Source of the DNA: an uncultured Candidatus Saccharibacteria bacterium
Lineage (GTDB): Bacteria > Patescibacteriota > Minisyncoccia > Phycocordibacterales > CAIRYW01
Reading direction: 5' to 3'
Length of the DNA: 64,000 bases
Assembly (NCBI GenBank): GCA_964406475.1
Contig: CAYORS010000001.1
Location: 35,881-99,880, forward strand
Part shown: positions 1 to 64,000 of the stretch, one piece after another
How the letters are laid out: the number at the start of each line of letters is the position of its first letter
Numbering within the stretch: position 1 is the stretch's first letter
Program-made: the position numbers and the translations under genes
Notes under the pieces: model-generated
What the model saw: the letters and a program-made list of their open reading frames with translations, nothing else
The model's database searches: none
What the model was told of the DNA's origin: nothing

Positions 1-7766: not shown

Positions 7767-8474
7767 ATGAAAGCTGATAATAACGACGGAATCCCATTCA
7801 CCTTGGGATTGTTTTGGGAAATGCTCAAAGCGTCAGAAGGCACGTCTGGGATAACACACATTTGGCTTTTCCTGAACAAGAAAAGATTAGGTAAGAAGAA
7901 AGATCCTGCTGAACTCAATCCTTTGTTACATCTATGTTGCAAAAGGAGAGGTTTCAGCGAGAGCTTCTTCTTTTTACTTGGTGTCTTTTTAACATCAGCA
8001 ATCCTCTTTACTTTTACAATCCCAATGAATAAGGGAGGTGATGGGGGTAATGTAGGTCTTGCTTCAGGAGTGGTGGCTTTGGTTTCTTTTTTTTTACTAC
8101 TACTTAGTATCTGGGACTACAATGAACAGCATAAGGTCATCGAAGAGGTGGAAGGTCGGATCAAAGAATATTACAAACACTTCGCAGACAATATAATCCG
8201 CTGGGATGACATTCGTCCTGCGGTGCGGATTTATTACACCCTTGCAAAAGCAGAAATTGAAACTGAAGAAAGTAAACGACACAAGAACAAAGGACTGTTC
8301 GATCTCGCCACGCAATTACTTTGTGGCGAGTCAATTGATACTGTCTATAAAGACGTGCATGGCAGGATCATCAAACCCTTTATGGTTTCGAACGTTCCTG
8401 CAAGTGAACGAGACATCACCCTACTTCGACTGACAGAGGAGTTTCTGGGGTATTCGAGCCCTGTTGCTCAATAG
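7767..8474 (+). CDS. Hypothetical membrane protein
   Basis: Hydrophobic segments in the middle third. Followed by an intrinsic terminator. Confidence 0.5.
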   Translation: MKADNNDGIPFTLGLFWEMLKASEGTSGITHIWLFLNKKRLGKKKDPAELNPLLHLCCKRRGFSESFFFLLGVFLTSAILFTFTIPMNKGGDGGNVGLASGVVALVSFFLLLLSIWDYNEQHKVIEEVEGRIKEYYKHFADNIIRWDDIRPAVRIYYTLAKAEIETEESKRHKNKGLFDLATQLLCGESIDTVYKDVHGRIIKPFMVSNVPASERDITLLRLTEEFLGYSSPVAQ

Positions 8475-8487
8475 ACAATGTCCCACC

Positions 8488-8524
8488 GCCTCGCAAAGCC
8501 CTACGGCTTTGCGAGGCATTTTTT
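8488..8524 (+). terminator. Intrinsic terminator (gcctcgcaaagcc-ctac-ggctttgcgaggc plus T-run)
   Basis: 13-bp perfect stem followed by ATTTTTTG. Confidence 0.65.
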
Positions 8525-8654
8525 GTCAAAAATGCCTTTTTGTGATTTAATAATACCATTATTATATGTAGCCCTTGCATATAGGTTTGAAGTCTGTTAG
8601 ACACAGAAATCTTCAAATTTACATTGCGAGGACTACTCAATTAGACACAACATT

Positions 8655-10751
8655 ATGCAATCAAAAGAATACACATTGGATGTTGCGGGATACCCGCTTA
8701 CAGCCACATTTACTGACCTTGCCGATCAGGCACAAGGATCTGTCTTGCTCTCATATCGAGACACAACACTCCTTGCTACTGCATGTATGGGCAAGAAAGA
8801 CAAAGACAGCGACTTCTTCCCGCTTACAGTTGACCTCGAAGAGAGATTCTACGCAGCAGGCAAGATCCTCGGATCACAATTCATTCGTCGAGAAGGACGT
8901 CCATCAGATGATGCAATCCTCGCGGGTCGCGTTGTAGACCGTACTATAAGACCACTCTTTGATCAGATGATACGACGAGATATCCAAGTTGTTGTCACGA
9001 CACTAGCACTCGGAGATGCAGAGGTAGACACACTCGGTGTTATCGCGGCGTCTCTTGCGCTTGCAACAAGTAATATTCCATTTAACGGTCCTGTATCTGG
9101 AGTACATATAGGATATATCGGAGGCAAGATGGTAGTAAACCCGTCATTTGAAGATGTGAAGAACAATCCATTTTATTTTGATGTGACAGTCTGTGGTAAA
9201 GATTCAAATATCACAATGATAGAGACATCTGCAAAAGAAATCGGAAACGATGTAGCAGGCGAAGCACTCGATGTAGCAAGTAAAACAATTGAAGAAATCC
9301 AAATCTGGCAGAAAAAGATTGTTGCTGAGATTGGCAAGCCAAAGACAGTTATCGAAGTCAAGAAAGCACCAGAAGGAATTGCAGAACTCTTTGAAGAAAA
9401 AGTGGGTGCCAAGTTTTATGATGCAGTCTTTGCAGGTCCAGGTAAGGAATCAATGTATAAACTGACTGATGAATGGGTAGCGGCGTACACAGAGAAGTAC
9501 CCAGAAGAAAAAACATTCTTTGCACACCAATATATCGAAGACAAAATCAATGATCTCATTCACAAAGAAGCAATCGAAAAAGGCAAACGACCAGATGGAC
9601 GAGGAGTAGACGAAGTCCGACCACTTTTTGCAAAAGCAGGTGGGGTGTCAAAGGTGCTCCATGGATCAGGAATATTCTACCGAGGGGGGACTCATGTTTT
9701 TTCTGCAGTTACACTCGGCGCTCCTGGTGATGCTCAGACTATAGAGACAATCAAAACAAGTGGTGAGAAAAGATTTATGCACCACTACAACTTCCCACCA
9801 TACTCAGTAGGTGAGCCAGGACGAATGGGAGGACTCAATAGACGAATGGTAGGACACGGATACCTCGCAGAGAAATCTCTCGCACAAGTAATCCCATCGA
9901 AAGAAGTATTTCCATATACTATCCGTATTGTATCTGAATCTACCGCATCAAATGGTAGTACATCAATGGGATCTGTGTGTGCATCTTCACTTGCACTTAT
10001 GGATGCTGGAGTACCAATCTCAGCACCTGTAGCTGGTATTGCATCAGGACTCATGATGGAGACACCAGAGAAGTACGCACTCATCACTGATATCCAAGGA
10101 CCAGAAGATCATCACGGGGATATGGACTTCAAGGTGGCAGGAACACGAAAGGGTATCACAGGAATCCAAATGGATATCAAAGTAGATGGCATCCCAGTCA
10201 AGATTTTGAAGGAAGCACTTGTGAAAGCAGAGAAGGCTCGACTCCAGATCCTTGATGTTATTGAAAAAGAAATCTCTGCTCCTCGAGCTGATATTTCTCC
10301 TCGAGCACCAAAAATACTTTCAGCAAAAATCAAAGTCGATCAGATCGGACTTGTGATCGGTACAGGAGGCAAGACCATCAAGGAAATTATGGAAAAGACT
10401 GGTGCGCAAATCGATATCGATGATGATGGAACAGTATTCTTTACAGGCACAAACGGAAGTGCAGATGAGGCGAAGAAAATCGTCCTCGATATGACACGCG
10501 AAATCAAGATGGGGGAGAAATTCGATGCAGAGATTACAAAAGTGGTTGAGTTTGGCGCATTCGCTAGACTTGCAGGACAGACAGAAGGACTCATTCATGT
10601 ATCAGAAATTGCACCATTTAGAGTTGACCGAGTGGGAGATTATCTCAAAGAGGGAATGGTAGTACCAGTAGTGGTAAAGGGAGTAGATGAGAGAGGAAAG
10701 ATCAGTCTTTCAATCAAGCAAATTGCTCCGGAAAAATTTAAACAAAAATAG
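8655..10751 (+). CDS. pnp: Polyribonucleotide nucleotidyltransferase (PNPase) with C-terminal KH and S1 domains
   Basis: 698 aa with two RNase PH-like domains, FPPYSVGE motif, KH (GLVIGTGGKTIK) and S1 segments. Confidence 0.9.
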   Translation: MQSKEYTLDVAGYPLTATFTDLADQAQGSVLLSYRDTTLLATACMGKKDKDSDFFPLTVDLEERFYAAGKILGSQFIRREGRPSDDAILAGRVVDRTIRPLFDQMIRRDIQVVVTTLALGDAEVDTLGVIAASLALATSNIPFNGPVSGVHIGYIGGKMVVNPSFEDVKNNPFYFDVTVCGKDSNITMIETSAKEIGNDVAGEALDVASKTIEEIQIWQKKIVAEIGKPKTVIEVKKAPEGIAELFEEKVGAKFYDAVFAGPGKESMYKLTDEWVAAYTEKYPEEKTFFAHQYIEDKINDLIHKEAIEKGKRPDGRGVDEVRPLFAKAGGVSKVLHGSGIFYRGGTHVFSAVTLGAPGDAQTIETIKTSGEKRFMHHYNFPPYSVGEPGRMGGLNRRMVGHGYLAEKSLAQVIPSKEVFPYTIRIVSESTASNGSTSMGSVCASSLALMDAGVPISAPVAGIASGLMMETPEKYALITDIQGPEDHHGDMDFKVAGTRKGITGIQMDIKVDGIPVKILKEALVKAEKARLQILDVIEKEISAPRADISPRAPKILSAKIKVDQIGLVIGTGGKTIKEIMEKTGAQIDIDDDGTVFFTGTNGSADEAKKIVLDMTREIKMGEKFDAEITKVVEFGAFARLAGQTEGLIHVSEIAPFRVDRVGDYLKEGMVVPVVVKGVDERGKISLSIKQIAPEKFKQK

Positions 10752-10755
10752 TTTT

Positions 10756-10787
10756 AAAAAACCACTGTATCAAACAGTGGTTTTTTA
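10756..10787. terminator. Bidirectional intrinsic terminator (aaaaaaccactgt-atcaa-acagtggtttttt)
   Basis: Perfect 8-bp stem flanked by A-run and T-run. Confidence 0.65.
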
Positions 10788-10827
10788 AAACTTTATACTT
10801 TTTACTTTTCACTTTATACTATATGAT

Positions 10828-11889
10828 ATGCCTCAATCATTTGAAGAAGGTGATGAAATAAAAAAACAGTATATGGAGAAAGTTCTCCAAGCTAATCAAG
10901 CAGATGCGCAAAATGCAAAGCTGACAGATCTTTTTGATAAAAACTCAATCATCTACAAAGCACAGCATCCAGAAGAAGAGGTAGAAGAGGAAATCAAAAA
11001 AGACATCCCGCCTCCACCTCCTACAACAGACAATGATGGGTACCCAAACCTCACACAAGTCCACACATTCAAAGCAGACCTTCAAGATATTGTGAGCAAA
11101 GACGACCTGTCTCTTTCTCGTATCGCAATGATGCAAGGCAAAGCCAATATTCCAACACCCATAAAAACAGAGAGAAGTCTTCAAAGTAAAATATATATTG
11201 GGGTCAGTATATTTCTTCTTTTTATTATGATTGGTATTGTGGGAGGGATTATAATGCTTTCAAATCAAAAAAATGTCGCCCCTGTACCCGTCGCACCCAA
11301 AGAACGATATATTATCTTTGCAGAGTCAAAACAAGAGATTGATATAACAAAAGTCACACGCACAGAGTTTGATGTGATTCTTACCGATGAAATCAAAAAG
11401 CTCAAAGAAGAAGACAATATAAAACAAATCATCCCTGTCATCATTGGAGATGAGGGCAAAAGAACCGCAACGCTTCAAGAATTTCTCGACAAACTCGGAA
11501 TGCACACACCCGATCAACTTGCTCGAGTGGTGGGTCAAAAATTCTTTTTTGGTCTGTATTCAAAAAAGGGAAGGACCGATCCGTTCCTTATCGCGTTCAC
11601 ATCTTCATACGATATTGCATATCCCAACCTTTTGGATTGGGAGGGGTCAATGAGTGAAGACTTCAACCCTGTGTTCCACACACAAACACGAAAAGAGGAT
11701 GGGAGTTTTGTACCTCTTGCATTCAAAGACCGCGTGATCTTTAACAAAGACGCTCGATCGCTTGAGACAACAGAGGGTCTTACATCTTTCTTCTACACCT
11801 TTCTTGATGATTACACTCTTTTGTTTTCAAAAACAAGTGACACAATGTCAAAGGTAATCACACGACTTCGAGAAGCGCAATTCCAATAA
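10828..11889 (+). CDS. Hypothetical membrane-anchored protein (Pro-rich N-terminal region, single TM)
   Basis: TM segment IYIGVSIFLLFIMIGIVGGIIMLS. No family recognised. Confidence 0.5.
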   Translation: MPQSFEEGDEIKKQYMEKVLQANQADAQNAKLTDLFDKNSIIYKAQHPEEEVEEEIKKDIPPPPPTTDNDGYPNLTQVHTFKADLQDIVSKDDLSLSRIAMMQGKANIPTPIKTERSLQSKIYIGVSIFLLFIMIGIVGGIIMLSNQKNVAPVPVAPKERYIIFAESKQEIDITKVTRTEFDVILTDEIKKLKEEDNIKQIIPVIIGDEGKRTATLQEFLDKLGMHTPDQLARVVGQKFFFGLYSKKGRTDPFLIAFTSSYDIAYPNLLDWEGSMSEDFNPVFHTQTRKEDGSFVPLAFKDRVIFNKDARSLETTEGLTSFFYTFLDDYTLLFSKTSDTMSKVITRLREAQFQ

Positions 11890-11907
11890 TAAAAGATTGT
11901 CTTGGGA

Positions 11908-11940
11908 AACACACAGTCCTTATCGGCTGTGTGTTTTTTG
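11908..11940 (+). terminator. Intrinsic terminator (acacacag...ctgtgtgt plus T6)
   Basis: Read directly. Confidence 0.6.
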
Positions 11941-12015
11941 GATGTATATTTTTTGTTGCAATGCTAAAATAAATCTGTTTGTTTTTATTAAAGTTTTGAT
12001 TTTTAATTTTAAATT

Positions 12016-13572
12016 TTGATCTTTATGTCTTTTTCTCAAATTTTTAGTGGACAAAGTGATTGTCTCGGTGCAACCATTGTCACCGTAGAGTCTGATATAT
12101 CTCGCGGACTCTATTCTTTTAATCTTGTAGGTCTTCCCGACAAAGCGGTCGAGGAGTCTCGCGATAGAGTAAGTAGTGCTATCAAAAACAGCGGGTTTTC
12201 ATCTCCAAAATCACAAAACCATAAAATTGTAATTTCTCTTGCTCCAGCGGATATCAAAAAAGAAGGCCCCGCCTTTGATCTGCCTATTGCACTTTCTTAT
12301 CTTCTTTCATCAGGTGAGATTGTTTTTGATACTAACAAAAAACTTTTTTTAGGTGAACTAGCCCTTTCAGGAGAAATACGCCCAGTAAACGGTGTGCTGT
12401 CTATCGTCCGAGAAGCAAAGAAAAAAGGATTTGAGGAAATTTATGTACCAAAAGATAATTCCAAAGAAGCTGCTCTTATAAAAGATATTGTGATTTATCC
12501 TGTATCTACTCTTGAAGAAATAATCAGTCACCTTGACCAAAAAGAAAGTGAAATAATAAAAACAAAAATACTTCCAAGCAAAGAAACCTCTATTGAAAAT
12601 TTTGAAACCAACGAAGAAGAGGTGGATTTTGCACACATCAAAGGCCACGAAAGTGCCAAGAGAGCACTCGAAATAGCAGCGGCAGGAGGGCATAATATTC
12701 TTATGTGGGGTCCACCAGGAACAGGGAAGACAATGCTCGCAAAAGCATTCCAAGGCATACTTCCCAATCTTTCATATGAAGACATCCTTGAAGCAACGAG
12801 CATCCACGGAAGCGTAGGTGCGCTCAAAAATACAATCATTACAAAACCTCCATTTCGATCACCACATCATACATCAAGTCATATTGCTATAGTGGGAGGT
12901 GGAGCACAACTTCGTCCAGGTGAGATTACCCTTGCACACAAAGGAGTTCTTTTCCTCGATGAGTTCCCTGAGTTTGATAGGCGTGTCATCGAATCTCTTC
13001 GTGAACCACTTGAAGAAAGAATTATTAAAGTCTCTCGTGCTAAAGGCACTGCCACATTTCCTGCAGACTTTATTCTGATTGCAGCAATGAATCCTTGTCC
13101 TTGCGGTAATTTTGGAAGTAAAAAAAGATGCACCTGTAATATTCTTGCAGTCCAAAAATATCAGCGCAAAATTTCAGGACCCATACTCGACAGAATTGAT
13201 ATTTGGATAGAAGTAGGGGAAGTCGATCATAAAACACTTAATACCAAAAAGGAAAGTGAAAATTCTGATGTGGTACGCCAACGAGTCAAAGATGCACGAC
13301 GAAGACAATACGAAAGAGCAGTCACACACAAAATGAAAACGGCACGGAACAGCGACATCAAAGCAAAATACATAAATGCAGTCGCCAATATAGAAAAAGA
13401 TGCAGAAAAAATCTTAACTGACTCAGGAGACAAGCTGGCTCTTTCTCCCCGTGCGTATCATAGAACCATTCGCCTCGCACGAACCATTGCAGATCTTGAA
13501 AAATCACAAACAATCAAAATCCCTCATATCCTTGAGGCATTACAATACAGACAAAAGAGGGAAGTTCTTTAA
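12016..13572 (+). CDS. comM: Mg-chelatase-like AAA+ protein YifB/ComM
   Basis: Lon-like N-terminal domain, Walker A GPPGTGKTMLAK, C-terminal MgChel domain. Confidence 0.8.
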   Translation: MIFMSFSQIFSGQSDCLGATIVTVESDISRGLYSFNLVGLPDKAVEESRDRVSSAIKNSGFSSPKSQNHKIVISLAPADIKKEGPAFDLPIALSYLLSSGEIVFDTNKKLFLGELALSGEIRPVNGVLSIVREAKKKGFEEIYVPKDNSKEAALIKDIVIYPVSTLEEIISHLDQKESEIIKTKILPSKETSIENFETNEEEVDFAHIKGHESAKRALEIAAAGGHNILMWGPPGTGKTMLAKAFQGILPNLSYEDILEATSIHGSVGALKNTIITKPPFRSPHHTSSHIAIVGGGAQLRPGEITLAHKGVLFLDEFPEFDRRVIESLREPLEERIIKVSRAKGTATFPADFILIAAMNPCPCGNFGSKKRCTCNILAVQKYQRKISGPILDRIDIWIEVGEVDHKTLNTKKESENSDVVRQRVKDARRRQYERAVTHKMKTARNSDIKAKYINAVANIEKDAEKILTDSGDKLALSPRAYHRTIRLARTIADLEKSQTIKIPHILEALQYRQKREVL

Positions 13573-13585
13573 TCTAGAAATACAC

Positions 13586-14593
13586 TTAATTAAAAGGGTT
13601 CCAGTTTCGAGTACCGAGAATTTCAAAGTGAAGATGTGAACCTGTCGAATTACCACTTGAACCCATTTTACCAATAAGATATCCTTGTGACACTTTTGAT
13701 CCTGCGGATATTTCTACAGAAGAAAGGTGGGCATAGAGAGTTTGCATCCCATTACTGTGTTCAATAACAATATAATTACCGTACCCTCCGTTCCAGCCTG
13801 ATGTTTTTGCAACAATCACCTTACCATCCGCTGCTGCATATACAGGGGTACCAATAGATGAAGCAATATCAACAGCTGTTTTATTTTTACCATGGAGTCC
13901 CTGAGTTTTTATTCCTGTTGTTGGTTTTATAAAATATCCTTTAGAAGCTACTTTACCCGTTTGTTTGACTGGTGTACTTGTTTGTGATGACGCAGTAGAT
14001 GAGTGCACTTCTCCATCAGGAATAATAATCTCATCACCCACAGAAAGACTGTAGTTTGCAGGAAGATTGTTGAAAGAAATGATTTCATCCACATCCCCAC
14101 TGTATTTTTGAGCAATACTTTTTAAAGTATCACCTTTTTTGATTGTATATTTAATACCAGAAATAGGCAAAATGATAAGTTCTTGACCTTTTTTGAGCTC
14201 TTTGGCACTTTTTAGGTCATTTGCCCACAAGACTGTATTAGGAGACACACCGAACATTGTAGCTATCTGACTTAAACTATCTCCTTCACGAACCACGTAC
14301 ACACTTACCTTGTCTTGATTAAGAATTTTCTCTTCAACTTCCCGTGTTGTACCCGCTGGTCCTGAAGGGGTCTCCAGCACACTATCATCAACAATAAAGA
14401 GATCTGTTTGTTTGGTTGGGTTCGGGTTTAGGTTGATAGCCGCTTCAAGAACCGGAGCTGTTTGCGAATTTGATGACTGGCGTTTCTCATCATTATTTGT
14501 GTCTGCAGAAACTGGTGTACTACCCAAAAAATCAGTCAAAAAAGACATAACACTAGCATTCGTTGTGGACGGCAAAAAGACGATAAAAAACAA
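13586..14593 (-). CDS. Secreted LysM-domain M23 family peptidoglycan metalloendopeptidase
   Basis: Two LysM repeats (YVVREGDSLSQIA..., YTIKKGDTLKSIA...). C-terminal M23 signature YGNYIVIEH...GSSGNSTGSHLHFEI. Confidence 0.8.
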   Translation of the reverse strand: MFFIVFLPSTTNASVMSFLTDFLGSTPVSADTNNDEKRQSSNSQTAPVLEAAINLNPNPTKQTDLFIVDDSVLETPSGPAGTTREVEEKILNQDKVSVYVVREGDSLSQIATMFGVSPNTVLWANDLKSAKELKKGQELIILPISGIKYTIKKGDTLKSIAQKYSGDVDEIISFNNLPANYSLSVGDEIIIPDGEVHSSTASSQTSTPVKQTGKVASKGYFIKPTTGIKTQGLHGKNKTAVDIASSIGTPVYAAADGKVIVAKTSGWNGGYGNYIVIEHSNGMQTLYAHLSSVEISAGSKVSQGYLIGKMGSSGNSTGSHLHFEILGTRNWNPFN

Positions 14594-14816
14594 AAGAAAA
14601 GAGCATAGCAGTGATTTTGTAGAAATATGATGCTCTTTAACTATTTTTTTTAGAGTTTTTTTACTATTTTCAAAAGAGTAAATAAGCTTAATTTAATGGT
14701 AATTCTTGGGTGTGGCCTTATTTTGCAACATAAAAATGCAAATCCTTTCCGTATACAAACCTATACTATTAATACTAGACAATAGGGGTGCAAAGTCAAC
14801 CATACATACATATACC

Positions 14817-14830
14817 TGTGGATAGTCGAA
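14817..14830 (-). promoter_or_regulatory. DnaA-box-like element (CTATCCACAG with conserved CGA flank) in the pcrA promoter region
   Basis: Reverse complement tcgaCTATCCACAG resembles the 14-mer at 251-264 and 3037-3050. Confidence 0.3.
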
Positions 14831-14846
14831 TATGTGATATATTTTT

Positions 14847-16823
14847 ATGATGAATACACAAAACGAACCTCACTATCTGAAATCCCTAAATCCCCAGCAA
14901 AAACAAGCTGTTTTAACCACCGAAGGACCTCTCCTTATCCTTGCGGGAGCTGGAGCAGGTAAAACAAAGACTATAACCCATCGAATCTTACACCTAATAA
15001 AACAGGGAAACAGACCTTCGTCAATACTTGCAATCACATTTACCAACAAATCAGCGGGAGAAATGCGAGAACGGGTAAAGAGACTCCTCGAGGAGGACCG
15101 CGACCTCAATCAGCCCGTGAGTTTAGACGAACATCCATTTGTATCAACCTTTCACTCACTAGGAGTACACATGATCAAGGAAAATTCATCATACTTCAAT
15201 CTGCCTCGGCACTTTGGTATATTCGACAAAGGGGATTCAAAGACGGCAATCAAACACGCAATGGAGCTTTTTGGAGTCGACCCCAAGATAAACGAACCTA
15301 CCAAGTTTATGCATATGATTTCGAAGTACAAAAGTGACGGGATCACAATAGATGATTTCTTGAAGAAGGAACCGAAGGGCTATACAGAGGAGATGCTTGC
15401 AAAAGTCTGGAAAGAATACGAATACACCCTATCCAAGGAAAAGGCACTCGACTTTGATGATCTACTACTCAAGACACTCAAGCTCCTCGAAGACCCTCAA
15501 ATACTTGCCAAGTATCAAAATCGCTGGAAATACATCCATATAGATGAATATCAAGACACAAATAGAGTGCAGTACGATATCGCGAAACTCCTCGCAAGCA
15601 AAGACCATAATATCGCAGTTGTGGGTGACATCGATCAATCAATCTACTCATGGCGCGGGGCTGATTTCAAAAACATCATGCGATTTGAAAAAGATTTTAG
15701 TGGTACAACAGAAATACTTCTCGAGCAGAACTATAGGTCAACAAAAACCATTCTTTCTGTGGCAAATACAGTGATTGCCAAAAACATAATGAGAAAAGAA
15801 AAAAACCTCTTTACCCACAATGAAGATGGTGATCAAATATCGCTTTATATTGCAGGTGATGAGAAAGACGAGGCAAGCTTCATCGCTCGCACAGCAAAAA
15901 TGCTTGTCGCCCAAGGCGTCAGGCCAGGTGAGATTGCGGTGCTTTATCGTGCGAACTTCCAGTCACGAGTGATAGAAGAAGCCTGTATTAAAAAAGAATT
16001 GGCATATGAACTCATCGGCACAAAATTCTTTGAACGCAAAGAAGTAAAAGAAGTTCTCTCATATATTAGAGGAGCACTGAATCCCGATTCGCTCTCTGAT
16101 TTAAAGCGCATCATCAATGTTCCAGCACGCGGTATCGGCAAGGTCACAATGCTCAAGATTTTTGAAGGGGGAGAAAGTGAACTCACTGGAGCAGTCAAAG
16201 TAAAGATCGAAAAGTGGAGAGAGCTCCTCCAAGAAATCAAAGTCAAAGCAGAAACCGTAGTGCCAAGCGAAGTGGTAAAATACGTTATCAGGAATTCAGG
16301 ACTCGAACAGATGTATATGGAAGATAAGATAGAAGGAACAGAAAGACTCGGAAACATCAAAGAACTCGTAACTATTGCCACAGGATATGATGCTTATGAT
16401 GTAGGCGAAGGGATCGAAAAATTCCTTGAACACACAGCCCTATCAAGCGATCAAGACGAAGTTGACAAAAAAGAGGGTATAAAACTTATGACTATTCACG
16501 CATCAAAGGGTCTCGAATTTGAGTATGTATTTATAGGTGGTCTCGAACAAGGACAATTCCCAAGCGAGAGAATGGGCAAGGAAACCAAAGAAGATAGCGA
16601 GGAAGAGAGGAGACTTTTCTATGTGGCACTCACTCGAGCCAGAAAAAAGATCTATCTTTCATACACTCAGATGCGAACTATCTATGGATCAAGACAAATC
16701 AATGTCCCTTCAGAATTCCTCTCTGATATTGGTGAGGAATTCCTCCAATACGAAAACAGGGCACCAAGTGGCGAAGTAGATTGGAGTAAAGGACTTTTAC
16801 AATTTGATGATATAGAATTTTAG
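14847..16823 (+). CDS. pcrA: ATP-dependent DNA helicase, UvrD/PcrA/Rep family (compact 658-aa form)
   Basis: N-terminal LNPQQKQAV, Walker A GAGAGKTKT, and helicase motifs through the C-terminus. Confidence 0.85.
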   Translation: MMNTQNEPHYLKSLNPQQKQAVLTTEGPLLILAGAGAGKTKTITHRILHLIKQGNRPSSILAITFTNKSAGEMRERVKRLLEEDRDLNQPVSLDEHPFVSTFHSLGVHMIKENSSYFNLPRHFGIFDKGDSKTAIKHAMELFGVDPKINEPTKFMHMISKYKSDGITIDDFLKKEPKGYTEEMLAKVWKEYEYTLSKEKALDFDDLLLKTLKLLEDPQILAKYQNRWKYIHIDEYQDTNRVQYDIAKLLASKDHNIAVVGDIDQSIYSWRGADFKNIMRFEKDFSGTTEILLEQNYRSTKTILSVANTVIAKNIMRKEKNLFTHNEDGDQISLYIAGDEKDEASFIARTAKMLVAQGVRPGEIAVLYRANFQSRVIEEACIKKELAYELIGTKFFERKEVKEVLSYIRGALNPDSLSDLKRIINVPARGIGKVTMLKIFEGGESELTGAVKVKIEKWRELLQEIKVKAETVVPSEVVKYVIRNSGLEQMYMEDKIEGTERLGNIKELVTIATGYDAYDVGEGIEKFLEHTALSSDQDEVDKKEGIKLMTIHASKGLEFEYVFIGGLEQGQFPSERMGKETKEDSEEERRLFYVALTRARKKIYLSYTQMRTIYGSRQINVPSEFLSDIGEEFLQYENRAPSGEVDWSKGLLQFDDIEF

Positions 16824-16856
16824 CCTTTATCAAAAAACTATGATATATATTGGAAT

Positions 16857-17630
16857 ATGATTAGTCCCAAAAAATCTCTTGGTCAGAATTTTTTAACATC
16901 ACAAAAAGCTCTGTCCTCTATCATACACGCCGGAAATATATTAAAAGATGAGATTGTTCTTGAGATTGGCCCAGGTAAAGGTGCACTCACAGAAAAGCTT
17001 TTAGAAAAAGGTGCGAAAGTTATCGCCATAGAAAAAGATAGAGAGCTTATCCCAGTACTTCAAGAAAAATTTAAAGAAAAAATAACATCAAAACAACTCA
17101 CACTTATCGAAGGAGACATTCTTGAGCTTACAGTAGCGAATATATTGAAGAGTAAAAAAGTGAAAGAATACAAACTCATTGCTAATATTCCTTACTACAT
17201 AACCGGTGAAATCATCCGAAAATTTTTTGAAGAAAAATATCAACCCGTACGAATGGTTCTTCTTGTTCAAAAGGAAGTAGCAGAAAGAATAGTTGCCAAA
17301 GACAAAAAAGAAAGTATTCTTTCTATTGCTTGTAAAGCATACGGAACTCCTTACTATATTGAGACAGTAAAAAGAGGCTCTTTTAATCCAAGTCCAAATG
17401 TGGATTCAGCAATAATACTTTTTGATTGCATCAATAGAGATATTTTTGGATCTGTATCAGAAGAACTCTTTTTTAAAGTTCTCAAAACAGGTTTCGCTCA
17501 CAAACGCAAAAAACTTGGAGGCAATCTCTCTTCATTAAAAAACATACTAAAAAAACCTGTGTTTGAATTTCTAAAAGACAAAAGGCCAGAAAACCTTTGT
17601 GTAAAAGACTGGATAGATCTTATTAATTGA
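16857..17630 (+). CDS. rsmA: 16S rRNA (adenine1518/1519-N6)-dimethyltransferase KsgA/RsmA
   Basis: N-terminal SLGQNFL, SAM-binding EIGPGKGALT. Confidence 0.85.
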   Translation: MISPKKSLGQNFLTSQKALSSIIHAGNILKDEIVLEIGPGKGALTEKLLEKGAKVIAIEKDRELIPVLQEKFKEKITSKQLTLIEGDILELTVANILKSKKVKEYKLIANIPYYITGEIIRKFFEEKYQPVRMVLLVQKEVAERIVAKDKKESILSIACKAYGTPYYIETVKRGSFNPSPNVDSAIILFDCINRDIFGSVSEELFFKVLKTGFAHKRKKLGGNLSSLKNILKKPVFEFLKDKRPENLCVKDWIDLIN

Positions 17631-18009
17631 GAGTTGTTCCTGTTCCTGGCATTGTTCCGTATTGACCATAGTTGTATTGAATAACGTAACAACTATATGT
17701 TCCTTCAACCCAACAATGCTGTCCTGTTGGCGCATAAGTTCCGAGTTGATAAAGGCCATCACCATTGTACCACTCATAAAACTTTGAACTCATATCTTTG
17801 TAAAGAGGAAGTGTCATATTGGTACGATAATCCATAATAAAATGGGTGTTTCCTCCACAATCGCACACAGAAGAATCATAAGTAATTGTATGCATTCCAC
17901 CAAAAGGAGTTTCTACTGCACTTTCTACCGCTTTATTATAATCAATAGATATAACCAATACTGCAAAAAAAATAACAACGGTTATTGAAAAAAAATAACG
18001 TTTAATCAT
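17623..18009 (-). CDS. Small secreted or anchored Cys-containing hypothetical protein
   Basis: N-terminal TM or signal segment (MIKRYFFSITVVIFFAVLVIS). Start set at the second Met. Overlaps the rsmA 3' end by 8 nt. Confidence 0.45.
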   Translation of the reverse strand: MIKRYFFSITVVIFFAVLVISIDYNKAVESAVETPFGGMHTITYDSSVCDCGGNTHFIMDYRTNMTLPLYKDMSSKFYEWYNGDGLYQLGTYAPTGQHCWVEGTYSCYVIQYNYGQYGTMPGTGTTLN

Positions 18010-18013
18010 AAAA

Positions 18014-18862
18014 TTATTGTAAATCCTTGTAAATATCAATATTGATTATTGCATCATTACTCCTACCCGCATCATTTTCAACATGAACCACTGTCGACAC
18101 AAGCATTTGACGATCAGTTGTTGATGAAATAACCTGACCATTACTTTGTTTAAAATTTTGTACAATATTGTTGATAATTTTTTCATGGAGTTCAGAAGGA
18201 ATATTCTCTAGGTTCTGTCTCAAACTATCCATCACTGTTTTGCCTAAATCAGTATTAATAGGGAGTGTGATTTCTGTTCCTGATGCAGTAGAAGAAATAC
18301 TTGCATACTTACCCAACGGTTCAATAGACAGAAAAACAGTGTTTGAAGCAGAAAATCCACTTCCTTTTATAGTCAAAATACCCCCATCCTTAAGTATTAC
18401 TGGGGAAATACTTCTAATAAAAGGAGTCGGCTCATTTGTTATTGTGTTATTTTTTTTATTAAAAAAATCCAAGATGGGATTGCTTTGTGCCGGAGCAGGA
18501 GACGCCGCTTGATTGTCTCGTGCTTTAATGAGGCTATTTATTTTGGCTCGCGTGAGAGATCCTACAAACCCAGAAGGAGAGGTGAGTTTAGCGGGAGTAA
18601 GAATGTCTGCAGCATATTTTGATTGGAATTTCATAACTGCGCTTTTGGTTTTTTGACCAAAAAAGTTTGTCTCAGAACCAGAAGAGCCGTTACCGGATTC
18701 GCTTACACGCGTATCAGGAAAACTATTAAGAAATTTTTGCAAAATAATTACTTCAGAATCTTGCGAACCGAGTTTTAAATCTTTGGTAAGAAGTGTCGAA
18801 GCATACGCATTAGATGCAAAAAACAAAACAAAAACAAAAAAAAGATATTTTTTAGTTGTCAT
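18014..18862 (-). CDS. Secreted protein with a putative peptidoglycan-binding (PG_binding_1-like) domain
   Basis: Signal peptide MTTKKYLFFVFVLFFASNAYAS. VIILQKFLNSF...FFGQKTKSAVMKFQ...GFVGSLTRAKI resembles the PG-binding repeat pattern. Confidence 0.5.
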   Translation of the reverse strand: MTTKKYLFFVFVLFFASNAYASTLLTKDLKLGSQDSEVIILQKFLNSFPDTRVSESGNGSSGSETNFFGQKTKSAVMKFQSKYAADILTPAKLTSPSGFVGSLTRAKINSLIKARDNQAASPAPAQSNPILDFFNKKNNTITNEPTPFIRSISPVILKDGGILTIKGSGFSASNTVFLSIEPLGKYASISSTASGTEITLPINTDLGKTVMDSLRQNLENIPSELHEKIINNIVQNFKQSNGQVISSTTDRQMLVSTVVHVENDAGRSNDAIINIDIYKDLQ

Positions 18863-18962
18863 AATTTTATTGTGTAAAATGATTATATATATTATATAGT
18901 ACCATAAAAAATATACACAGATTTTTATATTATTTTTTTATACTTAATGTATAATAAGAATA

Positions 18963-19910
18963 ATGAGTAAGCATACTCCAACAAGAAAAATTGGCTTTCT
19001 TGCTATTTGTGCATTTCTTGTCGTGGGGGCTATTATTGTTCAAAAATATAATTTTTTTAAACAAATCATACCCGCATCTCCAACTATCGTACTTAACCCT
19101 ATTGATGTTGTTGAAGAACCACAAAATGTCAACGTGTCGGGAATGGATACAGACGGAGATGGTCTACCTGATTGGCAAGAAATCATAAGTGGTACGGACA
19201 TCAAAAACGCAGATACTGATGGTGATGGGACTCCAGACGGCAAAGAAATTGAACTTGGAAGAGATCCTCTTGTCAAAGGGCCTAATGACCAGAACAATAC
19301 CAAAGCAACCACCACAGATGAAAAGGCAAAAACAATATCCCAAAGTGTCGCTCGAAACCTCTTTGCAAATGCGGTTTATCTCAGTAACACCGGATCAGTC
19401 AATGAGGAGAACAAAGCAGCACTTGTCGACAATTTGGTATCAGGCATACAAAACTCATTTACATATAATCAATATGATGCCCAAAAACTCCTTCTTATCA
19501 CAAACGAAAACGAAGAAACCTACAAATTCTATTCTTCTTCTTTTGCAACACTTCAAATAAGTATGCTTCTTCGAATGCAAAAAGAAGTAAACAAGCCAGA
19601 TTTTACCATTGGCAATTTGAGTCCTATCTACAAAAATCAGGCAGAAACCCTTTTTGCACTCAGAGTCCCAAAAGAACTTTTTGATATTCATCTGCAAATA
19701 GTGAATAATTACAGTAAGGCTGCAGCTGTATTTGAAGCAATCAGCAAAGAAAAAGAAGATCCTTTAAAACTTCCTTTTGCAATTAAGGTATACCAAGATA
19801 TTATGCTTGAGCAACCGTTTCTTATACGAAAGGTTGCACAATTCGTCAAAGATAATGGTATAATTTTTACAAGTAACGAAGTGGGAGGATATTGGAATGC
19901 TTTTGAATAA
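18963..19910 (+). CDS. Membrane-anchored hypothetical with two DTDGDG Ca-binding-like repeats; first gene of the T4SS-like cluster
   Basis: N-terminal TM. DTDGDGLPDWQE and DTDGDGTPDGKE motifs are thrombospondin type 3-like. Confidence 0.5.
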   Translation: MSKHTPTRKIGFLAICAFLVVGAIIVQKYNFFKQIIPASPTIVLNPIDVVEEPQNVNVSGMDTDGDGLPDWQEIISGTDIKNADTDGDGTPDGKEIELGRDPLVKGPNDQNNTKATTTDEKAKTISQSVARNLFANAVYLSNTGSVNEENKAALVDNLVSGIQNSFTYNQYDAQKLLLITNENEETYKFYSSSFATLQISMLLRMQKEVNKPDFTIGNLSPIYKNQAETLFALRVPKELFDIHLQIVNNYSKAAAVFEAISKEKEDPLKLPFAIKVYQDIMLEQPFLIRKVAQFVKDNGIIFTSNEVGGYWNAFE

Positions 19911-19912
19911 CA

Positions 19913-21103
19913 ATGTTATATAAAATGACAAAAAAAATAGCTGGTTTTTTTGCTCTCGCAATGATTTTTTTTGTTGTGATGACACCTATAGCATATGCAG
20001 CAAGCGATTCGAAGAGTAATAATGGAGAAGGTACTTCAGCAGAAAAATCAGTCCAATCAGCAGGAACTTGTTCGATAGGAGCAATACTTGGACGACTTAT
20101 CTCAAGTACAGTAGGTAAAGCAATGCAACAGCTCACATCATACCTGTCTTCTTTTATTACAAGTTTTTTCAAAGACAAAACAACCCAACAAACAAAAGAA
20201 TCTACCGCAACATATACAAAAGTCCCCATTATTGCAACAGAAACAAACGTTGAACTCACAAAACAAAAAAACGAACTTCGACAACTCACAGCCAAAGAGA
20301 CAGGTCAAGCAGGCGCAGATACAGACTCTCTTTTGAGTGGTTTTTTGAGCGGATTGAGCAATATTTCTCTCGACTCTATAATGTTTTGTGTTATCAACGA
20401 AATAATGACATATATCACCAACTCAACGATAGAGTGGATCAATAGCGGATTCAACGGTAGCCCTGTCTTTGTGGAGAACCCTCGTGCATATTTTGAAAAC
20501 ATAGCCAACAAAGAAACATCCAACTTCGTCCGTGAATTGCAAGGTGCACAATCACAAGTAACAAACGGAATTCGCAATGCTGCAACAAGTATTGCAGCAC
20601 CGCTCCGAGACCAAACAATCCAAACCGTTATCAACTCTTCAAATCTTTCTTTTGCAGATATTATAAAACCGACAATGAGTCAAGAGCTTACTCAAAACTA
20701 CCAATCTTTTGTGAATGGCGATCAGTGGCTTGGTATGGGATATCTCTCACAACTTTCAGAAGATCAGAACAACTATTATGGTGTGCAGACACTTACTCTT
20801 CAAGAAAACGCTCGTCGTATTGCAGTAGAACAACAAAACCAACAGCTCCAGCTTCAATACAATAATGGCTACAAATCTTTCACAGAGTGTCCCGAAGGTC
20901 ACAGTAGAGCAGATGGTTCTTGTGATCCTGCATATTCAAAGGCCACAGTCACAGGAAGCGAGATTAAAGACGAGCTTCAGTCTCGAGGTATGATGAAATA
21001 TATGCGAACAGCATTTGCGAATGACTTTGACTCTATCATTACAACCCTCATCAACCAACTCGTCAAAATCGCAGTGAACGAAGTCTTCCAATCATCGAAC
21101 TAA
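19913..21103 (+). CDS. Secreted hypothetical protein (signal peptide, S/T/Q-rich)
   Basis: MTKKIAGFFALAMIFFVVMTPIAYAASD signal sequence. Confidence 0.5.
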   Translation: MLYKMTKKIAGFFALAMIFFVVMTPIAYAASDSKSNNGEGTSAEKSVQSAGTCSIGAILGRLISSTVGKAMQQLTSYLSSFITSFFKDKTTQQTKESTATYTKVPIIATETNVELTKQKNELRQLTAKETGQAGADTDSLLSGFLSGLSNISLDSIMFCVINEIMTYITNSTIEWINSGFNGSPVFVENPRAYFENIANKETSNFVRELQGAQSQVTNGIRNAATSIAAPLRDQTIQTVINSSNLSFADIIKPTMSQELTQNYQSFVNGDQWLGMGYLSQLSEDQNNYYGVQTLTLQENARRIAVEQQNQQLQLQYNNGYKSFTECPEGHSRADGSCDPAYSKATVTGSEIKDELQSRGMMKYMRTAFANDFDSIITTLINQLVKIAVNEVFQSSN

Positions 21104-21143
21104 ACACTTTTAAGTTTACAATCTTCGGTGTATAATTTGAAAT

Positions 21144-23855
21144 GTGAAAAAGAGTTTTTTCTCTAGACTCAATAGTTTTTTTGCAAAACAGAAAAAAGAA
21201 ACTTCTTTTCTTTTTGGTTTGACTTTGTTTGTTGTGTTGAGTGTAACCTTGATTTGTCCTAAAGTGACATTTGCAGCTGGTGAGAGTACAAGTAATTTTG
21301 AAATGATCAAATATATTTATACAGCGGTCTCCTCTCTTGCAACAGGAGCTACAAATGTCGTTAGTACAGTTTATGAAAGTTTATTTGGTCCAGTGATTAC
21401 AAGCATTGCTTACGTTATATTGGGAATACTTTCTTACATTGTAGATGCAATTGGTATTATTTTTAACATTGTCATTAGCATCACGGTTATCAATATGAGT
21501 AGTCTCATAAATAAGATTGATATTATAAAAGCCGGATGGCAAGCTATTCGTGATCTTACAAATATTATCTTTATTTTTATGCTGCTTTATCTCGCTATTG
21601 CCACAATCCTTCAGCTTGATGAGCACGGGGTCAAACACGGATTAAGTAGACTTATTATAGGTGCGACACTTATCAACTTCAGTCTCTTTTTTGTCAAAGT
21701 CCCTATTGATGTATCCAATATTCTTGCGATTCAAATTTATAATAAGGTAAATCCCCCAAGTGACTCTACATTTGTAGGAGCCCTTTCAGGAAGAAAAGGC
21801 CTTGGAGATGCCTTTTTTCAAATGTTTAGTCCACAAAAAGTATTTAAAGATCCTCGATTAAGTAATTTATCAAGTAATGCAGGTCCAACAGGTTCACTTA
21901 GTGGAGATGTGTTAAGAACAAATCCACTGACAACATTTGTGATGGGTATTATTATTTTTTTGATTATCATTTTTATTTTCCTTGCTGTTATTATTATTTT
22001 TATAAAAAGGTTTATTGTACTTATGTTGCTTATGATTTTTTCTCCACTTGCCTTTGCAGGTATGGCAGTCCCAAGCCATGACATAGAGCATCAAATCACA
22101 TCAAGGTTTTGGAATACTCTTTTTAAAGAAGCTTTTTATGCACCAGTATTTATGTTCCTTATGTATCTTGCACTCAAAATGGGAACAGCCCTCAATACAA
22201 ATGTAATAAGAGAAGTGGATGCATCTTCAGGTATCGACAGACTCGTAACACTTCCTTTAAGTAATGTGATTGGTTTTTCTGTTGTGATTGGAATGATGGT
22301 TTTTGCTCTTACCGTATCAGAATCAATGGGTGTTGCAGGTGCATCAAATGCAGTCAATGCTTTTGGAATGATGCGTTCTAAGGCTACAGGTTTTATTGCA
22401 AGTAATACCGCAGGACGACTCGCTCACACTTGGGTCAATAAGGGAAACGGTGCAAACTTTACCATGGCAGCAGCTGGACTAAAAAACAGCTCAGGCACTG
22501 CACAAGGCAAGCTTGCAAACTTCCTTTCACGCAGTTCGCTTGGACGTAGTGTAGCCAAACAAGTCGCTGGCACAGCCCAAAACATAGGCAAAAAAGATTT
22601 TGGAGGAGGATTTTCTTATGATCATAAAATACACGAACGAGAAGAGGAATTTAAAGCTGCGCTTGAAGAGGCCCATAATGATCCAAAAATGCTTGCCGAG
22701 CTTATGGGTAAAGCACTTGGTGATGGAAACAAAAGATCTACCAGTCTTAAAGCAGCACATAGAATGTTTCATCATATGTCACTTGAGGAGAAAGCAAACC
22801 TTCAACTCAACCTTGATGAAAAAATAAAAGAAGGAGAAAAAACTGACAAAGATGGAAAACCTGTCAAACCAAAAGCAGAAATTGATGCACTAAAAGCCGC
22901 ACGTGCAAACCTTTTTGGTGGGGGAGAAAAACACGAACACGGACGACTCACCGAAAACGAAAGTGTTGGTATTGTGCGTGAAATCGCTGAAGGAACAGAT
23001 TACCATGCTAAAAAGTTTAGAGCCGCCATTGAAAGTGGCGATGCTTCTAGTGTGGGGCACTTTATCGAGAATGCAACAGAAGGGCAAATGAAAGTAGCCC
23101 TCAGGTCCCTTGGTGATATGGAAAATCTAAAAATGAAACCAGTCACTGCTGATACACCAAAAGAAAAAATAAAAGAATACGAAATCCATAACCAAAAAGT
23201 CCAAAACATAACCAACCAGATCACCAACGGTCTCAGTAAGTTTAGAGGGGAGAGCTTCCACGCAATGGTAGCCAAAGATACTGCACAAAGTGAAACAATC
23301 AAAGAAGTTGCATCGACAGCTGTGTTAAAGGGACAAAAACGCTACCAGGCATTTCAGGCTTTTTCAGGTAGTAATGAAAAAATTAACAAGGCCCTTGCCC
23401 TTGGGAATCCCAACCTCCGCCAGGGTTTTGCTGATGAATTGAGAGATCTTCCTCAAATGCGAGATCATATACAAAAATACGACGAGAGACAAAAGAACAT
23501 CGAAAAGGGTCTCGAAGAAAAACTCAAAACCGCCAGAGGAGATGCTGCCAAAGAAGCGCATTTCAAAGCTGAAGCAGAAAAAGAAAAAATCAAAGCCTTT
23601 GAAGAAGACGTGGTACAAAAATATGATGAGACGATGTCAGAATCTACAACATTTAAGTACGCGAAAAGTCCGAACGGAGAAAGAACCGTCATACAAACAA
23701 AAGAAATGAAAGAAGAGCTTGGAAACCAAGAAAAAATATTTAAAACACTCGAAGAAGAAACAAAAAAACAAAAAGAGGCAGCAGGTGGGGGAAATTGGTC
23801 ACAAAAAAATCCAATATTATTTGACGCATACGGTCAACCAATAAACACAAAATAA
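21144..23855 (+). CDS. VirB6/TrbL/TcpH-like polytopic membrane protein (903 aa; hydrophobic ~400-aa N-half, charged K/E-rich C-half)
   Basis: About 8 predicted TM helices in the first 400 aa, then a hydrophilic coiled-coil-like tail. Architecture and T4SS context only; no direct motif proof. Confidence 0.5.
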   Translation: MKKSFFSRLNSFFAKQKKETSFLFGLTLFVVLSVTLICPKVTFAAGESTSNFEMIKYIYTAVSSLATGATNVVSTVYESLFGPVITSIAYVILGILSYIVDAIGIIFNIVISITVINMSSLINKIDIIKAGWQAIRDLTNIIFIFMLLYLAIATILQLDEHGVKHGLSRLIIGATLINFSLFFVKVPIDVSNILAIQIYNKVNPPSDSTFVGALSGRKGLGDAFFQMFSPQKVFKDPRLSNLSSNAGPTGSLSGDVLRTNPLTTFVMGIIIFLIIIFIFLAVIIIFIKRFIVLMLLMIFSPLAFAGMAVPSHDIEHQITSRFWNTLFKEAFYAPVFMFLMYLALKMGTALNTNVIREVDASSGIDRLVTLPLSNVIGFSVVIGMMVFALTVSESMGVAGASNAVNAFGMMRSKATGFIASNTAGRLAHTWVNKGNGANFTMAAAGLKNSSGTAQGKLANFLSRSSLGRSVAKQVAGTAQNIGKKDFGGGFSYDHKIHEREEEFKAALEEAHNDPKMLAELMGKALGDGNKRSTSLKAAHRMFHHMSLEEKANLQLNLDEKIKEGEKTDKDGKPVKPKAEIDALKAARANLFGGGEKHEHGRLTENESVGIVREIAEGTDYHAKKFRAAIESGDASSVGHFIENATEGQMKVALRSLGDMENLKMKPVTADTPKEKIKEYEIHNQKVQNITNQITNGLSKFRGESFHAMVAKDTAQSETIKEVASTAVLKGQKRYQAFQAFSGSNEKINKALALGNPNLRQGFADELRDLPQMRDHIQKYDERQKNIEKGLEEKLKTARGDAAKEAHFKAEAEKEKIKAFEEDVVQKYDETMSESTTFKYAKSPNGERTVIQTKEMKEELGNQEKIFKTLEEETKKQKEAAGGGNWSQKNPILFDAYGQPINTK

Positions 23856-23856
23856 A

Positions 23857-24711
23857 ATGTCAAAATATAGCAACGAACAATACGTATCAATATTCAACAA
23901 GCTTCCTCCTGATATTAAGGATGTGGTCTTGTCTTATGCAACAGTGGATGCGCTTTGGGCAATAGGTAAGAGACACAACCTCCAAATCGACCAAACAGGC
24001 AAAATGATCGATATTACTTTTGATGTTGTGATGGGTATTGTCGCAACAAAAGATTTTGTCAAAGAACTGACCAACGAGCTCCACATATCTGCACTTGATG
24101 CTTTGGCTATTTCGCGTGATGTAGATGACACAATACTCCAGCCTATCAAACAAACCATGATCAAAACCTTTGGTGATAGCGCCCCTTACAAACCGTCAAG
24201 CAGTCTCGTTCAAGTATATGAAGATGAAGACGATCATCCGTCACTTCAAAAAGAAACAATCTTAAAAGAAATCGAGGAACCAGAAGCTCCAATCATCAAA
24301 AAAGAAATCGTCTACACACAATCCCCAGTACAAGTGGCGCAAGAAAAACCAAAACAACCCGAATCTCCCACATCACAAAAGACAGATCCTCTCCCTAGTG
24401 TCTACAAAGAAGAAATACAAAGCCCACAAAAAGAATCTGCACCCATAAAAGTCCCGAGCTTCCTCGAAAAAATAACCTCTTTAAAACTCTCTCAAAGCAT
24501 TGTGATGCCAAAAGAAGAATCCAGTGTTCAAACTATCATAGAAAAGGCACCTTCTGTTCCCACAAGTATTACCACATACCCTCCCGAAATTAAAGAGACC
24601 GGCAAACCTGAACCACAAAAACAACCACAAGTACAAAAAGACGCTCCAGAAGAACCTTCAAAACAACAAACACCACAATACTCAGTCGATCCGTATCGCG
24701 AACAAATATAA
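23857..24711 (+). CDS. Hypothetical protein with a P/Q/E/K-rich low-complexity C-terminal half (T4SS cluster)
   Basis: Composition read from the translation. Confidence 0.45.
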   Translation: MSKYSNEQYVSIFNKLPPDIKDVVLSYATVDALWAIGKRHNLQIDQTGKMIDITFDVVMGIVATKDFVKELTNELHISALDALAISRDVDDTILQPIKQTMIKTFGDSAPYKPSSSLVQVYEDEDDHPSLQKETILKEIEEPEAPIIKKEIVYTQSPVQVAQEKPKQPESPTSQKTDPLPSVYKEEIQSPQKESAPIKVPSFLEKITSLKLSQSIVMPKEESSVQTIIEKAPSVPTSITTYPPEIKETGKPEPQKQPQVQKDAPEEPSKQQTPQYSVDPYREQI

Positions 24712-24743
24712 AATACACGCCACCACAACCTTGGTGGTGTGTT

Positions 24744-25277
24744 TTGAAAGATGTGTTTGTGATATACTGTGTATGTAGTTTTTTCTATATGCAATATCAA
24801 GTACCACAATTTATTGAAATCGAAGACAAAATTTTTGGACCACTGACATTCAAACAGTTCGTCTATGTGACTGGTGGAGCAGGAATGTGCTTTCTTGCAT
24901 ACAAGTTTATCCCTATGCCTTTTTCTTTTTTCCTCATTATTCCTATTGGAGGGTTTTCTTTTGCACTTGCGTTTTACAAAGTGAACAATCGACCATTTAT
25001 TGATGCTGTAGAATCTGCTGTAAAATTCTTTTTGAGTACAAAGCTTTATCTTTGGGAAAAAAGAGACAAACCAAAAACTCCAGAAGAAATTGCCGAGCTT
25101 CCTAAAGGTGCAATCTATGTTCCAAAACTTTCAGAATCCAAACTCAAAGAGCTTACCTGGAGTCTTGATGTGAACGAAAACATCGATCTTACCAACGAAA
25201 CACACACACCACAAAAACAAAGCATCCTCAAAAACCCAAACCAAATTAAACAAAGTCAACATAATTTTTTAGAATAA
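24744..25277 (+). CDS. Small two-TM protein, VirB3/PrgI-like candidate, upstream of VirB4
   Basis: Two hydrophobic helices (GAGMCFLAYKFIPMPFSFFLIIPIGGFSFALAFY), size and position typical of VirB3-like proteins. Confidence 0.4.
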   Translation: MKDVFVIYCVCSFFYMQYQVPQFIEIEDKIFGPLTFKQFVYVTGGAGMCFLAYKFIPMPFSFFLIIPIGGFSFALAFYKVNNRPFIDAVESAVKFFLSTKLYLWEKRDKPKTPEEIAELPKGAIYVPKLSESKLKELTWSLDVNENIDLTNETHTPQKQSILKNPNQIKQSQHNFLE

Positions 25278-25278
25278 T

Positions 25279-25926
25279 ATGGCTATACCAGGCAAAAGTT
25301 CACAAGATTTTATCCCTATCAAAGAAATACGAGATGGTGTTGTTATTTTAAAAGACGGAAGTCTTCGAGGGGTTGTTTTGACATCTTCGGTCAACTTCGC
25401 ACTCAAAAGTGCAGACGAACAGAACGCAATCATCTATCAATTTCAGAACTTTTTGAACTCTATCAATTTTTCTATTCAGATATTTAGCCAGTCACGACGT
25501 CTTGATATACGCCCTTATATCGCACTCCTCGAAAAGGTTCAAAAAGAACAAGAAATTGAGCTTTTAAGAGTTCAGACCAAAGAATATATTGAGTTTATCA
25601 AGACATTTACATCGAGTGTGAACATTATGAAGAAATCCTTCTTCATTGTAGTGTCTTACACACCAGCACTTCTTCAAAAGGGGACTGCGGGTGGATTCTT
25701 TTCTTTCTTTGGAGGAGGTAAAACTTCATCAAAAGAGAAAAACGATAATTTTGAAGAAAATCGCACACAACTTTTGCAAAGAATGGAGGTTGTAATGTCA
25801 GGTCTTACACGAATGGGGGTAAAAGCGGTTCCTCTTGGAACAGAGGAGCTGGTGGAGCTTTATTATAAATTGTTCAATCCAGGAGATACAGAAAAGCCTA
25901 TCAACATAGACAAAATTGGACAATAA
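25279..25926 (+). CDS. T4SS-associated soluble protein; candidate detached N-terminal domain of VirB4
   Basis: No TM. DFIPIKEIRDGVVILKDGSLRGVVL...resembles VirB4 N-terminal segments. 215 aa plus the downstream 606 aa gives ~820 aa, the canonical VirB4 length. The two ORFs are in different frames, 38 nt apart. Confidence 0.4.
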   Translation: MAIPGKSSQDFIPIKEIRDGVVILKDGSLRGVVLTSSVNFALKSADEQNAIIYQFQNFLNSINFSIQIFSQSRRLDIRPYIALLEKVQKEQEIELLRVQTKEYIEFIKTFTSSVNIMKKSFFIVVSYTPALLQKGTAGGFFSFFGGGKTSSKEKNDNFEENRTQLLQRMEVVMSGLTRMGVKAVPLGTEELVELYYKLFNPGDTEKPINIDKIGQ

Positions 25927-25964
25927 ATTATCGTTTCGAAACAAATTAGATTATAATATTTACA

Positions 25965-27785
25965 ATGGGAATACTTGATTCAATCTTAGGCAGAAGCAAA
26001 AATACCGATACACAAGCGGTAACAGCTATTTTGCCACAAGAAATTTATGAAAGTGGAGTTTTGGAACTCAAAGACGTGATTGCACCAAGTGCTTTGAAGG
26101 TATCTCCTCGAGAACTCAACCTTGGCGACAAGATCGCGCGAACTTTTTTTGTGATTTCTTATCCTCGTTTTCTTACTGAAAGCTGGTTTGCGCAAATCAT
26201 TAACCTTGATCGGATTTTTGATATTTCGATTTTTATTCACCCTATGGATACAGCACAGGTTCTTCGCCAATTCCAAAAAAAGGTTGCTGAAGTACAAAGC
26301 CAAATCGCAAATAGAGAGGAGAGGGGGCTTGTACGTGATCCTGTACTCGACACTGCATATCAGGACCTTGAACAGCTTCGTGACCAACTCCAACAAGCAC
26401 AAGAAAGAATATTCGAAGTCGGACTTTATATTACAATCTACGGTAGTACTATTGAAGAACTCGATAAAGTAGAGTCAGAAGTTAAATCCATCCTTGAAGC
26501 AAAGCTTGTATATGTGAAGCCTGCACTTTTCCAACAAGAACAAGGGTTCCGTAGTGTTTTGCCTATTGGTAATGATGAGCTCGAGGTCCATTCTAAACTC
26601 AACTCAAGTCCTCTGTCGAGTATCTTTCCTTTCATTTCTTTTGACCTTACATCTGACAAAGGGATTCTTTATGGTGTAAACAGACACAACTCTTCACTTG
26701 TACTTTTTGATCGTTTCTCACTCGAAAACTACAATTCCGTCACATTCGCAAAAGCCGGAGCAGGAAAAAGTTTTGCCACAAAACTAGAGATCCTTCGATC
26801 ACTTATGTTTGATACTGATGTGATTGTTATTGACCCTGAAAGAGAATATGAATATCTCGCAGAAGCAACAGGGGGGCGATATTTTAATATTTCTCTTACA
26901 TCAGAACACCACATAAACCCTTTTGATCTTCCAACACCGCGAGAAGACGAATCAGCAGGAGATGTGCTTCGTTCAAACATCATTAACCTCGTAGGACTCT
27001 TTCGTCTTATGCTTGGAGGACTCACTCCAGAAGAAGATGCTATTGTTGATCAAGCAATCACAGAAACATACGCCCTCAAAGACATTACTGCGGATGCGGA
27101 TTTTACCAACGCAGAACCTCCTTTGTTGTCTGACTTTGAGCTTGTGCTGTCTGGTATGACAGGAGCAGAATCTCTTGTTCAAAGACTCGAAAAGTATACA
27201 AAAGGAACGTGGGCAGGATTTATCAACCGACCATCAAACGTTGATATCAATAAAAAATTCGTTACCTTTTCTCTTCGAGATATGGAAGACGAGCTCAAAC
27301 CTGTGGCAATGTATATTGTGATGCACTATATCTGGAATGCTATTCGTGAGAAGCTCAAAAAAAGACTTCTTGTGATTGATGAGGCATGGTGGATGATGAA
27401 ATCAGAAGACACAGCATCATTCCTTCTTGGTCTTGCAAAACGAGGAAGAAAATACTATCTCGGACTTGCAACAATTACTCAGGACGTTGAGGACTTCCTC
27501 AAATCACCTTATGGAACACCGATTATTACCAACTCATCAATCCAGATGCTTCTCAAACAATCTCCATCATCTGTCGATATGCTCCAAAAAACTTTCAACC
27601 TTACTGATGAAGAAAAATATCTTTTGCTCGAATCTGAAGTGGGAGAGGGAATTTTCTTTGCGGGATTAAAACACGTTGCGATAAAAATCATAGCCTCATA
27701 TACCGAAGAACAAATCATCACCTCAAACCCATCTCAGGTTCTTGCCATTCGTGCAGCAAAGAAAGCACAAGAAGAGCAAATATAA
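25965..27785 (+). CDS. virB4: VirB4/TrbE/CagE-family T4SS ATPase
   Basis: Walker A FAKAGAGKSF, Walker B LLVIDEAWWMM, ISYPR...SWFAQII N-terminal pattern of the VirB4 family. Confidence 0.8.
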   Translation: MGILDSILGRSKNTDTQAVTAILPQEIYESGVLELKDVIAPSALKVSPRELNLGDKIARTFFVISYPRFLTESWFAQIINLDRIFDISIFIHPMDTAQVLRQFQKKVAEVQSQIANREERGLVRDPVLDTAYQDLEQLRDQLQQAQERIFEVGLYITIYGSTIEELDKVESEVKSILEAKLVYVKPALFQQEQGFRSVLPIGNDELEVHSKLNSSPLSSIFPFISFDLTSDKGILYGVNRHNSSLVLFDRFSLENYNSVTFAKAGAGKSFATKLEILRSLMFDTDVIVIDPEREYEYLAEATGGRYFNISLTSEHHINPFDLPTPREDESAGDVLRSNIINLVGLFRLMLGGLTPEEDAIVDQAITETYALKDITADADFTNAEPPLLSDFELVLSGMTGAESLVQRLEKYTKGTWAGFINRPSNVDINKKFVTFSLRDMEDELKPVAMYIVMHYIWNAIREKLKKRLLVIDEAWWMMKSEDTASFLLGLAKRGRKYYLGLATITQDVEDFLKSPYGTPIITNSSIQMLLKQSPSSVDMLQKTFNLTDEEKYLLLESEVGEGIFFAGLKHVAIKIIASYTEEQIITSNPSQVLAIRAAKKAQEEQI

Positions 27786-27789
27786 ACAT

Positions 27790-28476
27790 ATGAAAATAAT
27801 AAGTTTTATTCTTGATATTCTTCCTTTTTTAGGAGGAATAAAAATGATGATTGAAGCAGGGTTCAAAAAGGACCTTGTAGGTAACGAACTAAATGGCAAA
27901 CTACGTAAAATCCATTTTTTTATTGGACTTATTACACTTATCTTTGATTGTTTCACGCTCGAAGGAGGTGGTATCACACGAGGTCTTATAAAGCTTTTGG
28001 GAGAAGGATTTTTGAAACGACTCGCCGAGACAGGAGCAGAAAAAGCTGCCGAAAAAACTTTGGCCAAAAAAGTATTGCAAGGTACTGTGCGCACAATTGA
28101 AAAAGCTGAAGAAAGTAGGGTGGGTAAGTATGTGGTAAAAAAAGCCGAAGATAAAATTAGAGACAAGGTAAAAGAAGCTGTCACTGATGTAGAAGATTAT
28201 CGGCGTAATCCCGAAAAAAGAAAAGAGCTCCAAGAAAAATACGGACAAACAGAAAGAGATAAAAAAGAAATCCGCCGAAGAGTTATTGAACTACAAAAAC
28301 ACCACAAAAAAGTAGAAGAAGAAAATAAGGAAGAAGTGAGTAACACAGATCTCGACTATATAAGACAAGCTGTGGAGACAAAAGCAACAAATTCTATTTT
28401 TAATAGACCGCGAATTCTTCAACAAAAAAAATCTGTGCGTGATACAATAATAGAAAGACAAAAAAAGTCAAAGTAA
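27790..28476 (+). CDS. Hypothetical N-terminally anchored K/E-rich coiled-coil protein (T4SS cluster)
   Basis: TM then charged repeats. Start moved to the Met after the virB4 stop. Confidence 0.45.
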   Translation: MKIISFILDILPFLGGIKMMIEAGFKKDLVGNELNGKLRKIHFFIGLITLIFDCFTLEGGGITRGLIKLLGEGFLKRLAETGAEKAAEKTLAKKVLQGTVRTIEKAEESRVGKYVVKKAEDKIRDKVKEAVTDVEDYRRNPEKRKELQEKYGQTERDKKEIRRRVIELQKHHKKVEEENKEEVSNTDLDYIRQAVETKATNSIFNRPRILQQKKSVRDTIIERQKKSK

Positions 28477-29531
28477 TGTCATATCTACAGTCACAAAAAA
28501 ACATACTCTTTCTAGGATTTTTGGTTTTTGCTTGTGGCTGCATATTCTCACATCAACAAGTTTTTGGTGCAACAGACACCCTTCCTATACCGACAGAAAT
28601 AGACGATCTCGAAGAGCAAGTAAGCACACGAATAACTCCAAAATACCCTCGCCCTGGAGAAGATGTGACAATTACTCTTGAGGCATACGGCACAGATCTT
28701 AATGCAGCAAACATTATATGGTCAGTAAACGACATAATATTCAAACAAGGAAAAGGTGAAAAGCAGTTTAAAATAAATGCCGGCACATCAGGACAACAAA
28801 CCAATGTGTCTGTTACAATCGAACCTCGAAACGGCAAACCTATTATCAAAAATTTTGTTATCAACCCGCAAACTGTTGATATTTTGTGGGAAGCAGATAC
28901 CTATACACCACCATTTTATAAAGGCAAATCAATGTTTACACCTGAAGATACGATTACCTTTGTAGCAATGCCAAACATAAATAATGAACAACCTGATCCA
29001 AAAACACTTTCATACAAATGGATAGAAAACCAAGAAGTCCAAGGAAGCAAATCTGGTTATGGGCAAAACACCTTCAAGCACACAGGAGGCATTCTTATGA
29101 AACCCGTCGAAATAAATGTGGAAGCCTCAACAGAAGGGGGACAAAAAGCTTTTAATACTATTTTTCTTCGATCTATATTCCCTGAGGTCAATCTCTATGA
29201 AGACCATCCGTTATATGGTTTCTTGTTTAATAAAGAAATAAGCGGTGTTTTTCCTTTTGGCGAAAGAGAGGAGGGTACAATTGCGGCGTTTCCGTTTTTT
29301 TTGAGTACATTAAACAGAATAACAAAAAGCATTGTTTACAATTGGACTGTCAATTATAATAAAGTCATAGGTCAGAGCAACAAAAACGAACTCACCCTTC
29401 GTAATACAGAAAATACAGAAGGAAAGTCTTATGTATCTGTTGAAGTGAGAAATAGTGATATTTTTCTACAGAAAGGTGAAACAAACACATATGTTGACTT
29501 CAAGAAAATCAAAAAAATAATAGGTCTCTAA
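28476..29531 (+). CDS. Secreted hypothetical protein (signal peptide)
   Basis: MSYLQSQKNILFLGFLVFACGCIFSHQQVFGA signal-like N-terminus. Confidence 0.5.
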   Translation: MSYLQSQKNILFLGFLVFACGCIFSHQQVFGATDTLPIPTEIDDLEEQVSTRITPKYPRPGEDVTITLEAYGTDLNAANIIWSVNDIIFKQGKGEKQFKINAGTSGQQTNVSVTIEPRNGKPIIKNFVINPQTVDILWEADTYTPPFYKGKSMFTPEDTITFVAMPNINNEQPDPKTLSYKWIENQEVQGSKSGYGQNTFKHTGGILMKPVEINVEASTEGGQKAFNTIFLRSIFPEVNLYEDHPLYGFLFNKEISGVFPFGEREEGTIAAFPFFLSTLNRITKSIVYNWTVNYNKVIGQSNKNELTLRNTENTEGKSYVSVEVRNSDIFLQKGETNTYVDFKKIKKIIGL

Positions 29532-29532
29532 A

Positions 29533-30396
29533 ATGAAAAAATTTTTAATTTTATTTTTTATAACATACAGTGTTGTCATAATCCCCTATTTTTCTTTTGG
29601 AGATAATGGAAAGTACACACCTCTCGCTCCAATACCAGGACTTTCAGATAATGTCGCCCCTATTGATACAGAAAACGGACTCAGTATTTATGTCAACCAG
29701 CTTTATACGTGGGGTGTTGCGCTCGCATCAGGCCTTGCTGTTATGATGATTATTTGGGGAGGAGTGGGATATGTCACAAGCGCAGGAGGTGGAGGAATAG
29801 AAGAAGCTAAAGGCCGTATAAATGCAGCTATTTTAGGACTTCTTCTTGCTCTTGGGTCATATCTTATACTCAAAACAATAAACCCGGAGCTTTTGAAAAC
29901 AACATTTGACTTGGCGACAATCACAGTAAATACCACAACTCAAAATGGTAATGGAGGTAACGGTGGTTTTGGTGGTACAAACCCCACAACAGGAACCATA
30001 ACTGGTGATTATGCATTTCTAAATCAAGTAAACAATGATCCAAACGGAGACCAAATACTTTTTACTGCCTATGGATATGCAGGGGACACCTCTTATGATC
30101 AAAATAGTGCGGAAGGAAGAGGAAACAATGATAATCAATTGACCGAAGGTTCTGTTGCACTTTCTCCTGATCTTATTTCAAAACTGAACCCTTCACCTGG
30201 TGCATCTGTTTTTGTAAACGGTGTGCACGTTGGATATTACGATGATAGCACTTCTCCAGATCTCACAAACCGTGTTGACTTTTATAATCCATCAGGAAGT
30301 TTGGGGGGGAATAATTTTTCAAAACCAGTAACAGGAACAGTCACAGTTGACAACAGTAGCGTCCGACCCCAAAAACCCAACCCTTCAAAGAAATAA
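29533..30396 (+). CDS. VirB2/TrbC-like conjugative pilin candidate with a long G/N/T-rich C-terminal extension
   Basis: Signal peptide, then two hydrophobic helices (GVALASGLAVMMIIWGGVGYV... and AAILGLLLALGSYLILKTINPEL) in pilin-like arrangement. Then ~170 aa of low-complexity NGNGGNGGFGGT... sequence. Confidence 0.5.
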   Translation: MKKFLILFFITYSVVIIPYFSFGDNGKYTPLAPIPGLSDNVAPIDTENGLSIYVNQLYTWGVALASGLAVMMIIWGGVGYVTSAGGGGIEEAKGRINAAILGLLLALGSYLILKTINPELLKTTFDLATITVNTTTQNGNGGNGGFGGTNPTTGTITGDYAFLNQVNNDPNGDQILFTAYGYAGDTSYDQNSAEGRGNNDNQLTEGSVALSPDLISKLNPSPGASVFVNGVHVGYYDDSTSPDLTNRVDFYNPSGSLGGNNFSKPVTGTVTVDNSSVRPQKPNPSKK

Positions 30397-30436
30397 ACCT
30401 ATACGATAGATATGAGATAATATATAATAAATAGTA

Positions 30437-31807
30437 ATGAAGAAGTTTATTCTATTTATATTAGGTATTATTGTTGCGTTTTTTGCGTTTATAGTGATTC
30501 GTGCTTTTTGGAATAACTCTCACACCAAAAATCCTCAAAACACTCTTACTGTGCTCAAAAATGTTTTACCCTTTTCGCCATCAGAATTTTTGGGTTCCAA
30601 AAATCCGCCTACTGGACAACAGACTAATACAAGCACAGATACTCCACCTCTTTTTATTGATGCAAGTAGTACAGAACAAAGTAGTAATGTTTCCATTATT
30701 CCTCGTATGCGTCATTACACACTTGTACCTACAGCAGGTCAAATAGTTTTGGAAAAGAACAAGGATGTGATTCGAGATAGAGTAAAAGTAAAAGAAAAAG
30801 GTTATTATGTCCGTTATGTGGATAGGGGAACAGGACACATCTTTGAAATCAAAACCGATGCACCAAACTCAACCAAAATATCAAACACTACAATACCAAA
30901 AATATACGAGGCATTTTTCTTACCAAGCGGTAATAGCCTTGTTACACGATTCCTTGATAACAGTGAACAAATCGTCACATATCTTATTGATTTGAAAGAT
31001 AAAATTGCAACATCGACACAAAAAACAGCATCAACAACAAATACGGTTGAGGCCCAGGCTCTTGCAGAAAAACAAACACTGAAAGATGTGAAGGGTGTGT
31101 ACCTGCCTATTGGTATTGACCAAATTTCACTTTCAGCAGGAGGAAAGATTGCCGAGCTTACAAAAGAAAACGAACAAGGTGTTTTGTCTCTTCTTGATAC
31201 ATCGCGTAAACCAAAAATTATGACAACCTCACCTCTTCGAGAATGGCTTATTAATTTCCAAGGTGAAAACCAAATAGTTCTTACAACAAAACCTTCAGGG
31301 CTTTTTGAAGGGTATTCATATGTTTTTGATATCAACACAAGTGGTCTCAAAAAAATCACTGGGGGTATTTTGGGGCTAACTATATTACCCAGTTTTGACA
31401 ATTCAACATACCTTATAGGAGAAGGAGGAGAGAATACCAAACTTTCAATTCTATCCAAAAAAGATAACAAATCAACATCACTTAGTATTCGAGGACTACC
31501 TGAAAAGTGTGTTTGGTCACGGAAAAATGTAACAATCTTATATTGTGCCGCACCAAACAATGTTAAAAACTCACTCTATCCAGACAATTGGTATAAAGGG
31601 AAAATATTTTTTGATGATTCTTTGTGGCAAATTGATACAAAAACAGGAAATATGAAAATACTCTCAAACTTTTCAACAGAGAGTGGGCAAGCTATTGATG
31701 CAATCAATATGGTATTATCTCCAGACGAAACATATGTCACATTTATAAACAAAATAGACCTAACCCTTTGGGGATTAGATCTTTCAAAAACCCCACAAAC
31801 TAACTAG
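30437..31807 (+). CDS. N-terminally anchored large extracytoplasmic hypothetical protein (last gene of the T4SS-like cluster)
   Basis: Single N-terminal TM. No motif recognised. Confidence 0.5.
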   Translation: MKKFILFILGIIVAFFAFIVIRAFWNNSHTKNPQNTLTVLKNVLPFSPSEFLGSKNPPTGQQTNTSTDTPPLFIDASSTEQSSNVSIIPRMRHYTLVPTAGQIVLEKNKDVIRDRVKVKEKGYYVRYVDRGTGHIFEIKTDAPNSTKISNTTIPKIYEAFFLPSGNSLVTRFLDNSEQIVTYLIDLKDKIATSTQKTASTTNTVEAQALAEKQTLKDVKGVYLPIGIDQISLSAGGKIAELTKENEQGVLSLLDTSRKPKIMTTSPLREWLINFQGENQIVLTTKPSGLFEGYSYVFDINTSGLKKITGGILGLTILPSFDNSTYLIGEGGENTKLSILSKKDNKSTSLSIRGLPEKCVWSRKNVTILYCAAPNNVKNSLYPDNWYKGKIFFDDSLWQIDTKTGNMKILSNFSTESGQAIDAINMVLSPDETYVTFINKIDLTLWGLDLSKTPQTN

Positions 31808-32262
31808 TCTTCTTTTTCTTTCAAGAAACGAATAATGAGACGACGATCTTTTCCTTCACCTACAGATTCTGTTTTGACATAAGGAGAACTCTCAAGGTGA
31901 CTGTGTACAACCATTCTTTCATATGAAGACATAGGTTCAAGTTCAACATCAATCTTAAAAGCACGAGCTCTTTCAGCCATCATTGTTGCTTTATTTTTGA
32001 GATAGTTTTCTCGATCTTTTCTTGTATTGTTAATATCAACAATCACCCTCTTTTCTTCACCATATTTTTTTGAAACAATTTTTTTTACAAGGTGTACAAA
32101 TGCTTCGAAGCGCTCGTTTTCTCGTCCTTGAAGGAATTTTTGTTCTGGAATACTTATTGCAAGCAAAAAACTATCTTTTTCAAGAGATATATCAACAACA
32201 AAATCACTTATCCCAATATGGGATATGAGAGTTTCTGTTATTTTTTTTATATCTTCTATCAT
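31804..32262 (-). CDS. jag: Jag-like KH/R3H RNA-binding protein
   Basis: R3H motif LEPMSSYERMVVHSHL. Position downstream of yidC. Confidence 0.75.
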   Translation of the reverse strand: MIEDIKKITETLISHIGISDFVVDISLEKDSFLLAISIPEQKFLQGRENERFEAFVHLVKKIVSKKYGEEKRVIVDINNTRKDRENYLKNKATMMAERARAFKIDVELEPMSSYERMVVHSHLESSPYVKTESVGEGKDRRLIIRFLKEKED

Positions 32263-32298
32263 AAACTTTAATATTAATTATCTTTCGTTCGCTGTCAA

Positions 32299-33009
32299 TT
32301 ATTTTGACTTCATTGACTTTTGAACATATATCTCCTGAAAGACAGTGAAGATGTTACGCACGGTCCAATAAAGGGGAAGTGCTCCTGGGAGATTTGTCGC
32401 AATAAGACCAACAACAAAAGGAAGTACGTACTTTATTTGCATCTGCATTGAGTGGGCGAATTCCTCTTGAATTGTTTTCTTTTTGTTCGGATCTATTTTT
32501 TGTATCTTCAGAGACATAATATGGGCTTGGATGTATTGAGTTACTCCAGCAAAAACTGCTAAAACAACACTCTTTTTACCAATATCTACAATACCCAAAA
32601 AAATCATATTGACAGTATCTGGATTTTTTACAAAAGAATACAAATACTCAGTATGAATAGTAGGTAATCCACGGAAGAAAACATAGTAGAGTGCAATCAA
32701 AATAGGAAACTGAATAAGCATAAGAAAAATAATGGAAAATGGGTTGATTTTGTATTTTTTATACAAATCCATTGTTTGTCGGGCTTGTTCTGTAGGATCT
32801 TTTGTCTTTTCTTTTATTGCCTTAAGCTCTGGCTCGATCTCTTTGAGAACTATTTGGGTTCTAATAGACTTTTTGGAAATAGAAAAAAGTATAATACTTA
32901 CAATAAGTGTAAGTAAAACAACTGCAATTCCTGCATCATGATTAGGAATAATATCAATAATATAAACAAGTCCATTGTAAAGCGGTTTGTAAAACAATGT
33001 ATTAAACAT
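32299..33009 (-). CDS. yidC: Membrane protein insertase YidC (short Gram-positive/CPR form)
   Basis: 236 aa. Conserved ...TEQARQTMDLYKKYKINPFS...LIQFPILIALYYV region. Confidence 0.8.
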   Translation of the reverse strand: MFNTLFYKPLYNGLVYIIDIIPNHDAGIAVVLLTLIVSIILFSISKKSIRTQIVLKEIEPELKAIKEKTKDPTEQARQTMDLYKKYKINPFSIIFLMLIQFPILIALYYVFFRGLPTIHTEYLYSFVKNPDTVNMIFLGIVDIGKKSVVLAVFAGVTQYIQAHIMSLKIQKIDPNKKKTIQEEFAHSMQMQIKYVLPFVVGLIATNLPGALPLYWTVRNIFTVFQEIYVQKSMKSK

Positions 33010-33052
33010 AGGTATTATTGTACACCAATACCCACTTTTCGTATACCAAGCT

Positions 33053-33373
33053 TTATATTTGTTCTAAAATATCCTTAATAGAGGGGATAAGGTCTTTAGT
33101 TTTTAGTTTTTCACACCCACTTTTTATATAAAAAACAGCAAAAATACCCTTTTTTTGATCAAAAGACCTTAAAGCTTCTTTAAAAATGCGCTTTACACGA
33201 TGTCTTGTGACACTTAATCGATAATCTCTCTTGCTTAAAATACAGGCATATTTAAAAGAGTTTGTGTCATTTTTAAGGTATTTAACATTGAAAAATAAGG
33301 AGTTTTTTGAACTCCTTATTTTTGAAATTTGACCAATCTCTTCTCGATTAAGTTGTTTTTTTCGAGAAAGCAT
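33053..33373 (-). CDS. rnpA: Ribonuclease P protein component
   Basis: RNR motif region VTRHRVKRIFKEALR. Located between rpmH and yidC. Confidence 0.75.
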   Translation of the reverse strand: MLSRKKQLNREEIGQISKIRSSKNSLFFNVKYLKNDTNSFKYACILSKRDYRLSVTRHRVKRIFKEALRSFDQKKGIFAVFYIKSGCEKLKTKDLIPSIKDILEQI

Positions 33374-33379
33374 AAGAAA

Positions 33380-33517
33380 CTAGACCGTAGTAACCTTTTT
33401 TCGTCCTTTTCTTATTCTACGGAGAATCACTCTTTTACCATAAGAAGTTTTACTCCTTGCAAGGAATCCATGAACCTTTGCTCGCTTTTTCTTTTTAGGT
33501 TGATATGTAACTGACAT
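33380..33517 (-). CDS. rpmH: 50S ribosomal protein L34
   Basis: [45 protein letters not shown]. Start verified codon by codon at 33515-33517. Confidence 0.85.
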
Positions 33518-33652
33518 ACTTTGTAATATATCATTGTGTGTGTTTTTTGACAAGAAGGGGACTATTTTTTGAGTTTTCCACATCTTATCAACACACTTAT
33601 TCAATGTTTTCTAGTTTTCCTGTTTTTGTGTGGTTGTATAATATACCTACTT
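33518..33652. promoter_or_regulatory. oriC-proximal rpmH-dnaA intergenic region with DnaA-box variants and the dnaA promoter
   Basis: TTTTCCACA at 33574-33582 and TTATCAACA at 33585-33593. TATAAT at 33637-33642, about 10 nt upstream of the dnaA ATG. Confidence 0.5.
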
Positions 33653-35008
33653 ATGGAAAACAAGGACATATTGTGGAGTAGAGTTCTTTCGGATATGGAA
33701 ATATCCCTCTCAAAAGCAAATTTTGTGATGTGGTTTAAGGATACTTTTATAGTCAAAATCGATGATGGAGTTGTGTATATTGGTGTTCCCAGCGCTTTTA
33801 TAAAAGAGTGGTTCGCAAATAAATACCATAAAATGATCTTTAAGTCTCTTCGAGACACATCGGAACATATAAAAGGAATTGAATACGTTATTGTAAAATC
33901 AGAAAACAGAAAAGATATTGAAGAGAATGAGCGAAAAAAGAAGGTTAATTCTTTTGTGGGAGAACAAGAACTTCCTCTTGCAGACCTCTATATAAACAAA
34001 GATGATAATCTAAACCCCCGTTATACCTTTGAAAGTTTTGTAATTGGACCTTTCAACGAACTTGCTCATGCAGCAGCCCAGGCAATCATTAAAAAACCAG
34101 CATCGTATAACCCCCTCTTTTTTTATGGAGATACAGGGAGAGGAAAGACTCACCTTATACAAGCAATTGGTAACGAACTTAAGAAAAATGATTCGTCAAA
34201 AAGGGTTTATTATATTACATCAGACAAGTTCTATCAGGAGTTTGCAAGCTCAATGCAAGACGGAAAACTCACATCTTTTAAGGATAAATACAAAAAATAC
34301 GATGTTTTTATTATGGATGATATACAGTTTTTGTCAAAAAAAGAAAAAACACAAGAAGAACTCTTCCATCTTTTTAACTACCTAAATGACAATAACAAAC
34401 AAATAATCTTTTCTTCAGACCAGCACCCTAACTACATAAATGATTTGGAAGATCGCCTTAAATCAAGATTTGTATCTGGAATGATTGTTGATATTCCGGC
34501 ACCAGACTATGAATCTCGTGCTGCTATTATTAAAAATAAAACAAAAACAAAAGGTGTTGATCTTAATCCTGTAATAATCGACTACCTAGCAGGGAATGTA
34601 GAGACAAACATCCGAGAACTTGAGGGGATTGTTAATAATATAACATGCCAAATGGAACTTCGAGGAAGAGATTTGGACCTTGCTGAAATAAAACACCTTA
34701 TCAAAGACAGCTCAAAACCAACAAAATCTGTTTCTGTGAAAGATGTTTTGCGAGCAATTTCACAGTTTTATGACATTGAAGAAGCAGCAATAACAGACAA
34801 AACACGAAAAAAAGAAGTGGTGAAACCTCGGCAAGTTGCAATGTTTATTTTAAGAGAAGACTATAACATATCATACCCATCAATCGGTCAAAAAATGGGA
34901 GGAAGAGATCATACAACAGTTATGCATTCGTGTGAAAAAATAAAAAACGACCTCAAAGACAACAACCAACTTTCCCAGGAATTAAGTCAGATACGAGCAA
35001 TGTTATAA
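33653..35008 (+). CDS. dnaA: Chromosomal replication initiator DnaA
   Basis: AAA+ Walker A GDTGRGKTHL and C-terminal DNA-binding helix-turn-helix. Start set at MENKD (33653). Confidence 0.9.
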   Translation: MENKDILWSRVLSDMEISLSKANFVMWFKDTFIVKIDDGVVYIGVPSAFIKEWFANKYHKMIFKSLRDTSEHIKGIEYVIVKSENRKDIEENERKKKVNSFVGEQELPLADLYINKDDNLNPRYTFESFVIGPFNELAHAAAQAIIKKPASYNPLFFYGDTGRGKTHLIQAIGNELKKNDSSKRVYYITSDKFYQEFASSMQDGKLTSFKDKYKKYDVFIMDDIQFLSKKEKTQEELFHLFNYLNDNNKQIIFSSDQHPNYINDLEDRLKSRFVSGMIVDIPAPDYESRAAIIKNKTKTKGVDLNPVIIDYLAGNVETNIRELEGIVNNITCQMELRGRDLDLAEIKHLIKDSSKPTKSVSVKDVLRAISQFYDIEEAAITDKTRKKEVVKPRQVAMFILREDYNISYPSIGQKMGGRDHTTVMHSCEKIKNDLKDNNQLSQELSQIRAML

Positions 35009-35209
35009 AACAGTGGAAATCTTGTGGAAAAGTAGATTTTAAAACCATGTTATACACACAAAAACAAAACTTAAAAAGTAATCAACAAAACATAATCAGC
35101 TTTTTCACAAAAGATATGTGGAATAAAATAACGAAAAAGATATTAAAAACAAGAGGATAAAAAAGTTTTCCACTTATACACAGAGATTAATTATAATTAA
35201 TATTTATTT
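35009..35209. promoter_or_regulatory. dnaA-dnaN intergenic AT-rich region with a DnaA-box cluster (likely oriC core)
   Basis: TGTGGAAAA 35015-35023 (box on the minus strand), TTTTTCACA 35101-35109, TGTGGAATA 35117-35125, TTTTCCACT 35166-35174. Confidence 0.55.
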
Positions 35210-36310
35210 ATGAAAATAGAAATAATAAAAGACAAACTCCTTGCAGCTATCACTCAAGCAGAACGTATTGCGGGAAAACACATATCACTACCTATTCTCT
35301 CTTGCGTCATAATTGAAGCAAGGGAGGGTGTTGTTAGTGTGAAGGCAACAAACCTCGATGTTGGTATAGAAATCTCTGTGGTGGCCAAAATTTTTGAAGA
35401 TGGAGTGGTTGCTCTCCAAGGTTCACTTCTTAAATCTTTTGTCTCGAGCTTAGGTAACAATAAATCCGTTTTGTTTGAAGTTAAGGAGGGTGCTTGTATT
35501 ATTTCTTCTGGATCAAGTGAGGCTTCTTTCAGAATTACTTCACCAGATGATTTTCCTGTGATACCAAGGGTTTCTGGTGACAATCCTCTTGTGATACCTT
35601 CAAAAGATTTTGTTCTAGGGCTTAGGTCTGTTGTGTGGAGTGCTGCTGTTTCATCAATCAAACCCGAGCTTTCAAGTGTTTATATTTATGAAGACGATTC
35701 GTTTCTTGTTTTTGTGGCAACAGACTCTTTCCGTCTTGCAGAGAAGAGGGTTAAAACAAAAAACATTAAAAATTTGGAACCCCTCCTTATTCCATTCAAA
35801 AACAGTCTTGAGATTGTAAGGGTTTTTGAAGATTTTGACGGTGATTTAAAAATTTTTGTTTCAAAAAACCAGCTTTCGATTTTAACAGAAAACATTCACT
35901 TGTCTTCTCGGGTGGTTGATGGTAATTTTCCTGATTACAGACAGATTATTCCAAAAGAATACGAGACAGAAGCAAATATTTTGAAGTCAGATTTTGTTTC
36001 AGCAATTAAAATTTCGGGTATTTTTGCAAATAACTTCAACCAACTCCTTCTTTCTTTTGATACTGCTAATAAAAAAATCGATCTTCTTGCAAAAAATAAT
36101 GATATTGGAGAGGGTAAACAATCCCTCAAGGCTGTTTTAAAAGGTAAAGACGTTTCTATGTCTTTCAATCACAAGTTTATCCTTGATTGTCTCCATATTA
36201 TTGAAGATGAGAATATTGTTTTAAAAATGGCTGGTGTTGGAAAGCCTATGATTATAGCCCCTGCTCATAACCCATCGTTTGTTTACTTGGTAATGTCGAT
36301 GAACAAATAA
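35210..36310 (+). CDS. dnaN: DNA polymerase III beta sliding clamp
   Basis: 366 aa with three-domain clamp pattern. Position after dnaA. Confidence 0.9.
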   Translation: MKIEIIKDKLLAAITQAERIAGKHISLPILSCVIIEAREGVVSVKATNLDVGIEISVVAKIFEDGVVALQGSLLKSFVSSLGNNKSVLFEVKEGACIISSGSSEASFRITSPDDFPVIPRVSGDNPLVIPSKDFVLGLRSVVWSAAVSSIKPELSSVYIYEDDSFLVFVATDSFRLAEKRVKTKNIKNLEPLLIPFKNSLEIVRVFEDFDGDLKIFVSKNQLSILTENIHLSSRVVDGNFPDYRQIIPKEYETEANILKSDFVSAIKISGIFANNFNQLLLSFDTANKKIDLLAKNNDIGEGKQSLKAVLKGKDVSMSFNHKFILDCLHIIEDENIVLKMAGVGKPMIIAPAHNPSFVYLVMSMNK

Positions 36311-36321
36311 AGACTCGTTTT

Positions 36322-36570
36322 ATGAGAGATTTAACAAATTTTCTCGAGAAGTTTAAAAAAATAAAAGATCCCAAGTCGCACATAAGATCTGTTGTTCATA
36401 TAATACAATCTATTATAAATAAAAATATTGATATAAAAAACACTGACCTTAAAGATGGTGTTTTGTATATAAAAAACGACCCATATATAAAAATAGAAAT
36501 CTTGATGCAAAAAGAGAAGATTCTTGATGCACTTACAAAAGAAGGTTTGGGTGTGAAAGATATAAAGTAA
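36322..36570 (+). CDS. DUF721/DciA-like small protein (candidate helicase-loader-related protein)
   Basis: 82 aa. ...DLKDGVLYIKNDPYIKIEILMQKEKILDALTKEGLGVKDIK resembles the DUF721 pattern. Position right after dnaN. Confidence 0.45.
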   Translation: MRDLTNFLEKFKKIKDPKSHIRSVVHIIQSIINKNIDIKNTDLKDGVLYIKNDPYIKIEILMQKEKILDALTKEGLGVKDIK

Positions 36571-36573
36571 GAT

Positions 36574-39069
36574 CTACTCTCCTTTGTTTGTGAGGATTAT
36601 TGAAGAACTTTGTTGTCCTTGAAGACTATCAATAACAACAGCACGAAGAGTGTTGGCACCAGAAACAAGGTCTTTTTTGTTCACAACAAAACTTGTTTCA
36701 TAAGGAGTGCTTTCTGATGTCCCTACTACAGTGTTGTTGAGAATAAAGATGACTTTTACAACAGGTGCTTCTGAGGTTATTTTTACACGAGCTGTGACGG
36801 TGTCTCCTGATTTTATTTCTGAACCACTCGAAGGGGAAGTTATTGATACATTTATATTACTTGTTTTTGCACTTTGTTTAGGGTTTGTATTTGTTTGTAT
36901 TTGTATTCCTTCCCCATCAACCCATTTCTGCACCGCATATTCCCAATTTTTGAACTGAGGGTCTCTTTCCGGATTAGAAGGTTGCTTGCCGAGTGGGTTT
37001 TGGGGATCGATATAATAAAGGATTGAGTGTACACCATTTTGTGCATCTTGCCACGCACCACGAAGCACTGGTTTTAGATCAGATGTATCTTTTTTTTCTG
37101 GTTGTTCAAAACGTTCATCAGGAAGTGTTTTTAACAGTTCGTTCATAAATTCGTGCCACATCGGAGCAACAATATAGCCTGCAACCTTTCGATCGATTGG
37201 CGTATTGTCGTTGTTACCTGCCCATGCGCCCACTGATACTTGTGGTGTGTATCCAATGACCCAAGTATCACGATAATTGTTGGTTGTTCCTGTTTTTGCG
37301 GCTACCTGTCTTCCTGGGAAATAAAGACTTGATGCTGCACCAAAAGAAGGTGTTCGAGCCACGTTATCAGAAAGAACATCAGAAAGAGTGAGTGTTGTTT
37401 GCTTATCGAAAACTTTTTCATTGTTTTCTTTCCATTCTTCAAGAGTGCGTCCGAGCTTATCTTCTATTTTCAATATTCCTGTTTCTGGTGTTTTGATTCC
37501 GTTATTTGCAAACACACTATACGCACCGGTCATTTCAAGAAGTGTTACCTCACCGCCTCCAAGTACAAGAGAAAGTCCAAACCGAGAACGATCTTTTAGT
37601 GTTGTTATTCCAAGCTTTTGAGCAAGATCAAGAACATTATCCATCCCTACAAGATAAAGAAGCTTTACTGCCGGAATGTTTATTGATTGTGCGAGTGCAT
37701 TTCGTAGTGTCATAGGACCTCTGAATTTACCATCGTAGTTACCTGGAGAATAACAAGGGTCGTTACTTGTGAGGTTTGTGGCGCTGCAACTAGGAGAGAA
37801 CTGTGTGGGTACATCAAAGAGTATTGTGTCTGGTGTGTATCCCATTTCAAAAGCTTTTGCGTACACTATTGGTTTGAAGCTTGACCCTGGCTGTCTTTTT
37901 GCAGTTGCCACATTGTAGTTACCATCAACCTCTTCGTCAAAATAATCTCGTGAACCAACCATAGTAAGAATTTGTCCTGTTTTTACATCAAGAGCAACAA
38001 GGGCCGCATTTGTGGCATGATAGAGTTTGCCGTTTTCAAGTGCTTTTCTTTTGACTATTTCTTCTGCTTTTTGTTGAAGATCATAATCAAGTGTTGTTGT
38101 TACTTTTATACCTCCTTCATTTAAGAGTTTGTCACCATACTTTTCTTCCAAATAATCTTTTATATACATAACAAAATGAGGTGCTTTGATACCGCCAGAG
38201 AGTTGTTCTTGGAATTTTACTTTTTCATTTTTTGCTTCTGTATATTCTGCTTCATTTATAAAACCAAGCTCTTTCATTTTTGCAAGGGTTAGGTTTTTTC
38301 TTGCCTCCAAATCCTCTTTATGGTTGCCAAACGGAGAGTATTTGGTGGGTGATTTTGGTATTGATGCAAGATATGCACTTTCTGCAATAGTAAGATCAAT
38401 TGATTTTTTATTGAAGTATGCTTCCGAAGCTTCTTCTATTCCATAGATTTTGCCACCATAAGGAGCCTCGTTGAGGTAGAGATTTAGAATCTGGTCTTTG
38501 GTAAGGGTCTTTTCAAGTTTAACAGCAAGAAAAACCTCTTTTATTTTTCGGGTGATTGTTTTTTCTTGGGTGAGAAGTGAGTTTTTGATTACTTGTTGTG
38601 TGATTGTTGAACCTCCTTGAGCGAAATCAAAAGAATAAATATCTGCAAGAAGGGCTCTAAAGATTGAAGATATTTTTATTCCATTGTGATTATAAAAACT
38701 ACTATCTTCTATTGCAATAGTTGCATTTTTGACATTTTGAGAAATCTGATCAAAAGGAACAACTGTTCGGCGCATATTTTTACTCAAATCATAAAGAAGT
38801 ATTTTGCCTGTTCGATCATAGATTTTTGTCGATTGACCAAGCATTCGTTGGTCGAAGGATGCAAGATCAGGTATTTCAATTGAAGAGAACCACAAAAGAA
38901 AAACACCAAAACCAAGCATACAAAGCGAAAGTCCAAAAAAAACAATTTTTTCTATGAGAACCTTTCGAGAATGTGATTTTGTTTTTTTGCCAAAAACAAG
39001 AGAAACTATATCAATAATGAATTCTTCAATAGAATAGATTATTTTTTTAATTTTTTTAAAAAATTTCAT
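36574..39069 (-). CDS. Class A penicillin-binding protein (bifunctional glycosyltransferase/transpeptidase, PBP1A-like) with a C-terminal extension
   Basis: GT51 motif IAIEDSSFYNHNGI, transpeptidase SSFKP and KTGTT motifs, N-terminal TM. Confidence 0.85.
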   Translation of the reverse strand: MKFFKKIKKIIYSIEEFIIDIVSLVFGKKTKSHSRKVLIEKIVFFGLSLCMLGFGVFLLWFSSIEIPDLASFDQRMLGQSTKIYDRTGKILLYDLSKNMRRTVVPFDQISQNVKNATIAIEDSSFYNHNGIKISSIFRALLADIYSFDFAQGGSTITQQVIKNSLLTQEKTITRKIKEVFLAVKLEKTLTKDQILNLYLNEAPYGGKIYGIEEASEAYFNKKSIDLTIAESAYLASIPKSPTKYSPFGNHKEDLEARKNLTLAKMKELGFINEAEYTEAKNEKVKFQEQLSGGIKAPHFVMYIKDYLEEKYGDKLLNEGGIKVTTTLDYDLQQKAEEIVKRKALENGKLYHATNAALVALDVKTGQILTMVGSRDYFDEEVDGNYNVATAKRQPGSSFKPIVYAKAFEMGYTPDTILFDVPTQFSPSCSATNLTSNDPCYSPGNYDGKFRGPMTLRNALAQSINIPAVKLLYLVGMDNVLDLAQKLGITTLKDRSRFGLSLVLGGGEVTLLEMTGAYSVFANNGIKTPETGILKIEDKLGRTLEEWKENNEKVFDKQTTLTLSDVLSDNVARTPSFGAASSLYFPGRQVAAKTGTTNNYRDTWVIGYTPQVSVGAWAGNNDNTPIDRKVAGYIVAPMWHEFMNELLKTLPDERFEQPEKKDTSDLKPVLRGAWQDAQNGVHSILYYIDPQNPLGKQPSNPERDPQFKNWEYAVQKWVDGEGIQIQTNTNPKQSAKTSNINVSITSPSSGSEIKSGDTVTARVKITSEAPVVKVIFILNNTVVGTSESTPYETSFVVNKKDLVSGANTLRAVVIDSLQGQQSSSIILTNKGE

Positions 39070-39123
39070 TTCAAATTATGTTAGATTGGTTCTTCTATTC
39101 TAACATAAAAATGCTTATAAATT

Positions 39124-39149
39124 AAAAAGCACACCAATGTGTGCTTTTT
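39124..39149. terminator. Bidirectional intrinsic terminator (aaaaagcacac-caat-gtgtgcttttt)
   Basis: Perfect 11-bp stem including A/T runs. Confidence 0.5.
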
Positions 39150-39152
39150 AAT

Positions 39153-39314
39153 TTATTCTTCAGGATCCCAATCAAGATCCATTTCATCATCCTCATCTGC
39201 GTCGTTTGCTGTTTCATCCTCTTCCTCAATATCATCATCCTCTAAATCATCATCAATTTCATCATCTGGTTCTTGAGGATCAAAAGGATCGACATCATCT
39301 TTTTCTTCATCCAT
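39153..39314 (-). CDS. 53-aa extremely acidic protein (MDEEKDDVDPFDPQEPDDEIDDDLEDDDIEEEDETANDADEDDEMDLDWDPEE)
   Basis: Translated by hand. Below the ORF-track size cutoff. Flanked by a terminator at its 3' side and upstream of the PBP1A start. Confidence 0.5.
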   Translation of the reverse strand: MDEEKDDVDPFDPQEPDDEIDDDLEDDDIEEEDETANDADEDDEMDLDWDPEE

Positions 39315-39415
39315 ATTGTAAGAAATTTATTTTAAAAACTACCTAATAAATAAAAACGATAAACATATTTTTACCAAATTTATACAATAATGCAAACTGT
39401 TTTTGGTGTGGAAAA

Positions 39416-39898
39416 CTAAAGTAGGTGATTGTGAAGTGCAAAAAAAGTTATTCCTATAGCAAGAGCATCAAATTCATCATCAATTTTGATTGTTGTGGGT
39501 ATCTTTATAAGTAAAGGAATCATTTTGATAATTGCTTTTTTGTCAGCAGCACCGTTACCACATATAGCCAGCTTGATTTGTGGGGGGGAGAATTCAAAAA
39601 CTTTTAATCCATGTTTACTACACACCCCAAGAATAAGACCTCGTGCTTCAGCAACAGACATCGCGGTTTTATGGTTTGTGGTGAGGAAGAGAGTTTCAAT
39701 GGCAAGGATTTTTGGATTCCATATCTGGATTATGTTTTCAAGCTCTTTCATAATAAGCGCGAGTCTTTCGCTATGAGGGAGTGTTTTAGGTGTATGAAAA
39801 CAAACAGAAAAAAGATGTTTTTCTTTTGAACCCCCCTCTTTTTCTATAATTGCAATACCCAGTCTTTCATAACCAGGATCAATCGAAATAATTCTCAT
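39416..39898 (-). CDS. ruvC: Holliday junction resolvase RuvC
   Basis: MRIISIDPGYERLGIAIIE N-terminus with catalytic Asp. Confidence 0.85.
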   Translation of the reverse strand: MRIISIDPGYERLGIAIIEKEGGSKEKHLFSVCFHTPKTLPHSERLALIMKELENIIQIWNPKILAIETLFLTTNHKTAMSVAEARGLILGVCSKHGLKVFEFSPPQIKLAICGNGAADKKAIIKMIPLLIKIPTTIKIDDEFDALAIGITFFALHNHLL

Positions 39899-39907
39899 AT
39901 ATATAGA

Positions 39908-40432
39908 TTATTGAACATTAGTAAAAACCTCTTCAACCTCATCGTTTTCTTCCAGAGAAGAAACCAAGATTTCTAAAATATGCAAATCTTCTTCTGAAAG
40001 TTCGATGGTTGCATTTGGTTCCCATCCATCGTTTGTTTTGCTGAATGCCCACACCACACTTCCTTGTGTTGCAAGTGAAAAGCCATTTTTGCTCAATATA
40101 TGACGTATTTCTTGGATTGCTTTGTTGCGATTTGATGTGGTTGATTCGATTATTAAAGCAGAACCTCCAGGACCATATGCTTCGTATGTAATATGAGAGA
40201 GATTGGAAAGATCGGGGTCTGTTGCTTTTTTGATTGCTCTTTCAATAACATCTTTTGGAACGTTTTCTTTTTTTGCATTATTAATAATTGCTTGTGATGA
40301 ATGGGAGTCTTTCCCAGATACACGAACCTCGGCACTAATAAGTCGTGCATATTTTGTAAAAATCTTACTTTTTTGTTTGTCTGTTTTTTCTTTTTGACGT
40401 TTGATTTGTGCCCATTTGTTATGTCCTGACAT
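39908..40432 (-). CDS. yebC: YebC/PmpR family transcriptional regulator (compact form)
   Basis: MSGHNKWAQIKRQK N-terminus typical of the YebC family. Confidence 0.8.
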   Translation of the reverse strand: MSGHNKWAQIKRQKEKTDKQKSKIFTKYARLISAEVRVSGKDSHSSQAIINNAKKENVPKDVIERAIKKATDPDLSNLSHITYEAYGPGGSALIIESTTSNRNKAIQEIRHILSKNGFSLATQGSVVWAFSKTNDGWEPNATIELSEEDLHILEILVSSLEENDEVEEVFTNVQ

Positions 40433-40437
40433 AGGGA

Positions 40438-41421
40438 TTATATCTTTAGATGTGTATAAGCTTTTTCTGTTGCCACTCTGCCTCGCGATGTTCTTTCTAT
40501 AAGACCCAACTGAAGAAGGTACGGCTCGTTGAATTCTTCAATCGTTGCTTCATCTTCTGAAAGCGAAGCAGCGATGGTGCCAAGCCCCACAGGCCCACCC
40601 TTAAACTTTTCAATAATAGTATGAAGTATTTTGATATCTTGTTCTGTAAGTCCCAATGCATCGATACCTAAAAGCACCAAAGCCGCATCAACGGTTTTGT
40701 CATCGATAACACTTTTATGTACTTGTGCATAATCGCGAACTCGTTTCAAAAGGTAGTTTGCTGTTCGGGGTGTGCTACGGCTTCTTCGTGCTATTTCTTT
40801 GATTCCGTTTTCTGTAATGCTAACGTTGAGAATTTTGGCTGACCTTTCAACTATCTGTGCGATTTCTTTTTCATTATAAAACTCGAGTCGATATACTCCT
40901 CCTGAAAATCGAGAACGAAGAGGGGATGATATCATTGCAATTCGTGTTGTTGCTGCAATAAGAGTAAACGGAGGAAGATCAAGCTGTATTGTACGTGCAG
41001 AAGGACCCTTGCCAATAATAATATCAAGCACCCCTGACTCCATTGCAGGATATAATACCTCCTCAATATTTTTGTTCAATCGATGTATTTCATCAATAAA
41101 CAATATATCACCAGAAGAAAGATTGGTAAGAAGAGATGCAAGGTCACCCACTTTTTCTATCGCAGGACCTGATGTGATTTTCATTTGAGAACCTTGTTCG
41201 TGTGCAATAAGGTGTGCAAGTGTGGTCTTACCAAGACCTGGAGGACCATAAAAAAGAATATGCTCAGGAATATGGTTTCGCTCTTTTGCGGCCTTAAGAA
41301 GTATGTGCAGATTTTTTTTGATTGGATCTTGTCCTATGTATTCATCCCATGAAGAGGGTCGAAGAGCCTGATCAAGAACCTTTTCTTCAGAATTTTGTTT
41401 TAGGTTTTTTTCTTCTGACAT
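40438..41421 (-). CDS. ruvB: Holliday junction branch migration helicase RuvB
   Basis: Walker A GPPGLGKTTLA, sensor and arginine-finger regions. Confidence 0.9.
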   Translation of the reverse strand: MSEEKNLKQNSEEKVLDQALRPSSWDEYIGQDPIKKNLHILLKAAKERNHIPEHILFYGPPGLGKTTLAHLIAHEQGSQMKITSGPAIEKVGDLASLLTNLSSGDILFIDEIHRLNKNIEEVLYPAMESGVLDIIIGKGPSARTIQLDLPPFTLIAATTRIAMISSPLRSRFSGGVYRLEFYNEKEIAQIVERSAKILNVSITENGIKEIARRSRSTPRTANYLLKRVRDYAQVHKSVIDDKTVDAALVLLGIDALGLTEQDIKILHTIIEKFKGGPVGLGTIAASLSEDEATIEEFNEPYLLQLGLIERTSRGRVATEKAYTHLKI

Positions 41422-41485
41422 ATAGATACAGTATAAGGTAATTTAGGTCTCAAATCCAACCATCAAAAATGAATTTTTGAAGCAC

Positions 41486-41514
41486 TTGACAATAAAATCA
41501 GAATATGCTAATAT
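41486..41514 (+). promoter_or_regulatory. Strong sigma70-like promoter (TTGACA, 17-bp spacer, TAATAT) with no convincing downstream CDS
   Basis: Hexamers read directly in the 420-bp ruvB-pilB gap. Only a dubious 76-aa ORF follows. Confidence 0.4.
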
Positions 41515-41841
41515 TACATTACTTCGGATAAGAATGCTCTCAATAAAGTAAAAAATCGAATTCACACACATTTCTTTTGTGTGAGTGCTCGACGCTATAA
41601 ATCTCTAAGCAATGGGACAATTTATTGTCTTTTGATATTGTTTAAAGGACGTTTTGGTGTGCCTAGTCAATTTCTGAAACTATCCTTAAAACCCTATCTT
41701 ACTTTTTGGCTAGTACTAAAAGTATTGCTCAGAGATTTATATAGTCGAACGAACTATCGTAAGTATACTCAAAGGATTATTTTTGTAATCTTTACTCCGA
41801 ATCAAATATAAGGTCTATTTTTAGGCTTTATATTTTTGTTT

Positions 41842-43545
41842 TTAGCTCACAAATTCTTCAGATTCTGGGGTTATATCAACCACACGTTCGAGTTCTTCTA
41901 TTGTACTTATACCATTGAGAACTTGTTTTATTCCGTCTTCTGCAAGGTTTAGAATATGTTGATGTTCTGCCGCTTTTGCTATTTCACGATCACTTGGGTT
42001 TTCATACACGATTTGTGCTATGGCATGGTCAATGATGATTGCTTCATACAAAGCAACTCGTCCTTTGTATCCTGTGTGGTTACAAAGATCACACCCTTCT
42101 TCTTTGGCTACAAAAACTTCTTGGTCTTGGAGTACATCTTCTCCTTTTGCACGAATGTGTGCAAGGTGGTATGACAAGGCTGCTTTTTTGCCTTCAGGGA
42201 TAGACGCCTTGGTTGCACATGCGGTGCATACTTTTCTGATAAGTCGCTGCGCAATAGAAACACTGAGGCCCGATGTGATGATTTTTGGATTAATACCAAG
42301 ATCAATAAGACGAGTAAATGCACCCGCTGCATTATTGGTGTGAAGGGTTGAAAATACAAGGTGTCCTGTGAGGGATGCGTGCATTGCGATCTCTGCTGTT
42401 TCTGCATCTCGGATCTCACCCACAAGGATAACGTCTGGGTCTTGTCGAAGTGTCGAACGAAGTCCTGATGCGAATGTATAACCTTTTTCTGATTCTACTT
42501 GTGTTTGGACAATCCCATTAAGGTGATACTCGATAGGGTCTTCAATTGTGATGACTTTAACACCAGGTTCGTATACCTTTTTAAGAAAGGCATAGAGTGT
42601 TGTGGTCTTTCCACTTCCTGTTGGTCCTGTTGTGAGAATGAGTCCACTTGGTTTTGCCATTTGATCAGCAAAAATTTTCATAAGTTTTGGAGGAATACCA
42701 AGTTCTTCAAACGGGGTTGCAATAGAATCTGGATTCAAAATTCTCATTACCACTGATTCTCCGTATGCACCTGGAAGAATAGATGTACGGATTTCGATTT
42801 CTTTGCCTTCGATTTTTACACTAAAACGACCATCCTGAGCGTTCTGTTTGATATTCAATTTGAGATTTGAAAGCAGCTTGAGTCGTGATAGTACAAGTCC
42901 GTATGTTTCGTTATCAAAATTGATAATATCCACAAGCACGCCATCAAGACGATAACGAAGTCGCGTAATTGTTTCTTCTGGTTCAATGTGAATATCAGAT
43001 GCTTTGAGGGCAATAGCACCCGCCATCATAATGCCGATGATTTTTGATATACGATAGACACGCTTTACGGCGATTGTGTCATCGACAAGATTTTGAATAT
43101 CGGGAATGTTTTTTACTTTTCCGATGAGATCTTGTATTTCATCACTCGAAATATCTAAAGATCCGGCCTTTGTTGCCATTGCAAAAGACAGATCTTTGTA
43201 GCGTCCCCACGCCTTTTCGAGGCTTGCAAGAGACACCATATAGACATTCACTTTGTAATTTTTTTCTTCGAGCTCTTTTACTACTTGCTTTACTTCATCT
43301 ATTTGAGGTGTTTGAACTGCAAGAGAAAGTATTTTGCCCACCATTTTAAAAAGAGCAACACGTGCTGCACGTGCTTTGTCCTCTGGAATGAGACGGAGAG
43401 CGTCAGTGTTTATAGTAATACCAGAGAGGTCTGCATACTCTACTCCGTATTTGTGCGAGAGTACCTTGGCAAGATCCTCCTCCTCTTTTTTGCGAAGAGA
43501 TTCAAGTTGTTGGTTTTGTTTGTCTTCGTTGAATTGTACTGTCAT
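41842..43545 (-). CDS. pilB: Type IV pilus / type II secretion assembly ATPase (PilB/GspE family)
   Basis: Walker A TTGPTGSGKTTTL, Asp box, His box and tetracysteine motif. Start set at the internal Met (MTVQFNEDK). Confidence 0.8.
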   Translation of the reverse strand: MTVQFNEDKQNQQLESLRKKEEEDLAKVLSHKYGVEYADLSGITINTDALRLIPEDKARAARVALFKMVGKILSLAVQTPQIDEVKQVVKELEEKNYKVNVYMVSLASLEKAWGRYKDLSFAMATKAGSLDISSDEIQDLIGKVKNIPDIQNLVDDTIAVKRVYRISKIIGIMMAGAIALKASDIHIEPEETITRLRYRLDGVLVDIINFDNETYGLVLSRLKLLSNLKLNIKQNAQDGRFSVKIEGKEIEIRTSILPGAYGESVVMRILNPDSIATPFEELGIPPKLMKIFADQMAKPSGLILTTGPTGSGKTTTLYAFLKKVYEPGVKVITIEDPIEYHLNGIVQTQVESEKGYTFASGLRSTLRQDPDVILVGEIRDAETAEIAMHASLTGHLVFSTLHTNNAAGAFTRLIDLGINPKIITSGLSVSIAQRLIRKVCTACATKASIPEGKKAALSYHLAHIRAKGEDVLQDQEVFVAKEEGCDLCNHTGYKGRVALYEAIIIDHAIAQIVYENPSDREIAKAAEHQHILNLAEDGIKQVLNGISTIEELERVVDITPESEEFVS

Positions 43546-43627
43546 AGGTATAGTATAAATGACAAAACAAAAAGTAGAAAGAGTGCACATTCTTTGCACT
43601 TTATTGTTTTTGTCTTATACTTCGCCT

Positions 43628-44071
43628 ATGGAAATAATACTTTCACATCTTGACGAGACAAAGGTGTTTGCGAGAACGATTATAGAAGAACTCAAAAAAA
43701 AGAAAAATCAGAATGGCGCAACACTTCTTTTGCTTTATGGTGATGTGGGTGCTGGGAAGACAACGTTGGTGCAGTTTATGGGCCAGTATCTTGGAATACA
43801 CACATCAATGCAAAGCCCTACGTTTGTTATTCAAAAAAACTACAAAACCAAAGATTTTGATTTTAAAAATTTTGTGCATATTGATGCATATCGCATAGAA
43901 AATCCAGAAGAACTCAAAAAAATAAAAATTAAAGAGACTCTTGCAGAAAAAGATACACTTGTTGTTGTCGAGTGGCCAAAACAAGGGGGGGATGTTTTTG
44001 CGAAGCCACATCTCGAACTTTTTTTGAAATTTGTGGATGAAAACAGGAGGAAAGTAAGAATGGTAAAATAA
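43628..44071 (+). CDS. tsaE: tRNA threonylcarbamoyladenosine biosynthesis protein TsaE (YjeE)
   Basis: LLLYGDVGAGKTTLVQ Walker A and SPTFVI motif. Start moved to the internal Met to avoid overlap with pilB. Confidence 0.75.
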   Translation: MEIILSHLDETKVFARTIIEELKKKKNQNGATLLLLYGDVGAGKTTLVQFMGQYLGIHTSMQSPTFVIQKNYKTKDFDFKNFVHIDAYRIENPEELKKIKIKETLAEKDTLVVVEWPKQGGDVFAKPHLELFLKFVDENRRKVRMVK

Positions 44072-44125
44072 AAATCACTCCAAACGACCATTTTTTATTA
44101 GGTTTTTAAATGCTAAAATACATAT

Positions 44126-46501
44126 ATGCCTCAAAATCCTAAAAAAACCCTCGTTCTTCTTGATACTCATGCGATTATTCATCGTGCGTATCATGCGCTT
44201 CCAGACTTTGCTTCAAGCAAGGGAGAGCCGACAGGTGCACTCTACGGACTTTGTCTTATGCTTTTTCGAATCATAGATGACTTTCATCCTGATTATATTG
44301 TTGCAACGTTTGATCTACCTAAGCCCACATATCGTCATGAAGCATATGAGGGCTACAAAGCGGGTCGTAAGAAAACCGATGATGCGCTCGTTCTCCAGCT
44401 TAAAAAAGCACACGAAGTATTCGAAGCTTTTAATATTCCTATGTATTCCAAGGAGGGGTTTGAAGCGGATGATATGTTGGGGACAATAGTCGAAGAGACC
44501 AAAACAATCAAAGGCCTCCACATTATCATTGCTTCAGGGGATATGGACACAATGCAACTTGTCGACAATGAGCATATCCAGGTTTTTACTTTGCGCAAAG
44601 GGGTAAAAGACACCATTCTCTATGGTGAAAAAGAAATATTCGAGCGATTTGGCTTTCGTCCTGCTCAGCTCACAGACTACAAAGGTCTTCGAGGGGATAC
44701 GTCAGACAATATTATAGGTATAAAGGGTATAGGGGAGAAAACAGCAACAACTCTCATTCAAGAATTCGGCACTATAGAAAATATGTATGAAGAGATAGAA
44801 AAAGGGAACAAAGAACGATTCAAAAAAATAGGTGTGACAGACAGAATCTATAATCTTATTGCAGACAATAAAGATGAAGCACTTTTTTCAAAAATGCTTG
44901 CAACAATTAGGAGAGATGCTCCTATTGATTTTGTTTTTCCAACACGATCTTTTCAAGAAAACCTTGAACCACTCAAAGTCAAAAAACTTTTAAGCGAACT
45001 CGAGTTTCGTAGTCTCATTGCAAAAGTGGATACATTAAGCGGTAGTGTGGTAATAGATGAAGATGTGATTTCAAAAACACCACCACACAGCGATTTTAAT
45101 GTGAGTGAAGAAGATATAGAAAAATACAAAATTGCCACATTTGTTCTCAATTCACAAATCTCAAATCCAGAGATATCAGATATTCTTGCATATTCACTTC
45201 ACAGTGACATACACGATGCAATGCAGAATATCGACAAAGAGATTACAAAACAAAATCTCGACACAGTTCTTTGTGATATTGAAATACCCCTCATTCCAAT
45301 TATCAAACGAATGCATAATGTGGGTATTGCGATAGATAAAGGTTATATGATGAGACTTTCAAAAGAGTATCACAATAATCTCAATACAATCGATCAAAAG
45401 ATTTATGGACTTGTTGGTAAGGAGTTCAATATTGATTCACCAAAACAGCTCGGTGTTATACTTTTTGATGACCTTAAACTTGTGGGTAAGAATATGAAAA
45501 AAACAGCCGGAGGTGCCAAATCAACAAAAGAAAGTGAACTTGAAAAACTCAAAGACTTGCATCCGGTTGTGCCTCTTATTATGGAACATAGAGAACTTTC
45601 AAAACTCCTCAGTACTTATATTGATGTTATCCCTACACTTCTTGATGATAAAGAACGCCTACATCCCACATTTATTCAAACAGGAGCAGCAACAGGGAGA
45701 ATGGCAAGCAAAGATCCTGGGGTTCAAAATATTCCTGTGAAAACTGAGATGGGGCGAGCAATACGTAATGGATTTGTTGCAGAAAAAGGATATAAGCTTT
45801 GCGCCTTTGACTATTCACAGATTGAGCTCCGTATTGCAGCAATACTTTCAGGTGATACGAAACTTCAGGGTGTTTTCAAAACAGGAGAAGATGCTCATGC
45901 AGGTGTGGCATCTCAGGTTTTTGGTGTGCCATTAGATGAAGTCACCAAGGATATGCGACGTAAGGCGAAGGCGATTAATTTTGGGATTCTTTATGGTATG
46001 GGTGTCAATGCATTGAAGCAAAATCTTGGAAGTACTCGTGAAGAAGCGCAGAAGTTTTATGATGATTATTTTAAAACATTTGCTACTTTGGCAGAGTATC
46101 TCGAGAATACCAAAAAAGACGCGGCAAAAAATGGTTTTGTAACAACAATGTATGGCAGGCGGAGGTACTTTGAAGGCATCAAATCAAAACTTCCATTTAT
46201 CCGTGCTGCGGCTGAGCGTATGGCTATTAATGCACCAATACAGGGGACTCAGGCAGATATTATGAAGATAGCAATGAGACAAATTGATGATGAAATTAAA
46301 AAAGAGGATGCTTACCATAACGTGAGACTACTTCTACAGATTCATGATGAGCTTATCTATGAAATCAAGGAAGGTGAAGTAGAGAAGTGGAGTCAAAAAA
46401 TAAAATCAATAATGGAATCTGTTTTAGATAAAGAAAAAACAAAAGGTGTGCCTATTATTGTAAATGCTTCAAGCGGAGAGAATTGGGGAGAGATGAAGTA
46501 A
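44126..46501 (+). CDS. polA: DNA polymerase I (5'-3' exonuclease plus polymerase; 3'-5' exonuclease region reduced)
   Basis: FEN-like N-terminal domain. Pol A motifs DYSQIELRIAA, RRKAKAINFGILYGMG, QIHDELI. Confidence 0.9.
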   Translation: MPQNPKKTLVLLDTHAIIHRAYHALPDFASSKGEPTGALYGLCLMLFRIIDDFHPDYIVATFDLPKPTYRHEAYEGYKAGRKKTDDALVLQLKKAHEVFEAFNIPMYSKEGFEADDMLGTIVEETKTIKGLHIIIASGDMDTMQLVDNEHIQVFTLRKGVKDTILYGEKEIFERFGFRPAQLTDYKGLRGDTSDNIIGIKGIGEKTATTLIQEFGTIENMYEEIEKGNKERFKKIGVTDRIYNLIADNKDEALFSKMLATIRRDAPIDFVFPTRSFQENLEPLKVKKLLSELEFRSLIAKVDTLSGSVVIDEDVISKTPPHSDFNVSEEDIEKYKIATFVLNSQISNPEISDILAYSLHSDIHDAMQNIDKEITKQNLDTVLCDIEIPLIPIIKRMHNVGIAIDKGYMMRLSKEYHNNLNTIDQKIYGLVGKEFNIDSPKQLGVILFDDLKLVGKNMKKTAGGAKSTKESELEKLKDLHPVVPLIMEHRELSKLLSTYIDVIPTLLDDKERLHPTFIQTGAATGRMASKDPGVQNIPVKTEMGRAIRNGFVAEKGYKLCAFDYSQIELRIAAILSGDTKLQGVFKTGEDAHAGVASQVFGVPLDEVTKDMRRKAKAINFGILYGMGVNALKQNLGSTREEAQKFYDDYFKTFATLAEYLENTKKDAAKNGFVTTMYGRRRYFEGIKSKLPFIRAAAERMAINAPIQGTQADIMKIAMRQIDDEIKKEDAYHNVRLLLQIHDELIYEIKEGEVEKWSQKIKSIMESVLDKEKTKGVPIIVNASSGENWGEMK

Positions 46502-46582
46502 GAATACACTAGCACTATTGATTTTATTGCTGAATTATGGTTTTATTACTTTGATAAAGCTCATTCAATCCTCAACCAATCC

Positions 46583-47065
46583 TTGCATATGATAATCAGT
46601 GTCAACCGTGCACTTGTAGCCCCGTATCCAAAATGGGTAACAGCATTCCGTGAACCAGAACTTCAACATCTAGGACCTGCGAAGTTTGATCCTCAGAAGT
46701 TGGAAAAAATGTCCTGTGCTAATCCACAAGATCTGCACTATATCTCGGATGTCTATAAACATCTAAACCAAAATGGTCTTCTTGCTCGATGTCTAACACT
46801 GCTTGATGGGCAGGCAATTATTGATCAGATGAGATTGGTGGATTTCCAGGCCACTTTTCAAGAGTGTGTTGATCTTTTTGATCGTCGCAGAATCTATCTT
46901 TTTGGCTCGGCCGTTTCTGCCTCAAATGGTCAAGGATATTTCTTACCGTTTGTTGATGGTTCTACTGATGCACCAAATCTTACACTTAACTGGACTCAGT
47001 TTGGTGAGTTTGGTGATACGCCCGCTTCTTGGGTTTTACCTTGCATCCGCCTTCATGCAGCCTAA
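46583..47065 (+). CDS. Hypothetical protein (somewhat GC-richer than neighbours)
   Basis: ORF only. No motif. Confidence 0.4.
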   Translation: MHMIISVNRALVAPYPKWVTAFREPELQHLGPAKFDPQKLEKMSCANPQDLHYISDVYKHLNQNGLLARCLTLLDGQAIIDQMRLVDFQATFQECVDLFDRRRIYLFGSAVSASNGQGYFLPFVDGSTDAPNLTLNWTQFGEFGDTPASWVLPCIRLHAA

Positions 47066-47144
47066 CCCATTCCTCACATAAACTATGTTTGTGTGAGTTT
47101 TTTATTTACTTTCTCCTTTTCTCATTCTCATTTATACTTATCCT

Positions 47145-55353: not shown

Positions 55354-56025
55354 ATGTCAAAACCGATACAAATAGAAAAATCATGGTTCTCTGTTTTGAA
55401 AGACGAATTTTCTAAAGATTATTTTGTTTCATTGAGAGATTTTGTATATCGAGAATATAAGGAATCGATTATTTGCCCCTCACCAAAAAATATTTTTAAA
55501 GCGTTTGATATGTGTCCTTTTGACAAGGTGAAGGTGGTGCTTGTGGGGCAAGATCCTTATCACGGCAAAGACCAAGCGACAGGGCTTTCTTTTTCGGTAC
55601 AAGAGCAGACACTTCTCCCACCATCACTCAAGAATATTTTTAAAGAAATACATGATGATGTGGGAATCAAGACTTTTGCTCATGGAGATCTTTCTCGGTG
55701 GGCAGAGCAGGGGGTGTTACTTTTAAACGCGACACTCACCGTTTCTTTAAACGCACCTGGCTCTCACCAAAAAAGGGGATGGGAAGAATTTACTGACAGT
55801 GTCATTGAAGCATTAAACAACAAAAGGGAAAACCTTGTTTTTATTCTGTGGGGTAATTATGCAAAAAACAAAGGTAAATCAATCGATCGAACAAAGCATT
55901 GTGTCATAGAATCTCCACATCCTTCACCTTTTTCTGCACACAATGGCTTTTTTGGTTCAAAACCTTTTAGTAAGACAAATGAATATTTAAAATCTAAAGG
56001 AATAGGGGAAATAGACTGGAGTTGA
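55354..56025 (+). CDS. ung: Uracil-DNA glycosylase (family 1)
   Basis: Motifs VVLVGQDPYHG and HPSPFSAHNGF. Start at the internal Met. Confidence 0.85.
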   Translation: MSKPIQIEKSWFSVLKDEFSKDYFVSLRDFVYREYKESIICPSPKNIFKAFDMCPFDKVKVVLVGQDPYHGKDQATGLSFSVQEQTLLPPSLKNIFKEIHDDVGIKTFAHGDLSRWAEQGVLLLNATLTVSLNAPGSHQKRGWEEFTDSVIEALNNKRENLVFILWGNYAKNKGKSIDRTKHCVIESPHPSPFSAHNGFFGSKPFSKTNEYLKSKGIGEIDWS

Positions 56026-56054
56026 CTTATTTCTCATTCTGACTAACATTTTAT

Positions 56055-56705
56055 GTGGATGTTTCAATACGAAACTCTCTCATAGTATCGAGAATAGATA
56101 CTTTCCTTGTTCGTTTTATGCACATACTCATTCCTCTGCTCGGTTTTGTGTTTACCATAGTTTTCTGGGGAGAGAAACAAAAGCTTCTTTTTCTACTCAG
56201 AATTATTTATGCCTTTATGGTTCTCAGTCCACTTGCAATTGTGTATCCAGTTTGGTCAAATGACAAATCGGTGGTCACCATCGAAAATGGTAAAGTAGCT
56301 TACCACCCTTTTGGGTATCCGAGGTGGTGTAAACCTTATTCAGTGTCTTCTGATGGAACTTTGTCCACAAAGGTTAATTCGATTGCAATCGGTGCGACTG
56401 ACCACAACATTGTTGGGAAGGCTATCTGTGAAGTGTTGGTTGAATTTGATATTTTAACTTACTGCACTAAGTATGCAAAAGCATCATACATTTGGGATTA
56501 TAAGCTCAAAGAATGGTGTGAGGAGCATAATGTGAGTGGATGGCAGATACTCAAAGAATGGGTGCAGATGGGGATGACCGAAGAGTCAAAACCACTGCTC
56601 ATTCAAAAGCATTTCTCTTTTTTGAAAGCATTGGGTGCTAACCCCACCATTGTTCTCAGATTTGATCCTACAATTGATGTGGGTGAGAGAGCTACAATCC
56701 GATAA
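56055..56705 (+). CDS. Hypothetical membrane protein
   Basis: Two N-terminal hydrophobic helices. No motif. Confidence 0.45.
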   Translation: MDVSIRNSLIVSRIDTFLVRFMHILIPLLGFVFTIVFWGEKQKLLFLLRIIYAFMVLSPLAIVYPVWSNDKSVVTIENGKVAYHPFGYPRWCKPYSVSSDGTLSTKVNSIAIGATDHNIVGKAICEVLVEFDILTYCTKYAKASYIWDYKLKEWCEEHNVSGWQILKEWVQMGMTEESKPLLIQKHFSFLKALGANPTIVLRFDPTIDVGERATIR

Positions 56706-56737
56706 TTGGTTTATCCAATATCGGTTTTTTTATTCTT

Positions 56738-56761
56738 AAATCTGCAAGGGCAGCCTTGCAG
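56738..56761. repeat. Short palindromic repeat copy 1 (aaat-ctgcaagg-gcag-ccttgcag)
   Basis: 8-bp perfect stem. The family recurs at 57861, 59869 and 60291, each at a gene boundary. Confidence 0.5.
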
Positions 56762-56771
56762 CATCACGTTT

Positions 56772-57050
56772 TCATTTGTTTCTGTATTTAATAATGTAGT
56801 GAATATAAATTATCAGAATGAGCAACAGGAGAGCTTGTCCTGAAAAAAGAAAGATATCATGAATGCCATAAAATTTAACAAGAAGAATAAGTCCTCCAAG
56901 TAAGCGAATGATTGTTCCACGCAAAGATACGTCCTCTGAAGATTTGATTCGTTGGATTTCTTGTATCTCGAGCACCAAATCAACACAAAACGCACAGAAG
57001 GCAACTATAGTGCCATAATTGACGATCAAATTTAGGATCTCTTTATGCAT
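56772..57050 (-). CDS. Small membrane protein, hypothetical
   Basis: 92 aa, 2-3 hydrophobic helices. Confidence 0.35.
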   Translation of the reverse strand: MHKEILNLIVNYGTIVAFCAFCVDLVLEIQEIQRIKSSEDVSLRGTIIRLLGGLILLVKFYGIHDIFLFSGQALLLLILIIYIHYIIKYRNK

Positions 57051-57071
57051 AAAACCATTGTATCATAAGGA

Positions 57072-57809
57072 TCAAAAGACGTGGGCGATTGGGTTACAAT
57101 CCGATAATTGATTTTTTAATTCCTGAAGCCGTTTATTAAATAATTCTTTGTCTTTGTATACATCATCTGCAATATAATATTTTTCATCCTCCTGTAATTT
57201 ATCCAACTTTTCCAAACCTTTTAATTTTTTATACTCTTTATTGAAAGTGGCGTTAAAGTACCAAAAGGCTTCTTTTCTGATATCTAGATCAGTATCTAGC
57301 AGGGCAATCAAGAGTAATTCAAAAGATTCTTTCGGTTTTAAACTATAATCGTTTTCTGTAGATACAAAAGTGAGCCCGAGGATCTCCATTTTTCCACTTG
57401 AGAGGTGATTCGGAGTAGTAGGATCTGAATCTACTGTACCCAAAATTGTTTTACAAAATGTAATATACGAATCCAATTCATCCCATTTATACAACACGAA
57501 TCCAACACGAACCTTCACATCTAATCTTATAGCAGATTCAAAGCATTTTTTAAAAACAGGGATAAGGTCTTTTAAATCAAATCTGAAAGCAAGATAGGGT
57601 AATTGCGAACCTTCGCATTTAGAAAGGTATATATTTTGAATTGTAATTTTCTTTGCGACCTCAAGCTCCTCACCATGCAGTTTTAAAGGAAGGCTCAAGT
57701 CATGTTCTCCACGAGCAACATACATATAGTCTTCAAAGTACTGTGTAATAAAAGCAGAAAATTCTGGACTTGGGTTTGTAATTGTGTTTTTTAAACTAGT
57801 GTCGTACAT
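57072..57809 (-). CDS. Hypothetical protein
   Basis: 245-aa ORF flanked on both sides by the short palindromic repeat. Confidence 0.5.
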   Translation of the reverse strand: MYDTSLKNTITNPSPEFSAFITQYFEDYMYVARGEHDLSLPLKLHGEELEVAKKITIQNIYLSKCEGSQLPYLAFRFDLKDLIPVFKKCFESAIRLDVKVRVGFVLYKWDELDSYITFCKTILGTVDSDPTTPNHLSSGKMEILGLTFVSTENDYSLKPKESFELLLIALLDTDLDIRKEAFWYFNATFNKEYKKLKGLEKLDKLQEDEKYYIADDVYKDKELFNKRLQELKNQLSDCNPIAHVF

Positions 57810-57860
57810 ATTTGACTCTTGGGTTGTTGTGAGTATATCACATAAATTTATTAAAAATTA

Positions 57861-57885
57861 AAATCTGCAAGGGTGGTCCTTGCAG
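57861..57885. repeat. Short palindromic repeat copy 2 (aaat-ctgcaagg-gtggt-ccttgcag)
   Basis: Same stem as copy 1 with a different loop. Confidence 0.5.
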
Positions 57886-57929
57886 GATAGATTAGGTATG
57901 GTTGCTAGATTATACCCCCCAGGGGTATA

Positions 57930-58205
57930 ATGAGATGTATGCGTACAGACATCAAACACAAAACAACAAGACGACTCAAAATCATTGAAGGACAAATTCG
58001 TGGTTTACAAAAAATGGTTGACGAAGAAAAATATTGTATTGATATTATTATTCAAACTTCTGCAATCAAAGAAGCTCTGTCTGGGGTTGAGGACCTTATT
58101 CTTGAAAACCACCTCACAACACACATAGTCGAAAAAATAAAAGAGGGTAAGGCAGTGTCTGCTACAAAAGAAATTTTAAAAGTATATAAATTAAAACAAA
58201 AATGA
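57930..58205 (+). CDS. csoR: CsoR/RcnR-family metal-sensing transcriptional repressor
   Basis: KRLKIIEGQIRGLQKMVDEEKYCIDIIIQTSAIKEALSGVEDLILENHL, with the conserved Cys in the YCID segment. Confidence 0.75.
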   Translation: MRCMRTDIKHKTTRRLKIIEGQIRGLQKMVDEEKYCIDIIIQTSAIKEALSGVEDLILENHLTTHIVEKIKEGKAVSATKEILKVYKLKQK

Positions 58206-59866
58206 AAATAAATAAATTTTATATTTTGCTTTTGGTTGTGGTTTTAAGCATCATAGCATTTTTGAGTTATTGGTTTTTTGCTTTACCTATCGCAAGCAAG
58301 TCTTCGGTAGTAAGCCTTAAAACCGGTGATACCTATAATCTTGAAGCCTCATACGTCACAAAACAAATTAACGGCAAAGATCAAAAAATGCTTGCTTACA
58401 ATGGCTCAATTCCTGGTCCAACCATAGAGGTAGAGCAAGGATCAGAGATTACTATTCATTTTGTAAATAACACTGATATGCCTGAGCTTTTGCATTCTCA
58501 TGGAGTGAGAATGGATAATGCTTTTGATGGATCTCATCTTGTTCAAAAAGAAGTAGAACCAGGAGAGTCTTTTGATTATGTTTTGAAGTTTCCTGATGCT
58601 GGAGTGTATTGGTATCATCCTCACATAAACGAAGTTTATGGTCAGGCACGGGGTCTTTATGGTGCATTCATTGTTAAACCAAAAGACAAAAACTATTTTC
58701 CTCCTGTCAACAGACAGGTGCCTCTGATTTTGTCTGATGTTTTGGTTGCCAATGGAAAAATGAGTATTCAAAAAAACACTTCAGACAGTACGCTTATGGG
58801 TCACTATGGAAATGTAATGCTTACTAACGGAGATGAGGACTATACTCTTACAGGCACATCGGGCGAAGTTGTGCGCTTTTATGTGATTAATGCATCAAAT
58901 GCACGACCCTATAATTTTGTGATCAATAATGCAAAGATGAAACTTGTAGGAGGTGATAGTGGTGCATATGAAAAATCCACATACGTGGATTCTATCGTGC
59001 TCGGTCCATCAGAGAGAGCGATTGTTGATGTGTTGTTTGATAAGGAGGGTGCATATAATATCGTGAACAAAACGCCAGACAGGGAGTATATACTCGGTAA
59101 GGTGGTGATTGAAACCGGCAACATTTTAGTCTCTTACAAAAACGAGTTTAATACTCTCCAAATCAACAAAGATACAATCGCAAGTATTGATCCGTTTAGG
59201 CAATATTTTGATAAAAACCCAGACAAAAAAATTTCACTTATTGTAGATATGATGGGGAATATGCGTATGGACAAAAGTATGATGCATACTCATCGTTCAG
59301 ACAATGCTCGCACAAATGACAGTAAAACAGTGAACCTTATGGGAATGAATATGACGATAGAACAGGCGATTGAACATTGTACGTCAATGCCTCAAATGGC
59401 TGGATGTGAACCATATTTAAATAATGATGATAATCAAACTTTGGTTCCTCAAAACACAAAAGAAAGTGATGGTATTGAATGGGAAGATTCTATGCAGATG
59501 ATGAATCAGATGTCTTCAGATAAAAATGTGCAGTGGAAAATTATAGATGATGCAACGGGAAAAACAAATATGAATATTGATTGGACTTTCAAAAAAGGTG
59601 AGCCTGTAAAAATTAGAATATTCAATGATTCCAAATCAATGCATCCAATGCAGCACCCAATACATTTTCACGGGCAAAGGTTTCTTGTTGTTGCAAGAGA
59701 CGGTGTATTGCAAACCAATCTTGTGTGGAAGGATACGGTGATGGTCAAAGCAGGAGAGACTGTTGATATTATTCTTGATCCATCAAATCCTGGTCAGTGG
59801 ATGGCGCATTGTCATATTGCTGAACATCTAAGTAATGGAATGATGTTTGGCTTTAAGGTAGAGTAG
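58202..59866 (+). CDS. Multicopper oxidase (CueO/laccase-like) with N-terminal TM anchor
   Basis: Copper-binding motifs HSHGV, WYHPH, HPIHFHG, HCHIAEH. Confidence 0.8.
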   Translation: MKINKFYILLLVVVLSIIAFLSYWFFALPIASKSSVVSLKTGDTYNLEASYVTKQINGKDQKMLAYNGSIPGPTIEVEQGSEITIHFVNNTDMPELLHSHGVRMDNAFDGSHLVQKEVEPGESFDYVLKFPDAGVYWYHPHINEVYGQARGLYGAFIVKPKDKNYFPPVNRQVPLILSDVLVANGKMSIQKNTSDSTLMGHYGNVMLTNGDEDYTLTGTSGEVVRFYVINASNARPYNFVINNAKMKLVGGDSGAYEKSTYVDSIVLGPSERAIVDVLFDKEGAYNIVNKTPDREYILGKVVIETGNILVSYKNEFNTLQINKDTIASIDPFRQYFDKNPDKKISLIVDMMGNMRMDKSMMHTHRSDNARTNDSKTVNLMGMNMTIEQAIEHCTSMPQMAGCEPYLNNDDNQTLVPQNTKESDGIEWEDSMQMMNQMSSDKNVQWKIIDDATGKTNMNIDWTFKKGEPVKIRIFNDSKSMHPMQHPIHFHGQRFLVVARDGVLQTNLVWKDTVMVKAGETVDIILDPSNPGQWMAHCHIAEHLSNGMMFGFKVE

Positions 59867-59868
59867 TT

Positions 59869-59891
59869 CTTTGTAAGGGTGGTCCTTGCGG
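59869..59891. repeat. Short palindromic repeat copy 3 (ctttgtaagg-gtggt-ccttgcggag; stem kept via G-U pairs)
   Basis: Same gtggt loop as copy 2. Stem changes are pairing-compatible. Confidence 0.45.
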
Positions 59892-59977
59892 AGACAGAGA
59901 CAAATTACGATTTTCAATCTATCTAGGTTTTGTTGTGGACCAATTCAAAATATCTCTGTTATACTTAATGTAATACT

Positions 59978-60277
59978 ATGATAAAACATGATTTAGCTAT
60001 AATTAGAAAGGCGATTAGTGCTGTATCTAAAGAAGCTACACAGTTTAAGAATGACCAAGCTTTAACATCTGTTCTCGCTCAGCTCCGTTATATCGAGGGG
60101 GTTATAAGCGGAGCTGAGTTCGATCTGAGCAAACTTTCTCGTCTGGCGATTGGTGTTACAGCAGTAAAGATGCTTGCTCAAGAATACCCTCATCTTGTTG
60201 ATGTACTTATGGATGCTGATTGTGTAAGTAAAAAGTATATAAAAGTCTATCAACTAACCCATAAGAGTAATAAATAA
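59978..60277 (+). CDS. Hypothetical protein
   Basis: 99-aa ORF between repeat copies 3 and 4. Confidence 0.4.
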   Translation: MIKHDLAIIRKAISAVSKEATQFKNDQALTSVLAQLRYIEGVISGAEFDLSKLSRLAIGVTAVKMLAQEYPHLVDVLMDADCVSKKYIKVYQLTHKSNK

Positions 60278-60290
60278 TAAATCATTCTTT

Positions 60291-60317
60291 AAATCCCCAA
60301 GGGCTGCTCTTGTGGAG
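60291..60317. repeat. Short palindromic repeat copy 4 (degenerate: aaatccccaagggctgctcttgtggag)
   Basis: Shares the aaatc...caaggg...cttg core. Stem partly decayed. Confidence 0.35.
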
Positions 60318-60422
60318 TAAAGTATTATTTCTTTCATATATATAACTGTATGTAATTTGTAATACAGTAAGTATAGTATCGAATCAACTAATTTACATAC
60401 GCCTATTGCTCAATTTTTTATA

Positions 60423-61256
60423 TTAAAAAATTACCTTTTTGAACTGTGTGCAGATATTTTGGAATGAATTATCTGAGAACATTTCTTTAATAAACCCATT
60501 CTTATTCTTCAAAATTTTATTTCTATCCTCATCTGTCATACCACCCTTTCCGTTGATGTATAACACAAAGATATTGTCTGTTTTGAATTCATCAATCATT
60601 TTTTCTGTATTTTCAAAACAATCCGCTACAGATTTAAAACTAGTTGTATTCTCAGACTGAGATATACCTAATAGTATATGTCCATAATCCCCAAAACCAA
60701 GAAAGTTTGCAGGAATAGTGAACAACACCTGAAGACTATTGCAATCATTACCTTCTGTATCGAGGGTAGAAATTTCCAACACAACAGGCACCTGATTAAA
60801 GAATGTAATCGTCTTAAATTTAACAATTTTCTGAAGACCTTTATTATACACAAGCTCTATAGCTTGAAACTGTTTTGCTTCCTTTCTCTTAAGTATGCAC
60901 GTAAATACTTCTGGTTTGTTATTTGAAAATTTTCCTATCTCAATACCAACATAATCACCATCGGATACAAGCCCGTTCTCAACTATTGATTTCTTTATTG
61001 AAATAATCCTTTGCAAATGTTCTGCATCAATCAAATCAGGAATTTCATCTTTCTTTATATTCCTCTTTGCTGGGTCACAAAGCGAGATTGGTGTAGCTAA
61101 GTATGCAATATCAAACTCACCGCGATTAGTGAAGTCTGCATCCGGATTTAAAGCAAAAAGCGAATCAATATCTTGATACTGATCTTTTGTTTCATGTTCA
61201 ATTACAATAAAATTTACTATTTTAGCAATATATTTCATAGTGCAATTATAAACCAA
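60423..61256 (-). CDS. Hypothetical protein
   Basis: 277-aa ORF. No motif. Confidence 0.5.
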   Translation of the reverse strand: MVYNCTMKYIAKIVNFIVIEHETKDQYQDIDSLFALNPDADFTNRGEFDIAYLATPISLCDPAKRNIKKDEIPDLIDAEHLQRIISIKKSIVENGLVSDGDYVGIEIGKFSNNKPEVFTCILKRKEAKQFQAIELVYNKGLQKIVKFKTITFFNQVPVVLEISTLDTEGNDCNSLQVLFTIPANFLGFGDYGHILLGISQSENTTSFKSVADCFENTEKMIDEFKTDNIFVLYINGKGGMTDEDRNKILKNKNGFIKEMFSDNSFQNICTQFKKVIF

Positions 61257-61461
61257 AAAAACTCTTTATCAATCAAATACTGTTTAGTTTATTTGAGAGC
61301 AGATTTTGACTCAACTTCCCGATATAATTCAAATGCATCAACACTACTTCATAATTGACTTATACGCGGTTTTACCATCGAACAGTACTTTTATATAAGA
61401 ATTATCCGGAATAGCATATTTACTATCTTTTGTTGAATAATATTTTTCTGTAGTGTGATAA

Positions 61462-62145
61462 AAATTGTACCCTTCACTGTCTTTGGTAACTTTCTCAATT
61501 ACAAATGAAAAGTTTCTTCTAATGATCCTTGGTTCACAAGCAAAGCTTGAAAATGATAACAGAGGAATTAATGTGAAGAGGGGGCTTCGAACTCGAGTTG
61601 AAACGGGATTGTAGCCTGGAGTCGCACCTGTTGGATACTTGAATGAAAAGCATATGGATAGGAAATGTCAGGTGAGATTAGATCTGGATAGGGCACCAAT
61701 AGTTAAAAAGATTTTTGAGAAGATGGGGTACGAGAAGTGGTCAGGTAGGAAAATATATCACTGGCTTAAATTCGAACTTAATTTCAAGACGGTGGGGAAT
61801 CACAATCTTGCACTGGGCAATATATACAGAATGCTCCAGTGTGCTTTCTACACAGGAACATTTGAATATCCAAAGGGAAGTGGAAATTTTTATCTAGGTA
61901 AACATGAACCAATTGTTGATAAAGAACTGTTTGCAAAAGTTCAGGAACAATTAAAGAGAGATAATATACAAAGAGAAAACAAAGAATTCGCATTCACTAA
62001 ATTATTTACATGTGGATACTGTGGAAGTGGAATATCGGCAGAAGAAAAATGGAAACAATTAAAAGATGGTACTCACACAAAATATATTTATTGTGGTTGT
62101 TCAAGCAACTGTAAGGGCCGCTCCTGCTGGTTTACGGACTATTAG
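61462..62145 (+). pseudogene. Remnant of a large serine recombinase (Recombinase domain plus zinc-ribbon only)
   Basis: The catalytic resolvase domain is absent. Translation ...PVGYLNEKHMDRK...APIVKKIFEKM...LALGNIYRMLQCAFYTGTFEYP...HEPIVDKELFAKVQEQLKR...FTCGYCGSGIS...YIYCGCSS matches the Recombinase plus Zn_ribbon_recom regions of phage-type serine integrases. The frame is interrupted by an in-frame TAG at 61612-61614. The ORF-track start at 61639 is a TTG. Confidence 0.6.
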
Positions 62146-62170
62146 GTTGTGTTGATGTATAATATAAACT

Positions 62171-62989
62171 ATGACTAAATATATTATTCTCAGTTCTATT
62201 ATTTTACTCGGGACTTTGTGGTTTGTGTTAAATATGCTTGGAAGGCGCAATGTCATAGATTTGCAAAACGAGCCTAGAGATATTGATGTACAGGCATCAA
62301 GCAAGCTTGATGGTGGCGAGGTGACACTTGGTGCACAATTTGTAATTCCCGAAGATAAATATATAACGGTAACATCTGCTGATGGGGGCCCGCTTTTTAA
62401 GATTCAGAAAACACAAAACCAAGTGCTGCTCGGATACATCAAACATCTCTACGATTTTCGTGATGCTGAAGAAAAGAGAAGTGGCAAAACATCGTTCAGG
62501 AGTACTTATGCTGGATACGATGTTGCTTCACTTATAGATCCTAAGTCAGATACCCCCTCTCCGCTCAAAGACTTTTTTATGAAAAATACTGTGGTGTTAC
62601 AATCCTCAGGGACTGGCGATCTTCCTATTGTGACGGTATTTTATATTGATGGTAATGCGTATGCTCTCTATTCTTCTCCAGAAGGGCCAAATGGAGAGAA
62701 TATTCAGTCTGGCAAATTCATTATTGTTAATTATACGAAAGAGATGTCGGAGAGGATTGGGGCCTCTGTTTCTGGTGTACAGAGTGCGGTGGTGGACTGG
62801 ACTGCAAGTGGCTATGAGCTTACATCTAGTGTGAATCCTCCAATCTACTATATTCAAAGAATATATCGCTCAACAAGCGAAAACAAGATCAAAGTATCAG
62901 TCAAAACATATTTAAAAAGCAAGAGTCAATATGAGCTCCAGATAGACCCTCAGACATTAAAAGTTGTTGATGTTGTGGAGCTTGAGTAG
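62171..62989 (+). CDS. N-terminally anchored or secreted hypothetical protein
   Basis: N-terminal hydrophobic segment MTKYIILSSIILLGTLWFVL. Confidence 0.5.
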   Translation: MTKYIILSSIILLGTLWFVLNMLGRRNVIDLQNEPRDIDVQASSKLDGGEVTLGAQFVIPEDKYITVTSADGGPLFKIQKTQNQVLLGYIKHLYDFRDAEEKRSGKTSFRSTYAGYDVASLIDPKSDTPSPLKDFFMKNTVVLQSSGTGDLPIVTVFYIDGNAYALYSSPEGPNGENIQSGKFIIVNYTKEMSERIGASVSGVQSAVVDWTASGYELTSSVNPPIYYIQRIYRSTSENKIKVSVKTYLKSKSQYELQIDPQTLKVVDVVELE

Positions 62990-63200
62990 GGAGTGGCGAG
63001 AGTTTCGACCTCGAAATTCTATATGCTGTTGCATATAGAATTTCTCTTCACTGGTTTTCGCTTCGCTTGTTACTACAAGCTCAATGCGAAAACCGTTCGA
63101 ATCTCACCCGTGTTTGCTTCGCAAACATTTCCTCTCGCAAAGTAAAAGTCCGCCCTATTAAGGCGGACTAAACTTTGCGGAGGCTCTCGAGTTCGGACTT
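62989..63200. repeat. Orphan copy (locus D) of the T-loop-plus-hairpin repeat module, not adjacent to a tRNA
   Basis: gaaaaccGTTCGAATCTCACCCgtg, then hairpin tgtttgc-ttc-gcaaaca, then nested hairpins cctctcgcaaagt...agtccgcc-ctattaa-ggcggact...actttgcggagg. Preceded by a 13-bp IR aaattctatatgc/gcatatagaattt. Confidence 0.4.
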
Positions 63201-63325
63201 TTTAGTTCATTGCATCACAAGGCTTTTCTAATGTTTTTTATAATATCACGACGAGGTATCTCGAGCATACAACTTTTCTTAAAAAAGTGACAAAAGTGAC
63301 AGTAGTTCGGTTTTAATTCCTTGAA

Positions 63326-63946
63326 TTAAATAAGTGTAATAAATTGAAGTATAAATCCGAGTACGAGTAAAATTGCTCCTATAACTCCCCACTTTCTTTG
63401 AGCAAGGCGATCCTGTACTTGAGGAAGTTTAAGTTTTTCTTCCTCAGTATCTCCGGACCATCTTGAAACTCCTAACCTTATCGCTTCAGCTTTAGAAATA
63501 AATAAACCCTTTGCAAATGCAATGCTCCCTAAAAAACTTAATACGATACCTGAAATATTTAGATAACGATCAATACCAACCAGAGAATAGGTGGACACAG
63601 TAAACATTTCAAATAAAGAAATCCAAGGAATTGTAGAAAACATTAGTGCAAGATATATAAGAATAAATATCTTTGGTACGTGAAGTTCAATATGACTAAA
63701 AGGCCAATAGACCTTTTTATCTTTACCTCTACCCAACATTTCCCATTCAGTATCGTACAGAGCCAATGGTAATCTCATCTCAATCGCATGTATCACTTTA
63801 AACTTTGCACTATTTAACCCTTTATATGAAGCAATAATTCTATACCATAGATAACAAATTGTTATTCCTGCTATCGCAGATAGACCTAGTATAAAACTGA
63901 TCTCCTGAGCATTAGCTCTAGTTGCAATAAAGCCGAGAAGTGTCAC
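63326..63946 (-). CDS. Polytopic membrane protein, hypothetical (possibly N-terminally truncated by the window end)
   Basis: 5-6 hydrophobic helices. No firm family call. Confidence 0.45.
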   Translation of the reverse strand: MTLLGFIATRANAQEISFILGLSAIAGITICYLWYRIIASYKGLNSAKFKVIHAIEMRLPLALYDTEWEMLGRGKDKKVYWPFSHIELHVPKIFILIYLALMFSTIPWISLFEMFTVSTYSLVGIDRYLNISGIVLSFLGSIAFAKGLFISKAEAIRLGVSRWSGDTEEEKLKLPQVQDRLAQRKWGVIGAILLVLGFILQFITLI

Positions 63947-64000
63947 AAGTCCAGTATTTAGACCTAGAAAAAATTCATTGGTTTTTTGTCTTCGGTCACT

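Follow-up and report, generated by a model that had tools for sequence, protein, structure and literature searches.

A cluster of T4SS-like genes located next to dnaA raises the question of whether it is a conjugative element or a resident machine of the chromosome, and of what such a machine would transport. In the window, i.e. the whole 64-kb stretch of DNA analysed, the cluster comprises eleven ORFs (g1 to g11), which are all on the plus strand and tightly spaced, with gaps or overlaps of 1–40 nt (Table 1). The evidence makes it highly probable that this locus is the core chromosomal, non-conjugative T4SS of Paceibacteria, belonging to a Patescibacteria-specific lineage that descends from the MPF-FATA conjugation machinery of monoderms.

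Table 1. Coordinates of the T4SS cluster (18963–31807) and of the other features discussed, numbered within the window.
Feature	Coordinates	Strand	Description or basis
Tyrosine recombinase	4451–5365		XerC/D-type
comM	12016–13572		ComM homologue
g1	18963–19910	+	N-terminally anchored or secreted; bacterial TSP3 Ca-binding repeats and C-terminal domain of ~200 aa
g2	19913–21103	+	Secreted or anchored; mostly helical; Cys-containing
g3	21144–23855	+	Polytopic membrane protein, extended VirB6-like
g4	23857–24711	+	No TM segments; conserved N-terminal ~110 aa; tail rich in Pro/Glu/Lys/Gln
Hairpin	24721–24739		Terminator-like, 3′ of g4
g5	24744–25277	+	Small PrgI/VirB3-like membrane protein; hydrophobic hairpin
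g6	25279–25926	+	215 aa; TrsD-like, separately encoded VirB4 N-terminal domain
g7	25965–27785	+	VirB4-family ATPase; middle and C-terminal P-loop domains
g8	27742–28476	+	Small; two TM segments; highly charged C-terminal tail
g9	28476–29531	+	N-terminal anchor; three ~100-aa repeats, probably Ig-like beta-sandwich
g10	29533–30396	+	VirB2-like T4SS pilin core (~residues 28–118) and ~170-aa C-terminal extension
g11	30437–31807	+	N-terminal anchor; TolB-like beta-propeller
jag (R3H)	31804–32262	-	Pfam R3H
yidC	32299–33009	-	Pfam 60KD_IMP
rnpA	33053–33373	-	Pfam Ribonuclease_P
rpmH	33380–33517	-	Translation read
dnaA	33569–35008	+	Pfam match
dnaN	35210–36310	+	Pfam match
PilB-like ATPase	41842–43599		
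Serine recombinase	61639–62145		Fragment

The ATPase encoded by g7 carries the Walker A ‘AGAGKS’ and Walker B ‘LLVIDEAW’ motifs. Its best VirB4 profile matches were the NCBIfam model conju_CD1110 (383.7 bits, cut-off 325; model positions 181–732 aligned) and the mycoplasma ICE model (251.8 bits); it also matched P-loop_TraG (E = 1.8e-25) and, in the PDB, the VirB4 entry 4AG5 (E = 4.4e-41) and TrwK (E = 3e-7). The product of g5, whose true start codon may lie downstream of the listed TTG, belongs to the PrgI family (PF12666; E = 5.8e-9, 36.8 bits, cut-off 27) and has its hydrophobic stretch at residues 48–80. Gene g6 was not listed as a component of its own in the preliminary description. It matched the N-terminal parts of four NCBIfam models, each below the curated cut-off: VirB4_plasma (positions 103–234, E = 1e-11), TrsD (positions 15–143, E = 5.5e-6), CD1110 (positions 2–120) and TIGR00929 (positions 7–178). 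In all 79 related loci, g6 and g7 are likewise split into two ORFs. The g3 protein has six predicted TM segments within approximately residues 1–440, and its remaining C-terminal part, of about 460 aa, is hydrophilic and coiled-coil-like; the window protein had no direct Pfam match, and it is assigned as VirB6-like from its family members and predicted fold. g4 had no hydrophobic segment and no match in family profile searches, and neither a VirB8-like nor a VirB1-like component was identified among the cluster genes. As predicted from these similarities, the cytoplasmic-membrane translocon is composed of VirB4 (g7), the TrsD-like N-domain (g6), the PrgI/VirB3 anchor (g5) and the extended VirB6 (g3).

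The window g10 protein matched the T4SS_pilin family (PF18895) below the cut-off (E = 3e-4; 21.3 against 26.6 bits), and 54 of its 59 syntenic orthologues matched the same family (best E = 2.4e-10), three matching TrbC/VirB2. Its core consists of a signal peptide and two hydrophobic helices. The C-terminal extension, which ranges from 9 to 293 aa in the orthologues (median 184), had no sequence match in the PDB, and in some orthologues hydrolase domains are fused to the pilin. Through the PF18895 orthologues g10 is assigned as a VirB2-like pilin, the pilus itself being putative.

A single N-terminal hydrophobic segment is present in each of g1, g2, g9 and g11, and two in g8. The g1 protein matched the TSP3_bac family (PF18884; E = 2.3e-7, 31 bits, gathering cut-off 25), and the orthologues of g2 end in variable lectin or Ig-like domains; a role of g2 as an adhesin or a VirB5-like protein is speculation only. 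In g9, Trp 82, 182 and 290 each sit within a repeated ‘W..NG’-type motif; W182 and W290 are invariant and W82 is found in at least 90% of the sequences. Weak Ig-type matches among g9 orthologues (BiPBP_C in 11/73, Ig_3 in 4 and PKD_3 in 2) and a match of the g9 profile to Hoc in the PDB (E = 4e-4) suggest that the repeats are probably Ig-like beta-sandwich domains. The g11 orthologue profile matched TolB of several species in the PDB (E = 1.2e-4 to 1e-3) across the propeller blades, and g11 has two nearly invariant Cys. g8, which likely starts at an ATG at about 27787, had no match in family profile searches. The TolB-like propeller (g11), the Ig-like protein (g9), the TSP3-repeat protein (g1) and the helical Cys-containing protein (g2) form a co-inherited extracytoplasmic set. 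The preliminary description had named eleven co-directional genes, among them those for an anchored Ca-binding-repeat protein, a VirB3-like protein, a VirB4 with Walker A and B motifs, a 903-aa VirB6/TcpH-like protein and a VirB2-like pilin; these assignments hold, including that of the pilin, for which unrelatedness to VirB2 had been considered.

On the origin side, the neighbours are jag, yidC, rnpA, rpmH and dnaA as previously described, and the reported spacing of 0 nt has to be corrected, since the stop codons of the convergent g11 and jag overlap by 4 nt. DnaA-box-like sites with one mismatch to TTATCCACA occur at 33574, 33585, 35023, 35050 and 35174 and probably mark the oriC region; the cumulative GC skew has its minimum at about 31–34 kb. 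For g7, at least 591 of the candidate stretches from GTDB species genomes proved to be relatives, and the best 80 related species genomes by VirB4 similarity (78–91% identical) were used for comparison. Nearly every one of these loci with enough flank presents the order uvrD-ksgA-cluster-(jag)-yidC-dnaA-dnaN-PBP1A; dnaA was found in 51 of the 53 loci with sufficient flank on its side, and for ksgA the count was 49 of 54. Genes g3, g5, g6, g7, g9 and g11 were found in all 43 full-span loci, g1 in 23 and g4 in 21. This near-invariant order across 80 related species indicates that the cluster is a core locus with vertical inheritance and no mobile element; its position is fixed between ksgA and jag-yidC-rnpA-rpmH/dnaA. 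The source organism belongs with the Paceibacteria/Parcubacteria and is not one of the Saccharibacteria.

In the same genomes, the median identity of VirB4 was 80%, against 57% for DnaA, 54% for UvrD and 43% for DnaN, a contrast that is inflated by the choice of the 80 loci as the top matches by VirB4 similarity. The values were 59% for g6 and 51% for g5, and the extracytoplasmic parts were 26–37% identical (g1 about 26%). A homologue of g8 was detected by tblastn in just 2 of 80 loci, the others having a gap of similar size between virB4 and g9; this slot is hypervariable. Such a gradient, from the motor through housekeeping proteins to extracytoplasmic proteins, is expected for a conserved machine with a fast-adapting host interface.

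The VirB4, PrgI and TrsD families also occur in ICEs and plasmids of Firmicutes and mycoplasmas, and a tyrosine recombinase gene lies 13.6 kb upstream, as might be seen if an integrated conjugative element, or its decayed remnant, were located near dnaA by chance. However, this recombinase is XerC/D-like, and the genes for PNPase, ComM, PcrA and KsgA intervene before the cluster. No integrase was found beside the cluster, whose G+C content (0.35–0.40) is like that of its flanks, with no compositional break at the borders. Neither VirD4/T4CP nor relaxase families were matched by any ORF of at least 120 aa in the window, and none was found among the called genes in the 9 kb past its right end. 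Thus, the reported lack of VirD4 and relaxase stands, also for the surroundings of the cluster, while the reported lack of integrase genes does not extend to recombinases, two of which are in the window, neither flanking the cluster. The absence of a coupling protein is a finding for the window; a VirD4-like protein may be encoded elsewhere in the genome, as VirD4-like genes are present in most Patescibacteria genomes, mostly distant from virB4 (PMC12102498), and DNA transfer is in that respect conceivable. A conjugative element is contradicted by the lack of relaxase and T4CP in the window and in the 9 kb to its right, by the uniform composition, by the gene order and housekeeping context shared with about 50 other species and by a conservation of VirB4 exceeding that of DnaA, and is very improbable. 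The earlier proposal of a chromosomal CPR T4SS, made against a conjugative element, is supported by this synteny.

Among known systems, the Patescibacteria-clade T4SS in its Paceibacteria arrangement (Quinonero-Coronel et al. 2025, PMC12102498) presents no essential difference from this locus. That study places the Patescibacteria VirB4 clade within MPF-FATA, with TrsD, PrgI, VirB6 and VirB2-like pilins and nearly without relaxases, and locates the system of Paceibacteria near dnaA, dnaN, rnpA, ksgA and rpmH. The locus described here shares VirB4, TrsD, PrgI/VirB3, VirB6 and the PF18895 pilin, the adjacency of the TrsD homologue to VirB4, the lack of relaxase and T4CP beside virB4, and the same neighbours. 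In Southlakia epibionticum ML1, of the class Saccharimonadia unlike the present organism, the published description of the T4SS (SEML1_0006–0019; Wang et al. 2023, PMC10633639) is likewise of a chromosomal system similar to the Gram-positive type, with pilin genes and no recognisable coupling protein or relaxase, and the low locus-tag numbers suggest a location near the genome start there too. On the other hand, six divergent pilins are arrayed in that locus, instead of one pilin gene with a C-terminal extension, and peptidase and lysozyme genes directly downstream of virB4, which are not found here.

The MPF-FATA conjugative T4SSs of monoderms (pCF10 Prg, pGO1 Trs, the Clostridioides CTn CD1110-type and mycoplasma ICE) resemble the cluster in their VirB4 profiles, the PrgI-family protein, the separate TrsD-like protein, as in pGO1, and the absence of the outer-membrane core proteins VirB7, VirB9 and VirB10. 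The cluster differs in lacking a relaxase, a T4CP, a VirB8-like protein (PrgL) and a recognisable VirB1-like hydrolase, in having a VirB2-like pilin, absent from Gram-positive systems, and in being chromosomally fixed, not mobile. With the MPF-T systems (R388 Trw and Agrobacterium VirB), it shares the alignment of g7 to TrwK/VirB4 residues 290–735 and a TrbC/VirB2-related pilin, but the envelope is monoderm, VirB5, VirB7, VirB8, VirB9, VirB10, VirB11 and VirD4 are missing, and VirB6 bears the long hydrophilic extension, as in ‘extended VirB6’ proteins and TcpH.

A T4SS lacking relaxase and T4CP could also operate in reverse, as Helicobacter ComB and archaeal Ced, which are known DNA importers without these proteins (PMC12857230, a review covering the Patescibacteria T4SS). 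DNA from the host or the environment, or another nucleic acid, would then be a nucleotide source for an organism unable to make them. A ComM homologue and a PilB-like ATPase are encoded in the window, and a 2026 preprint reports a Patescibacteria parasite feeding on host RNA, with tubules at the host interface that are possibly T4SS pili (10.64898/2026.06.21.733656). The partial match of g7 to the CedB model (E = 2.9e-9), however, covers only about 70 P-loop residues (36 bits, cut-off 700), and the diderm-type ComB parts VirB8, VirB9 and VirB10 had no match in family profile searches, where no membrane protein of the cluster matched a family of this kind. Moreover, Tn-seq showed that S. epibionticum cannot grow epibiotically without its T4SS genes and pilin array (PMC10633639), while deletion of comEC, as the review relays from that study, abolished competence and left viability intact. 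As relayed, these results indicate that the essential role in that species is not ComEC-dependent DNA uptake. A nucleic-acid import machine is unlikely here.

It is also rather improbable that the cluster encodes a surface organelle only, i.e. a VirB4/VirB6/VirB2 pilus for host attachment or envelope maintenance through which nothing is translocated. Conjugative pili are mainly attachment organelles (PMC12857230), and adhesin-type modules are abundant in the TSP3 and Ig-like repeats, the propeller and the lectin/Ig domains of g2 orthologues. Nevertheless, type IV pili already serve adhesion in Patescibacteria (PMC12857230), a PilB-like ATPase is encoded in the window, and conservation of the full VirB3/VirB4/VirB6 translocon seems beyond the need of a pilus alone.

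The T4SS and its near-origin location were already described between 2023 and 2025, and our reading of a resident chromosomal T4SS repeats PMC12102498 and PMC10633639. The main text of PMC12102498 does not mention the co-conserved TolB-like propeller, three-repeat Ig-like and TSP3-repeat proteins, the variable pilin-fused domains or the constant direction of the operon, which points to oriC. Small additions of this work are the constant presence of the propeller and Ig-like proteins, the strong conservation of VirB4 relative to DnaA, and the pilin orthologues with hydrolase fusions. In the proposed mechanism, VirB4, TrsD and VirB3 would supply the energy for building a VirB2-type pilus or conduit, with VirB6 as its platform. 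This structure would span the monoderm envelope and reach the host cell that the ultrasmall bacterium relies on, and the fast-evolving surface proteins may provide host-specific contact and passage through the cell wall. As the locus lacks a relaxase and a coupling protein, DNA conjugation is unlikely, and the cargo would most likely be proteins or other macromolecules moved between symbiont and host; alternatively, the system may be an essential structure for attachment or feeding.

The eleven genes of the cluster, g1 to g11, all lie on the + strand and are tightly packed, with gaps or overlaps of 1–40 nt, in agreement with the preliminary description. On the origin side they are followed by jag (encoding an R3H protein), yidC, rnpA and rpmH on the − strand, and then by dnaA and dnaN on the + strand. 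These neighbours are as first described, and only the spacing of 0 nt needs correction, since the stop codons of g11 and jag overlap by 4 nt. To the left of the cluster are genes for CCA-adding enzyme, exonuclease III, a XerC/D-type recombinase, an NYN protein, PNPase, ComM, an M23/LysM peptidase, PcrA/UvrD and KsgA; to the right are those for PBP1A, RuvC, YebC, RuvB, a PilB-like ATPase, TsaE, PolA, HolA, Fpg and RuvA. The window ORFs of at least 120 aa outside the cluster that have a Pfam match are mostly housekeeping genes.

Positions of the features discussed (window coordinates, or those of a related locus or contig where its name precedes the position)
Feature	Position	Strand	Description
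T4SS cluster, g1–g11	18963-31807	+	eleven ORFs
g6	25279-25926	+	215 aa; aligns with the N-terminal region of four VirB4/TrsD models
g8	27742-28476	+	between virB4 and g9; small two-TM protein, very charged tail
Hairpin	24721-24739		between g4 and g5, which are 32 nt apart
rpmH	33380-33517	−	origin-side neighbour
Presumed oriC	33400-35200		
XerC/D-type recombinase	4451-5365		left of cluster
ORF 3′ of the recombinase	5375-5824	+	149 aa
PilB/GspE-type ATPase	41842-43599	−	T2SSE, E 4.5e-117; between RuvB and TsaE
tRNA	48757-48832	−	most likely tRNA-Lys
Variable island	~53400-64000		after the housekeeping genes
Fic protein	53486-54634		island
Multicopper oxidase	58202-59866		island
Serine-recombinase fragment	61639-62145		island
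8xMP membrane protein	63326-63946		island
Continuation of the island	L083:10820-19211		beyond the right end of the window
g10 orthologue with subtilase	L042:13293-15035		Peptidase_S8 at residues 52-250, N-terminal of pilin core 357-414
g10 orthologue with VanY	L061:12870-14111		VanY C-terminal of the pilin-core-aligned region; PF18895 unmatched at E 0.001
g10 orthologue with NlpC/P60	L004:13757-14839		NlpC/P60 C-terminal of the pilin-core-aligned region; PF18895 unmatched at E 0.001

The motor is encoded by g5, g6 and g7. The g7 product is VirB4: it matches the NCBIfam model conju_CD1110 with 383.7 bits (cut-off 325) over model positions 181-732, Pfam P-loop_TraG with E 1.8e-25 and, in the PDB, VirB4 4AG5 (E 4.4e-41) and TrwK (E 3e-7), and its translation contains Walker A (AGAGKS) and Walker B (LLVIDEAW) motifs. 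The top-scoring curated models are those of VirB4 from Firmicutes and mycoplasma ICEs (NCBIfam). The g6 product, to which the preliminary description gave no interpretation, aligns with positions 103-234 of VirB4_plasma (E 1e-11), 2-120 of CD1110, 15-143 of TrsD and 7-178 of TIGR00929; these matches, from E 1e-11 to 2e-5, are all far under the curated full-length cut-offs and thus indicate homology, not equivalog status. Because g6 covers the N-terminal part of the models and g7 starts at position 181 of CD1110, VirB4 is encoded as two pieces. The two are distinct ORFs in all 79 related loci compared, which excludes a frameshift. The virB4 gene is therefore accompanied by a TrsD homologue resembling the VirB4 N-domain, as in the T4SS of the Patescibacteria clade. 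Two genes upstream of virB4, g5 encodes a hydrophobic hairpin protein of the PrgI/VirB3 family (PF12666, 36.8 bits, cut-off 27).

The 903-aa product of g3 has no direct match in Pfam or NCBIfam. Several lines of evidence place this polytopic membrane protein, with six segments predicted from hydrophobicity, in the VirB6 family, as had been proposed. TrbL/VirB6 is matched by 9 of 60 syntenic orthologues, and the database homologues P0003 (36% identical, E 1.5e-46) and P0054 reach 31-32 bits, over the VirB6 family cut-off of 25.9. Residues 1-470 were modelled with AlphaFold2 (pLDDT 78.3, pTM 0.72), and the VirB6 identity was recovered by fold comparison only; profiles of the orthologue alignments of g3, g10 and g2 searched against PDB sequences gave nothing beyond coiled-coil noise. 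Like extended VirB6 proteins, g3 has a hydrophilic C-terminal part, here about 460 aa long.

ORF g10, also near virB4, encodes the VirB2-like pilin, with three hydrophobic segments. The window protein itself scores 21.3 bits against PF18895, under the cut-off of 26.6; the assignment is borne out by its orthologues, 54 of 59 of which match PF18895 (best E 2.4e-10, several over the cut-off), while three match TrbC/VirB2. With both families supported by orthologues, the possibility that g3 and g10 are unrelated to VirB6 and VirB2 is rejected. In the g10 orthologues the pilin core measures about 90 aa and is extended C-terminally by 9-293 aa. A subtilase, a VanY and an NlpC/P60 domain are each fused to a g10 orthologue in a single species, and other orthologues match CHAP, 3D and M15_4. 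These fusions, extra domains and variable extensions suggest that pilin subunits can carry modules for wall degradation or for binding. For the window protein, a 3D/DPBB-type cell-wall domain in the C-terminal extension was suspected, and neither the PDB sequence search nor Pfam supported it.

The remaining genes encode surface and accessory proteins. The product of g1 carries bacterial TSP3 calcium-binding repeats (31 bits, cut-off 25) and an N-terminal hydrophobic segment, and so corresponds to the anchored calcium-binding-repeat protein previously noted. By hydrophobicity, g1, g2, g9 and g11 have one N-terminal anchor or signal peptide each. ORF g9 encodes three repeats of about 100 aa with a conserved Trp in each (82, 182 and 290) and weak Ig-type matches; the g11 orthologue profile matches TolB beta-propellers (E 1.2e-4); and g4 encodes a protein with a low-complexity tail and no TM segment. 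A homologue of g8 was found by tblastn in two of the 80 related loci, the others keeping a gap of similar size between virB4 and g9, and g8 seems to be a hypervariable part of an operon that is conserved in other respects. Within the cluster, nothing resembling VirB8 or VirB1 was recognised. The gap between g4 and g5 contains a perfect, G+C-rich hairpin of 6 bp, flanked by T-rich sequence on both strands; it may split the cluster into the transcription units g1–g4 and g5–g11.

When GTDB genomes, one for each species, were scanned with g7, at least 591 candidate stretches were confirmed to be relatives. The best 80 of these, which were kept, are 78-91% identical and all come from Patescibacteria MAGs, labelled Taylorbacteria, Zambryskibacteria, Kaiserbacteria, Adlerbacteria, Campbellbacteria, Paceibacterota or Parcubacteria, with the generic label ‘Saccharibacteria’ in the MAGs of one submitter. 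Comparison of the window proteins with these 80 loci by tblastn revealed a near-universal order, uvrD-ksgA-[g1..g11]-(jag)-yidC-dnaA-dnaN-PBP1A. Of the 53 loci that extend 8.5 kb or more downstream of virB4, 51 contain dnaA; of the 54 that extend 9.5 kb or more upstream of it, 49 contain ksgA. In the window, too, virB4 is close to dnaA, dnaN, rnpA, rpmH and ksgA, the context known from Paceibacteria.

Among the 43 full-span loci, which reach from ksgA to yidC, g3, g5, g6, g7, g9 and g11 are present in all 43, g2 in 37, g10 in 36, g1 in 23, g4 in 21 and g8 in two. Median identities are 80% for VirB4, 59% for the TrsD-like protein and 51% for PrgI, compared with 57% for DnaA, 54% for UvrD, 43% for DnaN and 26-37% for the extracytoplasmic g1, g2, g3, g9, g10 and g11; the contrast between VirB4 and the others is exaggerated by the ranking of the loci on VirB4 similarity. 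The fixed gene order and these identities indicate that the locus is vertically inherited and its motor under very strong constraint. As judged from sequence comparison, the surface parts of the T4SS diverge fast and the motor is extremely conserved.

In a Pfam scan of all window ORFs of at least 120 aa, no match to a T4CP, T4SS-DNA_transf/TraG-D or relaxase family was obtained, and neither a T4CP nor a relaxase occurs in the 9 kb beyond the right end. The reported lack of a relaxase and a coupling protein thus stands; virB4 has neither beside it, again as in the Patescibacteria clade, and the window lacks the pair of MOB relaxase and type IV coupling protein that marks a conjugative element. 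An integrase had also been described as absent, which is true of the cluster flanks and not of the window, where the XerC/D-type recombinase and the serine-recombinase fragment are found. The synteny from ksgA to yidC is fixed in the 43 full-span loci, there is no G+C break, and the nearest recombinase, the XerC/D-like one, is 13.6 kb away. A mobile conjugative element, a reading to which we give hardly any credence, is contradicted by the evidence and was rejected on synteny and gene content.

The cumulative GC skew has its minimum at about 31-34 kb, and five of the 29 DnaA boxes with one mismatch in the window fall between 33574 and 35174; both agree with an origin at rpmH/dnaA/dnaN, the sole guides to its position being GC skew, weak DnaA boxes and the dnaA and dnaN genes. 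The T4SS operon and most genes of the 3.9–31.8 kb region are transcribed toward this presumed oriC, and the operon is thus head-on to the fork leaving the origin leftwards. Its orientation relative to dnaA is identical in every related locus.

Other features were observed in the window. Directly 3′ of the XerC/D-like recombinase, a small ORF without a Pfam match encodes a protein with a Pro/Glu/His-rich N-terminal half, one hydrophobic segment and the tail GGGGGGGGHSGGHSGGDHGHGGHH; the product may bind metal. The PilB/GspE-type ATPase gene, with no other pilus genes alongside, probably serves the type IV pili by which Patescibacteria also contact their hosts. A tRNA called by ARAGORN as a suppressor (‘Stop, anticodon TTA’) was rejected as such: its anticodon loop reads CUUUUAA, the same as that of E. 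coli tRNA-Lys(UUU), and the shifted register is explained by a G-A mismatch atop the anticodon stem; an ordinary tRNA-Lys is most likely. For the variable island, the gene calls of L083, which reaches past the right end of the window, add a CsoR-like repressor and a Tsi6-like gene in the same stretch. Just outside the window follow a ThsB-type TIR protein, an S24 peptidase, a second serine recombinase and a copper P-type ATPase operon. The island has the appearance of an integrated element for defence and metal resistance, with no relation to the T4SS.

In 3,035 Patescibacteria genomes, Quinonero-Coronel et al. (2025; PMC12102498) found that the VirB4 proteins of Patescibacteria form a monophyletic clade inside MPF-FATA, with TrsD as the commonest companion of virB4, together with PrgI/VirB3, VirB6 and VirB2-like pilins including PF18895. 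Relaxases were almost absent and T4CP genes seldom near virB4. In Paceibacteria, virB4 was close to dnaA, dnaN, rnpA, ksgA and rpmH, with higher gene dosage as the suggested effect, an idea that leaves the orientation of the operon unaddressed. Epibiotic growth of Southlakia epibionticum was shown by Tn-seq to require a homologous cluster and its pilins, in which a coupling protein and a relaxase are unrecognisable (Wang et al. 2023; PMC10633639). These results are summed up in a 2025 review (PMC12857230), which also states that comEC deletion ends competence and leaves viability unaffected. No T4SS before that of Patescibacteria had been shown to be essential for its bearer's growth (PMC10633639, PMC12857230). 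In addition, a 2026 preprint (10.64898/2026.06.21.733656) describes tubular structures, possibly T4SS pili, at the parasite-host interface.

Gene content, conserved synteny and these published systems agree that the cluster is a chromosomal CPR T4SS-like system and not a conjugative plasmid; as the same system appears in PMC12102498 and PMC10633639, the preliminary finding is correct and already published. The feature is genuine, well delimited and part of a described system. The new points are modest: the conservation gradient, the presence of g9 and g11 in all full-span loci and the fusion, now and then, of a pilin with a hydrolase domain. Neither the pilin fusions nor the propeller, Ig-like and TSP3 proteins feature in the main text of PMC12102498.

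Directly established here are the gene content, the homologies, the predicted fold, the conserved synteny and the lack of nearby conjugation genes. In the mechanism that we propose, VirB4, TrsD and VirB3 would energise the building of a filament or conduit of the VirB2 type, which would stand on a VirB6 platform and cross the monoderm envelope, and the fast-evolving anchored proteins would serve host contact and wall passage. The T4SS would pass proteins or other macromolecules, or act as an essential attachment or feeding device. On the other hand, the cluster could be a machine for importing DNA or RNA, which we consider unlikely: against DNA-import systems of the ComB/Ced type, CedB scores 36 bits (cut-off 700) through the P-loop only, and VirB8, VirB9 and VirB10 of the ComB core have no match among the cluster ORFs in Pfam and NCBIfam. 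An organelle serving adhesion only seems somewhat less probable still.

The TolB-like propeller (g11) and the three-repeat Ig-like protein (g9) are co-inherited with VirB4 and VirB6 in every full-span locus; the helical Cys-containing protein (g2) is detected less consistently. It is conceivable, though improbable, that the Paceibacteria system goes beyond a stripped-down Gram-positive T4SS, these proteins being a lineage-specific extracytoplasmic module that makes up, with a pilin whose domains can be swapped (subtilase, VanY and NlpC/P60 among them in some species), a new type of host-piercing or feeding conduit, in which pilus subunits would display wall-degrading or host-binding domains.

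Patescibacteria make up a large part of bacterial diversity and are obligate epibionts. The window provides a further clean and complete example of the Paceibacteria T4SS arrangement. The conservation map opens no new question; with its extremely conserved motor, fast-evolving surface, hypervariable g8, and g9 and g11 present in every full-span locus, it could steer the choice of structural and genetic targets.

Follow-up and report, generated by a model that had tools for sequence, protein, structure and literature searches.

A probable two-gene VirB4 in a chromosomal T4SS cluster of a patescibacterium

Two neighbouring ORFs, ORF1 (215 aa) and ORF2 (606 aa), most probably form a VirB4 that is naturally encoded by two genes and stable in evolution, within the chromosomal T4SS cluster of a Paceibacteria-type patescibacterium, a reading to which we assign a probability of about 0.85. 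Both lie in the window, by which we mean the whole stretch of 64,000 nucleotides of DNA that was analysed. What is established here for the pair is that the ORFs are homologous to VirB4, complementary in their coverage of it, collinear with fused relatives, conserved and under purifying selection. The two-gene arrangement itself has already been published for Patescibacteria (PMC12102498).

Layout of the gene string

The window carries, in this order and on the + strand, prgI, 1 nt, ORF1, 38 nt and ORF2. The first of these genes (24744..25277) encodes a 177-aa membrane protein of the PrgI family (VirB3-like), which exceeds the cutoff of Pfam PF12666 PrgI (E 5.8e-9, 36.8 bits against 27) and has a TM-like hairpin at residues 48-80. 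ORF1 (25279..25926) and ORF2 (25965..27785) each start with ATG and are in different frames, with an intergenic gap of 38 nt between the VirB4 parts (25927..25964), as the preliminary description of this DNA had reported. The gap directly follows the TAA stop of ORF1 and holds another stop in the ORF1 frame. It contains no terminator-like hairpin, and promoter-like sites within it were not above chance; when 24500..28600 was scanned for promoters and terminators, the genes likewise had no terminator between them and promoter-like sites were not in excess. There was no recognisable ribosome-binding site in the 38-nt gap, so translational coupling is not evident in the window, and none was clear for any gene in the related loci.

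Upstream in the same gene string is a 903-aa polytopic membrane protein (21144..23855, + strand) with at least six TM-like segments. No match to it was returned by the Pfam or NCBIfam scans; its position and the cluster descriptions in PMC12102498 make it a candidate VirB6-like channel component. On the other side, a 287-aa protein (29533..30396, + strand) has a weak T4SS-pilin-like segment that falls under the cutoff of PF18895 T4SS_pilin (E 3e-4, 21.3 bits against 26.6). The cluster is flanked by housekeeping genes, and dnaA (33569..35008) and dnaN begin ~5.8 kb 3' of ORF2. Relaxase and coupling protein (T4CP) domains were not observed among the scanned subset of window ORFs.

Complementary coverage of VirB4 by the two ORFs

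ORF1 is a soluble protein without a TM segment, in agreement with the preliminary description (maximum Kyte-Doolittle 19-residue score, 1.16). Its reported resemblance to VirB4 N-termini was recovered in the NCBIfam scan, where it matched VirB4_plasma (E 1e-11, profile positions 103-234), the CD1110 family (E 8e-7, positions 2-120 of 752) and TIGR00929 (E 1.7e-5, positions 7-178 of 792). It also matched the TrsD/TraD family NF041427 (E 5.5e-6, positions 15-143 of 201), with a score of 26.3 bits that is far under the curated cutoff of 200. Judged by these scores, ORF1 is a distant TrsD/TraD relative and no NCBIfam-level member of NF041427. A precomputed match to PF26593 'TraC-like' exists for P0001, the database protein identical to ORF1, and for all of the at least 120 ORF1 homologues listed; our own Pfam scan of ORF1 gave sub-threshold matches only and did not return PF26593, which was perhaps missing from the copy scanned.

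Homologues of ORF1 are 207-233 aa long, and their alignment (45 sequences) shows 62 invariant columns and a nearly invariant C-terminal motif, LGTEELVELYYKLFNPG..EKP. A search of cluster representatives yielded 2,331 clusters, and the best 150 of these 2,331 are mostly 200-250 aa. Several NCBI records call the ORF1-type protein a 'hypothetical protein'. Comparing the ORF1 sequence with PDB chains produced no meaningful match, and VirB4 was found by fold search alone: the 13 best PDB matches of the ORF1 AF2 model (pLDDT 70) in Foldseek were all TrwK/VirB4 chains, with a modest fold match to TrwK (TM 0.42-0.45, E 5e-3 to 0.1). Judged by the profile matches, the likeness of ORF1 to VirB4 N-termini is real and beyond chance.

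ORF2, which also has no TM-like segment (maximum Kyte-Doolittle 19-residue score, 1.34), passed the curated cutoff of 325 for the CD1110-family VirB4 profile NF045971 (E 1.8e-114, 383.7 bits), while remaining under the cutoffs of TIGR00929 (124 against 643 bits) and of other VirB4 equivalogs. Its Pfam matches are P-loop_TraG (E 1.8e-25), AAA_10 and DUF87. After an N-terminal tail (residues 1-27), residues 28 to ~230 correspond to the second part of the N-terminal domain (CD1110 181 onward; TraC_F_IV 299-373; TrwK 290 onward), and residues 231-587 to the ATPase domain, as aligned with the Thermoanaerobacter VirB4 C-terminal domain (PDB 4AG5, E 4e-41). The Walker A motif (P-loop) is AKAGAGKS in the ORF2 translation (residues 262-269, 26748..26771, + strand), aligned to GKAGSGKS in the fused relative P0348 described below and to AKPGAGKS in 4AG5. 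A pattern search on the translation placed Walker B, LLVIDE(AW), at residues 468-473 (27366..27383, + strand), aligned to VLVVDEAW of 4AG5. By homology, ORF2 is a VirB4 family T4SS ATPase with Walker A and Walker B intact. Its homologues are 600-650 aa long.

Taken on the same profiles, the two ORFs cover complementary, non-overlapping parts of VirB4. ORF2 occupies positions 181-732 of 752 on the CD1110 profile, 264-724 on TIGR00929, 292-893 on VirB4_plasma and residues 290-735 of TrwK. By itself it does not cover the complete VirB4 N-terminal domain, as it starts at CD1110 position 181 and lacks the first ~180 profile positions. The combined 821 aa falls inside the span of full-length VirB4 profiles (752-894 positions) and near the fused relatives (775-807 aa), in keeping with the canonical length that had been claimed. 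Given this complementary coverage, the case in which ORF1 is unlike VirB4 and ORF2 covers the full profile does not hold. Two labels in the preliminary description need narrowing: the "N-terminal-domain" ORF has VirB4 N-terminal homology, yet it is the first part only of that domain (~first 180 positions), and the "ATPase" ORF contains the ATPase domain together with the other half of the VirB4 N-terminal domain.

Secondary structures follow a similar order in ORF1 and in the N-terminal region of ORF2, between which BLAST found a weak match of 62 aa (E 0.33). An internal duplication was rejected at the sequence level, with a profile-profile probability of 0.2% (E 0.32) between alignments of 113 TrsD-like and 58 ORF2 N-terminal sequences.

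Conservation, fused relatives and known systems

Orthologous loci were compared in 79 species-representative patescibacterial genomes. In 78 of the 79, each part is a gene by itself and of conserved length, the ORF1 homologue (208-233 aa) having its own stop and the ORF2 homologue its own ATG. A PrgI-like gene lies 5' of the ORF1 homologue in 78/79 related loci. Gap lengths between the genes run from -4 nt up to 486 nt, with a median of 5 nt and ≤9 nt in 53/79, the relative frames 0, 1 and 2 were seen 16, 36 and 27 times across the 79 loci, and the ORF1-homologue stop codon is TAA, TAG or TGA. Thousands of database homologues show the same two lengths. Both ORFs are under purifying selection, with pN/pS of ~0.16-0.24 for ORF1 and ~0.09-0.13 for ORF2 (synonymous sites saturated), and the rate of evolution of ORF1 is about double that of ORF2. 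ORF1 ends in its conserved C-terminal motif followed by the stop, the ATG of ORF2 begins a conserved N-terminal peptide, and the junction is identical in an independent assembly.

A Candidatus Colwellbacteria clade carries the two parts fused collinearly, in proteins of 775-807 aa (more than 115 clusters). In one of these, P0348 (797 aa), ORF1 aligns to residues 7-215 (44% identity), and ORF2 residues 30-595 align to residues 225-791 (57% identity). TIGR00929 covers this protein in one stretch (17-750), CD1110 covers 173-762 and so spans the junction, and the N-terminus also matches the TrsD/TraD profile NF041427. Its AF2 model aligns end-to-end with full-length TrwK/VirB4 (E 3e-28, 818 columns), with lower model confidence at junction residues 211-230. 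Where P0348 has a linker of 10-12 residues, the window has the stop of ORF1, 38 nt and the start codon of ORF2. P0352 is a second fusion, made via a ~100-aa Pro-rich linker; with the Colwellbacteria short-linker fusion, this would make at least two switches between split and fused forms in the lineage. Short (600-aa) members of the fused clade, P0411 and P0507, had the look of independent fissions. P0411 was discarded, its short form being an artefact of a scaffold gap, a run of 100 N within the gene; P0507 is a candidate only.

On the VirB4 profile, the break in the window is at the same position as in large Firmicutes plasmids. The window's order of prgI, a TraC-family (trsD-like) gene and a DUF87-ATPase gene is shared by C. 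botulinum pCBG, C. perfringens pJFP838A and P. polymyxa pSC2. The pCBG small protein covers CD1110 positions 15-175 and its ATPase 187 onward, against 2-120 for ORF1 and 181 onward for ORF2. Identity of the proteins from these plasmids to those of the window is only 22-27%, the small proteins are longer than ORF1 (257-332 aa), and the clostridial one from pCBG has an N-terminal TM helix that ORF1 does not. These triplets are plasmid-borne and adjoin a sigma factor gene, with clpX as well on pJFP838A and pSC2. In the monoderm conjugation operons of the MPF_FATA class, pGO1 subclass, TrsD/TrsE (staphylococcal pGO1/pSK41) and TraD/TraE (pIP501) likewise place a ~200-aa protein directly 5' of a VirB4-like ATPase, the likeness to ORF1 being through the NF041427 profile. 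The pGO1, pSK41 and pIP501 systems serve plasmid-borne conjugation with a relaxase and coupling protein, neither of which was seen among the window ORFs scanned. Single-chain VirB4 proteins (CD1110-family NF045971; TrwK of R388, PDB 7O41 and 8RTD; the fused Colwellbacteria proteins) have the same domains in the same order as the window, in one polypeptide instead of two.

The closest comparison is with the patescibacterial clusters described by Quinonero-Coronel et al. 2025 (Microb Genom, PMC12102498), from which the window does not differ in kind and to which it adds one more instance: the phylum is the same, and a chromosomal cluster near dnaA has PrgI/VirB3-like, TrsD-like and VirB4 genes along with pilin-like genes, for which the window offers a weak candidate. 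TrsD homologues were found there to be the most abundant T4SS component in Patescibacteria, with 1,664 of 2,272 associated with and adjoining virB4, and to be remotely homologous to the VirB4 N-terminal portion. The source cited for that homology, Guglielmini et al. 2014 (PMC4027160), does not use the name 'TrsD' in its main text. The T4SS is essential for epibiotic growth in one tested patescibacterial system, Southlakia epibionticum (S. epibionticum) ML1 (Wang et al. 2023, Cell, PMC10633639; PMC12102498), and the TrsD homologue of this strain is listed as essential (PMC12102498). That study assigns no function to TrsD, and the word 'split' is absent from it.

Alternative readings of the pair

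An alternative is that ORF1 is an independent accessory protein derived from the VirB4 N-terminus, such as a regulator, assembly chaperone or competitor, and that ORF2 is a self-sufficient shortened VirB4. In line with this, TrsD has been given no function and its Gracilibacteria homologues are not adjacent to virB4 (PMC12102498), some TrsD-like proteins reach 300-480 aa with long low-complexity tails, the TM helix of the clostridial homologue is missing from ORF1, and ORF1 changes at about double the rate of ORF2. The Gracilibacteria non-adjacency and the low-complexity tails allow for a TrsD role that is not strictly 1:1 with VirB4. We nevertheless consider the accessory reading improbable, as the profile positions missing from ORF2 are exactly those that ORF1 supplies, and in natural collinear fusions, where a short linker joins the parts, the match to full-length VirB4, in profile and in structure, runs through the junction. 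The near-invariant adjacency and gene order, with gaps mostly of ≤9 nt, and the near-invariant C-terminal motif of ORF1 also stand against it.

A frameshift pseudogene or a sequencing or assembly error in a normally single ~800-aa virB4 had also been put forward, alongside a natural split. The ORFs are merely 38 nt apart in different frames, fused VirB4 genes do exist in a related clade, and a fault of assembly can look like a short form, as P0411 shows. However, the two-gene structure is present in 78/79 other species with differing gaps and in three frames, so no shared frameshift or error can explain the pattern. Homology is not continued in another frame across the junction, both ORFs have conserved ends at the break and are under purifying selection, and the independent assembly has the identical sequence. 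Damage or error is thus left with next to no probability, and the recurrent split, with its varied gaps and frames and the selection on both parts, upholds the natural one.

Programmed recoding, by ribosomal frameshift or stop read-through to give one fused VirB4, is just as implausible: ORF1 ends in TAA and at 48757..48832 ARAGORN called a tRNA whose anticodon, tta, would read UAA, but past the ORF1 TAA come another TAA and then a TAG in the same frame, ORF2 is in a different one, and relatives vary in frame (0, 1, 2), gap (to 486 nt) and stop, which leaves no conserved recoding signal. The suppressor candidate itself is more naturally taken as tRNA-Lys(UUU), and even with read-through the two frames would stay apart.

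Proposed assembly and implications

In R388, the VirB4 N-terminal domain binds VirB3 and VirB8 at the channel base. For the two-gene VirB4 of the window, we propose that prgI (VirB3-like), ORF1 and ORF2 would be read in that order as one co-transcribed string. ORF1, TrsD/TraD-like and homologous to VirB4 positions 1 to ~180, would contribute the start of the protein and ORF2 the remainder, the break falling in a linker within the VirB4 N-terminal domain. The ORF1 product would then dock non-covalently on the ORF2 N-terminal region, and probably also on the membrane-anchored PrgI/VirB3-like protein, so as to rebuild a complete VirB4 N-terminal domain, with an ORF2 hexamer presumably providing ATP hydrolysis. 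From the complementarity of the ORFs and the existence of fused relatives, we infer that their products assemble in trans. The motif [LIF][LIF]x[SKT][ILF]LG[KR] occurs at the extreme ORF2 N-terminus and in a disordered ORF1 loop.

A speculative and rather unlikely extension is that the break is functional instead of neutral, with the TrsD-like module dosed or recruited separately. The detached module could, for example, act as an assembly checkpoint linking PrgI/VirB3 to the ATPase, or allow a stoichiometry other than 1:1. On the same speculative footing, the short motif common to ORF1 and ORF2 might be a docking or membrane-binding element behind assembly in trans.

The result is a modest refinement of published knowledge and no discovery; what it adds beyond the main text of PMC12102498 is the explicit profile complementarity, the breakpoint common to Firmicutes plasmids and the fused Colwellbacteria clade. 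For annotation, it would be wrong to mark the ORF1/ORF2 pair as a pseudogene or assembly error, and the 215-aa gene should carry the label of a TrsD-like N-terminal module of VirB4. Treating TrsD and the short VirB4 as halves of one VirB4 would give TrsD a concrete, testable role, for which the natural fused variants are ready-made controls.

Layout and profile coverage of the two ORFs

ORF1 (25279..25926, + strand), which encodes a TrsD/TraD-like protein of 215 aa, starts 1 nt past the stop of the gene for a 177-aa PrgI-family (VirB3-like) membrane protein with a TM hairpin (24744..25277; PF12666, E 5.8e-9). ORF2 (25965..27785, + strand), which encodes the 606-aa VirB4 remainder, follows after 38 nt (25927..25964) in another frame. 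These coordinates bear out the preliminary description, which had reported two ORFs of 215 and 606 aa, separated by 38 nt and out of frame with each other. A scan of both translations found no TM-like segments in ORF1, as had been claimed, or in ORF2, and a sequence scan showed no terminator-like hairpin between them.

Against the NCBIfam profiles, ORF2 scored 383.7 bits for CD1110-family VirB4 (curated cutoff 325), covering only positions 181–732 of 752. ORF1 matched the N-terminal positions of several profiles, namely CD1110 (2–120, E 8e-7), the mycoplasma ICE VirB4 model (103–234 of 894, E 1e-11), TIGR00929 (7–178 of 792, E 1.7e-5), and the TrsD/TraD family (15–143 of 201, E 5.5e-6), consistent with the resemblance to VirB4 N-termini first noticed from the sequence. 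Therefore, the two ORFs are complementary. The earlier division into an N-terminal-domain ORF and an ATPase ORF holds in that ORF1 is N-terminal and ORF2 contains the ATPase, but the profile alignments place the break inside the N-terminal domain, ~180 profile positions in, rather than at its border with the ATPase. Both the Walker A (AKAGAGKS, residues 262–269) and Walker B (LLVIDE, residues 468–473) motifs of ORF2 are intact. ORF2 residues 231–587 match 4AG5, a crystal structure of the C-terminal domain of VirB4 from Thermoanaerobacter (E 4e-41), and residues 117–553 align with residues 290–735 of TrwK, the VirB4 of R388. For the AF2 model of ORF1 (pLDDT 70), the 13 best PDB matches were all TrwK/VirB4 chains, with probabilities up to 0.99 and query-normalised TM-scores of 0.32–0.45; this fold match is in line with the sequence evidence and would be modest if taken alone.

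The genes around the T4SS cluster are housekeeping genes. Past the T4SS gene string, ~5.8 kb downstream of ORF2, lie dnaA (33569..35008) and dnaN (35210..36310), a position that matches the published patescibacterial T4SS clusters near dnaA or the replication origin (PMC12102498). The window also encodes a Fic/DOC family protein (53486..54634, − strand) and a PilB/T2SSE-type ATPase (41842..43599, − strand; PF00437, E 4.5e-117), the latter in keeping with reports of type IV pilus systems in these bacteria.

Fused relatives and plasmid counterparts

When 1.84 billion cluster representatives were searched exhaustively with HMMER, 2,331 clusters proved related to ORF1. Most of the best 150 were 200–250 aa, two were full-length proteins, and some carried long low-complexity tails. 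The two ORFs are collinear with natural fusions. P0348, a fused VirB4 of 797 aa with three same-length members from Candidatus Colwellbacteria assemblies, aligns at residues 7–215 with ORF1 (44% identity) and at 225–791 with ORF2 residues 30–595 (57% identity). A search with P0348 as the query found at least 115 clusters of 775–807 aa, with identity down to 59%, that hold PF26593 and the ATPase domains within one chain. In this clade (P0348 and P0393–P0511, from Candidatus Colwellbacteria and relatives), the linker is 10–12 residues, while in a second fusion type, the 898-aa P0352, the two parts are linked by a Pro-rich stretch of ~100 aa. P0348 matches TIGR00929 in one stretch (17–750 to 18–725), and its matches to CD1110 (173–762) and Pfam TraC_F_IV (residues 169–394) both span the junction. 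Its AF2 model (pLDDT 74.9) aligned end to end with full-length TrwK (E 3e-28, 818 columns), with a low global TM-score of 0.39, and the model confidence drops to 62–64 at residues 211–230, the place of the stop, gap, and start in the window. P0411, seemingly a 600-aa short member of the clade, was discarded: a 100-N scaffold gap lies inside its gene on locus L085, which shows how a true artefact appears.

ORF1-like proteins were also found by tblastn on large Firmicutes plasmids. C. perfringens pJFP838A, C. botulinum pCBG, and P. polymyxa pSC2 share the gene order of the window: a PrgI-family gene, a small protein of 257–332 aa (annotated 'hypothetical' or 'TraC family'), and an ATPase of 620–641 aa ('DUF87' or 'ATP-binding'). 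In pCBG, the small protein covers CD1110 positions 15–175 and the ATPase begins at 187, with the break falling where it does in the window. A TM helix, absent from ORF1, lies at the N-terminus of the TrsD-like protein of pCBG. A sigma-70 family factor precedes each triplet, as does clpX on two of the plasmids, which are large and mostly 'non-mobilizable'.

The main rival explanation is that ORF1 has turned into an independent accessory factor. In Gracilibacteria, TrsD does not adjoin virB4, and some ORF1 homologues have tails; the stand-alone TrsD-like proteins P0285, P0277, and P0389 carry Pro/Gln/Ala-rich low-complexity extensions of 150–250 aa at the C- or N-terminus. ORF1 also evolves faster, with pN/pS of 0.16–0.24 vs 0.09–0.13 for ORF2 against the three closest relatives, at saturated synonymous sites; both genes are under purifying selection. 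Given the collinear fusions, we regard this explanation as unlikely.

Conservation of the split

The natural-split reading is supported by comparison across relatives. Homologues of ORF1 turned up in their thousands among the 5.8 billion proteins searched. The 120 matches listed were 193–233 aa, with identity down to 62%, all from Patescibacteria/Paceibacterota assemblies and all with Pfam PF26593 (TraC-like); several carry the JGI label 'type IV secretory pathway VirB4 component'. ORF2 homologues among the matches listed were all 600–651 aa. Across 45 aligned ORF1 sequences, 62 columns were invariant, among them those of the C-terminal motif LGTEELVELYYKLFNPG..EKP.

Among 80 loci from GTDB representatives (one genome per species), 79 contained both genes. 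The ORF1 homologue was an intact, separate ORF of 208–233 aa with its own stop in 78/79, and in these 78 the ORF2 homologue begins at its own ATG. The sole exception (L044) has an in-frame TAG at codon 31 (~5338..5340, GGMR*VILASS) with the rest intact, which probably reflects an error in sequencing or a nonsense mutation of recent origin. The order PrgI-like, ORF1-like, ORF2-like was also kept in 78/79. Gaps between the two genes ranged from −4 to 486 nt (median 5; ≤9 nt in 53/79; widest, 442–486 nt, in three relatives), relative frames 0/1/2 were observed in 16/36/27 loci, and the stop was TAA, TAG, or TGA. Run SRR6837583, assembled independently by Logan, gave a sequence identical to the window over 2,038 bp across the junction. 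The observation is confirmed, and the natural split, one of the options initially proposed, is supported by the separation of the two genes in 78/79 loci.

A shared frameshift, sequencing error, or recoding signal cannot produce this pattern. A frameshift or a sequencing or assembly error is incompatible with the varied gaps, frames, and stops across the 79 loci and is extremely improbable; recoding is equally so, since no signal could yield such variation. ARAGORN called a 'tRNA-Stop' (anticodon tta) at 48757..48832 (− strand). With the 7-nt loop CTTTTAA in its canonical register, the anticodon becomes TTT, and tRNA-Lys(UUU) is the better reading; the base of the anticodon stem then has a G.A mismatch. 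Conserved genes here usually end in TAA, which makes a suppressor tRNA unlikely, and the differing frames of ORF1 and ORF2 make joining by one impossible in any case.

No recognisable Shine-Dalgarno sequence precedes any of the 79 virB4 starts (junctions L002–L081), nor does one stand in the gap of the window (25927..25964), suggesting Shine-Dalgarno-independent initiation in this lineage. The 25 nt upstream are A/T-rich, often ...ataatATG.

Proposed assembly and published TrsD-VirB4 pairs

The VirB4 N-terminal domain reportedly holds VirB3 and the VirB8 tails at the channel base in R388 cryo-EM work (7O41, 8RTD). We propose that one transcript would yield the products of prgI, ORF1, and ORF2; ORF1 would bind the N-terminal region of ORF2, rebuilding the complete VirB4 N-terminal domain, and probably also PrgI/VirB3, while ATPase activity would come from an ORF2 hexamer. 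A short motif, [LIF][LIF]x[SKT][ILF]LG[KR], is conserved at the far N-terminus of ORF2 homologues (consensus MSFLDKLLGKKK; residues 3–10 of ORF2, 25971..25994) and occurs again within the disordered loop that ORF1 homologues have (e.g., VLSSFLGKK, LFSFFGGSK; residues ~138–147 of ORF1, about 25690..25719). In BLAST, ILDSILGRSKNTDT of ORF2 also matched LLDRVLGGKKNKET from the loop of fused P0352. The motif may serve as a peptide for docking or membrane binding. Profile-profile comparison gave no support (probability 0.2%) to reading ORF1 and the N-terminal region of ORF2 as internal repeats.

TrsD is the commonest T4SS component in Patescibacteria, with 2,272 homologues, 1,664 of them VirB4-associated; within MPF_FATA it is limited to the pGO1 subclass, with its function unassigned (Quinonero-Coronel et al. 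2025, PMC12102498). The word 'split' is absent from that paper, which alone among the matches listed in a full-text literature search for TrsD and VirB4 concerns Patescibacteria. The S. epibionticum T4SS is essential (Wang et al. 2023, PMC10633639), and the TrsD homologue of strain ML1 is listed as essential (PMC12102498). Given these reports, the arrangement was already known: the feature in the window is a conserved TrsD-like and VirB4 pair, previously described for Patescibacteria.

Follow-up and report, generated by a model that had tools for sequence, protein, structure and literature searches.

The window, that is, the whole 64-kb stretch of DNA that was analysed, contains an island, adjacent to a tRNA-Arg gene, with genes for defence, toxin immunity, and copper resistance. 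Within this island, a short palindromic repeat occurs in four, possibly five, copies over 5.4 kb and nowhere else in the 64 kb (Table 1). The four sites lie where the initial annotation had placed them. All of them are intergenic and share one orientation, standing as singlets 0.4–2 kb apart. A canonical terminator precedes the first copy, c1, which starts 10 nt past the terminator's U-run; the end of c1 lies 10 nt short of the stop of a 92-aa ORF on the minus strand. Copy c2 is flanked by two divergent genes, that for the 245-aa protein (55 nt off) and csoR (44 nt off). Copy c3 starts 5 nt past the stop codon of the multicopper oxidase gene, and c4 starts 18 nt past the stop of a Tsi6-like gene. 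The distances between successive copies are 1123, 2006, and 424 nt, and these intervals contain protein-coding genes; this excludes a CRISPR array, which requires identical repeats at regular spacing with spacers of ~25–50 nt. The copies had been described as delimiting, in turn, the 245-aa gene, the csoR–multicopper oxidase pair, and the following gene. These boundaries are correct, but the c1–c2 interval also contains the 92-aa ORF, and the genes held in the three intervals (the ORFs of 245 and 92 aa, csoR plus the multicopper oxidase gene, and the Tsi6-like gene) are unrelated. The region as a whole is a mosaic that contains recombinase fragments as well as a 42-nt relic repeating the 3' end of a gene, and csoR is provided with an operator-like palindrome of its own.

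Table 1. Copies of the hairpin repeat in the window and two neighbouring features.
Feature	Position	Strand	Sequence and state
c1	56738..56761	+	AAAT flank and perfect hairpin CTGCAAGG-GCAG-CCTTGCAG; stem 56742-56749 / 56754-56761
c2	57861..57885	+	AAAT flank and perfect hairpin CTGCAAGG-GTGGT-CCTTGCAG; hairpin 57865-57885
c3	59871-59891, stem extendable to 59868-59894	+	Degenerate, TTGTAAGG-GTGGT-CCTTGCGG
c4	60291..60315	+	Marginal, decayed; AAAT and CCCCAAGG-GCTGC-TCTTGTGG; hairpin 60295-60315
Possible fifth copy	62109..62133	+	Strongly decayed, CTGTAAGGGCCGCTCCTGCTGGTTT; at 3' end of recombinase-fragment ORF
Terminator before c1	56699-56731	+	Canonical, U7
csoR palindrome	57911-57929		Operator-like

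Chance is ruled out for the core motif of the repeat, since CAAGG-N3-7-CCTTG has three matches in the window against 0.2 expected and none of 100 shuffles reached three. Copies c1 and c2 are the only perfect 8-bp hairpins in the window to have a stem sequence in common, and a generic search of the 64 kb for 8-paired AGG/CCT hairpins matched only c1–c3. Allowing up to seven errors, no additional copy was found in the 64 kb outside 56.7–60.3 kb, except for the fifth candidate, a seven-error match that has lost its hairpin and is not significant (nhmmer E ~0.5–0.8). The confinement of the repeat to the accessory region, as the initial annotation had suggested, holds within the 70 kb that are readable around the copies. 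A profile HMM built from c1 and c2 found c4 as its best non-self match, at only E = 0.039, and no Rfam family matched at the hairpins.

The four copies are not equally preserved: c1 and c2 are intact, c3 is clearly degenerate, and c4 is marginal and decaying. As DNA, c1 folds with −8.9 kcal/mol (z = −4.1) and equal stability on the minus strand, and c2 with −8.7 kcal/mol (z = −5.5). The stem of c3 is retained, as first noted, through three G.T pairs on the plus strand, and its loop is that of c2. This copy folds only on the plus strand (−13.5 kcal/mol as RNA; −4.0 kcal/mol as DNA vs. −1.9 on the minus strand). The stem of c4 contains a single C.T mismatch and a single G.T pair, and its DNA fold is moderate on both strands (−5.5 kcal/mol on the plus and −6.5 on the minus strand). 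An AAATC flank had been attributed to every copy; the tetranucleotide AAAT is indeed present in c1, c2, and c4, but c3 carries GTTC followed by T. In alignment, a longer 5' flank, ATTCTT(T)AAATC, is common to c1 and c4.

The same stem is found elsewhere next to a particular type of gene. When 185,579 species genomes were searched for the pattern ATCTGCAAGG-N4-5-CCTTGCAG, 86 loci were returned, and in five of them a homologous Y1_Tnp gene is present (hmmsearch E 1e-35 to 1e-121). The stem necessarily matches that of the transposase-linked hairpins, as the search pattern prescribed it. In four of the five loci (L075, L091, L060, and L065), the Y1 gene is bracketed by the hairpin or surrounded by a cluster of its copies. 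Two of these, L075 and L091, belong to Patescibacteria and hold the Y1 gene between two identical CTGCAAGG-CAAGA-CCTTGCAG hairpins. L060 and L065 come from two other MAGs, the former with five copies in the order hisG, two hairpins, Y1, two hairpins, hisD, one hairpin, and the latter with three copies around the gene. In the remaining locus, L015, an exact-stem copy is found ~1.4 kb downstream of a Y1 gene that has covarying hairpins of its own. Where hairpins flank the gene, one lies 23–30 nt before the ATG and the other overlaps or directly follows the stop codon; the hairpin–Y1–hairpin unit measures ~0.72 kb. The stem was also present in 52 control loci from viral and metagenome scans, none of which carries a Y1 gene.

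Most other matches to this stem are chance, coding, or terminator hairpins. Orphan copies without a nearby Y1 gene, also located at gene ends, are present in other Patescibacteria MAGs (L006, L024, L042, L062, and L088), and the MAG H41-bin046_1 combines a Y1 gene (L015) with an orphan hairpin on another contig (L006). The loops differ between these settings, being GTGGT and GCAG in the window as opposed to CAAGA-like in the gene-flanking copies of Patescibacteria. A metagenome scan for the loop variants of the window (CTGCAAGGG-YRG(N)-CCTTGCAG) gave 27 loci, all of them unrelated high-GC, terminator, or coding sequences with neither a Y1 gene nor similarity to the island. Viral contigs scanned with the Y1 alignment yielded one distant Y1 without a hairpin, and with the bare stem 25 chance or terminator matches. 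Copy number is low wherever it can be counted: the exact flanked pattern occurs at no more than two loci in any of the 185,579 species genomes, and three 20-kb loci contain no copies beyond the two that flank the gene. For this reason, the family resembles IS200-type ends more than classical high-copy REPs.

Further members of the Y1 family, fetched through the protein alone, possess hairpins at the same two positions, with the same 8-5-8 geometry and compensated stems, namely CTACTAGG/CCTAGTAG (L125), CCGCTAGG/CCTAGCGG (L127), and CTGCTAGG/CCTAGCAG (L129). In an alignment of 16 hairpins, 98.4% of the cells are paired and double changes occur in four of the eight pairs. A covariance model built exclusively from hairpins outside the window ranked c2 and then c1 at the top within the window (25.5 and 23.9 bits for c2; 23 bits for c1, E ~0.006), the next match scoring 13.6 bits, and did not recover c3 or c4 (c3 being absent at E ≤ 10). 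The gene-flanking copies share no common tetranucleotide, and the loop orientation of the pair is not fixed relative to the gene.

The protein associated with these hairpins is ~220 aa long and comprises a Pfam Y1_Tnp domain with a C-terminal extension, an HUH motif (NHFH), and a Y..Y.HLNP motif with conserved tyrosines. Its best NCBIfam match is NF047646 (REP-associated tyrosine transposase), with 40 bits against a cut-off of 80, and one member of the family bears this same name at NCBI. The closest match to the predicted fold (pLDDT 80.7) is 4ER8 (E 1.8e-4), in which the E. coli RAYT is complexed with a REP hairpin; the TnpA structures of IS608 and ISDra2 come next. By sequence, the Y1 profile matched nothing in the PDB except, weakly, the ISDra2 HUH motif. 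The family search recovered more than 7,800 homologues; the best 120 of these show at least 65% identity to the Nomurabacteria query and have Patescibacteria-type names where the source is named. The Y1 units occur once per locus in conserved core-gene neighbourhoods. Judging from its motifs and structure model, this family would be a RAYT by its HUH motif, tyrosines, fold, and core-gene context.

The four sites of the window are probably orphan, partly decayed REP-like hairpins residing in a defence and copper island, and would represent a low-copy variant of a system of known kind. The initial suggestion of a REP-like family is supported by the presence of the same stem around RAYT-like Y1 genes in other genomes. 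The element would consist of a hairpin of 21 nt (stem 8 bp, loop 4–5 nt) together with ~12 nt of A/T-rich 5' flank, and its recogniser would be a RAYT-like Y1 (HUH) tyrosine transposase, of the type widespread in Patescibacteria, acting on single-stranded DNA. Such a transposase could bind the folded hairpin where DNA is single-stranded, e.g., at the replication fork, and nick beside it by means of its catalytic tyrosine. Copying or movement of the hairpin into nearby extragenic DNA would then leave dispersed orphans at gene ends, those of the window being non-autonomous orphans in an island tolerant of insertions, with any effects on transcript ends or mRNA stability being secondary. A cognate enzyme may be, or may once have been, encoded in this genome and may have spread the copies. 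No Y1 gene was detected by tblastn or six-frame profile search in the window or 6.4 kb beyond it (~70 kb). The 245-aa protein was considered as a hidden Y1 enzyme and rejected, as it gave no convincing Y1 alignment and no family match; its structure model is poor (pLDDT 49.6).

The reference systems for this comparison are E. coli TnpA_REP (PDB 4ER8) and the REPIN–RAYT of Pseudomonas (PMC3337134, PMC5581495), in which, as here, singlet REP copies decay (PMC3337134). The likeness lies in short extragenic palindromes that are repeated in a genome (here, four intergenic copies), in a palindrome that flanks a single-copy Y1/HUH gene among housekeeping genes (here, in other genomes), and in an enzyme whose predicted fold is nearest to 4ER8. 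However, this enzyme (~220 aa) is extended at its C terminus and does not reach the NCBIfam cut-off for RAYTs, the hosts are Patescibacteria, and the 70 kb around the copies contain no RAYT. In enterobacterial REPs, a conserved 5' tetranucleotide, GTAG, lies beside the foot of the hairpin, and the mobile unit of REPINs is a doublet of two inverted REPs. Here, in contrast, a perfect 8-bp stem with a variable loop lacks any GTAG-type 5' tetranucleotide, the copies are same-orientation singlets instead of inverted doublets, and their number is very low where it can be counted, compared with tens to hundreds in REP systems. The ends of IS200/IS605 elements and PATEs are similar in that a Y1 gene stands between two similar subterminal hairpins on one strand (~0.72 kb, in other genomes), the TnpA of IS608 and ISDra2 are the next-best folds, and orphan hairpins could be solo ends. 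They differ in that the Y1 gene is single-copy among core genes rather than part of identical units present in many copies, the flanking hairpins have loops in no fixed orientation to the gene, and the hairpins of the window enclose unrelated genes, or nothing IS-like.

REP–RAYT systems have been described mainly from Proteobacteria. In the full-text literature, no link was found between REP sequences or REPINs and Patescibacteria or CPR, and the only text that combined 'REP-associated tyrosine transposase' with Patescibacteria dealt with an archaeal locus. A RAYT-type hairpin system, of a known sort but so far undescribed in tiny-genome CPR bacteria, is the most likely interpretation. A search begun from four hairpins led in this way to a large Y1 family of Patescibacteria with a core-gene setting, covarying hairpins, and a RAYT-like predicted fold. 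If confirmed, it would mean that streamlined, sub-megabase genomes retain a domesticated single-strand transposase along with its hairpins, and that RAYT–hairpin co-evolution could be tested in a system as simple as two hairpins and a few orphans. For annotation, such hairpins in CPR islands would be classed as neither terminators nor attC sites.

An unlikely alternative is that the copies are transcript-end elements, i.e., terminators without a U-tract, 3'-end stabilisers, or insulators, that share their sequence through local duplication. All copies are intergenic and near stop codons, c3 keeps its plus-strand pairing by G.U directly after the multicopper oxidase stop, and secondary roles at transcript ends are known for enterobacterial REPs. 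Like intrinsic terminators, the hairpins are G+C-rich and placed at gene ends, with minus-strand versions that have a short A/T-rich tail. The early statement that they lack a T-run applies to the plus strand only, since on the minus strand AAAT reads ATTT (the tails of c1 and c4) and c2 passes a simple terminator scan. Intrinsic terminators were nonetheless rejected, as there is no plus-strand T-run and the passing strand of c2 is not downstream of a minus-strand gene. Moreover, unrelated terminators would not share a sequence, which speaks against ordinary independent terminators and agrees with the first assessment that these are not canonical ones. The plus-strand gene upstream of c1 already has its own U7 terminator, no transcript ends at c2, which has divergent promoters on both sides, ~65 other genes of the window use unique hairpins or none, and the bracketing of Y1 genes by the same stem in other genomes would be left unexplained. 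In a 98%-identical strain locus (L132), the c2 hairpin is kept with three T>C changes that break plus-strand pairing, while c3 breaks minus-strand pairing, so that no RNA strand is consistently preserved. A strand-specific RNA structure, proposed from the G.U pairs of c3, was likewise discarded as evidence, given that three out of three has a one-in-eight chance and that c2 of L132 goes in the opposite direction.

It is very unlikely that the hairpins are recombination sites bounding cassettes, whether integron-like or IS200/PATE-like with cargo, with an HUH enzyme or a serine recombinase of the island as the catalyst. Consecutive units are each bounded by a same-orientation copy, the c1-[92 aa + 245 aa]-c2 arrangement mimics the hairpin–gene–hairpin layout of the Y1 unit, and the mosaic region with its recombinase fragments and relic repeat would suit such shuffling. 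However, no hairpin adjoins the homologues examined in other genomes, whether of the multicopper oxidase (60–71% identity) or the 245-aa protein (65% and 43%). This speaks against cassette-borne recombination sites, and the proposal in the initial annotation of a family delimiting mobile cassettes is not sustained. Integron attC sites are comparable as folded single-strand sites that bound consecutive, promoterless-looking genes in an accessory region, but they extend over 57–141 bp, include R''/L''-L'/R' boxes and extrahelical bases, and travel with the cassette near intI. A 21-nt perfect hairpin is far shorter and has no such boxes, no tyrosine integrase or integron integrase is present among the island proteins, and the recombinase genes are fragments. 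The earlier exclusion of both CRISPR and attC is upheld. The 8-4/5-8 geometry is also unfit for the core sites of tyrosine or serine recombinases, and CRISPR, attC, Xer/dif-like sites, and serine-recombinase att sites are all ruled out by geometry and sequence. There is similarly little probability that the hairpins are the ends of cargo units moved as single strands by a Y1/HUH transposase, a form of integron-analogous shuffling in CPR on IS200/RAYT chemistry in which c1-[245 aa]-c2 would be a transposase-less derivative with cargo replacing the Y1 gene.

The faintest chance is left to operator sites, at which a dimeric regulator of the island would bind the 8-N4/5-8 palindrome in double-stranded DNA. 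In favour of this, the arms form perfect inverted repeats and c2 has a divergent promoter on either side. Against it, gene 3' ends are the location of three of the four copies, the spacer of 4 or 5 nt would alter half-site phasing, csoR has its own palindrome, and the compensatory stem changes across genomes point to a hairpin that folds, not to a duplex of fixed sequence.

The accessory island of the window carries four related hairpins (c1 to c4, see the table) between 56500 and 60600, all of them intergenic and in the same orientation on the + strand. These are probably orphan REP-type hairpins, of the kind recognised by the RAYT-like (REP-associated tyrosine transposase) Y1 enzymes of Patescibacteria, with two intact and two decaying copies in an island that tolerates insertions. 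Copies c1 and c2 have perfect stems, and their two strands give folds of equal stability (about -8.5 to -8.9 kcal/mol as DNA, z -3.5 to -5.5); pairing in c3 is restricted to the + strand and involves three G.T pairs, and the stem of c4 has one mismatch and one wobble. The core pattern occurs three times in the window versus 0.2 expected, and a generic search for eight paired bases with inner AGG/CCT matched only c1-c3. Among the perfect 8-bp hairpins of the window, a stem sequence is shared by c1 and c2 alone, the other gene-end hairpins all being different, and an HMM built from these two copies gave c4 (E = 0.039) and c3 (E = 0.62) as its best non-self matches. Chance is excluded for the core of the family by these pattern counts, hairpin searches and HMM matches. 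Membership of c3 is secured, judging from its sequence, by a loop identical to that of c2, and c4 is a marginal member. The four-copy family described in the initial annotation is therefore real as regards the four related hairpins, but the flank attributed to all of them is not: AAAT lies directly 5' of c1, c2 and c4 and is absent at c3, and a longer flank, ATTCTT(T)AAATC, is common to c1 and c4. Fuzzy searching revealed no further copies elsewhere in the 64 kb.

Hairpins, Y1 units and neighbouring features (positions refer to the window unless a comparison locus, L, is named)
Feature	Position	Strand	Sequence or remark
c1	56742-56761	+	CTGCAAGG-GCAG-CCTTGCAG
c2	57865-57885	+	CTGCAAGG-GTGGT-CCTTGCAG
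c3	59871-59891	+	TTGTAAGG-GTGGT-CCTTGCGG
c4	60295-60315	+	CCCCAAGG-GCTGC-TCTTGTGG
Candidate fifth copy	62109-62133		decayed, not significant (fuzzy search and HMM)
Y1 unit, L125	9951-10674		stem CTACTAGG/CCTAGTAG
Y1 unit, L127	9951-10680		stem CCGCTAGG/CCTAGCGG
Y1 unit, L129	9957-10678		stem CTGCTAGG/CCTAGCAG
Y1 unit, L075	6199-6922		CTGCAAGG-CAAGA-CCTTGCAG, two copies
Y1 unit, L091	3301-4043		CTGCAAGG-CAAGA-CCTTGCAG, two copies
Hairpin cluster, L060	1927-4180		CTGCAAGG-ACGGA-CCTTGCAG, five copies
Variant hairpins, L015	5609-5633, 6063-6085		stem CTTCAGGG/CCCTGAAG
Exact-stem hairpins	L015 7554; L006 2840		CTGCAAGG-TCTCA-CCTTGCAG
Nested orphan hairpin, L024	790-852		CTGCAAGG-TAAGA-CCTTGCAG within GGTCGTCAAATAAAATTTAAAT ... 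AATTAAATTTTATTTGACGACC
Zeta-toxin gene, L024	1243-1974
tRNA-Arg	53139-53213		anticodon GCG
Palindrome at tRNA-Arg	53203-53231 / 53233-53261		perfect, 29 bp, 1-nt loop; opens with TGGGAGCACCA
Predicted csoR promoter	57902-57931		TTGCTA-18-TATAAT
CsoR-operator-like palindrome	57911-57929		TATACCCC-CCA-GGGGTATA, G/C
42-nt direct repeat	56671-56712, 57073-57114		79% identity
Island	53486-64000 and L001 14524-20390
tRNA	48757-48832	-	72.7 bits in Rfam; ARAGORN anticodon UUA ('tRNA-Stop')

When one genome per species was scanned with the pattern ATCTGCAAGG-N4-5-CCTTGCAG, 86 loci matched; most of these matches lie in unrelated bacteria and are due to chance, coding sequence or terminators. Five of the 86 loci contain a homologous gene, ~220 aa long, that carries a Pfam Y1_Tnp (IS200-like) domain, the Y1 gene, and in four of the five the hairpin brackets this gene or clusters around it. 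Two of these loci, L075 and L091, come from Patescibacteria MAGs and have the Y1 gene tightly bracketed by two identical hairpins, and a third locus (L065) has three copies around it. In a Dehalococcoidia MAG (L060) the copies lie at gene boundaries in the order hisG / hairpin, hairpin / Y1 / hairpin, hairpin / hisD / hairpin, with the same stem as in the window, in a different phylum, and with the same punctuated look. At the fifth locus (L015), the Y1 gene is followed by the exact-stem copy ~1.4 kb downstream. The Y1 gene was absent from 52 control loci with the same stem, taken from viral and metagenome scans. The 'REP-like' character suggested by the initial annotation is thus borne out by the same-stem hairpins around Y1 genes in other genomes. 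Full-text searching returned no literature linking REP sequences or REPINs with Patescibacteria or CPR, and the sole match for 'REP-associated tyrosine transposase' together with Patescibacteria was a transposase beside rbcL in an archaeon.

The Y1 protein family comprises more than 7,800 matching proteins, the best 120 of which share at least 65% identity with the Nomurabacteria query and, where the source gives a name, belong to Nomurabacteria, Paceibacterota or the Patescibacteria group, with one exception labelled archaeon; one family member is named 'REP-associated tyrosine transposase' by NCBI. Members fetched through the protein alone have core-gene neighbours such as gatB, rpiB, rpsB and smc, and carry one hairpin 23-30 nt upstream of the ATG and another that overlaps the stop codon, with the same 8-5-8 geometry (two 8-nt arms and a 5-nt loop) and compensatory stem changes. 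Across 16 distinct hairpins, 98.4% of cells are paired and double changes occur in four of the eight pairs; several of these hairpins were found by requiring pairing, and the independent part of the covariation evidence is the orthologous positions beside the Y1 gene. A covariance model from 11 hairpins outside the window placed c2 and c1 at the top in the window (23-25.5 bits versus 13.6 for the next match), a test that is partly circular because seven training stems had been retrieved with the window's stem; c3 and c4 were below its reach. The family conserves the HUH motif (NHFH) and the tyrosines in Y..Y.HLNP. Among NCBIfam models, the RAYT equivalog matches it best, with half the score that the cut-off requires, and a PDB sequence search matched only the HUH region of ISDra2 TnpA. 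The best fold match of an AlphaFold model (45 homologues, pLDDT 80.7) is the E. coli REP-associated tyrosine transposase with a bound REP hairpin (4ER8, E 1.8e-4), followed by the IS608, ISDra2 and IS200 transposases.

In Patescibacteria, the Y1 gene forms a 0.72-kb unit between two 21-nt hairpins whose stems covary across genomes; the stop codon falls within the downstream hairpin or directly next to it, and the loop can face either way with respect to the gene (CAAGA or TCTTG). The MAG of L015 (H41-bin046_1) has two stem variants with one loop in one genome: the variant CCTTCAGGG-TCTCA-CCCTGAAGG lies inside the Y1 frame, where it codes in frame for DLQGLTL, and again at the C-terminal end of this frame, and the exact stem recurs on another contig (L006). 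A zeta-toxin gene lies ~0.4 kb from the orphan of L024; this orphan sits inside a larger imperfect inverted repeat, and the whole could represent an extended, MITE-like version of the element.

If the enzyme follows the HUH Y1 chemistry known from IS608 TnpA and E. coli TnpA_REP (PMC3337134), its substrate would be the hairpin as it folds on single-stranded DNA, with a nick made alongside, and the hairpin would then be dispersed to nearby extragenic sites, so that neighbouring gene boundaries would become punctuated, as around the Y1 gene of L060. The weak points of the orphan REP reading are that tblastn and a six-frame profile search found no cognate Y1 gene in the window or the 6.4 kb beyond, that copy number is low, and that the window loops differ from the CAAGA-type loops of gene-flanking copies in Patescibacteria. 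The system is therefore closer to IS200-like ends with few orphans than to a classical high-copy REPIN population, whose doublets, GTAG and copy number the window hairpins lack, and is best described as working like REP-RAYT without being a member of the classical families.

Other explanations are less well supported. Co-option as transcript-end elements is unlikely. Copy c3 starts 5 nt past the multicopper oxidase stop codon and c4 18 nt past that of the Tsi6-like gene; c1 lies between convergent genes, 10 nt past a canonical U7 terminator by which the + gene is already served, and c2 separates csoR from the divergent 245-aa gene. In a 98%-identical strain variant (L132), c2 is kept with three T>C changes, whose effect is an A.C mismatch in the + strand fold and a G.T pair in the - strand fold. 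This bias is opposite to that of c3, and the G.U pairs of c3 are thus no evidence for a + strand RNA. Hairpins bounding mobile cassettes, a still less probable reading, should accompany the cassette genes, yet none is found at six loci with multicopper oxidase homologues (60-71% identity) or beside the homologues of the 245-aa protein (65% and 43% identity), leaving the recombination sites or cassettes of the initial annotation unsupported. A duplex operator is very improbable. The predicted csoR promoter and an operator-like palindrome lie downstream of c2.

The island in which the putative orphan REP-type hairpins lie starts where the core genes polA, holA, rluD-like, fpg, ruvA and rpsT end, at the tRNA-Arg gene. 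It contains a SoFic-type Fic defence gene (E 4e-108), a UDG-family gene, hypothetical genes, csoR with the multicopper oxidase, the Tsi6-like immunity gene and a serine recombinase fragment, and past the window end 8xMP, ThsB-TIR, an S24 peptidase, a second truncated recombinase and copper-export genes. Judged by its G+C content (~37%) and by the nearest multicopper oxidase homologues, mostly Patescibacteria or Minisyncoccia where the source is named, the window resembles a Patescibacteria (CPR) genome.

The island has a mosaic make-up of genes for defence, immunity and metals, the copper genes including cupredoxin, HMA-DsbD and a copper ATPase; it is present in samples ERZ27283041, ERZ27283032, SRR6837583 and SRR14234142. 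Its Tsi6-like gene has no obvious toxin partner, and both serine-recombinase genes lack the catalytic N-terminal domain. The CsoR-operator-like palindrome overlaps the -10 box of the predicted csoR promoter and has one change in L132. Since the tRNA-Arg 3' end lies within the 29-bp palindrome, an inverted copy of it occurs 40 nt downstream; this palindrome could be a strong terminator or an integration or inversion scar at the tRNA. The second copy of the 42-nt repeat is what remains of the 3' end, 13 codons plus the stop codon, of a gene related to the 216-aa gene, and the antisense strand of this copy now codes the last 13 residues of the 245-aa ORF, which do not align with the 65% homologue. 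The repeat resembles a scar left when a rearrangement introduced the terminator, c1 and a 92-aa membrane ORF. Outside the island, the tRNA with anticodon UUA is a candidate ochre-suppressor type or has a wrongly assigned anticodon.

What the first reader, a model, noticed from the sequence alone, without database searches (positions are those of the whole stretch)
62989..63200. Orphan copy of the T-loop plus hairpin module without an adjacent tRNA (locus D)
gaaaaccGTTCGAATCTCACCCgtg is followed by hairpin tgtttgc/gcaaaca, as locus B has gttcgattcctacac followed by gcaggcaaa/tttgcctgc. Then come nested hairpins cctctcgcaaagt...actttgcggagg enclosing agtccgcc-ctattaa-ggcggact. The copy lies next to the serine-recombinase remnant and hypothetical genes. 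If the family is an integration-derived scar, this may mark a former tRNA-like attachment site or a mobilised copy.
Basis: partly seen in the sequence, partly recalled or inferred. Interest (0 to 1): 0.5.

Follow-up and report, generated by a model that had tools for sequence, protein, structure and literature searches.

The report
Decayed tRNA-linked palindromic repeat copy
The flagged stretch is a worn-out, tRNA-less copy of a roughly 200-base hairpin-rich repeat that in many ultra-small (Patescibacteria) bacteria sits tail-to-tail with tRNA genes and carries copies of the end of that tRNA; the copy looks inert, but I found no description of the family.

Summary
GTTCGAATCTCACCC, the small hairpin and the nested hairpins are at the stated coordinates, and 62975-63205 folds far better than shuffles (z about -9.8 on both strands). 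There is no tRNA or tmRNA there. The unit is larger than described, about 62995-63198. It belongs to a repeat family with at least six more copies in this window, next to all three tRNA transcription units, and about 70 copies in Patescibacteria genomes.

Read on the strand opposite the tRNA, the canonical order is:
- a copy of the tRNA acceptor and T-stem 5' strands;
- a two-hairpin core;
- T-loop plus T-stem 3' copy, hairpin hp1, then acceptor 3' strand copy;
- a bidirectional terminator, then the real tRNA in antisense.

The helices covary strongly but are almost purely Watson-Crick on both strands. Copies occur in tandem, as orphans, and are missing at some tRNAs of the same type. One core subfamily sits at different tRNAs. 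This favours a DNA-level insertion element aimed at tRNA 3' ends over an RNA gene; no recombinase was found.

Locus D keeps only a degenerate 22-nt tRNA 3' fragment and lies in a decayed island. It is probably a relic whose central hairpin serves as a terminator.

The parts
62995..63198 (+). Whole locus-D unit, a decayed family member. The + strand is the 'element sense', i.e. the strand opposite to the tRNA in intact copies.
   Evidence: nhmmer with the L058 element gives 63000-63147 at E=1.1e-14. blastn shows 88-90% identity in two blocks, with a compensatory T/A change in the 14-bp hairpin. The left edge comes from comparison with L163 and L164.
62996..63002 (+). 5' arm, GCGAGAG: a copy of an acceptor-stem 5' strand, perfectly complementary to 63132-63138.
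   Evidence: Inverted repeat I9; position equivalent to the 5' arm of intact copies.
63003..63010 (+). Remnant of an antisense T-loop (TTTCGACC). RNAfold pairs it with the T-loop copy at 63096-63105.
   Evidence: Window unit A2, L051 and L162 have the same arrangement without the 14-nt mini-hairpin.
63013..63044 (+). Core hairpin with a 14-bp perfect stem (GAAATTCTATATGC/GCATATAGAATTTC).
   Evidence: Repeat I1; conserved with a compensatory change in L058 and L162.
63053..63094 (+). Core hairpin hp2 (GGTTTTCGC...GCGAAAACC), with an inner hairpin at 63066-63079.
   Evidence: Repeat I4; 90% identical to L058; exact 23-mer shared with L162.
63095..63109 (+). Copy of a tRNA T-loop plus T-stem 3' strand (GTTCGAATCTCACCC).
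   Evidence: In intact copies this segment matches the neighbouring tRNA, including T-loop variants.
63110..63128 (+). hp1, the small hairpin that splits the tRNA-derived arm.
   Evidence: Repeat I10. The same position is occupied by a hairpin in nearly all family members.
63129..63139 (+). Copy of an acceptor-stem 3' strand plus discriminator (TTCCTCTCGCA).
   Evidence: In the family, the 8-mer of acceptor 3' strand plus discriminator matches the adjacent tRNA 8/8 in 26 of 44 copies.
63139..63176 (.). Palindromic terminator module. The core hairpin is 63147-63169; it is terminator-like on the - strand (T-rich tail) and weak on the + strand.
   Evidence: scan_promoters_terminators; repeats I2 and I7. 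The same slot holds the shared bidirectional terminator in intact copies.
63177..63198 (+). Degenerate antisense copy of a tRNA 3' end, from acceptor to T-loop (GCGGAGGCTCTCGAGTTCGGAC). No tRNA body follows.
   Evidence: ARAGORN and Rfam are negative. There is no tRNA within 8 kb in the longer contig of the same genome.
349..448 (+). Family copy A1: a partial unit of the type-2 core, in tandem with A2.
   Evidence: nhmmer; sequence.
485..619 (+). Family copy A2, tail-to-tail with tRNA-Gly (663-734, - strand).
   Evidence: nhmmer E=3.9e-11; sequence.
48323..48472 (+). Family copies B0 and B1: two partial tandem units upstream of B2.
   Evidence: nhmmer; sequence.
48565..48722 (+). Family copy B2, tail-to-tail with the tRNA at 48757-48832 (- strand).
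   Evidence: nhmmer E=1.5e-38; sequence.
53251..53390 (-). Family copy C, tail-to-tail with tRNA-Arg(gcg) at 53139-53213 (+ strand).
   Evidence: nhmmer E=7.2e-18; sequence.

Best explanation
Locus D is a decayed, tRNA-less copy of a Patescibacteria-specific palindromic DNA repeat of about 150-250 bp that is associated with the 3' end of tRNA genes. In intact copies the order, on the strand opposite the tRNA, is: [copy of acceptor 5' and T-stem 5' strands] - [two-hairpin core, with an optional 14-nt mini-hairpin] - [T-loop + T-stem 3' copy] - hp1 - [acceptor 3' copy] - bidirectional terminator - real tRNA in antisense. The tRNA segment from T-loop to 3' end is therefore present three times: direct, inverted, direct.

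Proposed mechanism (inferred). The unit is a non-autonomous insertion element that enters tRNA genes by recombination within the T-loop-to-3'-end segment. It brings a replacement 3' end and a terminator, so the tRNA stays intact, and it displaces the old 3' end to the far side. The inverted copy lets the element fold into a hairpin whose stem mimics the target duplex, i.e. a folded attachment site, with hp1 as an extrahelical feature. A recombinase encoded elsewhere would act in trans.

At D, the tRNA body was separated from the element at the T-loop, and all tRNA-derived arms have since drifted. What probably still works is the central hairpin, as a terminator for the convergent downstream gene.

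Shown: homology, anatomy, covariation, repeat boundaries, tandem, orphan and empty states. Inferred: insertion by recombination, the folded att site, trans-acting enzyme, and the history of D.
For: D belongs to the family:
- nhmmer with the L058 element finds D at E=1.1e-14, and blastn shows 88-90% identity.
- An intact relative of the same subfamily sits next to tRNA-Ile.

Family size and context:
- The 16-mer from loci B and C hits about 70 Patescibacteria sites.
- 61 of these sites have a convergent tRNA 100-600 nt downstream, mostly at 130-260 nt, covering 12 or more tRNA types.

Structure is real:
- 97.3% of cells in the predicted structure are paired. 111 cells show changes on both sides, against 31.8 in shuffles (0 of 500 shuffles as high). 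14 of 21 pairs have compensatory changes.
- The hp3 stem has 173 of 180 cells Watson-Crick, with a near-invariant TTACA loop.

The constraint looks DNA-level rather than RNA-level:
- Helices 1 and 3 show no one-sided (G.U-type) changes. G.U and A.C are each about 1% of cells.
- tRNA stems from the same loci have 51 G.U against 7 A.C in 1032 cells.

Insertion-like behaviour:
- The direct repeat of the tRNA 3' segment ends in the T-loop.
- Tandem arrays occur in L003, L042, L118 and window loci A and B.
- Orphan copies exist.
- Other copies of the same tRNA types (for example Arg-gcg in L081 and Val-gac in L035 and L040) carry no element.
- The same core subfamily sits at Arg, Gln and Lys tRNAs, and different subfamilies sit at tRNA-Lys.
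- The inverted copy follows the local tRNA: the acceptor 8-mer matches 8/8 in 26 of 44 copies, against 15 of 44 for the distal direct repeat.

D specifically:
- A degenerate tRNA 3' fragment ends in the T-loop.
- D is absent downstream of the homologous gene in L163 and L164.
- D lies inside a decayed island with two truncated serine recombinases, ThsB-TIR and an S24 peptidase.
- The central hairpin scores as a terminator on the - strand.
Against: - No recombinase or transposase family recurs within 4 kb of 67 element loci.
- No free or circular form was seen, and the motif does not occur in an element context in IMG/VR.
- No closely matched occupied/empty pair of strains was examined, so the exact insertion boundaries are not proven.
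- How the inverted arm gets rewritten for each tRNA while the core stays nearly identical is unexplained. Integration into a non-cognate tRNA would make a chimeric tRNA.
- Conserved loops (TTACA, AGTA, AGCAG) and a terminator at the end would also suit an RNA gene.
- Column pair 53/87 of alignment A2 shows 10 G.U on the element-sense strand, so a strand bias cannot be fully excluded.
- Sampling was seeded with one 16-mer and draws on MAGs.
Confidence: 0.55

Rival explanations
1. The unit is a gene for a structured non-coding RNA, either a tRNA 'minihelix' mimic or a 3'-UTR element, transcribed convergently with the tRNA or co-directionally behind it. Its acceptor- and T-like helices copy the neighbouring tRNA so that tRNA-processing or tRNA-binding proteins recognise it. 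D would then be a pseudogene of it.
For: Strong compensatory covariation and conserved loops. Very low folding energy. The unit always ends at an intrinsic terminator that works in its direction. On the tRNA-sense strand the order acceptor 5' - one arm - T-stem - expanded loop - T-stem 3' - acceptor 3' has the topology of a tRNA (sequence reading). One column pair has 10 G.U on the element-sense strand.
Against: No Rfam family matches at E<=1. Apart from that one column pair, the helices lack the G.U excess that tRNA stems of the same loci show. The acceptor-like pairing is not maintained: the distal arm matches 8/8 in only 15 of 44 copies and sits at background in most others. Internal units of tandem arrays lack the acceptor arms, hp1 and terminator (L118). 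No convincing promoter was found. Presence is patchy across copies of the same tRNA type.
Confidence: 0.22
2. The arrangement is a passive by-product. Palindromes grow around bidirectional tRNA terminators through intrastrand template switching (quasi-palindrome correction) and local gene conversion. There is no dedicated mobility and no function beyond termination.
For: Stems are almost purely Watson-Crick, with changes on both sides and no G.U intermediates, as templated correction predicts. The inverted arm tracks the selected tRNA arm while the distal direct repeat decays. In some loci the duplication includes the terminator (L012 and L090).
Against: A core with conserved loops and a conserved 14-nt mini-hairpin is shared across Saccharibacteria and Paceibacteria, and between different tRNAs. 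hp1 interrupts only one arm and would be erased by simple snap-back copying. Orphans such as D and L030 carry the whole unit away from any tRNA.
Confidence: 0.1
3. The unit is the attachment site, or a site-proximal module, of the large-serine-recombinase islands whose remnants lie nearby. D would mark the junction of such an island.
For: A recombinase remnant lies 850 bp upstream of D, and a second one lies 3 kb downstream. In L013 the first ~35 nt of an element are fused directly to a recombinase C-terminal fragment. L113 also carries a fragment.
Against: Only 3 of 67 element loci have a recombinase fragment within reach. The fragments are truncated at different points and carry different nonsense codons, i.e. 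they are decaying pseudogenes. No half-elements lie at the island edges. From established knowledge of the enzyme family, serine integrases exchange at a 2-bp core and do not create 15-40 bp direct repeats.
Confidence: 0.08
4. It is a chance T-loop-like nonamer next to ordinary terminator hairpins, or a tRNA or tmRNA pseudogene.
For: GTTCGAATC is the tRNA T-loop consensus. The region lies between convergent genes, where hairpins are expected.
Against: Six GTTCGAWTC sites against 0.97 expected, and every non-tRNA site lies in a family copy. D is homologous to L058 at E=1.1e-14. ARAGORN and Rfam find no tRNA or tmRNA. Only the T-loop-to-3'-end part of a tRNA is represented.
Confidence: 0.03

Closest known systems
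Genomic islands and integrative elements that insert into the 3' end of tRNA genes (tyrosine-integrase type; T-loop sublocation)
   Same: A direct repeat of the tRNA segment from the T-loop to the 3' end flanks the insert. The copy next to the tRNA body keeps the gene intact, and the displaced copy decays. Tandem arrays form at one tRNA. Many different tRNAs are used.
   Different: The insert is only about 150-250 bp and has no integrase. It carries a third, inverted copy of the tRNA segment, split by a conserved hairpin. It has a conserved two-hairpin core. The element always supplies the bidirectional terminator. No free form is known.
Folded single-stranded attachment sites: CTX-phi attP(+) and other Xer-exploiting elements, and integron attC
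   Same: Two inverted target-like arms, separated by a short spacer, can fold into a duplex that mimics the target. Structure is conserved while stem sequences vary. There are extrahelical features. Stems are strictly Watson-Crick.
   Different: The target would be a tRNA gene rather than dif or attI. No evidence for a single-stranded stage was obtained, and no recombinase was identified. A tyrosine recombinase gene at 4451-5365, probably the chromosomal Xer, says nothing specific. The resemblance concerns how the element might work; it is not a claim of membership.
REP/REPIN sequences and MITEs, including IS200/IS605-derived palindromic elements
   Same: Short, non-coding and hairpin-rich. 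Found in intergenic positions at gene 3' ends, often between convergent genes. Many copies per genome, tandem and nested copies, and terminator-like side effects.
   Different: In REPs and MITEs the ends are the same in every copy. Here the arms differ from copy to copy and match the neighbouring tRNA. No RAYT or TnpA gene was found near 67 loci or in the parts of this 64-kb window that were checked.
tRNA-like RNAs: the tmRNA tRNA-like domain, bacterial YrlA Y RNAs and viral tRNA-like structures
   Same: Acceptor-like and T-like helices are built from non-tRNA transcripts. The T-loop sequence is present.
   Different: There is no Rfam match. The acceptor helix is not conserved. The mimic copies whichever tRNA is next door rather than one identity. 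The helices lack an RNA-type G.U signature.

Membership tests
tRNA or tmRNA gene or pseudogene | Cloverleaf (or tmRNA tRNA-like domain plus tag) detectable by ARAGORN or the Rfam models | tested here: not met
   ARAGORN finds 4 tRNAs in the window, none at 62.9-63.3 kb. Rfam at E<=10 over 62500-63500 gives no tRNA or tmRNA hit.
tRNA or tmRNA gene or pseudogene | D arm and anticodon arm lie between the acceptor 5' strand and the T arm | tested here: not met
   Only T-loop, T-stem 3' strand and acceptor strands are represented. The intervening hairpins are homologous to the element core of L058 and L162.
   nhmmer with the L058 element gives E=1.1e-14 at 63000-63147. A 23-mer is shared exactly with L162.
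   63095-63109, 63110-63128, 63129-63139 and 63139-63176; the same order as.
   Only a degenerate 22-nt antisense 3' fragment remains (63177-63198). There is no tRNA within 8 kb. D is an orphan, like L030, L025 and L031.
Integration scar of a tRNA-targeting island (attL/attR) | A direct repeat of the tRNA 3' segment flanks the insert | tested here: met
   Met for the family: the repeat ends in the T-loop, and the acceptor 8-mer is perfect in 15 of 44 distal copies. At D both copies are degenerate.
Integration scar of a tRNA-targeting island (attL/attR) | An integrase gene lies inside the insert or next to it | tested here: not met
   No recurrent recombinase within 4 kb of 67 loci. The serine-recombinase pieces near D are pseudogenes lying outside the unit.
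Integration scar of a tRNA-targeting island (attL/attR) | Occupied and empty states of the same site occur in related genomes | tested here: inconclusive
   Other copies of the same tRNA types carry no element (L081, L035, L040), and D is absent downstream of the homologous gene in L163 and L164. No near-identical strain pair was available.
Folded single-stranded att sites (CTX-phi attP, integron attC) | Two inverted target-like arms able to fold into a mimic of the target duplex | tested here: met
   The inverted copy is complementary to the tRNA 3' segment across the terminator, and to the distal repeat across the core. Stems are Watson-Crick only.
Folded single-stranded att sites (CTX-phi attP, integron attC) | A single-stranded DNA intermediate, with strand exchange by a tyrosine recombinase | not testable with these tools
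   Needs biochemistry or read-level data.
REP/REPIN or MITE | Terminal sequences are identical in all copies and recognised by one cognate transposase | tested here: not met
   The arms differ with the adjacent tRNA. No RAYT or TnpA was found near the elements.
Intrinsic terminator | G+C-rich hairpin followed by a T tract | tested here: met
   On the - strand: AGTCCGCCTTAATAGGGCGGACT followed by TTTACTTTGC. The + strand tail is poor in T.
Group I intron in a Patescibacteria tRNA gene (PMC13011429) | Match to the Rfam group I intron model, interrupting a tRNA at the anticodon loop | tested here: not met
   No intron hit. The unit lies outside the tRNA.
Attachment site of a large serine recombinase | A site adjacent to an intact recombinase gene, with exchange at a central dinucleotide | tested here: inconclusive
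   Only truncated or nonsense-bearing recombinase genes are seen, near 3 of 67 loci. One direct fusion exists in L013.

The most novel reading that the evidence does not exclude
The family is a new kind of mobile DNA whose target specificity is written in two short, replaceable arms flanking a conserved hairpin (hp1). The element would present a folded, structure-defined attachment site whose stem is a copy of the target tRNA's T-loop-to-acceptor duplex. It would rewrite those arms for each new tRNA by a templated mechanism, making target choice in effect 'programmable' without a guide RNA.
Probability: 0.2. Interest if true: 0.85.

Novelty: new variant of a known kind. Interest (0 to 1): 0.55.

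Why it matters
Locus D by itself is a relic and matters little. It does, however, lead to a repeat that sits next to a large share of tRNA genes across Patescibacteria, a phylum of genome-reduced bacteria that would not be expected to keep useless DNA. It is absent from Rfam, and I found no paper describing it.

If it is a mobile element, it shows a way of targeting tRNA genes in which the element carries both a spare 3' end and an inverted, hairpin-split copy of the target. Its unknown recombinase would be worth finding. If instead it is an RNA, it would be a family of tRNA-end mimics individually matched to their neighbouring tRNAs.

There are practical consequences either way. These units create tRNA-like fragments, strong hairpins and tandem repeats that can break assemblies of Patescibacteria genomes and confuse annotation.

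Tried and rejected
- tRNA or tmRNA pseudogene at D. ARAGORN and Rfam were negative even at E<=10.
- Known RNA family. No Rfam hit on D or on five canonical copies.
- Group I intron of Patescibacteria tRNAs (PMC13011429). Those sit in the anticodon loop, and no intron model matched.
- Phage attP. The 16-mer occurs 37 times in IMG/VR; nearly all hits lie in one unrelated conserved phage gene, and none has the element context.
- SSV1-like idea that the conserved motif is the 5' part of a serine-recombinase gene split by integration. Rejected because the recombinase remnants break at different points and carry different nonsense codons, and the motif is a 14-nt insertion that several subfamilies lack.
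- cDNA of a mature tRNA (primer-binding-site logic). Rejected because the copies follow the gene sequence and not CCA where the gene lacks it (L084).
- Bridge or seek RNA and EGS-like guide RNA. The two arms cover the same target segment on both strands, and the helices show no RNA signature.
- My first alignment of D's GCGAG with the family's 16-mer was misleading. GCGAGAG is the acceptor-5' arm, complementary to 63132-63138, and D's subfamily lacks the mini-hairpin (L162).
- An early G.U count favouring one strand (16 against 5) rested mostly on one doubtful column pair.
- A strict scan for inverted copies downstream of all tRNAs under-detects and was used only qualitatively.
- A relative with a tRNA at D's position. 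Only identical contigs (L123, L124) and two homologous loci that lack D were found.
Full report
**1. Observation**

These are GTTCGAATCTCACCC at 63095-63109, the TGTTTGC/GCAAACA hairpin at 63111-63127, the AGTCCGCC...GGCGGACT hairpin at 63147-63169, and the outer arms around it, which are imperfect.

The T-loop-like nonamer is not a chance hit. GTTCGAWTC occurs six times in the window against 0.97 expected, and 0 of 100 shuffles reach six. Three hits are true tRNA T-loops. The other three (434, 48674, 63095) all lie in copies of one repeat.

The region 62975-63205 folds with z = -9.8 on the + strand and -9.7 on the - strand. ARAGORN finds four tRNAs in the window and none here. Rfam finds no tRNA or tmRNA even at E<=10.

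**2. What lies next to the real tRNAs**

I read the DNA downstream of tRNA-Gly (663-734, - strand), the tRNA at 48757-48832 (- strand) and tRNA-Arg(gcg) (53139-53213, + strand). All three show the same layout:
- a bidirectional terminator;
- an inverted copy of the tRNA's own acceptor 3' strand;
- a small hairpin (hp1);
- an inverted copy of its T-loop plus T-stem 3' strand;
- about 100 nt of further hairpins with a conserved 16-mer, GCGAGTACGCTTATCG (present at loci B and C; locus A's proximal unit lacks it).

Locus D aligns with these three. Profile searches find more copies in the window: two tandem units at locus A (about 349-448 and 485-619), three at locus B (48323-48410, 48419-48472 and 48565-48722), and one at locus C (53251-53390, - strand). 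All three tRNA transcription units in the window carry the repeat.

**3. The family outside the window**

The 16-mer hits more than 119 genome contigs. About 70 sites, all in Patescibacteria (Paceibacteria, Nomurabacteria, Saccharibacteria), have the element context. Of these, 61 have a convergent tRNA 100-600 nt downstream, mostly at 130-260 nt. The tRNAs are of at least 12 types: Arg, Glu, Lys, Gln, Pro, Gly, Trp, Leu, Cys, Tyr, His and others.

Read on the strand opposite to the tRNA, which I call the element sense, a canonical unit has this order:
- a copy of the acceptor 5' and T-stem 5' strands. This is the reverse complement of the tRNA 3' end, so it forms a direct repeat of the tRNA 3' end;
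- an optional 14-nt mini-hairpin, GCG-AGTA-CGC;
- hairpin hp3 (5 bp, loop TTACA), followed by AGTAC;
- a long variable hairpin, hp2;
- the T-loop plus T-stem 3' copy, then AC, hp1 and T;
- the acceptor 3' strand with discriminator (and CCA where the gene encodes it);
- the terminator, then the antisense of the real tRNA.

Identity between the distal repeat and the tRNA ends inside the T-loop. Subfamilies without the mini-hairpin show this clearly, because there the repeat runs through AATCGA straight into hp3 (window unit A2, L051, L162). Other subfamilies replace hp3 with different hairpins. These include type 2 and the type shared by D, L058 and L162.

No Rfam family matches canonical copies at E<=1.

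**4. Is the structure real, and at what level?**

On 25 type-1 copies, 21 predicted pairs are 97.3% paired. There are 111 cells with changes on both sides, against 31.8 in shuffles (0 of 500 as high), and 14 of the 21 pairs show compensatory changes. Sliding the partner by one column drops pairing below 50%. The hp3 stem has 173 of 180 cells Watson-Crick across 36 distinct variants, and its loop is almost invariant.

The changes are nearly all double changes. Helices 1 and 3 contain no one-sided (G.U-type) change at all. Apart from one doubtful column pair, G.U and A.C are each about 1% of cells. In contrast, the acceptor and T stems of 100 tRNAs from the same loci have 51 G.U against 7 A.C in 1032 cells. 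The hairpins therefore lack the signature of selection on one transcribed strand. They look like DNA-level palindromes.

**5. Behaviour of the copies**

- The inverted arm tracks the local tRNA. The 8-mer of acceptor 3' strand plus discriminator is matched 8/8 in 26 of 44 copies and at least 7/8 in 31. The distal direct repeat is perfect in only 15 of 44 and sits at background level in most others.
- The T-loop copy follows tRNA-specific variants such as TTCGAAC and TTCGAAT.
- Tandem arrays exist (L003, L042, L118, window loci A and B). Their internal units often keep only the T-stem strands.
- Orphans without any tRNA exist, for example L030, L025, L031, L006 and L092.
- Some tRNAs of types that elsewhere carry the element have none: Arg-gcg in L081 and Val-gac in L035, L040 and L050.
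- The same core subfamily, with near-identical variable hairpins, lies at Arg, Gln and Lys tRNAs, including two copies in one MAG. Conversely, tRNA-Lys carries three different subfamilies in different genomes.
- Neighbouring genes are syntenic housekeeping genes. No recombinase or transposase family recurs within 4 kb of 67 loci.
- The motif does not occur in an element context in IMG/VR. Nearly all of the 37 hits there lie in one unrelated phage gene.

**6. Locus D itself**

Its closest relatives are the element beside tRNA-Lys in L058 and an intact copy tail-to-tail with tRNA-Ile(gat) in metagenome contig L162.
- L058: nhmmer E=1.1e-14, and blastn shows 88-90% identity in two blocks with a compensatory change in the 14-bp hairpin.
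- L162: it matches the tRNA-Ile perfectly in T-loop, T-stem and acceptor.

D's parts are listed in the parts section. The 5' arm GCGAGAG (62996-63002) is exactly complementary to CTCTCGC in the acceptor copy (63132-63138).

After the terminator comes GCGGAGGCTCTCGAGTTCGGAC (63177-63198). This is a degenerate antisense tRNA 3' end that stops in the T-loop. It differs from D's own inverted copy at roughly a third of positions, so the arms have drifted.

A longer contig of the same genome has one mismatch in 9.8 kb of overlap with the window. It shows no tRNA within 8 kb. In that contig D lies in a decayed island inside a copper-resistance cluster. The gene order is: a truncated serine recombinase, the 272-aa gene, D, an 8xMP membrane protein, ThsB-TIR, small ORFs, an S24 peptidase, and a second 5'-truncated serine recombinase.

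Homologues of the 272-aa gene in two other organisms (67% and 54% identity) are not followed by D. They share sequence only up to GAGTAGGG, which places D's left edge at about 62995.

The central hairpin scores as an intrinsic terminator for the - strand gene.

**7. Most likely mechanism**

Shown: homology, anatomy, covariation, repeat boundaries in the T-loop, and the tandem, orphan and empty states.

Inferred: the unit is a non-autonomous insertion element that recombines within the tRNA's T-loop-to-3'-end segment. It brings a replacement 3' end and terminator and displaces the old end to its far side. That is the logic of tRNA-targeting genomic islands (established knowledge of tRNA-integrating islands). 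The inverted copy would let the element fold into a hairpin whose stem copies the target duplex, with hp1 as an extrahelical mark. This resembles how CTX-phi attP and integron attC work, but I claim no membership of either. The enzyme would act in trans and is unknown.

For D, I infer that a later event at the T-loop separated the tRNA body from the element, after which all the tRNA-derived arms decayed. D now acts at most as a terminator.

I give this reading 0.55. The claim that D is a decayed member of the family I hold at about 0.9.

**8. Rivals**

- An RNA gene, either a tRNA-minihelix mimic or a 3'-UTR element (0.22). It fits the conserved loops and the terminator. It is weakened by the missing G.U signature, the unmaintained acceptor pairing, the partial tandem units and the patchy presence.
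- Passive palindrome growth by template switching (0.10). It explains the Watson-Crick-only stems and why the inverted arm tracks the tRNA. It does not explain the conserved core across phyla, or hp1.
- An attachment site for the serine recombinases (0.08). It rests on three adjacencies and one fusion (L013), against pseudogenised, variably truncated recombinases and repeat lengths unlike serine-integrase products.
- Chance, or a tRNA pseudogene (0.03). Contradicted.

**9. What remains unexplained**

It is not clear how the inverted arm is rewritten for each tRNA while the core stays almost identical between copies in one genome. It is not a cDNA of mature tRNA, because no CCA appears where the gene lacks it (L084). 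The options are element-borne arms plus hairpin-templated correction, exchange of the core as a cassette at the palindromic TCGA of the T-loop, or a new templated mechanism.

**10. Novelty and caveats**

Six literature searches and Rfam found no description of this family. The nearest paper concerns group I introns inside Patescibacteria tRNA genes (PMC13011429), which is a different thing. I rate the family as a new variant of a known kind, namely tRNA-targeting insertion elements and palindromic repeats.

Caveats:
- Sampling was seeded with one 16-mer, so only some subfamilies were sampled.
- Most sequences come from MAGs.
- No expression data were available, and no strain pairs were examined.
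- The literature search covers open-access text only.

Noticed in passing
window 48757-48832 (- strand): ARAGORN calls this a suppressor tRNA (anticodon tta). Its anticodon arm, CTCCCTTTTAAGGAG, is identical to that of the tRNA-Lys(ttt) in L060. It is most likely tRNA-Lys(UUU), miscalled by one register because of a mismatch at the base of the stem.
   Followed up: partly
window about 61400-62145 (+ strand); L123 11860-12990; L120 5506-6825: The large serine recombinase here is a pseudogene. It has an in-frame TAG where a relative has TGG, and it is truncated at both ends. A second copy 3 kb beyond the window end lacks its first ~55 codons. Of 310 database homologues, nearly all of the 120 listed are C-terminal-only ORFs, mostly about 250-290 aa (recombinase plus zinc-ribbon domains, no catalytic domain). 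This suggests widespread decay, or a systematic split, of this gene family in Patescibacteria.
   Followed up: partly
window 32299-36310: yidC (- strand), dnaA (33569-35008) and dnaN (35210-36310) flank the lowest-GC stretch of the window (0.315). The window therefore probably spans the replication origin, at about 33.0-33.5 kb. A tyrosine recombinase of the XerC/D type lies at 4451-5365.
   Followed up: partly
window 48527-48555; L162 315-343: A second small palindromic repeat, GTCACNCATAAATTTCTNCTGAAATTTTG. Sequences that look like longer relatives lie nested inside elements of L007, L024, L059, L063 and L089. This may be another miniature repeat family that lands in or beside the tRNA-linked units.
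   Followed up: partly
L123 9156-11754 (same genome, just beyond the window end): Downstream of D lie an 8xMP membrane protein, a ThsB-like TIR protein (Thoeris-type defence), small ORFs and an S24 (LexA/CI-like) peptidase. They are bracketed by the two recombinase remnants and inserted in a copper-resistance cluster (CsoR-like repressor, multicopper oxidase, P-type ATPase). This looks like a decayed defence island.
   Followed up: no
L013 1-120: The first ~35 nt of an element (distal arm plus 16-mer) are fused directly, in frame, to the recombinase-domain part of a serine recombinase. This is the only physical fusion of the two seen. Its meaning (a rearrangement junction or a real link) is open.
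   Followed up: partly
loci L001-L119: Among copies found with the 16-mer, the neighbouring tRNAs are strongly skewed to Arg (18), Glu (17), Lys (9) and Gln (5). This may only reflect the subfamily sampled or shared T-arm sequences, and it was not tested.
   Followed up: no
window 53486-54634 (- strand): A Fic-domain protein gene (HPFxxGNGR motif) lies immediately upstream of element C, reading towards the tRNA. At D, the gene upstream of the element (the 272-aa ORF) is likewise not a conserved housekeeping gene.
   Followed up: no
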